DNA from: a virus
Lineage: Duplodnaviria > Caudoviricetes
Length of the DNA stretch: 35,292 nucleotides
Virus record (IMG/VR): IMGVR_UViG_3300030330_001066
Coordinates: 1 to 35,292 of that record
Reading direction: 5' to 3' (one strand)
The notes under the pieces were generated by a model that saw nothing but the letters and a program-made list of their open reading frames with translations, ran no database searches and was not told the origin of the DNA. Positions 1 to 35,292 of the stretch are shown here, one piece after another. The position numbers were made by a program, and so were the translations under genes. The first letter of the stretch is position 1, and each line of letters opens with the position of its first letter.

Positions 1-294
1 AAATATACCTGTAAATGTATCTGCGTTAATATCACCTAACATCTTGTTATTGTTACCTATTTGGTTTACATCTAATGTCATAGTTGCACCATCAAGATCG
101 AACGCGGTCATAGAACCGTGTGCAGAGTTCAAACCCCCTATAATGTTGCCAGAACCTAGCTGCTCAAGATCTATACTAGCGGTTGCTCCTATTTGATCTA
201 CGTATATTTCATTGTCATCTGCATTAGTACCTATTGCAAAAACTAACAAAGCTAAAAATACAATAGCTGTAATTTTATTAAAATTATCATTCAT
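1..294 (-). CDS. Curlin-like secreted protein (CsgA/CsgB-like), 3' end runs off window; absent from ORF track
   Basis: Manual translation from ATG at 294: MNDNFNKITAIVFLALLVFAIGTNA|DDNEIYVDQIGATASIDLEQLGSGNIIGG...LDVNQIGNNNKMLG... Shows a Sec signal peptide and repeated Q-x-G-x-x-N curlin-type motifs; overlaps the csgG stop. Confidence 0.7.
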   Translation of the reverse strand, partial: MNDNFNKITAIVFLALLVFAIGTNADDNEIYVDQIGATASIDLEQLGSGNIIGGLNSAHGSMTAFDLDGATMTLDVNQIGNNNKMLGDINADTFTGIF

Positions 295-1093
295 ATTCCC
301 AATATCCTCTTTCAATACCTATTCTTACAATTTCTAAAATACCTGTTTCAATTGCTTTTTGTAGAGCGATAGATGTGCTTTCGTTTTCTGCTACTCCTCC
401 TTCTACTTCTATTAAACGACTGCCTTCATCAATAAACCTAAAAACATCTTGCGAAAGACCTACTGATAAAACTTTTTTAGAAGTAAGCACTTCTATTAGT
501 ATCTCTCCTGTAGATACTGAAACCACTCTTAATGATACACTAACAGTGTCTTCTCTATACTGTTTACTACTTCCTACTCCTAGCAATCTTGCCCCTGCAC
601 CTCCTGATCTTGTGTTAACATCATAAGAAATAACTCCACCTTGCATTAACAAACCTGCTAATAATAAAGGTTTTACACGACTTTCTTCATCAAAAGTCTC
701 ACGTGTGCTGCGAATTAGCTGTCTTTCTTTAGTCAAAGAATCAAGTCCAACTCGTTCTACAACTTTAAAAAAATTTCCGCTAGATGCGTGTTTTAAGGCA
801 CGAATTAAAAATGCTTCTGGAGCTTGAGTTATAGCGGTTGAAAATAAAGCAAACTCACTATTACTTTTTCTTTGTCCTGTTAAATCTTGCAAACTATTAC
901 TATATACTGCAATAACAGGTTGTCTTTTTGCTGGAGGTAAATCTTGTAGTTCTTGTAACTGTAACTGCATAATAGAAGAACTTTGAATCACTACACTAGG
1001 TATACCGTTACCTTCTAGCACATTTTTAGAAGCACAACTAGAAAGTAAAACTAGCAGTGGGTACAGAAATCGTTGTAATATCTCCGTTTTCAT
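287..1093 (-). CDS. csgG: Curli secretion channel CsgG-like outer-membrane lipoprotein
   Basis: Lipobox LSSC; DLTGQRK, FSTAITQ, FKVVERVGLDSLTKERQLIRSTR, GGVISYD, GGAGARLLG and GYW motifs typical of CsgG. Confidence 0.92.
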   Translation of the reverse strand: MKTEILQRFLYPLLVLLSSCASKNVLEGNGIPSVVIQSSSIMQLQLQELQDLPPAKRQPVIAVYSNSLQDLTGQRKSNSEFALFSTAITQAPEAFLIRALKHASSGNFFKVVERVGLDSLTKERQLIRSTRETFDEESRVKPLLLAGLLMQGGVISYDVNTRSGGAGARLLGVGSSKQYREDTVSVSLRVVSVSTGEILIEVLTSKKVLSVGLSQDVFRFIDEGSRLIEVEGGVAENESTSIALQKAIETGILEIVRIGIERGYWEYE

Positions 1094-1478
1094 CCGTTAT
1101 AGTCAAAGTAATTACTTCAGCTTCTACTGTATATTCTAAAATATTGCCTTCTAACTCTAATTTACCTTCTGTGCTTGGGTTTTCTCCGAACAATTGTTCA
1201 ACTAACTGCCGTGATAACTGTGCATACACCCTAGATTCAAAATTCCTAATGAACCTGCTAAGGGTGGAATTAGACTCCTCCCGTTCAGCTTCTTCAATTA
1301 ATGACTGTGCCTCCTCAATTTTAGTTTGGCGCCTTGTAGCTTCTTGATTTTCAATCGTAAGATAATGCGAACTACTATTTATTCCTGAAAAACTAGGACT
1401 TTTAAATTTATACACTATTTCATCAGCAAATAAATTGCTTACAACTAATAACAAACTAATCTTTACGCTGATCTTCAC
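1038..1478 (-). CDS. csgF: Curli assembly factor CsgF-like
   Basis: Signal peptide followed by IVYKFKSPSFSG, and RFIRNFESRVYAQLSRQL; directly upstream of csgG. Confidence 0.88.
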   Translation of the reverse strand: MKISVKISLLLVVSNLFADEIVYKFKSPSFSGINSSSHYLTIENQEATRRQTKIEEAQSLIEEAEREESNSTLSRFIRNFESRVYAQLSRQLVEQLFGENPSTEGKLELEGNILEYTVEAEVITLTITDENGDITTISVPTASFTF

Positions 1479-1806
1479 GGTCGGCCTTTGCTATTTTATC
1501 TATTTCTATTAAGTTTGGTGTACCAAGTAATGTTTTTAATAGGACATCTTGCCTAATTGTTTGATTATCTAAAGCTCTAACACGATCTATAAGTGCCACT
1601 ATAATGCCATGTTGAGCATCTAGTTTGGTGCTAAGTCTTTCTTCCATTGCGTTTAAACTAGCATCTACTTTTTCATCAACCACATCTATTTTTTGTTCCA
1701 TGCCATCAATAATTCGATTTATTAATTTCCATATAAATATACCTAAACCCAATGCACTTGCAATGGGAAACCCTACTTGATTTATAAAATCAATTGCTTC
1801 ATTCAT
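1456..1806 (-). CDS. Small membrane protein (N-terminal TM plus coiled coil; YvrJ/holin-like N-terminus)
   Basis: INQVGFPIASALGLGIFIW TM segment followed by heptad pattern; overlaps the csgF start. Confidence 0.65.
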   Translation of the reverse strand: MNEAIDFINQVGFPIASALGLGIFIWKLINRIIDGMEQKIDVVDEKVDASLNAMEERLSTKLDAQHGIIVALIDRVRALDNQTIRQDVLLKTLLGTPNLIEIDKIAKADREDQRKD

Positions 1807-1812
1807 TATCTA

Positions 1813-1977
1813 CTAAGCATTTAATGATTTAGACTTTTTCTTTGCTTGTCTAAGCGTATCACCAAATAAAACTCGCCTCTTTACATAAGATCTTTTGTCA
1901 GTAGGTAGCTTGTTTATAGCTCTTTGTTGTCTTTTAGAAACTTTACGTTTCTGTAATTTCATACTTGGTCTTTTCAT
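1813..1977 (-). CDS. Small basic hypothetical protein (54 aa; start moved to ATG 1977)
   Basis: MKRPSMKLQKRKVSKRQQ...; this start avoids overlap with the upstream gene and fills the gap. Confidence 0.5.
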   Translation of the reverse strand: MKRPSMKLQKRKVSKRQQRAINKLPTDKRSYVKRRVLFGDTLRQAKKKSKSLNA

Positions 1978-1993
1978 AACTTTATTGTACCTT

Positions 1994-2227
1994 TTATTCT
2001 GGTGGTGTGGGGAAAACAATTTTTGATAACTCTGTTTCGCCACTATATGTTTCTGGTAAATCTCTTAATTTTTGTCTATATGTAGCCCACTCTGCTTTTT
2101 TTGAGTCACTTAACGGAGAGTCTGCTGACTGTGTCCAATCAGTAGCTTTTAATAAACCATACCGTCTATCTTTTACAACTGTCCATATAGTCATATTAGG
2201 TATTTCGTCTGAAACTCGCTGTACCAT
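1994..2227 (-). CDS. Tail fibre assembly chaperone-like protein
   Basis: RYGLLKATDWTQSAD...EWATYRQKLRDLP...FPTPP signature; directly downstream of a fibre gene. Confidence 0.85.
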   Translation of the reverse strand: MVQRVSDEIPNMTIWTVVKDRRYGLLKATDWTQSADSPLSDSKKAEWATYRQKLRDLPETYSGETELSKIVFPTPPE

Positions 2228-2228
2228 A

Positions 2229-3701
2229 TTATATTCCTAACCCTTGTACTGTTATCATTGCGCTTCCTGCTCCACCATTACTACTTCCTGTTGGACCGTA
2301 ATCACTAATACCATGAAACAACCAAGCGTAATATGTTGTATTCGGAAGAAGATCTACTACACCAGTTAATATAACGCTACCAAGAACATGGTCACCAGCT
2401 GCTCTTACTATTGATGTTGATAATATAAAATCACTTGCTGTAGAAGATTGATACCCAGTAGCACTTGTTGTTTGTCTAACCGCTATAGCAGTTAAATTTT
2501 CTGCACGACCGTCCCCAACCAGTTGTCCTGTCGCATTTAAAGAACCAGTTACAATAAATTTTTTTGTTGCACTACCTCCTGCTGAGTCAGTCCAATTCGG
2601 TGTTGTCCATCCTACTTGAGTTTTATTACCGCTTGTATCAGTTGGTATATGCACATAATCTGTACCAAAAGCATGAAACGGACTACTTGCCCAATAAGTA
2701 GTTAAATAGTTATGCACCCCTATATCATCTGGAATCTGGCTATCAGTAACACTAGCAGATGCAACTACAGTTCCTACTGAACCTGTTACTGCCTTTCCTG
2801 CAACATTAAGTGAACCTGCTGTTATTCTATCTGCGGTCATATTGCCAGAAGTTATACTACCCGCACTTAAATTTATTACACTTATTTCACCAGCGTCAAG
2901 AGTTCCTGTAGTTATATTACTAGCGTTTAAATTTGTAATACTCATTTCTGAAGCATCTAATGTTCCAAAAATACCTGAAGCTGAAGTTAATTGGTTAGCT
3001 CCAATATTACCCGCAGTTATTGTAGCACTCGCTATAGAATTTGATGTAACTGCATTTGTTAAAATTTTAGGTGTAGTAATAGCGTCATCTGCTATTTTTG
3101 TTTCAGTAATAGCATCAGCAGCAATTTTAGTACCTGCAATCAAAACCGTAGTAGCATTTACCGAACCTGCAAACTGACTAAATATACCTGCAGTTGTTAC
3201 GTGTCTAATCCAATAATAAAACTCATCTCCAGGATCTACGCTGTCTACCCAAACAAAAGCCTCAGTAGTATCATGTCGCACCGCATTACTTAAATTGTTG
3301 TCACTAGAACGCCATACTTCTGTGTGTGCTAAGTTAGATATTTGTGCAAAGTTCCAATTTAAAATAATTTTAGTTGTACCTGCAGACGCAGCTAAGCCTG
3401 TAGGAGTTGGAGGAGCTGTTAAATCGTTAGTATCATCTAGTTTACCATCCACAAAAGTTGAACTAGAAGCAAAGTCAGTTACACCTGCACCTGCATTTGG
3501 ATCAAAAGGATTATCAAGTAGTTCTTTAGCCAAACCGCTATCAATTAGTTCTCTAAGAGTAACAGCTCTGTCTTTCGGGTCACCTCTACGACCAAGCCGT
3601 ACTTCTAGAATTTCTTTTATAGAATTATTAAAAGCTTCAGCCTCACGTTCATTCTTTGGAATCGCTGGTATTGAAGGTACTTGTGTCTTAGTAGTAGCCA
3701 T
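2229..3701 (-). CDS. Tail fibre / host-specificity protein
   Basis: FN3-like segment (APPTPTGL...HTEVWRS...YYWIRHV), ~10-aa IAADAITETK-type repeats, distinct C-terminal domain, followed by chaperone. Confidence 0.8.
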   Translation of the reverse strand: MATTKTQVPSIPAIPKNEREAEAFNNSIKEILEVRLGRRGDPKDRAVTLRELIDSGLAKELLDNPFDPNAGAGVTDFASSSTFVDGKLDDTNDLTAPPTPTGLAASAGTTKIILNWNFAQISNLAHTEVWRSSDNNLSNAVRHDTTEAFVWVDSVDPGDEFYYWIRHVTTAGIFSQFAGSVNATTVLIAGTKIAADAITETKIADDAITTPKILTNAVTSNSIASATITAGNIGANQLTSASGIFGTLDASEMSITNLNASNITTGTLDAGEISVINLSAGSITSGNMTADRITAGSLNVAGKAVTGSVGTVVASASVTDSQIPDDIGVHNYLTTYWASSPFHAFGTDYVHIPTDTSGNKTQVGWTTPNWTDSAGGSATKKFIVTGSLNATGQLVGDGRAENLTAIAVRQTTSATGYQSSTASDFILSTSIVRAAGDHVLGSVILTGVVDLLPNTTYYAWLFHGISDYGPTGSSNGGAGSAMITVQGLGI

Positions 3702-5450
3702 TTATAAAGCACGTATTTCTTGAATAGACTCTGCGATACACACTTCGTTTACAATTTTAGTAGATTGTATTTCTACAGAGTAAGTTTTGTGTACACCACT
3801 TGGTAATCTAACTACAGGTTCGAGTATTGTTACAGCACTGAAACTAGGAGTAGTGCCTGTAACTGTGTAAACACTACCAGACGCAGCTATAGTTGCATGA
3901 TAAATAACAGAGCCATCTCCATATACTTTTATTACCACTGGCCAGTCTTCAGCATCTACTTTTACAAACCCCATTCTACCAGGACGTTCAGGTACAAATG
4001 TTTTACTTCTCCAAGTAAACGTTTGATTTGTAGTACCGCCTTGAAACTCTTTAACTACTCCATTACCACTCGCAGGATCAATAATTAAATATAACGAGTT
4101 ATCATCAGGGTCTGTAAAGCCACCTGAAGCATCTGTAGTTGCTGTTTGTGTCAATGTTGTTATTCTTCGCTCACCAAAACGATTATCAAATATAAATCCG
4201 CCATAATTACTACCGCTTGTATACAATCCTACATAACGTCCTTCCCATAAAAATCCTTGTAAGACAGTAGGGTAATATTCAGCTCGCCATTGTGAAGGTG
4301 AAATTTGCCCTTCCGTTACAACTTGTACGTCAGTACCTGTCGCAGCAACCAACCCATCTGCTCCTGCATACAATACATACGGTCCCATATCTACCATTGA
4401 ACGTTTATTTAAACACGCTTGTGCTGCTTCTATACGAACTGCGCTCATAGATTGTGGATCTGTACCAATTACTAAATAAGGTGTGCCTTTTGTACCAACA
4501 AACAAGCCATTTCCTGCCATAGCAATAGCCACTATTTCCTCATCTAGAGTTATACGATACGCTACAGGCCAAGCATGTGGTAAAAACGGTTCAGAAAAAC
4601 ACAAACGTTTACCTGAGAATCCTGCAAATATACCATTTGGCATAGAGGTTAAACCACGCATTTGCCCGTTCGGGTACAAAGAACTGTCTTCATCAGGCGG
4701 AGCAATCCAGAAAGTAGAAGGTATAAGTTCTCCTAAATTAGCATTAGTAACAGAATCAGTAAAAGTAGCTACATTTAAATTAACTTCACCAACAAACTGA
4801 AACGCAGTAGTGTTTGAACCTGTATTTGATCTATATATTCGTTTTTTAGTTATGTTTGTATTACTTCTACTTGTACCACTACCTGCACTTGTACTCATGT
4901 TACCTACAGTTACAGTTTGTGCATCTACTTTAGTAAGCACAGTAGAAGCCGCGGACGGCGGTCCTTCTTCACCAAAACCAGACACAAAAGTGTACACATA
5001 TGATGTGCTAAATTTAGTCTGTGTTCCATCGTCTGACCCAGAAGCTATGCTTGCAGTAGGAGTATTTTCAGGCGCGGGTATACCTAAACGAAAAAAACCT
5101 CTAGGATATGCTCCCGAACCAGAAGCTATTAACTCTGTAGAACTAGCCATTCTAGGAAACGTATCTCCCGTCCAGTACAAACGTGCGTTAGCGTCATCAG
5201 GTATAGGTGCAGGTTGTACATCTACATCACTAGCCCACTCTAGCCAGTAATCTACACCGCCAAACTCGTATTTGTATATAGAAGTTTTACCTGAAGCGTT
5301 TAAAGTAGCTGTGGTGCTGTTGTCGGTTATAGGAACTAAACGTCCACTATCTAAAACTACATCTTGAGCTGTTTGTGCCATAGTATCTGCTAACAGTCTA
5401 GGAGATATCTGAGGTGCAATTCCTTTAAATGTTATTAATTTATAGTACAT
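3702..5450 (-). CDS. Tail nozzle / stabilisation protein (podovirus tail tubular-like)
   Basis: 582 aa, beta-rich; YVYTFVSGFGEEGPPS, KKRIYRS and LCFSEPFLPHAWP motifs seen in podophage tail proteins. Confidence 0.7.
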   Translation of the reverse strand: MYYKLITFKGIAPQISPRLLADTMAQTAQDVVLDSGRLVPITDNSTTATLNASGKTSIYKYEFGGVDYWLEWASDVDVQPAPIPDDANARLYWTGDTFPRMASSTELIASGSGAYPRGFFRLGIPAPENTPTASIASGSDDGTQTKFSTSYVYTFVSGFGEEGPPSAASTVLTKVDAQTVTVGNMSTSAGSGTSRSNTNITKKRIYRSNTGSNTTAFQFVGEVNLNVATFTDSVTNANLGELIPSTFWIAPPDEDSSLYPNGQMRGLTSMPNGIFAGFSGKRLCFSEPFLPHAWPVAYRITLDEEIVAIAMAGNGLFVGTKGTPYLVIGTDPQSMSAVRIEAAQACLNKRSMVDMGPYVLYAGADGLVAATGTDVQVVTEGQISPSQWRAEYYPTVLQGFLWEGRYVGLYTSGSNYGGFIFDNRFGERRITTLTQTATTDASGGFTDPDDNSLYLIIDPASGNGVVKEFQGGTTNQTFTWRSKTFVPERPGRMGFVKVDAEDWPVVIKVYGDGSVIYHATIAASGSVYTVTGTTPSFSAVTILEPVVRLPSGVHKTYSVEIQSTKIVNEVCIAESIQEIRAL

Positions 5451-5860
5451 TAGCCCTCCAGCAATAAATCTTTTAAGCGATGGCTTCTAGCCCCTACTTG
5501 TCTACTCCATTTAGAGTCAAGCATTTGCACACCAGCTTCTTCCCAGTCTCCTTTCTCAATAGCAGCTAAAAACTTTTTAAATCCTAATAACCTAGATAGA
5601 CCTAAATTAAAACACATATTTACTAACACACGCTGTCTTGTGTCTGTTAAATTTTTAAACCAAGCAAACGTAGCTTCTAATTCTTTTACACAAAGGTCTA
5701 TGTCATTGTTAAGTAGAAAATTAGATTCCTCTACTGTAATTCCTCGGTCATCAACATTTCTGCCTACTCCAATTGTATTCTTTCCTGCAGAACATTTGTA
5801 AAGAGTAAGAACTTCTCCTTCGTCTCGTTTCAGTTCTTCTATAAGTTTTTCTCTATTCAT
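5450..5860 (-). CDS. Endolysin, T4-lysozyme-like (GH24)
   Basis: LKRDEG...YKCSAGKNTIGVGRN catalytic region (Cys at the T4L Asp20 position), LVNMCFNLG, MLDSKWSRQVGAR. Confidence 0.9.
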   Translation of the reverse strand: MNREKLIEELKRDEGEVLTLYKCSAGKNTIGVGRNVDDRGITVEESNFLLNNDIDLCVKELEATFAWFKNLTDTRQRVLVNMCFNLGLSRLLGFKKFLAAIEKGDWEEAGVQMLDSKWSRQVGARSHRLKDLLLEG

Positions 5861-6345
5861 TCGTCTTTATCCTTAGTAGAATTAGAAGCACCAAAGTAAA
5901 ACGATATAATAGCACTTGCTAAACCGCCAAGATAGCCGAGAACTAGATTAATCAAAGCTTCGCTGTTTTGTTCTGGAGGCTGTAGCGTAATTAGAAAAAT
6001 ATAACCCATAAAGCCACCAACTACGACTAATCCCATAATTCTAGAAGTCCAGTCTTTAGAAAACTTTGATCTCGCGTCTTGAATATCTTTAGTTTCTAAG
6101 GCAAAAACGTCAACTTCTAACTCTGCCATTTGCACTTCAAACTGTTGTTCTGCTTTTTTAAGCTCCAACATTTGCTCTGGAGTGGCATTTTGTACTGCTT
6201 TTTCTATTGCTTTTGGGTTGTTTTCACAACCAAGTACTTTAGCAACAACATCTCCTGCCATACCGCCCATTGGTCCTGCTAATGCAGATCCTAAAGTTGG
6301 TGCAACTGCACCTACTATGTTTTTTAAAAATGCTAATTTTGCCAT
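5857..6345 (-). CDS. Holin-like membrane protein
   Basis: N-terminal hydrophobic Gly-rich helix, ARS motif, two C-terminal TM segments ending ISFYFGAS; ATGA overlap with the endolysin. Confidence 0.75.
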   Translation of the reverse strand: MAKLAFLKNIVGAVAPTLGSALAGPMGGMAGDVVAKVLGCENNPKAIEKAVQNATPEQMLELKKAEQQFEVQMAELEVDVFALETKDIQDARSKFSKDWTSRIMGLVVVGGFMGYIFLITLQPPEQNSEALINLVLGYLGGLASAIISFYFGASNSTKDKDE

Positions 6346-6401
6346 TGTTACTCCTTATACGCTTTATTTATTCTAACTTGAATCACTACTTTTTACCAAA
6401 T

Positions 6402-6851
6402 TCATTGAATGTATTTTTTACCTATCTCGTTATAGTACAATTCTTTAAAATTTATCTCTTGTATTAGTATAGGAGAAAATCCTGTTTGGTTTGTTATATG
6501 ATGAGCGTGGAGTCTAGCATAAGGAAATATAATATTAGGGCAATCTACCGCTAGGGCTTCTTCAATCTCGCTTTCGTCTTTGTAGTGACACAAAGTAAAT
6601 ATACCACTTTGAATAAAATTAAGTATGTATAAATAACTATCTTCATATTTAGACGTTATTTGAAACGAAAGCTCTACTTCAAATGCTTTTTCTTTGTTAA
6701 AAGATATAGAAGAAAACCCAGACTGACAAGCTAGGTCTGTTTCTACTTCAGGCGGTTGTTCTTGTAAATAACGAACAGCATCAGGTACTTCTATACTAGA
6801 TTCTTTTGTGTATACAGCAGATATTTTTATGTGTTTATTTGTGGTGGACAT
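6402..6851 (-). CDS. secB: SecB-like chaperone
   Basis: VYTKESSIEVP, QSGIF, CPNIIFPYAR, TGFSPILIQEINFKELY match the SecB consensus (YxKDxSFExP ... CPxILFPYAR ... GFPxLxLxPxNFxxLY); 149 aa. Confidence 0.9.
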   Translation of the reverse strand: MSTTNKHIKISAVYTKESSIEVPDAVRYLQEQPPEVETDLACQSGFSSISFNKEKAFEVELSFQITSKYEDSYLYILNFIQSGIFTLCHYKDESEIEEALAVDCPNIIFPYARLHAHHITNQTGFSPILIQEINFKELYYNEIGKKYIQ

Positions 6852-7569
6852 AGTGCATTTTCTCTCTTGTGTTTTTAATTTTAGTAAGGGTTTTGTTTGC
6901 TAACGAGGTAATACGAGTTGTTTCTTTTTTAGGAACTCCTTTTAGATAGGGCAATAATTTATCAAAACAGTACGCATAAATCTCTAATACGTTAATATTT
7001 TTTCGGTGTATAGGCCCAAGATAATTATGTATTAACGCTTGTTCTCCTAAAACCCCGTAATTAAAAGCGTCTATTGCAGCAGTAGACTCTTCTTCAAACA
7101 AAATATCGTCTTTGTGGTTCATGTATCTAGGCATATACAACAGTTTTTTATCTCTAACTGCTCCCGAGTCTTTTTCTGGTACTGTTTTCCACTTCTTAGG
7201 GTTTATTATAAATATAGATAAATCTAAAACTTTTTTATTAAGTTTTTCAGAACTATACTGATAATGCTCTTTAACCCTTTCATGGTCAGTAAACACCCCA
7301 TATCTGCTAACAGCCATATGGTATTTTTTTAATTTAGATTTAGTAGGAAGGTCTTTATTCTTTAAATTAACAACTAGCCCGCTTTTTATAACTAATGCTA
7401 TTTCATTAGTATTACTTAAAGTAGTAGCAATTCTACTTTTTAACATTTTGTCTTTAGTAATAACTTTATAAGTTATTTCTGGATTATTAATATCTAATGA
7501 ATTTGTTGTAAGTTTCAGTAGATTATTTTCTTCCAGTATTAAGACTTTTAGGGTTTTTAGGTTTAACAT
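6835..7569 (-). CDS. Divergent GT-A (GT8-like) glycosyltransferase-like protein
   Basis: LDLSIFIINPKKW resembles GT8 FNSGVxxINLxxW, YMPRYMN resembles LPxxYN, IHNYLGP resembles IIHYxG; no canonical DxD. True start uncertain. Confidence 0.45.
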   Translation of the reverse strand: MLNLKTLKVLILEENNLLKLTTNSLDINNPEITYKVITKDKMLKSRIATTLSNTNEIALVIKSGLVVNLKNKDLPTKSKLKKYHMAVSRYGVFTDHERVKEHYQYSSEKLNKKVLDLSIFIINPKKWKTVPEKDSGAVRDKKLLYMPRYMNHKDDILFEEESTAAIDAFNYGVLGEQALIHNYLGPIHRKNINVLEIYAYCFDKLLPYLKGVPKKETTRITSLANKTLTKIKNTREKMHYVHHK

Positions 7570-8422
7570 GAGGTATATCTTTAAAATACTTAAAAAAGTT
7601 TTTTATATTTTGTTTTGGATTTTCAGAATCATAGTAAATTAATCCTGAGTATTTTGACGACAGTATTCTTTTAAAATCATCAATAACAGGATATCCTTTT
7701 TCAAAAAGAACAGCGTATATCGGGGTGTAGGTTTTGGTTGCAATTTTTTTACGATCAAATAGCTCTATGCGTTTACCTTGAGATAAACCAATAAGTCCCA
7801 TTTCAGAGTTAGAAGTACACCCAATTTTTCTTGTTCTATTTAAAATGTTATGCCCTGACAGTTTTCTGTCTAACAAGTTTTGTTTACCATAACGGTTTCT
7901 TAAATAAGCCATAACAAACGGAGAAGTTAAAGGATGTGGTTTTAACACAGCTCCTTCTGTATCAATAGCTCTTTTCACTTTAATGTCATCTGTTATTTCT
8001 TTTATTATGTTACTTCCAGCTAAAAAAATAACATACGGGTATTCTTTTTTTGTTTGCTTCAACGCATACTTGTCTGTGTTATTTTTAGCTATATCTTGAA
8101 ATATCTTTTCGCCTTCTTCTGTAATGTCATCGTTTAGGGCATTCCTTAATACTTTCTTACAGTATAAAGTTGAAGCTGGTTTTAAATATACAAACTTAGT
8201 CATAACATCTGTATATAAATAACCTCTTATTTTATTTTCGTTCCCAAAGTCGTACCAAATATCGTATTCTAAATTAGTACCGTGGTTGCCTTTTTTTGGT
8301 AATAGATGATGTATCTTATTTAGTTTATTGTTTTCTTTTGATCTACGAATATTCCCAGATTTAAAAAAGTGTGCTATGTCATTATTAAGAACATCATTAA
8401 AAGCTAATGTCTCAATCGTCAT
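7523..8422 (-). CDS. KpsS/KpsC-like (GT-B, capsule-type) glycosyltransferase-like protein
   Basis: VLKPHP and CTSNSEMGLIGLSQGKRI resemble the KxHP and T-x-x-S-x-x-G-x-x-x-L-x-x-G-K motifs of KpsC/KpsS Kdo-transferase-type enzymes. Confidence 0.55.
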   Translation of the reverse strand: MTIETLAFNDVLNNDIAHFFKSGNIRRSKENNKLNKIHHLLPKKGNHGTNLEYDIWYDFGNENKIRGYLYTDVMTKFVYLKPASTLYCKKVLRNALNDDITEEGEKIFQDIAKNNTDKYALKQTKKEYPYVIFLAGSNIIKEITDDIKVKRAIDTEGAVLKPHPLTSPFVMAYLRNRYGKQNLLDRKLSGHNILNRTRKIGCTSNSEMGLIGLSQGKRIELFDRKKIATKTYTPIYAVLFEKGYPVIDDFKRILSSKYSGLIYYDSENPKQNIKNFFKYFKDIPHVKPKNPKSLNTGRK

Positions 8423-8552
8423 TGCAACCTACTTTTTCTTCTAACTTATCCATTCTTTCTTCCATCTCTTTAAAATGTTCTATTAATATAGAAAGAGTTT
8501 CTTCTGTTCTTCTATTAATAAGATGAATTTGTTCTTTAAGATCTTCAGACAT
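8412..8552 (-). CDS. 46-aa coiled-coil protein; absent from ORF track
   Basis: Manual translation MSEDLKEQIHLINRRTEETLSILIEHFKEMERRMDKLEEKVGCNDD*; AAGGA upstream; fills the gap exactly. Confidence 0.7.
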   Translation of the reverse strand: MSEDLKEQIHLINRRTEETLSILIEHFKEMEERMDKLEEKVGCNDD

Positions 8553-8554
8553 AA

Positions 8555-9529
8555 TTAATCCTTAATTTCACAGCTTATAATAATTTCAAAAGGGATTAGT
8601 AAATTACTTGTATCTCTTTTGTCTTCTGGATAATCGTAATATTTATTCCAAAAAATAATTGTTCTATCGTAATCCTTTTGCATTTTTACAGCAGCTTCTA
8701 ATGGGTTACCTGTAGCATTTGTATCTATATATGTTGCATTTTGATATGGATTTTCTCCAGCATACAAGCACAACCACCCACCAGAATTACTTATAACTAA
8801 TACTTTTTCATTCAAAATTTTGATGAAATCATCTAAATTATTAATAGCATCATGTTTTTCTAAAGTTAAACCTGAATGATTATATACAGTTTCAATGCTT
8901 TTTTTATTATATTTAGGCATTAAAGTAATTACATCTTCATTTTCTGGTATGTAACTTTCTGAATATAATGCAATCCTTTTTATATCAGGTTCTTGCCTAA
9001 GCGATTGTACTGCGTCTTCTATTGTATAATGTTGTGCGTTACCTACACTTATTACTGTTCTTAGGTTTGGTACATTCTCTAATAGTGCTTCACCAATACC
9101 ACCGCTTTGGGTAACTAAACCTATATCTCCAGTAGTTTTTCTATCTAAAAGAAAAGTAGAATAAGCATCACAATGAACACCCATACAGTTTGGTCCAAGT
9201 ATTTTTGCTTTGTTTTTTACAATTCCATACAGCTTTTTTTCTGTAAAATTATCTAAAGTATTAATAATTATAATTTTATTTGTACCTTTATTTATAATCT
9301 TAGTTACTTCTTCAATAATATTAGGTACTGCTACTATTGCTAAATCAGGAGTTTCTGGTAAATCATTGTATGAATCATGTTTAGTAATAAGATATAAGGG
9401 AACTTTAGTGCTTTCTAACAGAGAATCTCTAAGAGCAGCACCCCAATACTTGTTTTGAGATATAGCTTCATCAAGCGTTTTTGTAGAAGACCCTACAAGT
9501 GCTATTGAAGCAGGATTAAGAAAAGTCAT
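8555..9529 (-). CDS. CoA-binding protein, compact NDP-forming acyl-CoA synthetase alpha-like
   Basis: PASIALVGSS, PDLAIVAVP, ILGPNCMG, IGLVTQSGG, VISVGN, NHSG (matches SHTG phospho-His) and VISNSGG in canonical order. Confidence 0.85.
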   Translation of the reverse strand: MTFLNPASIALVGSSTKTLDEAISQNKYWGAALRDSLLESTKVPLYLITKHDSYNDLPETPDLAIVAVPNIIEEVTKIINKGTNKIIIINTLDNFTEKKLYGIVKNKAKILGPNCMGVHCDAYSTFLLDRKTTGDIGLVTQSGGIGEALLENVPNLRTVISVGNAQHYTIEDAVQSLRQEPDIKRIALYSESYIPENEDVITLMPKYNKKSIETVYNHSGLTLEKHDAINNLDDFIKILNEKVLVISNSGGWLCLYAGENPYQNATYIDTNATGNPLEAAVKMQKDYDRTIIFWNKYYDYPEDKRDTSNLLIPFEIIISCEIKD

Positions 9530-10086
9530 CCTGTAAAAGTTACTACTAGCTTTTTATATTTAAAACCTTTGTCGTGGTATTCTATAGTTATAGGATTAGA
9601 ATATTTAATCCATCCAGAGCCAGCACAATCAATATATGTCTTTTCCATATTAGAACCTTCTACAACCCATACACTAGATTTAACACAATTATCAGAAACA
9701 CTTTTATAAAATTCATCTGTTACTTTATGGTACTCTAAAGAATAACACCAACCTTGACTGCCACCAGCATCTTCTCTATACAAGTCTAGTTCATGGTTAA
9801 ACATTTTATCGCCTTGTAATTCTCGTCTACCACAACCATAATTTACTATTCTTCCATCTATGTCTAATTTAAAGATAGCATCACCAGCGTTGTCATCTCT
9901 GTTTTTAAATGCAGTTTTTATAGCGTCAAGTTTATCTGCTGTGCTAGAACTAACAGTTAAGTTAAATTCGTCCCATATTATATTTGGTTTATCTCCGTCA
10001 AAATAAGGTAATGATTTAGTAAAACATTCTTCAAAGATTGTTTGGTCTATATCACTGTAGTTAATTTTTGTTACAGTCATTGTCAT
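9526..10086 (-). CDS. Hypothetical protein (186 aa; start moved to ATG 10086)
   Basis: GGAGG at 10096-10100 precedes MTMTVTKINY; ATGA overlap with the downstream gene. Confidence 0.7.
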   Translation of the reverse strand: MTMTVTKINYSDIDQTIFEECFTKSLPYFDGDKPNIIWDEFNLTVSSSTADKLDAIKTAFKNRDDNAGDAIFKLDIDGRIVNYGCGRRELQGDKMFNHELDLYREDAGGSQGWCYSLEYHKVTDEFYKSVSDNCVKSSVWVVEGSNMEKTYIDCAGSGWIKYSNPITIEYHDKGFKYKKLVVTFTG

Positions 10087-10087
10087 T

Positions 10088-10900
10088 TTATGCTTCCTCC
10101 CATGAATCGCCGTCCCAATATCTAGCGTTGTGTGCATTTGCCGAAGCTACTTCTGTTTCAAATAACGAACCTGTGTTTCCTGTGGCTGTAATCCTTTCAA
10201 ATATAATAGTAGCTGTAGTGGCAGTTGTGTTAAAAGTTGTGGTCGTGCTCGCAGACGTTTCAACAGTCGTATCGAATGTGGTAGTCGTATTAAAGGTGGT
10301 GGTCGTGCTCACACTTGTTGCAAAAGTGGTCGTAGTGTTAAAAGTCGTTGTAGTTGATCTACTCGTGTTAAAAGTTGTAGTCGTGCTTCTGGTTGTGTTA
10401 AACGAAGTTGTACGAGAAGTAGTTCTAGAAGTAGTGTGCGATGTGGTACGCGAAGTATTCTGAGACCCTCCACCTTTACCTGGTAGGTTTGTACTGAAAG
10501 TAGTCGTGTAACTTGTAGTGTACGAAGTTGAGTAAGAAGTAGTATTAGAAGTCCCAAAAGTTGTTGTTGTACTATGTGATGTTGCAAATGTTGTTGTAGT
10601 GCTTTGAGTCGTGCTGGTTGATCTAGTTGTATTAAAACTAGTCGTAGTACTTCTGGTAGTGCTAGTTGACCTGGTTGTAGAAAAAGTAGTATTGAAAGTC
10701 GTAGTCGTGCTGGCACTTGTAGAAAATGTGGTAGTTGTGTTTTTTGTAGTTTGTTTTATGGCATTAAAAAAAGTAGTAAGACTGCCATCTGTTTCTTTTA
10801 CAACAGCATAATTTACAAAACGTAGTGTTCCATCAGTAACTTTTACGAGAATAGGGTTTGGTGTTTCAATTGAGTCACCGTCCCATATTTTAATTGCCAT
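10088..10900 (-). CDS. Thr/Ser-rich fibre-associated protein, predicted giant beta-hairpin
   Basis: Residues 51-231 are mostly T/S; central LPGKGGGSQ turn; WDGDS motif at both termini. Confidence 0.85.
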   Translation of the reverse strand: MAIKIWDGDSIETPNPILVKVTDGTLRFVNYAVVKETDGSLTTFFNAIKQTTKNTTTTFSTSASTTTTFNTTFSTTRSTSTTRSTTTSFNTTRSTSTTQSTTTTFATSHSTTTTFGTSNTTSYSTSYTTSYTTTFSTNLPGKGGGSQNTSRTTSHTTSRTTSRTTSFNTTRSTTTTFNTSRSTTTTFNTTTTFATSVSTTTTFNTTTTFDTTVETSASTTTTFNTTATTATIIFERITATGNTGSLFETEVASANAHNARYWDGDSWEEA

Positions 10901-10909
10901 GCTAAATTC

Positions 10910-11998
10910 TCATGATACAACATACCAGACAAAACCAATTTTTTTACCAGATCCATCTGTAGGTGCAGAAGTTACAATCTCAAAGTCTCTAGTGTCAAAA
11001 TCTGTGAGAGCTACTTGTTTCATAGTTCCTGCATCATTTACCACTACTCTATCTGCGTCTGCTAATGTTGTAGAAGTAGCACTTGTATCACCGTCTATTA
11101 CGTTGAGCTCTGCTGCAGTACTTGTAACACCATCTAAAATATTTAGTTCTGCAGCTGTAGAGGTAACTCCATCAAGTATATTTAATTCTGCTGCTGTGCT
11201 AGTAACTCCATCTAATATGTTTAGTTCGGCTGCTGTGCTAGTAACTCCATCAAGAATATTAAGTTCTGCTGCAGTAGAAGTAACACCATCAAGGATATTT
11301 AACTCAGCGGTACTAGAAGTAACACCATCTAAAGTTTGAACTTCTGCTGCTGTTAGGTCTGCTAAAGAACTAGCTGTATCACTTGCCATTGTTGCAAGCT
11401 CTGTTAACTCTGCATCTAGTGGCTGTTTTGCATCGAGTTGAGTCTGGACATTAGAAGTAACGCCATCGACATGATTAATCTCTGCTGTCGTAGCAGTTAC
11501 TCCATCCATTATATTAAGTTCTGCAGCAGTCGAAGTAACTCCGTCCAGAATATTTAACTCTGCAGTAGTTAATGTAGCTCCGTCAAGAATGTTTAGTTCT
11601 GCAGCTGTAGATGTTGTAGCTAGACTTACTGATCCACTAGAGACTGAAAAATCATCTGAATTAAATGAAGCTATACCTTTAACTGAATCAGTAGCATCTA
11701 CAAGATTTGTTAGTTCTTCTAAAGCTTTAACGTTGACTCGAAGTTGAAGTTTATCACCAGTAGAAAAAGAACGTGCGGACGTATTATCCTGTGCACGAAC
11801 TACAGTAAGAGTAGTGCCTGATATTCCAGTCACTTTTACTATTTCTACATTTGCACCGTCATCCATTGTAGCGTAGAAGTAGTCACTTCCTGAAGGTGTA
11901 GGAAAAGAAGCACTACTAGCTACGCTAATACTAGTTGTACTAGTATTTACATCAGCACTTAAAAGTGTGCCCGCATTGTTTTTTAATAAAACCCCCAT
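10910..11998 (-). CDS. Tail fibre protein with 13-aa repeats
   Basis: N-terminal EIVKVTGISGTTLTVVRAQDNT domain; about 11 TSTAAELNILDGV-type repeats; GGAG RBS. Confidence 0.85.
   Translation of the reverse strand: MGVLLKNNAGTLLSADVNTSTTSISVASSASFPTPSGSDYFYATMDDGANVEIVKVTGISGTTLTVVRAQDNTSARSFSTGDKLQLRVNVKALEELTNLVDATDSVKGIASFNSDDFSVSSGSVSLATTSTAAELNILDGATLTTAELNILDGVTSTAAELNIMDGVTATTAEINHVDGVTSNVQTQLDAKQPLDAELTELATMASDTASSLADLTAAEVQTLDGVTSSTAELNILDGVTSTAAELNILDGVTSTAAELNILDGVTSTAAELNILDGVTSTAAELNILDGVTSTAAELNVIDGDTSATSTTLADADRVVVNDAGTMKQVALTDFDTRDFEIVTSAPTDGSGKKIGFVWYVVS
11090..11616 (-). repeat. 39-bp coding tandem repeats in two blocks (7 and 4 units)
   Basis: Encode TSTAAELNILDGV; units differ mostly at synonymous sites. 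Confidence 0.9.
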
Positions 11999-12016
11999 GC
12001 TATCGGCACTCCTTCT

Positions 12017-12448
12017 TTAACTAACGGTTACAGTCCATGTAATTGTCATGGCATCTGAAGACCCTTTGTTTACAACTGAAAAAACTGTACGACATAGCAT
12101 TGTCCCACCAGAAGAAGCATTTAAAATAGCTGCTTCAGTAAGAGCTGCTGTACCTGTTCCTGCAGGAAAAGTTGCAGTGTATGTTACTACAGCGGCAGAA
12201 ACACTTGTACTAGCCAAAGCCACACGTGCTGACTCTGAAACTAAAGCAGTTTGTCCTGCAGCAGCCGCTGTTGTACTGGTTCCTACTGCCATGTGACTCA
12301 TCACACCTGCAGAAGTTCCTTCTATACGACTAGCGACAAACCCTTTACCCGCGGTAACCACAAGGTTGTCTATATCCTGTACTAATTCACCATTTAGGCG
12401 TATTTGTACATGGCCTTTCAATTGTAGTTGTTCATCTATGTTTGACAT
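12017..12448 (-). CDS. Conserved phage tail structural protein
   Basis: NLVVTAGK...MSHMAVGT...TEAAILNASSGGTMLCRTVF...ITWTVT pattern common in phage tail modules. Confidence 0.75.
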   Translation of the reverse strand: MSNIDEQLQLKGHVQIRLNGELVQDIDNLVVTAGKGFVASRIEGTSAGVMSHMAVGTSTTAAAAGQTALVSESARVALASTSVSAAVVTYTATFPAGTGTAALTEAAILNASSGGTMLCRTVFSVVNKGSSDAMTITWTVTVS

Positions 12449-12472
12449 TTTTGCCCTCTCGGTTAATCTTAA

Positions 12473-13063
12473 CTACTCATTGAACATAAAAGTGTTTACG
12501 ATACCCTCATTAAATCGAGAGAACCCAACACTTTCAATTAATTGTACCTGTAATAATTCTGAAAGTGTAGCACTATCTGATTGCGGTGATGCAAAGCTAA
12601 TAGCTGATGTTTCAGATATTGATACTACATTGTTCTTATTTAGTGCTACGTCTGTTTTTAGATCATCAGAAACACTGGTTGTATCGTCCATTGTAAAAGC
12701 ATCGGAAAGTCCTTTTTCAAAACTAGAGACAATTAAAGCCTCTGAAATACTAGGTGTGTCAGCAAAAGCTCTAAGGTAAGTTAAAGCGGTCGTTAGTGAA
12801 TCTGACATACCAAAACTATCAGAAGCTGGTCTACTAAAAGCAAGAGCAGGGCTATCTGACATACCAAAACTGTCAGAAACTGGTCTACTAAAAGAGATAG
12901 CAGGTGCATCTCCTATAGTAACAGTTAAAGCTTCTGGGCTATCATTTTGTACTGTAAAGTATTTGTTTAATACATTTGTATTTAAATCTACAACAGCGTT
13001 TATGTCTACGAAAGAAACAGTAGCTTTTCCTTTAACATAAGATATGTTGGCTGATATTCCCAT
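12473..13063 (-). CDS. Putative tail structural protein with 18-aa periodicity
   Basis: FSRPVSDSFGMSDS / FSRPASDSFGMSDS repeats. Confidence 0.7.
   Translation of the reverse strand: MGISANISYVKGKATVSFVDINAVVDLNTNVLNKYFTVQNDSPEALTVTIGDAPAISFSRPVSDSFGMSDSPALAFSRPASDSFGMSDSLTTALTYLRAFADTPSISEALIVSSFEKGLSDAFTMDDTTSVSDDLKTDVALNKNNVVSISETSAISFASPQSDSATLSELLQVQLIESVGFSRFNEGIVNTFMFNE
12801..12894. repeat. 54-bp-period direct repeat (two ~40-bp near-identical copies)
   Basis: tctgacataccaaaact(a/g)tcagaa(g/a)ctggtctactaaaag at 12801 and 12855. Confidence 0.85.
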
Positions 13064-13437
13064 TAATTAAAATCGTCACGTACGTTAAATTTAATTAGGT
13101 CTTGCACTGTTTGAATATTACCGCTTGAGTTTGTAAACTCGACTTCTCCTTCATATATACCTGCAGCTGTCCAAGTCCCTGAAGGGAACAAAGCAGTTGC
13201 AACTCCATTAGAGGCGTCTGTTAAAGTCATTGTTATTGTTGAAGTCAAAGTAGTTTCACCTACTTTACGAATAAAAAGTTTTACTGAGCCACTTGTTAAA
13301 TTTATAGGAGCCCACGTAGATGAGTCTTCTACATCTAGTGTTTTACCTGAAGCCGCTGTATTACTGTCTTTCAACGTTACAACAAGCTCAGGTAGTGTAT
13401 CTCCTACGACTAATTTTATTGTTTCCGAATATGCCAT
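13063..13437 (-). CDS. BppU N-terminal-like tail protein
   Basis: VGDTLPEL..LKD, INLT, DASNG and GIYEGEVEFT pattern. Confidence 0.65.
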   Translation of the reverse strand: MAYSETIKLVVGDTLPELVVTLKDSNTAASGKTLDVEDSSTWAPINLTSGSVKLFIRKVGETTLTSTITMTLTDASNGVATALFPSGTWTAAGIYEGEVEFTNSSGNIQTVQDLIKFNVRDDFN

Positions 13438-13460
13438 GTTATCTACCTTAAATTATCTTA

Positions 13461-16400
13461 TTATAATATTGCAGCTGGAGTGAAATCACTTACTTCTGCT
13501 TTACCTCTTGCTATATCTTCTACTCGTCCTACTGTAGGACCAAAGAATGGAACCCACCAAGACCCTCCATAATCAGAGGCTTCATACATAGGTATTGCTA
13601 TACCAAATGGTCCTAATGGACCTGCTCTGTCTAGTATTTCAAACATATACTCACCCCAACTCATAGAGTCAGTTCTAAATGCGCTCCTATCTCCACCACG
13701 AGCAAAATATTTAGCCCACTCTCTAGTTTCTAAGCCTATCATAGTTAGAGGTAATATAGTTAAAGCACCCATAACTAAAGGTAAAGAAGCCCCTGAAATA
13801 GTACCATCTTCAGCGTATCTATTTTTAGTTTCGCGCAACGCTCCACCTATAATGTTTTTACCGTAAGCATAGAAGAAAGACTTTAATTGCCAAATTAAAG
13901 CTGTATATGGGTTAGAAGCCCAAGCGGGACGTTCTGCTGAGTTAGGTCTTACAATAGACTCATCTACAAACCTACCTAATGCAGCACGTACACGCTCTCC
14001 ACTCTCCCCTTCAAAAACAAATTGAGTAGATCCTTTTTGTTTAGCTGCGTTTATATCTTCAACTGATACTTGTAGTTCTTCTAAATATCGACTGTATCGC
14101 TTACGTTCAGCTGCTGACAAGTTAGGATCTGAAAGTTTGTTAGCTGTATTAGTCAAAAACGCTTTACCCATACCTGTTGCATACACTCTACTAAACCTTG
14201 TAAAGTTTTCTAACATTGTAACTCTAAAGAACATATCAGTAATTTTTTGAGCTTTAGGTACTAAGAAACCTAATTGAGTAGCATTAATATACATTGTATT
14301 TATAGAATCAAACGTTACAGTACCTACTTCTCTAGCAAAATCATTAGCATCTTGTTTGTTATCAAAGTAGTTTCTAACTTGTTTTAACGCTTCTTTAAAC
14401 CCATCTAAATCTTTAGAACGTAGAACAGGCCCTGCTAAGTCAGGCAAAGATGCTAATGTAGCAAATGTTAAATAAGTTACTACGTTTAGAGTAAGTAATG
14501 CACTGTTTATGTTACGCATAAGCGGTGACATGTTTAGACCAGTTTTACCTAACATTGCTTGTAAAGCACTTCTAGTTACTTCCCTATCACTTCTGTCTTC
14601 AATTCTTTGCAACATTAATTCAGATGCTTTCCAACCTCTTAACGTTTCACCTTCTTTAGCTAGAGTTCTATACATTGTTTCAGAAATATCGTTAGATACT
14701 CGTCTTTCATTTAAAAGTTCTAAATCTGCGTTTGTAACTACAGTTTGTACTTTGTTTAAATACTCTAACCTTTTAGTCATGTCCTCTATGTACTTACGTA
14801 AAGAAGTTCCAGCGTCTTCTAGTACTCCAATGTTTCGTAGTTCTGTGTTGCTAATTTTTTTAAAATATTTAGCTCTAGATTTTGCCATACCAATAGTTAT
14901 GGCAGAAGTAACATCTTTATCGCTTTCTATATCTGCGTCTATAACATCGTCTATATTGTGTTCATGTTTATTAGTTACAGCTTCAACAATTTTATCCCAG
15001 TCTGCTTTAACAGTAGGATTCTTCTCGGCTAATAAAAGAGCTAAACGTTTACGTAACTCAGGGCTATTTTGAAGTTCGTGCATAGCTAGTATACGAGGGA
15101 AGAACCTAGGAAGAGCTTTTATACTAGGATCTACACCTTCAATGTTATTCTTATGAAACTCTTGAAGGTAAACTCGTATGCTTTTAGCTACAGGACTTAA
15201 CTCAGAAGTAGGTTTTGTATCGTCTTCTGCTTCTAAGAAAAATCTTTCAGACGCTTCAAAATCAGGGTCCCCAGCACTATAACGACCAAACTTACCTTTT
15301 TTATGTTTAGGTAACAACGCTAACATGTCATTCATGCGTTTGTGTATAAGTAGAATCCTAGCGTTTAAATAACCTGTATTTACCTTAGATTGAGAAGGAG
15401 AATACATAGCGTTAGCTAACTCAGGGCTGTACTGAGATACAAAGTTGTGTGCAGGGTATAAAAAGTATTTTACCCCCCAATGTTTTCTATCAGAAGGTAA
15501 CAAATCTCTATTTTGCTCTAAAAACTCTATTACTTTAGCTTTAAACCCTGCGGCTCTTTTTTTAATGTTGGGAGCTCTTTCTTCAATGTTTTTAATTACA
15601 CGATCCGACATTTCTCTGGCAATAACTTGTTCAGATAGAGTAGCTTCGTTTGGATCATTGTCTACATAGTACTCTCTGACTTGATTCATGTATTCATTAA
15701 AAGGAACACTTACTGCAAAACGGCTTCTAAATATTTTATTTAATTCTTTCCAAGCATCCCGTATTTTAGCTACAGTTCGTTTAAAATAACTGTCTACTAT
15801 ATTTTGTACTTTAATAGGTTTTTTCCCTTTAAATAAGCTTTCAGATGCTCTAATAGATTTAGCTTTAGCTGCATCGCTTCGATCTACTTCCACAGTACCA
15901 AATTTATCAAGTGGTTTAAAAATTGGAATAAACCTACCACTTTTGTCTTTTCTACCATCGCTGTAAGCAAACCCATCTATTAATGTCTCTCGAGATAAAG
16001 TATCCAATAGCCATCTAGATGTTTGATCTGAATACCATTCTTCAAACCCTAGTTTAGGATCTTGGTACGCACTAGGCGCATTTGGTTTTGCTTTAGCTTT
16101 TTCATATTCAGCGTATAAACGGTCTCTAATTCCTGGCTTATTTAAGAAGTTACGTTTTTCTTGTTGGTATATAGCATGTCCTACTTCGTGCCCTAAACTA
16201 AACAAAGCTTGTAGTTGTTGTACTTTAGTAGGTTTATCTGGCATATAAACAATAATAATATCTTTATCTTTATAGCCTAAATAAGCACCTTTTTGATTCT
16301 TCTTACCTATTTGATCTTTACCGTTAAATTCTTTTATAGCATTAACCTGTTGTTGCATGTCATCTAACACAGTCAAATCTAAAGAAGTTTCAGCTCCGCT

Positions 16401-19400
16401 TCTAGCTTTTCTAATAAACATTTCAGCTTCTACATGACTCATAATGGTTAAAGACTTTTTATATTTAAATACCTTTTTAAGGAAAGTTTTTAATTGTTGT
16501 TGTAACCTTCTATCAAATCCTTTACCTGTAATTCTGACCTCATCTTTTTTTGCAAGCTTCTCTTTTTCATATTTCAATTGATCAACTTCGTAGTCTTTTC
16601 TAGGATTAGTAGGAGTGCCGAGTTCTATGTCTTTTGCTTTAGTGTCAAACTGTAAACCTCTTTCGGCTGGTAACTCTGCTGCAGAATCAACTTTGCTTTC
16701 CCCTTGTGTTTCTATTGCATCTAAATACGCTGCGCTGTCAATAGTTCCTTTTTCGTCTACTTGGTACGCAGCTCTTACAGGTTGTTGTCCTGGCTCAAAT
16801 AAGTTACCAAAATCATCTCCGTATAGATCGTATAAATCTTCTTTCAACTCTCGTATACGATCATGGACATTTATTTTATCTCCTACTTTGTATCCTAATT
16901 CTCTAAGACTAGTACTTTGTTCGAGAGGCCTAGAGCGAAGTGCAGAAGGGGTAGGACCAAAAACATCATCTCGTTTTATTTTTCTTCTTTGAAGTATTCT
17001 TTTTCGAGCTCTTTCTACTCTTTTATCACTATCGTCTAATAGTTTTTTAGTAACTATTATTTCTCCATAAGGGTTACCTTTTTCATCTTTAAATTGAGGT
17101 TCAGGCACTTGTGCGTCACGAAACTTAAACTTATTCAACGAAGTATCGCCGATTTTTTCTGTTTCAACCTCTACGGTAGGAGGAGCAGGCTGTGGTCTGC
17201 CTCCCTCTCGTAATTCTATTCTTTTTCCCGTATCGTCAGTAGCAATTTCATATGTTACTCCCTCTGGAGTCATAATAGGCCGCTCTGTTAGACGAACTCT
17301 AACCTTAGTAACAGTAGGGGCTATATAACCTACTATCCGTCCTCCTTGTCTTCTTGGTACAACTTGAGAAACATTAACCCCGTATTTATTAGCTACAAAC
17401 TCTTGTTCGTTTTGAGGGTCTGATTTCTTTCTTTCTCTAAAGCTAACCCTATTTTGTTTAGCTTCAAGTTGTTGTTTTGCATTAAGAGCTTTTGCTTCGT
17501 TAAAACGGTCAAGTCTTTTTTGCAGATACTCTATCTGTTGTAGTTTCTGTTGAACAGACAAAGTAAGTCTTTGATCTTTAGCTACAGCTTTTTTACTTTT
17601 AGTTCCTAGCATACCTAAAGAAAACATCTTGCCTTGTCCCATATCGTATATAGCAGCTTCGTCAATATCTTTATCAAAAGCAGCCTCAAACACAGTTGTT
17701 TTTCCGTCTTTTCTTAAAGCGTATACTTTAGATAAAGGTTTTCCGTTATAACTTAATATGTAACCTTGGGCAGCTAACTCTGAAACTATGGTAGAAAAAC
17801 CTCCTGCAATTTGTTCTTCTCGAGTAAAAGTACCAAAAGTAGACTCAGACTCTGCTTTATTAATATCCATTCCCAGTTGTACTAAAGGTTGTAGGTATAA
17901 TCCGTCTTGTCCTACTTGGCGTGTGCCACCTCCTCTTTTTGCTTTTGTAATTGCACTTACTTCGGTTGGATTTTCGTAGCTACTATTTATATCTTTTACT
18001 CTAGAAAGCTTCCACCCTGGTGTTTTTGCTTTAGTTTGTCTAGCGGCTCTATCTGCTCTGTTTATAGCAACTTCTATTCTTCCTCCTGTATCCATACCTC
18101 CCATGATATCGGGAGATATTATCCGTAAAGAATAAGTTGGGTTATTAGGGTCGCTATCCATGTTTCTAACAGGAGCATAGAAAAATGCTTGGTCTGTATC
18201 TCCAAGATACTGAGGGTTACGTTTCAAAGCTACAAAGTCTTTTAAGAAACCAGCAGGTAGTTTACTAACTAGTTTTGTAACATCCTCAACTAATTGTGTT
18301 TTATTGCTGTCTGTTGATTCTTGTTCCTTAACTAAATAGTTAATAACTTCTTCTGCATCTTTAGCTCTAGACTCAATAGCGTCTTCTGTGCGTCTTTTAA
18401 ACTGTACATCAGACTCGTTTTTATTTCTTTTAATAGGATTATCAGGGTCGTACTGTTTATATGTTTTTCTTTGTCCTTTTGTATCAAGCTTAAACTCTCC
18501 TCTAGCTTCTTCTAATACAAACTCACTACCAGGCTTAGCGTCAAGCGCATCTATCTCGCCTTCTTCCCCTAAATTAACATCTACATTTTCTTCAGTTTGT
18601 TTTAGTATTGAAAGTTGTTGAGCCAGAATGTCATTAAAAGGAGTGTCAGTCATACCCCTACGTACAGGTTCGTCAGTGTCGGTTTTCTCTTTAACAGGTT
18701 TAGGATTTAAATTAGCTTCTACTTTTTCTTCAGTAAAGAGTTCTTTACTATTAAGTTCTACAGTATCGCCAGGGTACTTTTCTTCAAAGTTAAATGTAGT
18801 TTGTTCTATGTTTTCGTCAGAAGTACTTTGATAATCTAATACGTCTTTGTCTTCGTCACGTACTACTATCACGTTTTGGTCGTTAGTATTTTGTCCTTGA
18901 GTATACCCAAGGATATCCTTAATACTTTCTTCAGTTAATCCGTCTTCTTTAAGCCTTTGATCTACATAGGCATTGTATTTTGTGTTTCTATCATCTACAA
19001 GAACTATACCTTGCCTACCTTCGTCAACTTCTAGTGGAATTATATTGCTGTCTGCTCCTGCTGCAATAATAATATCTGTAGCCCTAGCTCGCTGTTCTTC
19101 TAATGTAAGGTTTCCTGCAGGTAAGAACACAGATTTCCTTCCCTTTTCAGGGTTAACCAAAGCTCTTACTTGTTTTACAGCCCAAGCAAAAGGTTCAATA
19201 TCAGTTGTTCCATCTTCTTTTCTAGCTTTCGCTTTAGAGTATACTTCAGCTACACTTGGCGCATCTTCTATAAAATTTTTGGCTTTACCTATAACTCTAG
19301 AGGCAACTTCAGCGGGAGCTCGCATAGCCCCACCAGCAACTACTCCTCCAAAAATACCTTCTGCAATTCGCAAGTTTGCTTCTCTAGCCGTATACTCGTC

Positions 19401-21071
19401 ATCTATAGCAAATCGTTGTGCTACAAATAAACCTTCTTGAGCTCCTTCGGTAGCACCTTCTACTGCAGAACCTTTTACTAAACCTGTTCCAAAAGATTTA
19501 GCTACATTTTTCATCCAACCTGTAGTTTCGTCTATTTCTTTTTGAGCTGCATTTTTTGCAGCAGCAGTTTTAGCTGCATTCTTTTTAGCTTGAGCTTTTG
19601 CGTTTCTACCAAGAACATTCTTTACCATTGCGCCTACAAATATTTTTTCAGATAAAGTACCAAGTAACGCTTGTGGAATACCCATAGCATTAGCTAAGGC
19701 TGCTTCTCTTTTAGTTAATTTATACCCTGCATCTGAATACTCTCCTAAAGATTGAGCTGTTCCCGATACATATTCTTGAGACGCTGCTCCTGCCCAAAAC
19801 CCATAAGAAAAAGGTCGAGTTTGCAAATACCCTGCTACTTCTCCATATCCTTTTGCTCCAGACTCAGCTAATGCTTTTCTTGGAATACGTCCTTTACCTC
19901 TAGTTTTAACCTTACCTGCCATTTTGTAAGCAGAATCTAAAATAGCAGCTTCATTAGCACTAAGAGGTGGGCCACCTTTTTTAGCAGCTAAACTTTTGTT
20001 AACGATACGTTCCATCATTTCTTTTGTAACTTTTTTAGAACTAGCACTTAACACACCTTTACCTAAAGCTTGCACTCCCAACCCTGTAAACCCTGAAGCC
20101 ATAGTAGCTCCCATATAAGGTAAGAACTGTCCAAACGCTTTAATTGTTTGTTCTACAAGACCATCAAAAGTAGGAGCTTCTAAAAATTGCTCGAACGTGC
20201 CAAACCCTCGTAATAAGTCAGCGGTATGTCGTTCATGTACTTCTGCTAAATTTAAAGCTAGTTCTGCTTCTTCTGGGTCGTTAGTTAATAAATTAAATGC
20301 TCCTTTGAAACGTTGTATGTCAGTTTTTACAGTAGAAACGCCTGCTTTAAACGCATCTCCAAACTTACCGCTAGTAGTAGCTGCTACACGTTGTACAGTT
20401 GGATCTAATGCAGGAGCAACTTGAGTTGCAAAAAGCGCATCAGTAATTCGTCTTTCGACAGCTCCACGCGGTCCTGTATACCCAAAAGAAGCAGGTAAAC
20501 TAGAAGGAAGATCTGACATTTCTCTTCGTACAGGAAATAACTCTGCTACAGGTGTAGACCTAGTTGAAGGTGTAGGGTCTGTAGGAGTTGGATCTGTTGA
20601 AACAGGCGTCTGCGTGTCCGTCATACTAGCTAGAACATCAGAAAACTTTTTAGCCCTATCGGGTGTTTGTTTTTTAGCCCAGTCTGAGTCTAAAACTTCT
20701 ACTGCTGCACCTGAATAATCTCCCGATTTCATAAGATTCCACGTTTTATCAAACGCTTTAGGGTTTACATCAATGTTATTCCAACTTTCCCCTAATTGAT
20801 AATTTACCGAGGTAAGACGTCCAAGATCAACGGGTTTAGAAAGCTCATTGTTTTGATTTACAGCTGCGTTATAACTTTTTTGTACATCTTCTTCAAACCA
20901 ACTATCTATTTGATCTTGCGGTACTTTAGACCCTGGAGGGTATTTTTTTAGTTCTTCTTCACTTAATAAGTGCCCATAGCCTGCAGAAAACCCTGTAGCG
21001 TCTGGGTAAACATCGTCACGAAAACCTTCTTCTGACTTTATAAGGTCCTTAATACTTTGAGGTACAGCCAC
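13461..21071 (-). CDS. Giant internal virion / ejection protein with N-terminal lysozyme domain and HExxH motif
   Basis: 2536 aa, GTG start; IKSEEGFRDDVYPDATGFSAGYGH...LDSDWAKKQTPDRA; LGHEVGH...FEEW; located after smaller ejection genes. Confidence 0.85.
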   Translation of the reverse strand: MAVPQSIKDLIKSEEGFRDDVYPDATGFSAGYGHLLSEEELKKYPPGSKVPQDQIDSWFEEDVQKSYNAAVNQNNELSKPVDLGRLTSVNYQLGESWNNIDVNPKAFDKTWNLMKSGDYSGAAVEVLDSDWAKKQTPDRAKKFSDVLASMTDTQTPVSTDPTPTDPTPSTRSTPVAELFPVRREMSDLPSSLPASFGYTGPRGAVERRITDALFATQVAPALDPTVQRVAATTSGKFGDAFKAGVSTVKTDIQRFKGAFNLLTNDPEEAELALNLAEVHERHTADLLRGFGTFEQFLEAPTFDGLVEQTIKAFGQFLPYMGATMASGFTGLGVQALGKGVLSASSKKVTKEMMERIVNKSLAAKKGGPPLSANEAAILDSAYKMAGKVKTRGKGRIPRKALAESGAKGYGEVAGYLQTRPFSYGFWAGAASQEYVSGTAQSLGEYSDAGYKLTKREAALANAMGIPQALLGTLSEKIFVGAMVKNVLGRNAKAQAKKNAAKTAAAKNAAQKEIDETTGWMKNVAKSFGTGLVKGSAVEGATEGAQEGLFVAQRFAIDDEYTAREANLRIAEGIFGGVVAGGAMRAPAEVASRVIGKAKNFIEDAPSVAEVYSKAKARKEDGTTDIEPFAWAVKQVRALVNPEKGRKSVFLPAGNLTLEEQRARATDIIIAAGADSNIIPLEVDEGRQGIVLVDDRNTKYNAYVDQRLKEDGLTEESIKDILGYTQGQNTNDQNVIVVRDEDKDVLDYQSTSDENIEQTTFNFEEKYPGDTVELNSKELFTEEKVEANLNPKPVKEKTDTDEPVRRGMTDTPFNDILAQQLSILKQTEENVDVNLGEEGEIDALDAKPGSEFVLEEARGEFKLDTKGQRKTYKQYDPDNPIKRNKNESDVQFKRRTEDAIESRAKDAEEVINYLVKEQESTDSNKTQLVEDVTKLVSKLPAGFLKDFVALKRNPQYLGDTDQAFFYAPVRNMDSDPNNPTYSLRIISPDIMGGMDTGGRIEVAINRADRAARQTKAKTPGWKLSRVKDINSSYENPTEVSAITKAKRGGGTRQVGQDGLYLQPLVQLGMDINKAESESTFGTFTREEQIAGGFSTIVSELAAQGYILSYNGKPLSKVYALRKDGKTTVFEAAFDKDIDEAAIYDMGQGKMFSLGMLGTKSKKAVAKDQRLTLSVQQKLQQIEYLQKRLDRFNEAKALNAKQQLEAKQNRVSFRERKKSDPQNEQEFVANKYGVNVSQVVPRRQGGRIVGYIAPTVTKVRVRLTERPIMTPEGVTYEIATDDTGKRIELREGGRPQPAPPTVEVETEKIGDTSLNKFKFRDAQVPEPQFKDEKGNPYGEIIVTKKLLDDSDKRVERARKRILQRRKIKRDDVFGPTPSALRSRPLEQSTSLRELGYKVGDKINVHDRIRELKEDLYDLYGDDFGNLFEPGQQPVRAAYQVDEKGTIDSAAYLDAIETQGESKVDSAAELPAERGLQFDTKAKDIELGTPTNPRKDYEVDQLKYEKEKLAKKDEVRITGKGFDRRLQQQLKTFLKKVFKYKKSLTIMSHVEAEMFIRKARSGAETSLDLTVLDDMQQQVNAIKEFNGKDQIGKKNQKGAYLGYKDKDIIIVYMPDKPTKVQQLQALFSLGHEVGHAIYQQEKRNFLNKPGIRDRLYAEYEKAKAKPNAPSAYQDPKLGFEEWYSDQTSRWLLDTLSRETLIDGFAYSDGRKDKSGRFIPIFKPLDKFGTVEVDRSDAAKAKSIRASESLFKGKKPIKVQNIVDSYFKRTVAKIRDAWKELNKIFRSRFAVSVPFNEYMNQVREYYVDNDPNEATLSEQVIAREMSDRVIKNIEERAPNIKKRAAGFKAKVIEFLEQNRDLLPSDRKHWGVKYFLYPAHNFVSQYSPELANAMYSPSQSKVNTGYLNARILLIHKRMNDMLALLPKHKKGKFGRYSAGDPDFEASERFFLEAEDDTKPTSELSPVAKSIRVYLQEFHKNNIEGVDPSIKALPRFFPRILAMHELQNSPELRKRLALLLAEKNPTVKADWDKIVEAVTNKHEHNIDDVIDADIESDKDVTSAITIGMAKSRAKYFKKISNTELRNIGVLEDAGTSLRKYIEDMTKRLEYLNKVQTVVTNADLELLNERRVSNDISETMYRTLAKEGETLRGWKASELMLQRIEDRSDREVTRSALQAMLGKTGLNMSPLMRNINSALLTLNVVTYLTFATLASLPDLAGPVLRSKDLDGFKEALKQVRNYFDNKQDANDFAREVGTVTFDSINTMYINATQLGFLVPKAQKITDMFFRVTMLENFTRFSRVYATGMGKAFLTNTANKLSDPNLSAAERKRYSRYLEELQVSVEDINAAKQKGSTQFVFEGESGERVRAALGRFVDESIVRPNSAERPAWASNPYTALIWQLKSFFYAYGKNIIGGALRETKNRYAEDGTISGASLPLVMGALTILPLTMIGLETREWAKYFARGGDRSAFRTDSMSWGEYMFEILDRAGPLGPFGIAIPMYEASDYGGSWWVPFFGPTVGRVEDIARGKAEVSDFTPAAIL

Positions 21072-21073
21072 AC

Positions 21074-23689
21074 TTATGTACCTTCTTGCATTCGTTGGGT
21101 ATCTAATATTAGTCCAATTAACCCTTTATTTCCTACTTCATCTACTAAATCGCGAGCATCTAAAGTTGCTCCATTAGGCATTTGAATTAACAAAGGTTTC
21201 CCTGAATTTACTATTGCTTCTGCTTCTTTAAAAGCTTCTGGACCATAGAAAGATCTACCCTCAACTGTAGTTTTGGTCAAGGTTATAGGTTGGTTTCTAT
21301 CTAACACAAACTTTGGAGTTGGACCCCCTTCTCCAACTCTAGCAGGTTGCGAAGGTTGAAAAAACCATTCTCTTAGTGCATTTGCAGTTTTATCTATAAA
21401 CCCTTCATCTGGGGTGTCGTCTGCATCGAAGAATAATGAGTAAACAAACCCTGGTCTTTCAAGTTGATCTATAAGTTTTAATTTAGTTACATAGTTTTCA
21501 TCTTGTTGAAACGCAATGAAATCTGTTATTGCTTTTGGACCAAACGTAGAAATATCTTGTCCATTTTCTACTGCAGATATAATAGGACTTAGTCTTTTTT
21601 CTTCGAGTCCTAATAAGTTTCTAATTCTAAGATTTAACTGAGAATTAGCACTTGAATCTGCTAAAAGTTCAGGTGTTATATCCTTTATAAGATCATTCAT
21701 ATTTGACCTGTGTGCTCTACCATCTACACTATACTGCAGAGCATTATCTTGGAAGTCTTTGTTTACATTCCTGTTAAACTCTGCAATACGTTGATTTAAG
21801 TTACCACGAGAAATTTTATTAGATTCGTCTCTAATTCTATTACCTTCTTGTTTTATTGCTAATTCTTCTGCAGCTAAATCCCATTGCCCTGTTTCATAGA
21901 AAAGAGCATTAGATTTACCTTCTAGAAATGCAGCTAACGTTTTAGCTCCAACACTTTCAGGGTTATCAAAGTCTCCTAAATTACTTAGGTAAGACATATA
22001 TAAAAGTTGTCTTTGTTTTTTAGCATAAGACGCCATGTTACCTTGTCTTTGTTGATTATCTTCTACTAGTTTGTTGTAGTCTGCATCTGTTAAAACTTCA
22101 GGTATTTTTTTCAACATGCTTTTTAGCGTTTCTACGTCCCCATCTTCAATAGCTTGATCTATTTTGGACAGTTTAATCTCAGGGTCTTTAGCTACTTTAG
22201 AAATTATTTTATCTACTTCTTTGTCACGTGGACCTCCCTGTAAATCTTCAACCTTGTTATTTAAAGCAAAGGTATAAGGATCGGCTCTAAACTCAGCTCG
22301 TTTTTCAGGCTTAGCTAGCAATAAACTATCTAAAGCCTCTATATCCATTTTTTTATAAAACGCTTTAACCAAAGCAGTATCTTTATCTGACTTATCAACA
22401 AACGGTGTAGAAGATTTATAAGATTCAGTAAGTTTATTTTTTACTGTGGACAAAGCACGTTCTACTAAACTATTTTCTAGGTTTGTAAGTTCTTTTTGTT
22501 GAGATTCATCTAAGCCTTCCCATTGTATATCAGTAGTATCGAATGGGTGTTTTTGCCCTGGAGTTTTTACATATGAACTTGGAGGTCTAAAACGTCCACT
22601 GCCCATTAGCGGCCCTCTAAGACCAACTGAGGCTCCTCCAGAAAGTAGTTTTCGTGCTTCTGTTATTAATTCTGCTCCATACAGTAATTCTTTACCTTCT
22701 GTATTTTCACCAAGACCCTGATAAGGTCCGATAGAAGTAGCTAAAGTTGTTTCAGGCGTTTCAGACGTTTCAGCAGGTGCTCCAAAGGGTCTACCTGCTG
22801 CTTCTTCTTCGGCTTTAAATTCTTCTACTGCTGCTCTCTGTCTTGCACTTTCTTCAGCTTGTGATATAGCTTCCTCTATAGGAGCATTTGCGTCTATTGC
22901 AGCCTGTCTATTAGTTTCAGCTTCAGCTATAAGTTGAGTTTTTAAAGCTCTATCTGCGTTAGGATCAAATATATCATCTACACTGTCGCCTAAGTAAGGG
23001 TTAGTTACAAACGCTAAATTTTTATCTACTCCTGCTTCTTGTTTAACTCTAAAATTAAATCCTTTTTCTAAGTTATCTAAAGTACCAAGTGAAATACCTC
23101 GTGTTTCTAACTGATCAAAAGCACCTGTATCTAAATCCCTAACGTTAGAACCATCGTCTGTCATTCCAGTAGTACGAATTTCTCCTGTTTCAGGATCTAC
23201 GGTATTTACATCAGGTCGTATAAGTATTTCGCCTGTTTCAGGATCTTTATACAAAGTGCTGGTAGGTGAAAAGTACTTTCCGTTTCCCAAAAGACCGCGA
23301 GAAAAATCTGTATTGTTTTGAAAACTAGCAAGTCCTTCTATCCCACGTACTTTAAGAATGTCGGAAGCTGTAATAGTTTCATCTAAAGGGTTATTCTTTC
23401 GAGTTCTTTCATATTCTCTATAATAGTTTTCAAAATTATCTTTAGCTTTTTTTGCATCTCCATCAGCTTCAAAAAGAAAATACGAAGGTACTTCTCCCCT
23501 TTCAAATTTATCCTGAAGCTCTACTCTGTATTTTTTCTTCTCCAAAGTTAATTCGTTATTTATTTTTTGCGCTCTGTTTATATCTTGTTCTTGTGCAAAC
23601 TCAAGTTCTTTTACTGTATCTCTTTGACGAGGAGCAGAAGCAACTATAGCTTTTTGTATGTTTGACCCTAAAGTATCTAAAAATCCCAT
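21074..23689 (-). CDS. Putative internal virion (ejection) protein, 871 aa
   Basis: Long helical ORF in the ejectosome position; no recognisable motif. Confidence 0.65.
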   Translation of the reverse strand: MGFLDTLGSNIQKAIVASAPRQRDTVKELEFAQEQDINRAQKINNELTLEKKKYRVELQDKFERGEVPSYFLFEADGDAKKAKDNFENYYREYERTRKNNPLDETITASDILKVRGIEGLASFQNNTDFSRGLLGNGKYFSPTSTLYKDPETGEILIRPDVNTVDPETGEIRTTGMTDDGSNVRDLDTGAFDQLETRGISLGTLDNLEKGFNFRVKQEAGVDKNLAFVTNPYLGDSVDDIFDPNADRALKTQLIAEAETNRQAAIDANAPIEEAISQAEESARQRAAVEEFKAEEEAAGRPFGAPAETSETPETTLATSIGPYQGLGENTEGKELLYGAELITEARKLLSGGASVGLRGPLMGSGRFRPPSSYVKTPGQKHPFDTTDIQWEGLDESQQKELTNLENSLVERALSTVKNKLTESYKSSTPFVDKSDKDTALVKAFYKKMDIEALDSLLLAKPEKRAEFRADPYTFALNNKVEDLQGGPRDKEVDKIISKVAKDPEIKLSKIDQAIEDGDVETLKSMLKKIPEVLTDADYNKLVEDNQQRQGNMASYAKKQRQLLYMSYLSNLGDFDNPESVGAKTLAAFLEGKSNALFYETGQWDLAAEELAIKQEGNRIRDESNKISRGNLNQRIAEFNRNVNKDFQDNALQYSVDGRAHRSNMNDLIKDITPELLADSSANSQLNLRIRNLLGLEEKRLSPIISAVENGQDISTFGPKAITDFIAFQQDENYVTKLKLIDQLERPGFVYSLFFDADDTPDEGFIDKTANALREWFFQPSQPARVGEGGPTPKFVLDRNQPITLTKTTVEGRSFYGPEAFKEAEAIVNSGKPLLIQMPNGATLDARDLVDEVGNKGLIGLILDTQRMQEGT

Positions 23690-23698
23690 ATCTTACAC

Positions 23699-24412
23699 CT
23701 ATATAAATGAAGCTAACGCACTGCCTAGTTTACCAAGAAAATTTGCAGATTGTTGTTTATAAGCAGCTCTGTCATTTTGATAACCTTGTTGTCTAGCTGC
23801 TGCGTTTTGTGCAGCTGACCCTAAACCCCTCATAGAACTACGGTTAACACCTTGCCCAATATTAATTAAATTACCTAACATAAACCTGTTTGCATCACGT
23901 TGAGCTAAACGAGCATTGTTCAAACCCCCTGCAAGGTTTAGAGTACCTCCTAGTTGTAACATTTTTTCTGCTTCTCGGCGTTCAGCGGCAGTTTGCTGGT
24001 ATCCAAAACGTTCTCTGTTTCGTTCTGCAATGCCTCTAGCTAACTCGGTTTGTTGAGGAATATCTTCCATAGCAGCATCTACTAATTCGGTGCTATCTCT
24101 AGAAGACACTAAAGCATCTTCAAAATCTCTGAAATTACGTATATAACGCTCATGCGCTCCTTCTGCAACCGAAGCGAATGTAGCATCAGGATCAGTAACT
24201 ATAGGAAGCTCATCTGCACTGTAGTTACTGTAAGTATTAGGAAATTGTAAAGTGCCTATACTTGTGCCTCCAGGTGCAGGGTTCTCCATTTCTTGCTGTC
24301 GAATAGCTTCTCTACGTTCCTGTTTTTTAAGACGTCTAGCTAGTCTGTCTGCTCCTGGACCTCTTTGAGGAATCCCAGTACTCCTCATTTCTCTGTCTTC
24401 TCTATATGCCAT
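23699..24412 (-). CDS. Putative small ejection protein
   Basis: Ala/Gln/Gly-rich helical protein with hydrophobic C-terminus; positional inference. Confidence 0.6.
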   Translation of the reverse strand: MAYREDREMRSTGIPQRGPGADRLARRLKKQERREAIRQQEMENPAPGGTSIGTLQFPNTYSNYSADELPIVTDPDATFASVAEGAHERYIRNFRDFEDALVSSRDSTELVDAAMEDIPQQTELARGIAERNRERFGYQQTAAERREAEKMLQLGGTLNLAGGLNNARLAQRDANRFMLGNLINIGQGVNRSSMRGLGSAAQNAAARQQGYQNDRAAYKQQSANFLGKLGSALASFI

Positions 24413-25107
24413 TAGTTTTTACTCAAATATCTACGACTAGGGTCAAATACAAAATCAGAGTCGTCTCCCAAAAGGTTAGGCGGTTTATTTTTATAATTAC
24501 CAAACAAATTAAACTGTTGTTTATACTGCCTTCCTGAAGCATCTGACATTATATTAGGACTTTCCGAAGTAAAGAATTCTCCTGTAGTTTGCATATTACT
24601 TAAACCTTTTGAAGCTGCAGCTAACCCAGTTTGCATAAGAGCCCCGCGTCTTGCTCTACGTACAGCTTGTTCGTTTCGTACTCTATTCAAATCTGTAGAA
24701 GCTGCAATTCTAGCACTTTGAGCTAAAGCATCGCCTGTACCTGCTTCTTGCCCTCTAGCTATACCAAGTACGTTTAATTGATCCTCCATTTTAGCGCCTT
24801 TAGCAGCTGTGTTAGCAGCAAGTATTTGTCCAGTAGCGGCAAGTGCTCTTTCTGCACCATCGCCTATGTTTTGTACTGACCCTAAATCTAAATCTGCAGT
24901 TAAAGCTTGTTGCGTATCTGCAGCGGCTCTACCACGTAATGTACTAGCTACATCTTCTGACGCAGCTTTATCTCGCATTTCTACTAGCAACGGATCATAC
25001 GTTTTTTTGAAGTAATCAGCGTCTGCTTTAGCTATAGCCGCAGCTGTTTTTTCTGTTTGCGTAGGAGCGTAGTCTTTTTCTTTTGGAGCTCTAGTTTTGC
25101 TTCCCAT
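24412..25107 (-). CDS. Putative small ejection protein
   Basis: MGSK..AP N-terminus and Ala-rich helices typical of podophage internal proteins. Confidence 0.6.
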   Translation of the reverse strand: MGSKTRAPKEKDYAPTQTEKTAAAIAKADADYFKKTYDPLLVEMRDKAASEDVASTLRGRAAADTQQALTADLDLGSVQNIGDGAERALAATGQILAANTAAKGAKMEDQLNVLGIARGQEAGTGDALAQSARIAASTDLNRVRNEQAVRRARRGALMQTGLAAASKGLSNMQTTGEFFTSESPNIMSDASGRQYKQQFNLFGNYKNKPPNLLGDDSDFVFDPSRRYLSKN

Positions 25108-25549
25108 GTAATGTTACCTTTCTTCTGTATACTCTAAATTCTTCTGTCCAACCTGTACTGCTTAAAAACTTACCTAGTTCTGGTACTGCCGACTGTGCTT
25201 CAATACTGCCACATCCGCAATACTCAGCAATACCTTCAAACCATCTTATATGATTCAACCAATTATTTTTACCTCTTTTATGCGTGTACGCAATCCATAC
25301 AACTAAAACCTTTTCTTCAGAAAAAGGATCTTCCTGTACAGAAAGCACTACAAACCCTAAAGGTGATACAAAAAGCATAGACTTACCCGCTACACATTCA
25401 GAGTACACGTCTTCAGGTTTATAAGTTAAGTGAGGGTTTTGTTCTAAAATAAATTCAATACCTTCACGTACCATTTCCCAGCAAGTACGAATGTCAGTGT
25501 ACTCTGGGATATCAAAATCTTTATGTATATTTACAACATTAGCAGTCAT
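25091..25549 (-). CDS. Hypothetical protein, possibly GNAT-like fold
   Basis: GFVVL..., LVVWIAY, IAEYCGCGSIE...GW pattern; such genes often sit between adaptors and ejection genes. Confidence 0.55.
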   Translation of the reverse strand: MTANVVNIHKDFDIPEYTDIRTCWEMVREGIEFILEQNPHLTYKPEDVYSECVAGKSMLFVSPLGFVVLSVQEDPFSEEKVLVVWIAYTHKRGKNNWLNHIRWFEGIAEYCGCGSIEAQSAVPELGKFLSSTGWTEEFRVYRRKVTLHGKQN

Positions 25550-26232
25550 TAGTAATCAAGCTCCATTCCATATTTTTTATAACGCTTACGTTTAGTAAGT
25601 CCCACTCCTCGGTATTTAACAAGCCTACGCACACCTAAGTCACCGCTACGTGCTCGTAGTTCTGCTTCTGCTACCTGTTGTCTAAACAGTCCTAAGTAAT
25701 CTGCAGAAGCAAAAATATCTGTCCATGCTCTAGAAGGTATACGTAACAACCTGTACAACGTGCCGTACAAAAGGCCGTCTCTGTAGTCGTTAGAAAACGA
25801 AGTATCTATATTTGAGGCAGTTCTTGTAGGTTTAAGAGCTACAGAAAGTTGTATTACGCTTGCTTGAGTAGCATTTGGTACTGGTATTAACCAAAACTTA
25901 TTAGAATCTTTTTGTAAATATACTTTTGGTATACTAGACCTATCTCTCCAATCAGGGTAATTTAATTCTAGACTCCTAGGACTTATAGGGTCTAAATCTT
26001 CTCCATCATAAATAGCCCAAAGTATGCTGTGTACAGAAGTACCTACTGGCTGGTCGAACTCGTACTCATGTATTCCCGACACACTAGAAATAGGCTCTAA
26101 GTCATGTACAAAAGCTTTGCTTTTTTCGCAGAACTCTATAGTAGCTGAACGTAAATTAGACTTTACTAGTGTTTCAGGACATCCTGGTACGTAAGGTAAA
26201 ATCTCTTTTACTAATGAATCAAATGTAGCCAT
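25549..26232 (-). CDS. Head-tail adaptor-like protein
   Basis: ILPYVPGCP, LRSATIEFC, VALKPTR, YGTLYRLLRIP..W; position after capsid. Confidence 0.65.
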   Translation of the reverse strand: MATFDSLVKEILPYVPGCPETLVKSNLRSATIEFCEKSKAFVHDLEPISSVSGIHEYEFDQPVGTSVHSILWAIYDGEDLDPISPRSLELNYPDWRDRSSIPKVYLQKDSNKFWLIPVPNATQASVIQLSVALKPTRTASNIDTSFSNDYRDGLLYGTLYRLLRIPSRAWTDIFASADYLGLFRQQVAEAELRARSGDLGVRRLVKYRGVGLTKRKRYKKYGMELDY

Positions 26233-26235
26233 ATT

Positions 26236-26964
26236 CTACCCCGTTGGTGGTGCTGAGTTTTGTGGAGAAGCAAGTGCATTACTACGAGCATCTTGATTAG
26301 GACTTAACCCAAATTGTACCTGTGAACCTCCCGATATACTGGAGATAAACAATTGATAATGTAATTGTGCCATAGCCATATTGCCTGCAAACTCCGCATC
26401 TTTTAAATAACATTTGTACAGTACAAAATCTACTATAGCATTTCCGTATATGTCGTCTATGTATATAGTAGAGCTCGTGCTAGACAGGTCAGTTGGGTTT
26501 GCAGAAGTTATAATCTCTACAAACGTGCTTGTACTAGAAGCTCCTGGGTACACATAAAATCTACGCGGATCATCTTCATCAAACATGTAATGTTTTATGG
26601 TAGTGCTATGTGCTGCATCTCCTGTTACGTCAGGATCATGCCAATCAGGATCTTGAGAGTTAATAATATCCATATCCACTAATGTAATAGATCGTTTACC
26701 TGTTGCACTACCTCCTGCTGCAGACATGTTTCGTACAACTTTAATTAAACGTAATGCGGAACTAGGAATAGTTTGTTCTGTCCCAACAGCTAACGCTATA
26801 TTAGAATGGTCTGCGGCTGATTCTGGACGTAAGTTAACAATTTCCCTTTGAGCATCATTTATATAACGTAGTAATTCTGTTTCAGGAAAACGAACATTAG
26901 TAGAGTCTTGTAAAGAGTCTTCTATACGTAGTATTAAGTTTGCACCTGTTAATGTACCTGCCAT
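26236..26964 (-). CDS. Head-tail adaptor-like protein
   Basis: LQD...RF...ELLRYINDAQREI, FYVYP and AIVDFVLYKCYLKD adaptor pattern. Confidence 0.7.
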   Translation of the reverse strand: MAGTLTGANLILRIEDSLQDSTNVRFPETELLRYINDAQREIVNLRPESAADHSNIALAVGTEQTIPSSALRLIKVVRNMSAAGGSATGKRSITLVDMDIINSQDPDWHDPDVTGDAAHSTTIKHYMFDEDDPRRFYVYPGASSTSTFVEIITSANPTDLSSTSSTIYIDDIYGNAIVDFVLYKCYLKDAEFAGNMAMAQLHYQLFISSISGGSQVQFGLSPNQDARSNALASPQNSAPPTG

Positions 26965-26973
26965 ATATTACCT

Positions 26974-27240
26974 TTATTCTTCTACGTAAGCCTCATTTAC
27001 ATCAGGCGTACTAGGATCATCAGCTTTGTAGTGACCATCTTTAGTTCTGGCTCTTTTCTTTTTAGTTACTTTCTTTTTAGCCGCTGGCTTCTTTGTTTCT
27101 TCTTTAACTTCTACTGCGCCTTGTTGTAACGCTTGAAGTCCAAGATCATCGCCTACTTCTCTAACTTCGCCTTTAGCGATATGTATAGAAGCTCCCCAAG
27201 TTGTAGTCACATGTAAATCTTTATTTGCTGTTATTTTCAT
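26974..27240 (-). CDS. Small hypothetical protein with basic linker and KADDPSTPDVNEAY tail
   Basis: Strong AAGGAGG RBS; immediately after the capsid gene. Confidence 0.75.
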   Translation of the reverse strand: MKITANKDLHVTTTWGASIHIAKGEVREVGDDLGLQALQQGAVEVKEETKKPAAKKKVTKKKRARTKDGHYKADDPSTPDVNEAYVEE

Positions 27241-27265
27241 TTTTCCCTCCTTGGGAAAATTAAGT

Positions 27266-27308
27266 TAAAAGATGGTGGCCATCCTTAACAAAGTTAAGTA
27301 GGCCACCT
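27266..27308 (-). terminator. Intrinsic terminator after major capsid gene
   Basis: GGTGGCC...CTTAAC-TTT-GTTAAG...GGCCACC stem followed by ATCTTTT. Confidence 0.7.
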
Positions 27309-27318
27309 GTGCTGCTAA

Positions 27319-28464
27319 TTAAAATGCAACGTCTAAACGAATAACACCAAAGTCTTCAGACTGACCTGTTATGTCAGAGTGATACTTAGGCTTCTTCATT
27401 CCAAAGATCTTACCAATTGAAATACCGTTTTGGTTTCCGTAGTCGAATACATCTTCAACTATTTCTGGAAGACCGATATCTGCCATAGCAAGAGCTTGAG
27501 CTCCAACAAATAGACATGCAGAACCGTTGACGTCAGCGTCAGCGCCCCACTTGTAACCGTTAGAACCTGCGTTAGCTGATGTTCCTGTAAGAGCTCCACT
27601 TGTGTTAAACACGTGTCTGAACTCATGGATCATCACACCATCAACCATTAGACTTGAAGAACCTGAGAATAGTTCGTTGTTAGGTCCTCTAATACCAGCA
27701 CTTCTAACGTTAGCTAGGAAGTCTGAGTCTAGTTTAAGGTCAGCCATTACTTGTGGAGTAACGAATAAGTGATACACTTCATCGTTACCAGCTCCACGCA
27801 ACCCACGGATGTATTGATCTTTAGCAAAAGCTTTAAGAGCAAGAATACACTCATAAGTTATCGTGTCAGCTGCTGCAGTAGCAGTAACATCTCCAGCTAC
27901 AAGTTTACTAGTAGCGTCCCAACGTCTGTGACGGTTGGTAGTAGGAGCAGTAACGTCACTTGCGAAAGCAAGATCCCCAAGATTTTGTCCTGTGTTTAGG
28001 ACACCTCTCAACGCACCGTTGTTTTTAAGCGTGTATGAAATACCTGACAACGTTAAAAACGCAAGTTGGTCGATACGATCTGCCATTGCGTATGCAAGTG
28101 CATCTCGTGAGTGCTCACGGAAGTTAACAACTGATTTTTGATCCGCAAGACGTCCTGCAAGACGGTTTGCAAACCTTAGTTGATCAAGTTGTGTAACTAT
28201 GTCGAATGCTCTTAATGCTTCTTCATTACCTTCTAGAGAGTTGTCACCAACGATACCATCGCCTGTCATATCAGCAAGAAGAGTAAGTACTGCTCTTGCG
28301 CCTTTTTCAGACTGGGTAAGTTCAGATATTCTTTGAACCATAGCGTTAGAGCCACTTCCAGCGAATTGGTTAATGAAGGACATATTTCGAGCTACGCGCC
28401 AAAAATCACGTGACCAGATAGTAAGCTGTTCGCTAGTCAGTGATGCAAAGTTAGTATTTGCCAT
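27319..28464 (-). CDS. Major capsid protein (N4-gp56-like family)
   Basis: VQRISELTQSEKGARAVLTLLADMTGDGIVGDNSLEGNEEAL, DYGNQNGISIGKIFG.KKP, EDFGVI; GAGG RBS; follows scaffold. Confidence 0.92.
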   Translation of the reverse strand: MANTNFASLTSEQLTIWSRDFWRVARNMSFINQFAGSGSNAMVQRISELTQSEKGARAVLTLLADMTGDGIVGDNSLEGNEEALRAFDIVTQLDQLRFANRLAGRLADQKSVVNFREHSRDALAYAMADRIDQLAFLTLSGISYTLKNNGALRGVLNTGQNLGDLAFASDVTAPTTNRHRRWDATSKLVAGDVTATAAADTITYECILALKAFAKDQYIRGLRGAGNDEVYHLFVTPQVMADLKLDSDFLANVRSAGIRGPNNELFSGSSSLMVDGVMIHEFRHVFNTSGALTGTSANAGSNGYKWGADADVNGSACLFVGAQALAMADIGLPEIVEDVFDYGNQNGISIGKIFGMKKPKYHSDITGQSEDFGVIRLDVAF

Positions 28465-28500
28465 TTCTATATCCTCATAAGAGATTAAAATTAAAAAAAC

Positions 28501-28662
28501 TTAATCGACTTCTGGGGCGATATAACCCGTATACCCTGTATCGTTGGGATACGTTTTCGTATTTTAACGATTACGACCTCGACTAGATTAACGCCATAGT
28601 AGGCGAATAACGTTTTTTTACCTAAACGACCTGGGTTAGATATCGTTCTAACAAACGAATTA
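28501..28662 (-). ncRNA. Candidate structured 5' leader RNA of the capsid gene
   Basis: Several short hairpins whose loops carry CG(A/T)TA; possible closing stem TTAATTCG/CGATTAA. Confidence 0.5.
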
Positions 28663-28668
28663 ACTACA

Positions 28669-28677
28669 ATCCTAACA
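28669..28677 (-). promoter_or_regulatory. Candidate extended -10 promoter
   Basis: TGtTAGGAT just upstream of the structured leader. Confidence 0.35.
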
Positions 28678-28682
28678 TAAAT

Positions 28683-29726
28683 TTATCCAAAGTCACCACG
28701 TAATCGTCTTACTGTTTCCTCTGGTAATGCTCCAAACTCATCATCAGACAGTGTATTTATGTCTGTAACTTTGTCGCCACGTGCTGAAGCACTTTCTCCT
28801 TTTAATGTAGGAGGTTGGGCTTTTGAAGCAGCTATTTTGTTTTTTACATTAGCTTTTTGTTTCTTTTGAGCTATTTCTTTAGACTGCGTAGCTACTTTAG
28901 CCTCCGCTGGTCTTAACAACTCAGGTTGTTTTGCAGCTAGAGTGTATTCAGTTGCTTTTGCTAAAGAATCTGCAGGTTCGTACCCTTGCACTATAAAAGC
29001 ATCCCTAAGATCCATTACTTCTCTAGTAATTTCTTCATTAAACTCTGCAGAATTTTCATCTAAGATAGAAAAAGTACTAGCAATTTCCGCGGCTTTTGCT
29101 TGTAATTCTTGTTGTGCTTGATTCTGCTGTACTGTTTGACCCATTTGACGTTGTATATCAAACATCAAAGCATCTTTCTCAGCTTTACGTATCTCATTAC
29201 GTAGTTCAACAGCTTTAGCTGATTCTCCATCCAATATTAACTGTTGATATTCTTGTTCTTTAAGATCAAAGTCATAAGTAGGAGCTGCTTCTTTAGCTTC
29301 TGCTTCTTTTTGTTCTATTTCTTCAATGCGTTTTTGCATTTTTTTATTTTTAGCTAATACTTCGTCTAACCTAGACTTAGGCACCATTGGAGCTTTTGGT
29401 TTTTCTGCTACAACTTCTTCTTCTTCTACAACTTCTTCAGCAGGAAACTCTACAGTATCTTCTTCTGCAACAGGTTCTTCTGTTTCTGCTACAGCTTCTT
29501 CTTCAGCTACTGGTTCTTCTACAGCTTCTTCAGCTACTGGTTCTTCCGCAACTTCTTCGGTAGTTTCTTCAACCTCTGCTACTGCTTCTTCTGGAGCAGC
29601 TTCATCTTCAAAATTTAAATCTACTTGAAATGATTCAATATCTTTTTCTGTTTTTACTTCACCACCTGGCATAGCATCCATTACTATGTCATCGGTTGAT
29701 TTAGCTTTCTTTTTATTTTTAGCCAT
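28683..29726 (-). CDS. Capsid scaffolding protein
   Basis: Glu-rich disordered N-terminus, MVPKSRLDEV motif, coiled coil, LSDDEFGALPEE..RRLRGD C-terminus; between portal and capsid. Confidence 0.85.
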   Translation of the reverse strand: MAKNKKKAKSTDDIVMDAMPGGEVKTEKDIESFQVDLNFEDEAAPEEAVAEVEETTEEVAEEPVAEEAVEEPVAEEEAVAETEEPVAEEDTVEFPAEEVVEEEEVVAEKPKAPMVPKSRLDEVLAKNKKMQKRIEEIEQKEAEAKEAAPTYDFDLKEQEYQQLILDGESAKAVELRNEIRKAEKDALMFDIQRQMGQTVQQNQAQQELQAKAAEIASTFSILDENSAEFNEEITREVMDLRDAFIVQGYEPADSLAKATEYTLAAKQPELLRPAEAKVATQSKEIAQKKQKANVKNKIAASKAQPPTLKGESASARGDKVTDINTLSDDEFGALPEETVRRLRGDFG

Positions 29727-31837
29727 TATTCACGCCCTCCTGTAGGCTTCATTGCAGCAACAGCGATTTTAGACGCCGCTTGAGTTTCACTTTGTCCAGT
29801 TCTAACTTGATTAGTCATTTGAGATAACCTTTCACGTAGAGCTAGTTCTTCTTGTTTAATTGCAATCTTACTCTGTATGTCAGCCATCTTCAATTGTGGA
29901 TCAATTTCAGAAGTATCTTGAGCTTTAGCCATGTTGAGTTGTGCTTGTGATTGCAACTGTTGTACTTCAGCTTCGAGCTTAGCAATTTCTAGTTGAGTAG
30001 ATCTAATAGCTGCTTGAGCTTGGAACTGTTGTAATTCAGCTTGTTCTGGAGTTAACGGGTTAGTACCCTGCATAGATCGAATACGCTCTGCAATATTAGC
30101 TTTCTGTGCTAAGTGTGAATATTCAACAATTAAATCATCAGGTATAGGAACTCCTACTTGACGTAATTGTATAGCTTCCGCAAATTGTATTTCTTCAAAG
30201 GTATCTCTAGATGGAGCTGTGCTTATAATAACGTCATACTCTCCTAGAGTTAAGTCATTAATAACAAACCCTTCGGGAGTCATTTGGTTTACTCTCATTG
30301 GTACTCGTGGTTTAGAAGGGTCTTGTTCATCTGTAATCTGTATTAAACGTTCTTCTGTGTAGTATTTTTGCACTAAGTTAAGAACTTTCTCTGCTAAATA
30401 TTGCCTAGTTTTAGTCAAATTATCCAATGGAACTTGAATCATCATAGCTCCACGGTTTTGTTTTTGTTGTATTGCTATTCCAGAAACTTCAGGGCTATCT
30501 GTACCAAGCATAGCGTCACTAATGCCACTAATTTGTTTTATGTTAGCAGCTGCTTTTTGACTTATTCTGTCTAAACCAGTTGGTATTTGGTTTGGAGGTA
30601 TTTTTGCAGGAGGGCTAGATCCTCTGTTGAATTCTAAAACTAAACCTGTTTCTGCTCCATGTTCTTCTAAGTCATCTGCAGTCATGCCTTGTAATGACCC
30701 TGTTTCTACAATCCATCCACTATTCGCTGTAGTGTTTACTATATGTAGTTCTTGTGAGCTAATTTTATTTAATTGTTCTTGGGGTGAAATAAGGTTTCGT
30801 ACCATACCAAAAGGTTTACCTCTCCTCCAATATGGGAAATAAGGAACTAAAGTAAAGTGGTCATACGGAGACCAGTCATCAAATAGTACTACTGTGTCTG
30901 CAGTAACAGTCCAACGCACTTTACGGACCGTTTTTGTAAGTATCTCTAAACCAAAATCGTCTGCAAACTTTTCTCTTTTCTTTTTACCCCAAACGTATGG
31001 GATCTCACGCATATCTCCTGTCACACTATCTACATAGAACATACATTCTTTCAACTTATAATATTGACGCTCTATTACACGGACTGCACGTAACATTCTA
31101 GATTCTTCTGGGTTACTTTTATTACCTTGGTTGTATTCTACCCCTGCCATTGTGTCTCCGTATCTGTTTTCTTCATACTCTACAGAGTCCGTACCTAATG
31201 CAGAACCTAGTTCTACAGCCACACGAAGTTGATCTGCTTTTTTCTGCCCATAAGTTTCTTCTATTTCATCTAAGCTCATCCACTTAGTTTCAAATATTTC
31301 ATTCCAATTTTTTGGGTCATAGTCTTTAGCATCAGGGTCAATAACTATGTCTAAAGGATCTTTAGCAGTGATTCGTACCTCACCTTGTATATGATCGTCA
31401 AAATCTACACGAACATCGAACCAGCCTCTATCTTGTATAAGACCATCAGAAAATACTTGTGACTCTACCCAAGACAGTTTGTTGTTATCACTTATCTGCA
31501 TAAACAAACGGTCTAGCACATCTGCTACTTCTTGTTTACCTCTACCACGGGGTTTGAAATTAACATCCATACGTCTAGTACTTTGTTCTCCTAACACTGC
31601 ATTAATTGTAGGAAGTATTGTATTAATGGTTAAAGCAGGTCTGCCTTGGTCATCTAGAGCAGAAACATCTCCGTGATCCCATTGTTGTCCACGATAAAAC
31701 GCATCGCATTGTTTTGCGATCTCTATGTAATCTAGGTGCCCATTATCACGTGCTCGAACATAACAGTCGTATTGATTCCTAGCTAGTTCGTGTTCCTCTG
31801 CTTTACTTAGTTTTTGTTTTACTTTTTTGTATGCCAT
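29726..31837 (-). CDS. Portal protein (P22-like size and layout)
   Basis: FYRGQQW, GRPALTINTI, GMVRNLISPQEQLNK, SGIAIQQKQ and Gln-rich C-terminal barrel; follows TerL. Confidence 0.92.
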   Translation of the reverse strand: MAYKKVKQKLSKAEEHELARNQYDCYVRARDNGHLDYIEIAKQCDAFYRGQQWDHGDVSALDDQGRPALTINTILPTINAVLGEQSTRRMDVNFKPRGRGKQEVADVLDRLFMQISDNNKLSWVESQVFSDGLIQDRGWFDVRVDFDDHIQGEVRITAKDPLDIVIDPDAKDYDPKNWNEIFETKWMSLDEIEETYGQKKADQLRVAVELGSALGTDSVEYEENRYGDTMAGVEYNQGNKSNPEESRMLRAVRVIERQYYKLKECMFYVDSVTGDMREIPYVWGKKKREKFADDFGLEILTKTVRKVRWTVTADTVVLFDDWSPYDHFTLVPYFPYWRRGKPFGMVRNLISPQEQLNKISSQELHIVNTTANSGWIVETGSLQGMTADDLEEHGAETGLVLEFNRGSSPPAKIPPNQIPTGLDRISQKAAANIKQISGISDAMLGTDSPEVSGIAIQQKQNRGAMMIQVPLDNLTKTRQYLAEKVLNLVQKYYTEERLIQITDEQDPSKPRVPMRVNQMTPEGFVINDLTLGEYDVIISTAPSRDTFEEIQFAEAIQLRQVGVPIPDDLIVEYSHLAQKANIAERIRSMQGTNPLTPEQAELQQFQAQAAIRSTQLEIAKLEAEVQQLQSQAQLNMAKAQDTSEIDPQLKMADIQSKIAIKQEELALRERLSQMTNQVRTGQSETQAASKIAVAAMKPTGGRE

Positions 31838-33483
31838 TATGCGCTCATTGCTGTTTTAACGTTATCACCTTTAGCTATCGTACGTAACCTATCTCTCCAA
31901 GATGGTACATGTTCTATAGGTTCAATGTATGTAGAAAACTCTGTCATCATTAAACCTATCCATGCTAAAGCATCTACCTGGTCATCGTGTACTCCATTTG
32001 GAAAACGTAATAACTCTGCTATTAAAGGTCCTACCCATAAAGGTTCTTTTGGAAAATATACCATGCCTTGTTGCATACGACCTTGAATTGCTCTAGCTCT
32101 GGCCTCCTTATCTCTTCGTCCCGTTTTTAAATCTCTAAAATAAGCTTCATTTAGCCTACGCTCTCTTACACGTTTTTCTAGAAACGGACCTAGTGCCATT
32201 TCTATGTGACCTTTCTCTATACCAACTACTCCAGGTCTCCAAGTTTCGTATAAGTCTAAAATTCTTTCTACGAGTTCAAAACCATCCCACTTGCCTCGTA
32301 CACAGTCTACTACATATAGCCTATCATATTCATCTACTGCTACTACTAATCCTACCGAATAATCGTTACGCTCTCGTTGTCCAATTGCTAAATCCCAAGC
32401 GCAGTAGTAACGAAGTCTAGTATAATCTAAATCAGCTTCATCGTAATAATTTATCATGTCTCTATTAAAATAATCACCCTCGTCTGCTACAGGGTTTTGT
32501 TGGTATAGTGCTGACCAATCCCTAGGTCCTATTGCTTTTTGTATTTTACCCAAAGAAGAAACATCATATCTTTCAGGATGTAACGCTTCGCCTTCTAATC
32601 TAAATTCTTCATCTTGTTCCGCAATCGCAGGGTATTTAACTACCTCCCAATCGTCTGCTCCATCAGCTGCTGCAGCTAACAACCTACCTGCTAAATCATC
32701 ATCGTGCCAACGTGTAAGAATAACAAGTATACCTCCCCCTGGAGCTAAACGTGTGTATGCAGTTGATGTATACCAATCCCAAACTGAGTCACGACTGTAT
32801 TCAGATTCCGCATCTTCTCGGTTTTTTACAGGGTCATCTATTACAAGTACGTGAGCTCCTTTACCTGTAATACCACCACCTACACCAGCTGCTACATAAC
32901 CACCACCTTTAGTAGTAAGCCATGACTCAACTGACTGAGAAGTTGGATCTAGGGAAGCGTCACTAAATACATTTTTATAGTTGGGTTCACGAAGCTGATG
33001 TCTTACTTTTCTAGAAAAGGACATAGCCAAAGAACTTGAATATGAACAACTTATAAACTCGTGTTCTGGGTTTCGACCTAAATGCCATGCTGGAAACGCA
33101 ACACTAGCTAATGTTGATTTACCGTGTCGGGGCGGCATGAACAACATCAGCCTGGGAGACTTTCGTTCCGTAACCGCATGGCTAAACTTTTCTAGACGTT
33201 GGCATATGTCTTTATGTACCCAACCTGCTAGATAGTTAGAATCAAACCGCTCTACAAAAGGCAGCATGTGTTTACGTGCAAGTGCACGAAGAGCTAACTC
33301 TCGATGTGCTGCAGCTTCTTGTGTAAGTCGTTGTTCTTCTTTTTTACTTACTTTGACGGTCGGTTTTTCAATACGTTCAGCTTCGTCCGCTTTACAATAC
33401 ACACAAACACTGTCATCGGATGGATACAGTGTTTCAGGGTGTAGAGCTTTACACCTAACGCATTCTAGTTTGGTAATGTCCAC
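31837..33483 (-). CDS. terL: Terminase large subunit
   Basis: Walker A MPPRHGKS, Walker B LVIDD, TRWHDDDLAG, nuclease AWDLA and FPNGVHDDQVDA. Confidence 0.96.
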   Translation of the reverse strand: MDITKLECVRCKALHPETLYPSDDSVCVYCKADEAERIEKPTVKVSKKEEQRLTQEAAAHRELALRALARKHMLPFVERFDSNYLAGWVHKDICQRLEKFSHAVTERKSPRLMLFMPPRHGKSTLASVAFPAWHLGRNPEHEFISCSYSSSLAMSFSRKVRHQLREPNYKNVFSDASLDPTSQSVESWLTTKGGGYVAAGVGGGITGKGAHVLVIDDPVKNREDAESEYSRDSVWDWYTSTAYTRLAPGGGILVILTRWHDDDLAGRLLAAAADGADDWEVVKYPAIAEQDEEFRLEGEALHPERYDVSSLGKIQKAIGPRDWSALYQQNPVADEGDYFNRDMINYYDEADLDYTRLRYYCAWDLAIGQRERNDYSVGLVVAVDEYDRLYVVDCVRGKWDGFELVERILDLYETWRPGVVGIEKGHIEMALGPFLEKRVRERRLNEAYFRDLKTGRRDKEARARAIQGRMQQGMVYFPKEPLWVGPLIAELLRFPNGVHDDQVDALAWIGLMMTEFSTYIEPIEHVPSWRDRLRTIAKGDNVKTAMSA

Positions 33484-33569
33484 TAATAACTGCTATAAGT
33501 CATTTTTTTTCTTTTTTTAACTTTTTTCTTCTTTTTCTTTTTTGTCATCTTCTTTTTATATGGTCCCAT
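33483..33569 (-). CDS. 28-aa poly-lysine peptide; absent from ORF track
   Basis: MGPYKKKMTKKKKKKKVKKRKKMTYSSY*; AAGGA upstream; TAG overlaps the terL GTG. Confidence 0.55.
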   Translation of the reverse strand: MGPYKKKMTKKKKKKKVKKRKKMTYSSY

Positions 33570-33593
33570 CTTATGTAGTTCCTTCTTAGTTAG

Positions 33594-33890
33594 TTAACAC
33601 TTCCACCTTCTTCTAGCTTGTCTTATCCTAGAATTAGGATTGTTTCTGGTTTTTGCAGAACTTCTTTTCAACTGCCCCAATGACCTAGCGCAGTAGGATT
33701 TTCTTCTTTTAGCAGCTTTACTGCCTTTTTTAACTTTACCAGTTACAGCAGTTTTGAGCTTAGATCCAGGATTAGCACGTCTGTACGCAGCTACACCTTT
33801 TTTGGTCATACCTGCACCCGCTTTAGTTTTACGATAATTACCACCTTTACCAGTGGTTCTTCGTATAGCTTTAGCTCTTTTTCTTGCCAC
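33594..33890 (-). CDS. Highly basic small phage protein
   Basis: GMTKKGVAAYRRANPGSKL and RRKSYCARS...RRRWKC. Confidence 0.8.
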   Translation of the reverse strand: MARKRAKAIRRTTGKGGNYRKTKAGAGMTKKGVAAYRRANPGSKLKTAVTGKVKKGSKAAKRRKSYCARSLGQLKRSSAKTRNNPNSRIRQARRRWKC

Positions 33891-34209
33891 GAGTCACTCT
33901 CCTTCTAGACGTAGACTTCTTCCTGGCTGTCTTTTTCTTAGTTTTTTTCTTAACTATAGTTTTAACGTTAGTAGGTTTACCTCCTGGGTTCCCTGCTGCA
34001 CGTTTACGTTTAACGGCACTTCTTTTTTGAGCCGCGGTCATGCTTTTAGCTTTAGCTTTTGGTACACATTTTGGGTATTTACGTTTGCTTCCGCCTTTGG
34101 CTGACTTTCTACCACAAGGCTGGTACTTTCCTTTCTTCTTTGGAGCACCAATATCAACCCATTTTTCTTTAAACCACTTAGTTAGCCCACCTCTAGGTTT
34201 ACTAGCCAC
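33871..34209 (-). CDS. Highly basic small phage protein
   Basis: GLTKWFKEKWVDI...PCGR...YPKCVP; GGAGG RBS. Confidence 0.8.
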   Translation of the reverse strand: MASKPRGGLTKWFKEKWVDIGAPKKKGKYQPCGRKSAKGGSKRKYPKCVPKAKAKSMTAAQKRSAVKRKRAAGNPGGKPTNVKTIVKKKTKKKTARKKSTSRRRVTRGKKKS

Positions 34210-34381
34210 TTCTATATCCTCCTCCGCGCTTTTTATAAGTCCTAACTAGCCAACCATTGGCGTACGCAGAAGGATAGACCTTAAATTTTCGTTTTGCTTC
34301 TGCTTTTACTCTTGCGTAAAGAGCTGGGTTAGTAGGTTTTGCGCCTTTCTTTTTAGATTTCTTTTTCTTTTTAGCTGCCAC
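34202..34381 (-). CDS. 59-aa basic protein; absent from ORF track
   Basis: GTG start with AGGAGG; PTNPALYARVKAEAKRKFKVYPSAYANGWLVRTYKKRGGGY. Confidence 0.8.
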   Translation of the reverse strand: MAAKKKKKSKKKGAKPTNPALYARVKAEAKRKFKVYPSAYANGWLVRTYKKRGGGYRSG

Positions 34382-34484
34382 GATTACCCCTCCTAGGGAC
34401 TGATTTATAACGATTCATTTTTTTAGCAAATTTTTTCATATTAGTAGGGTGAGGAGCATTTATCCCTGCGCAAGGTTTCTTCAT
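34371..34484 (-). CDS. 37-aa basic peptide; absent from ORF track
   Basis: MKKPCAGINAPHPTNMKKFAKKMNRYKSVPRRGNRGS*; ATGA overlap with the upstream ORF. Confidence 0.5.
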   Translation of the reverse strand: MKKPCAGINAPHPTNMKKFAKKMNRYKSVPRRGNRGS

Positions 34485-34654
34485 TCTAGTTTTACCCCTC
34501 TGCCTATTAATACATCAGCAAAAGTAGTTAGTCCATCCTCATTCAAATCAGGAAAATTAGCACTTTCACCTGTAGTAGGCTCTAGTTTCTTTTCTTGAGT
34601 GTCCATATCACCTATTTTTCCTGGACCTTTGTCCGTCATTTTTCTAGTTGCCAT
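34481..34654 (-). CDS. 57-aa peptide with single EF-hand-like loop; absent from ORF track
   Basis: ...FPDLNEDGLTTFADVLIGRGVKLE*; GAGG RBS; starts immediately after the terS stop. Confidence 0.7.
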   Translation of the reverse strand: MATRKMTDKGPGKIGDMDTQEKKLEPTTGESANFPDLNEDGLTTFADVLIGRGVKLE

Positions 34655-35176
34655 TTACTTTGCCTCTTTTTTATCAGTTTTAGGTACTAAATACTGGTTA
34701 TCTACTCCTGCTATTTTTAGTAACTCAGAATCGGGTAATCTTTCTAGCTGTTCTATAGAATCTACATTAATATTGATTTGAGTTCCATTCTCAGGTGTAA
34801 ACAAACCGTGAAGTTTGCATAAAGAATCTACAACGCGCGTTTCTTCGGTTGCATTTACAGATTTTCGATGCGCTTCTAGGTACATAGAAGTAGCTTGAGT
34901 TTTATCAAATTTTACTTGTTCGCGCATATCTTTGCGCAAATACGTAATTGCGTTTTGTATTTTGGGGCGCTTGAAAACCTTGTACACATGTTCAGGGTCA
35001 GCGTACCCCGCAGCACGGCCCGCGGCCGCTTTTGTCATCCCACGTATGTAGAACAGTATTAAACGCTCTTCTTGGACCGATAGTTCGTTTAATTTCATAT
35101 CCATATAAGGATAATGGGACTGCATTTCAGCTCTGTCCATATCAGTGAGTTCTGGTTTTTCTACGCTTTTACTCAT
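34655..35176 (-). CDS. terS: Terminase small subunit-like protein (start moved to ATG 35176)
   Basis: HTH-like LSVQEERLILFYIRGMTKAAAGRAAGY; SLCKLHGL; first gene of the packaging arm. Confidence 0.75.
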   Translation of the reverse strand: MSKSVEKPELTDMDRAEMQSHYPYMDMKLNELSVQEERLILFYIRGMTKAAAGRAAGYADPEHVYKVFKRPKIQNAITYLRKDMREQVKFDKTQATSMYLEAHRKSVNATEETRVVDSLCKLHGLFTPENGTQININVDSIEQLERLPDSELLKIAGVDNQYLVPKTDKKEAK

Positions 35177-35185
35177 CTGCAATTA

Positions 35186-35215
35186 ATTATAGAGCACGAA
35201 AGTGCTTTTTGTGAA
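35186..35215 (-). promoter_or_regulatory. Sigma70-type promoter candidate for the packaging/structural operon
   Basis: TTCACA-N18-TATAAT; spacer contains the AGCAC-TTTC-GTGCT inverted repeat. Confidence 0.55.
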
Positions 35216-35252
35216 ATTTTTTCTAGAAATTTTTTTTGTGAAAATTTTTTTC
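35206..35252. repeat. A/T-tract direct repeats flanking a palindrome
   Basis: TTTTTGTGAAA(A)TTTTTT(T)C twice, with TTTCTAGAAA at 35220-35229. Confidence 0.6.
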
Positions 35253-35292
35253 AACACCGCGCGGGCAGGGTCCTACTATCACTGCCATCACC

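Follow-up and report, generated by a model that had tools for sequence, protein, structure and literature searches.

Mirrored residue code in a threonine-rich phage protein family points to a probable fold-back hairpin stalk on tail fibres

Chains that run out and return to their starting point are known from the SMC and Rad50 proteins, whose antiparallel coiled-coil arms are matched in length and fold back so that both ends lie at one pole and the hinge or tip at the other. Cross-strand aromatic-cation pairs combined with Thr-Thr pairs occur in the Trp/Arg ladder of thrombospondin type-1 repeats and in designed Thr-rich aromatic-cation hairpins, all of which are thin and have little core. In needles of the gp37 type, His-x-His pairs have a metal-binding role. 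The closest described system is the long tail fibre protein gp37 of phage T4, which, in the accessible portion of PMC9659904, forms a needle of six antiparallel beta-strands ending in a distal, variable head, with conserved flanks around it; the accessible portion of PMC3004832 gives the needle a size of about 150 by 25 angstroms.

The window analysed here is the whole 35,292-base stretch of a viral record (IMGVR_UViG_3300030330_001066), which is linear and by estimate about 59% complete. Its genes, nearly all of them on the minus strand, include those for a terminase, a P22-like portal, a major capsid protein and SU10-type adaptors besides a set of tail-fibre genes, and the virus is taken as an uncultured marine podophage. 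Its major capsid protein is nearest to those of the Pseudomonas phages phiR18 and KPP25 (55%). Marine metagenome was the label of 19 of the 20 runs listed with matching DNA; one RNA run contained 7% of the sequence words. The region 13461-21071 (minus strand) codes for a 2,536-aa virion protein that carries a lysozyme domain at its N-terminus and is likely an ejection protein; a second lysozyme lies at 5450-5860, and CsgG and CsgF curli-secretion genes lie at 287-1478 (minus strand). Such curli genes have been reported in marine pelagiphage genomes in PMC9599517, which treats curli genes and glycosyltransferases of marine podophages and, in its accessible part, contains neither "threonine" nor "tail fiber". 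The window carries a single copy of the mirror-coded gene studied here, and the features of this gene and its surroundings are as follows.

10088..10900, minus strand: 270-aa mirror-coded Thr-rich protein (open reading frame; pair and shuffle analysis)
10751..10900, minus strand: N-terminal base segment, residues 1-50, conserved family-wide (alignments)
10487..10750, minus strand: outgoing arm, residues 51-138 (mirror register)
10460..10486, minus strand: central turn, residues 139-147, Gly-rich; replaced in relatives by other loops or a domain of 70-90 residues
10196..10459, minus strand: returning arm, residues 148-235, mirror complement of the outgoing arm
10091..10195, minus strand: C-terminal base segment, residues 236-270, conserved family-wide (alignments)
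10910..11998, minus strand: 362-aa tail fibre, directly upstream of the 270-aa gene (PHROG tail-fibre matches at the N-terminus)
10913..10990, minus strand: conserved peptide, the last 26 residues of the 362-aa fibre, putative docking site (travels with the hairpin gene)
9526..10137, minus strand: 203-aa gene directly downstream of the hairpin gene, often adjoining it in relatives
7523..8422, minus strand: 299-aa co-travelling protein, weakly similar to CMP-sugar (KpsS/GT52-type) glycosyltransferases, candidate fibre modifier
6835..7569, minus strand: 244-aa protein, following the 299-aa gene in most loci; no family match

A reading of the letters without database searches (below, the sequence-only reading) had described 17 residue pairs facing each other across the turn at i + j = 286, each with exactly one Phe or Tyr and all at odd positions, and the motif WDGDS at both termini. 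All 17 pairs were present in the 270-aa sequence, the single aromatic and the odd positions held for every one of them, and the motif was found at both ends. When large residues were defined independently of that list of pairs, register 286 contained 15 large-residue pairs and the next best register 11. The shuffle check that had been proposed bore the pattern out, as simple residue shuffles (n = 2,000) gave at most 10 such pairs; block shuffles that preserved the 4- and 6-residue blocks (n = 3,000) reached 15 five times. Counting one aromatic opposite a residue other than Thr or Ser, the observed score was 17, with a maximum of 13 and not one 17 among the 3,000 block shuffles. The same order of 4- and 6-residue spacings would occur in two arms by chance in about 1 of 8,000 cases, and full aromatic/non-aromatic complementarity in about 1 of 19,000. 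Threonine makes up 49% of the arms and stands at every second residue, interrupted every 4-6 residues by bulky pairs. Ice-binding proteins bind ice by a flat, regular Thr array, and the sequence-only reading had named water or ice ordering, next to glycosylation and adhesion, as a possible use of the Thr/Ser array.

Other origins of the pattern were considered and rejected. A DNA hairpin or inverted repeat does not account for the mirror, as only 5 inverted pairs were present (15-23 nt, 73-80% complementary) and these lay off the mirror; because there is no matching inverted repeat and all four Thr codons are used in the gene, the mirror belongs to the protein and not to the DNA. A parallel register was also dismissed: the repetitive arms let direct-repeat offsets score as high as 16, but the mirror alone is tied to the termini across the different lengths. 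Concerning assembly, a 1,361-base contig with 1 difference was found in two of the 4 runs compared, and a study from 2025 contained the entire stretch of 1,401 bases, ungapped and differing at 28 positions; among the differences listed for the gene in the 2025 run, 9 of 10 were synonymous and the remaining one changed Ser to Thr. Independent assemblies thus carry the gene gap-free and with mostly synonymous differences, which speaks against an assembly artefact.

Relatives were retrieved as 48 proteins, 32 and 46 viral loci (overlapping), 52 representatives, 2 genome loci and 71 metagenome loci, the latter from the best 80 of 113 matches. A search with residues 1-55 for longer relatives scored none; such relatives were instead recovered by scanning contigs. 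Among 50,697 annotated phage records, tblastn with the query found no match. The 48-protein, the two viral-locus and the metagenome-locus searches supplied a register set of 90 distinct sequences, each of full length and with the two terminal domains, the query included, covering 55 lengths from 234 to 1,486 aa. With one anchor placed in each terminal domain, the mirror constant was compared with the sum of the anchors over 61 registers. An antiparallel fold-back in a fixed register, as had been proposed, agrees with the outcome, as the mirror constant equalled the anchor sum plus 2, as unique best register, in 81 of the 90 homologues, which are kin, so that the counts are not independent trials. 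Among the nine exceptions three were at +1, one at +3, and five had indels in one arm; the three at +1 are near-identical 556-aa proteins with 42 pairs each, and the +3 case reflects a single extra residue. Two earlier and stricter arm definitions had placed +2 in only 55 and 63 of the 90 sequences, because their Thr/Ser window stopped early and cut the arms short.

Arm length in these homologues ranged from about 60 to 694 residues, more than tenfold, and the 270-aa protein is a short member with a plain loop in place of a tip domain. At the upper end (L144), 117 of 124 aromatic pairs followed the rule along arms of about 694 residues without a fixed period, and with such long members chance becomes untenable as an explanation. 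Paired indels in the two arms had also been predicted. In a test independent of the code, based on the distance from the anchor to a conserved tip motif in each arm, 52 sequences were testable (38 had no recognisable motif), and the arms were matched in 45 of them. Uncompensated arms, named beforehand as an observation that would count against the hairpin, did occur in the other 7, each of which had a matched sibling that differed by 0-7 nt and one indel. In the four exceptions checked, the one-arm deletion lay at exact repeats of 8-41 nt. In this sample, therefore, all unmatched arms appear to be fresh variants or assembly errors, and none marks a diverged lineage.

Growth of the arms is visible in a 988-aa member from the genome of SAR92 clade bacterium H921 (L153), in which 76 of 82 pairs followed the rule. 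Each arm contains five near-identical 60-nt repeats, exactly mirrored at 305-404 and 604-703 and differing by 0-3 nt within an arm, which implies that both arms grew recently and by an equal amount. When the DNA was tested for recent mirrored duplications, the mirror came out ahead in only 31 of 54 loci overall, though 6 of 6 long loci were positive. A change in length likely starts as a slippage indel in one arm, which would persist only if the other arm then acquires a matching indel. Judged by register and arm length together, most relatives retain the mirror by altering both halves together. The L153 locus looks phage-like, with the 988-aa member flanked by a collagen fibre and by genes that resemble the 299-aa and 244-aa proteins by eye, and continues into head-tail-connector-like genes; its presence in SAR92 clade bacterium H921 is a possible host link.

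The residue code was described on 80 sequences with at least 80% of their aromatic pairs in the rule; as these were selected for good pairing, the following values are descriptive. Key pairs kept to one parity with 3 exceptions among 1,533, their spacing was mostly 4 or 6, and Thr occupied the positions at plus and minus 2 in 95-98%. The partner of the aromatic was Arg in 42%, Lys in 21% and Asn in 10%, followed by Ile, His, Ala and Gln. Aromatic-partner pairs numbered 1,530 where 370 were expected, and aromatic-aromatic pairs were avoided 18-fold (8 observed, 145 expected). Eight comparisons between sequences of the same length yielded 22 changes of state, of which 6 were complete side swaps at fixed positions, 13 were one-sided and 3 shifted a key pair to Thr-Thr or back. 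The opposite face consists to 98% of Ser, Thr, Ala, Asn, Asp and Gly, with preferences for Asn-Ser (2.1-fold) and Ala-Ala (3-fold) pairs. The mean side-chain volume of this second face is 42 cubic angstroms and that of the aromatic face 77, and by rough geometry the lumen of a six-stranded barrel offers 25-47 cubic angstroms. Ten Asn-x-Ser/Thr sequons, mostly Phe-Asn-Thr-Thr/Ser, lie within residues 54-224 of the query; in the longest relatives Asp largely takes the place of the sequon Asn and the arms turn acidic.

In the family alignments both termini were conserved and the centre was variable. The centre is either a short turn, for which at least four types of motif occur (9 residues in the query), or a Tyr/Trp/Gly-rich domain of 70-90 residues that varies even among close relatives. 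From this pattern the centre is read as an exchangeable tip, which was not part of the earlier model. The code was also found on other bases: all 16 proteins with very short termini were mirrored at their length plus 9 to 11. Among 25 proteins tested, no mirror was detected in Cr30 gp254, P0033 and P0066, and the long P0064, P0078 and P0085 were scored without a shuffle control. Gp41 of Caulobacter phage Lullwater showed a weak mirror (9 pairs, shuffle maximum 8), and KVP40.0254 of Vibrio phage KVP40 had 12 mirror pairs, a number reached by none of 100 shuffles. P0085 has mirror-type arms around a much larger centre that resembles a beta-propeller by eye; P0079 likewise has mirror-type arms and a much larger centre, and P0064 has two hairpin-like blocks. 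The stalk may thus carry very different cargo. On a 188-kb contig (L025), a Thr-rich frame of 1,322 residues at 1809-5777 with different termini has a mirror peak of 148 pairs against 114 in the next register, and is followed by a gene that resembles the 299-aa protein by eye.

Directly upstream of the hairpin gene, a conserved fibre-end peptide terminates the preceding gene in 42 of 62 loci and was found within 4.5 kb in 51; the remaining 11 loci have at most 2.5 kb of upstream DNA. The last 25 or so residues of the fibre are kept on unrelated fibre bodies of differing length and type, one of which is the collagen fibre of L153. This conserved C-terminal peptide is likely a dock for the hairpin protein, and it is an addition to the model of the sequence-only reading. 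The 362-aa fibre of the window contains about ten repeats of 13 residues, and relatives with the same end range from about 300 to more than 1,000 aa.

Downstream, homologues of the 203-aa gene lie directly behind the hairpin gene, including in all six long members; the 203-aa protein had no Pfam or PHROG match. Its open reading frame as listed (9526-10137) shares 50 bases with the end of the hairpin gene, and the true start is probably a later Met just past the stop. The 299-aa gene was matched in 41 of 62 loci, usually followed by the 244-aa gene; the six loci with members of 714-1,486 aa had no 299-aa gene in the DNA fetched. PF05159 was found on 2 of 19 members of the 299-aa family (E 0.05), and relatives of the 299-aa protein matched PF07922 (E 5e-4) and PF05159 (E 0.006), each below the curated cut-off; in the Atlas cluster of the protein, PF05159 was assigned to 14% of the members (score 0.94), and no profile match was obtained in the PDB. 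Relatives of this gene also adjoin the Thr-rich genes of KVP40 and Lullwater. The 299-aa protein is therefore a possible but weak candidate for a glycosyltransferase-like modifier of exposed Thr and Ser. A GT8-like reading of the 244-aa protein, which came from an impression by eye, found no support in the searches.

In several loci (L001, L003, L010, L087, L090, L091, L100, L101 and L139) the gene order is shuffled, and the 299-aa/244-aa pair, often together with SecB, precedes the hairpin gene, on the side of the fibre, and does not follow it. The window itself encodes a SecB chaperone at 6402-6851 (minus strand; PF02556, E 3e-31), which in relatives is often found within 3.5 kb of the hairpin gene. 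SecB could keep the long arms unfolded ahead of zipping. The tail-fibre cluster also contains an acyl-CoA synthetase-like gene, at 8555-9529 (minus strand), for a 324-aa protein with a succinyl-CoA-ligase-like flavodoxin domain (PF13607), and this protein co-occurs in some relatives.

Prediction of the monomer by AlphaFold, which had been suggested as a check, placed hairpin-like strands on either side of the turn at low confidence. With 11 sequences (pLDDT 31) the strands were 124-137 and 149-162, whose ends sum to 286; with 55 sequences (pLDDT 48) they were 48-72, 107-138, 146-177 and 212-238, with end sums of 284-286. Pairing was here derived from strand ends and not from contacts, and the automatic alignments, the kind used for these predictions, retained 71% of the mirror pairs. 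In the latter model the mid-arm region is unstructured, and the ends of the tip strands sum to 284, not 286. The predicted strands agree weakly with a hairpin. The Atlas model of the 270-aa protein has a pTM of 0.15, and its look-alike clusters are unnamed viral proteins. Fold searches with the low-confidence pLDDT-48 model against viral, PDB and wide structural libraries returned nothing significant, which for such a model speaks neither for novelty nor for absence; the best structural neighbours were generic long hairpins (Foldseek E 0.03 or worse, Z at most 4.1 over about 49 residues). The 270-aa protein had no Pfam match at E 0.01, no PHROG match at E 0.001 and, as a profile against PDB sequences, nothing under E 0.4. 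A description of the family was not found in the largely open-access literature searched at the level of abstracts. The code is real, strongly conserved and apparently undescribed.

We regard the mirror, the paired indels and the side swaps as the trace of selection on an in-register antiparallel contact, and on this ground we are confident that the two arms would pair as antiparallel beta-strands of a hairpin. On one face Thr would lie opposite Thr and, every 4 or 6 residues, one Phe or Tyr opposite a partner of the Arg/Lys/Asn type. The irregular 4/6 spacing would act as a barcode that permits one register, so that a long low-complexity hairpin could not slip and the Thr-rich chain could find its single register among many near-equivalent ones. 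The termini probably form a base that binds the C-terminal peptide of the fibre, with the far end serving as a variable probe of the host surface and arm length setting the reach. By arithmetic, a straight hairpin would reach about 29 nm here and one in a tilted barrel 19-24 nm, whereas L144 could extend to about 230 nm. The earlier estimate of about 30 nm thus fits the 270-aa member if straight and does not extend to the relatives, given their range of arm lengths, nor to a tilted barrel, which shortens the stalk by a fifth to a third.

How the hairpins are assembled is less certain. The balance tips slightly towards a bundle of three hairpins forming a six-stranded needle, in which the Ser/Thr/Ala/Asn/Asp/Gly face would fill a narrow core and the aromatic-cation pairs would lie outside. 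The same hairpin and dock could instead exist as a single twisted two-stranded ribbon whose concave face carries the aromatic-cation and Thr-Thr pairs, as the sequence-only reading proposed. This we consider a possible but lesser alternative. The single parity of the key pairs and the Thr at plus and minus 2 are what one class of cross-strand pair predicts, the charged partners, mainly Arg and Lys, suit access to solvent, and monomeric adhesins can dock on trimeric fibres, as in gp38 of the T2 type. However, it is hard to see why a fully exposed second face should lack Lys, Arg and aromatics as strictly as is observed, and the avoidance of aromatic-aromatic pairs would be unexpected, since such pairs are favourable in free hairpins. 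The weak structural neighbours of the model, none significant, are hairpins that oligomerise into barrels, and a bundle accounts at least as well for the small second face and for the docking context. We favour the bundle over the lone ribbon because the small-residue face fits the barrel lumen by rough volume and because at least one carrier fibre is a collagen; collagen is trimeric. Taken as a whole, the model of a fold-back hairpin stalk docked on the fibre tip in a three-hairpin bundle with the small face inward has, in our estimate, an even chance of being right.

A trimeric gp37-like needle with the Phe/Arg face inside would place three aromatics and three partners in each core layer between Thr layers, with anions balancing the charge. 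The rule of exactly one aromatic per pair resembles a limit of space, the aromatic face is the more invariant of the two, and gp37 shares the topology (accessible part of PMC9659904). Nevertheless, the volume of this face exceeds the rough estimate for the lumen of a six-stranded barrel, three Arg or Lys would be buried every 4-6 residues, and His-x-His pairs are lacking; we judge this arrangement improbable. Pairing between chains, with arm 1 of one molecule against arm 2 of another in a domain-swapped dimer, ring or open polymer, would leave the same code in the sequence as pairing within a chain. As the mirror extends up to the 9-residue Gly-rich turn, both AlphaFold models put strands on either side of it, and the two termini are conserved together as one base, we consider such pairing likewise improbable. 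Least plausible of all is a disordered mucin-like linker or non-virion protein whose mirror is a by-product of repeat evolution. The low prediction confidence, the high Thr content of the arms and the transferase-like neighbour would suit such a protein, whereas the mirror has no counterpart in the DNA, all Thr codons are in use, and non-periodic complementarity over 694 residues together with paired indels needs selection on contact between the arms. Membership among mucin-like Ser/Thr/Pro linkers was rejected on the single Pro in residues 51-233, the strict two-face pattern and the paired changes in length.

On the whole, the evidence leans towards a widespread and undescribed class of phage appendages, in which hairpin stalks of about 20 to more than 200 nm, "base-paired" with their own reverse, would dock on a fibre peptide, carry exchangeable tips and maybe a coat of sugar. 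If the fold is right, Thr-rich low-complexity phage proteins that resemble disordered linkers would be precisely registered rods, and natural beta-hairpins would exist that are many times longer than those known to us from solved structures. The stalk is a candidate organ of host recognition in abundant uncultured marine phages. The code is simple enough to test and reuse, as arm length, register and tip are separable, and if true it would provide a ready design rule for programmable beta-strand zippers. The family also offers a clean system for the evolution of compensatory indels, with unmatched intermediates visible in metagenomes. Testing is practical because the cultured phage KVP40 and the bacterial genome SAR92 H921 carry relatives.

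Compared with the known systems, the SMC and Rad50 arms are alpha-helical heptads and their function is unrelated, in contrast to the beta-strand residue code described here. The thrombospondin ladder and the designed hairpins are short modules and peptides, whereas the present family would carry one non-periodic code over hundreds of residues that evolves by paired indels. The stems of beta pore-forming toxins, the lower-collar proteins of phi29 and P68 and the FliF ring, which appeared as non-significant neighbours, share the geometry of a long amphipathic two-stranded hairpin, but are far shorter and have no sequence relation to the query; to our knowledge, a mirror code has not been recognised in any of them. 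The same mirror code is found in the C-terminal half of KVP40.0254 (NP_899500.1; phrog_30374), whose gene is followed, two genes on, by a relative of the 299-aa gene. This protein, annotated as hypothetical and encoded by a T4-like phage, differs in its N-terminal domain and in its arms of about 55 residues, and has no tblastn match to the query.

The likeness to T4 gp37 is the closest. At the sequence level, and in a low-confidence model, the 270-aa protein shares a chain that runs out and back and whose variable central tip is flanked by conserved segments, and its predicted position is likewise the far end of a tail fibre. In contrast to gp37, which has 7 His-x-His pairs in residues 881-1008, the query has 0. 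This segment of gp37 is rich in Ser, Gly, Thr and His and has no standout aromatic-partner register (top registers 7, 7, 7, 6 and 6). The query has no homology to the collar or needle in Pfam, PHROG or PDB profile searches, and gp37 was not listed by the fold searches, a negative that carries no weight with so uncertain a model. A further difference is that the stalk of the query is a separate gene, with about 60 to 694 residues per arm in the family. By analogy, the 270-aa protein resembles the fold-back needle of T4 gp37 in its working and stands outside the gp37 family.
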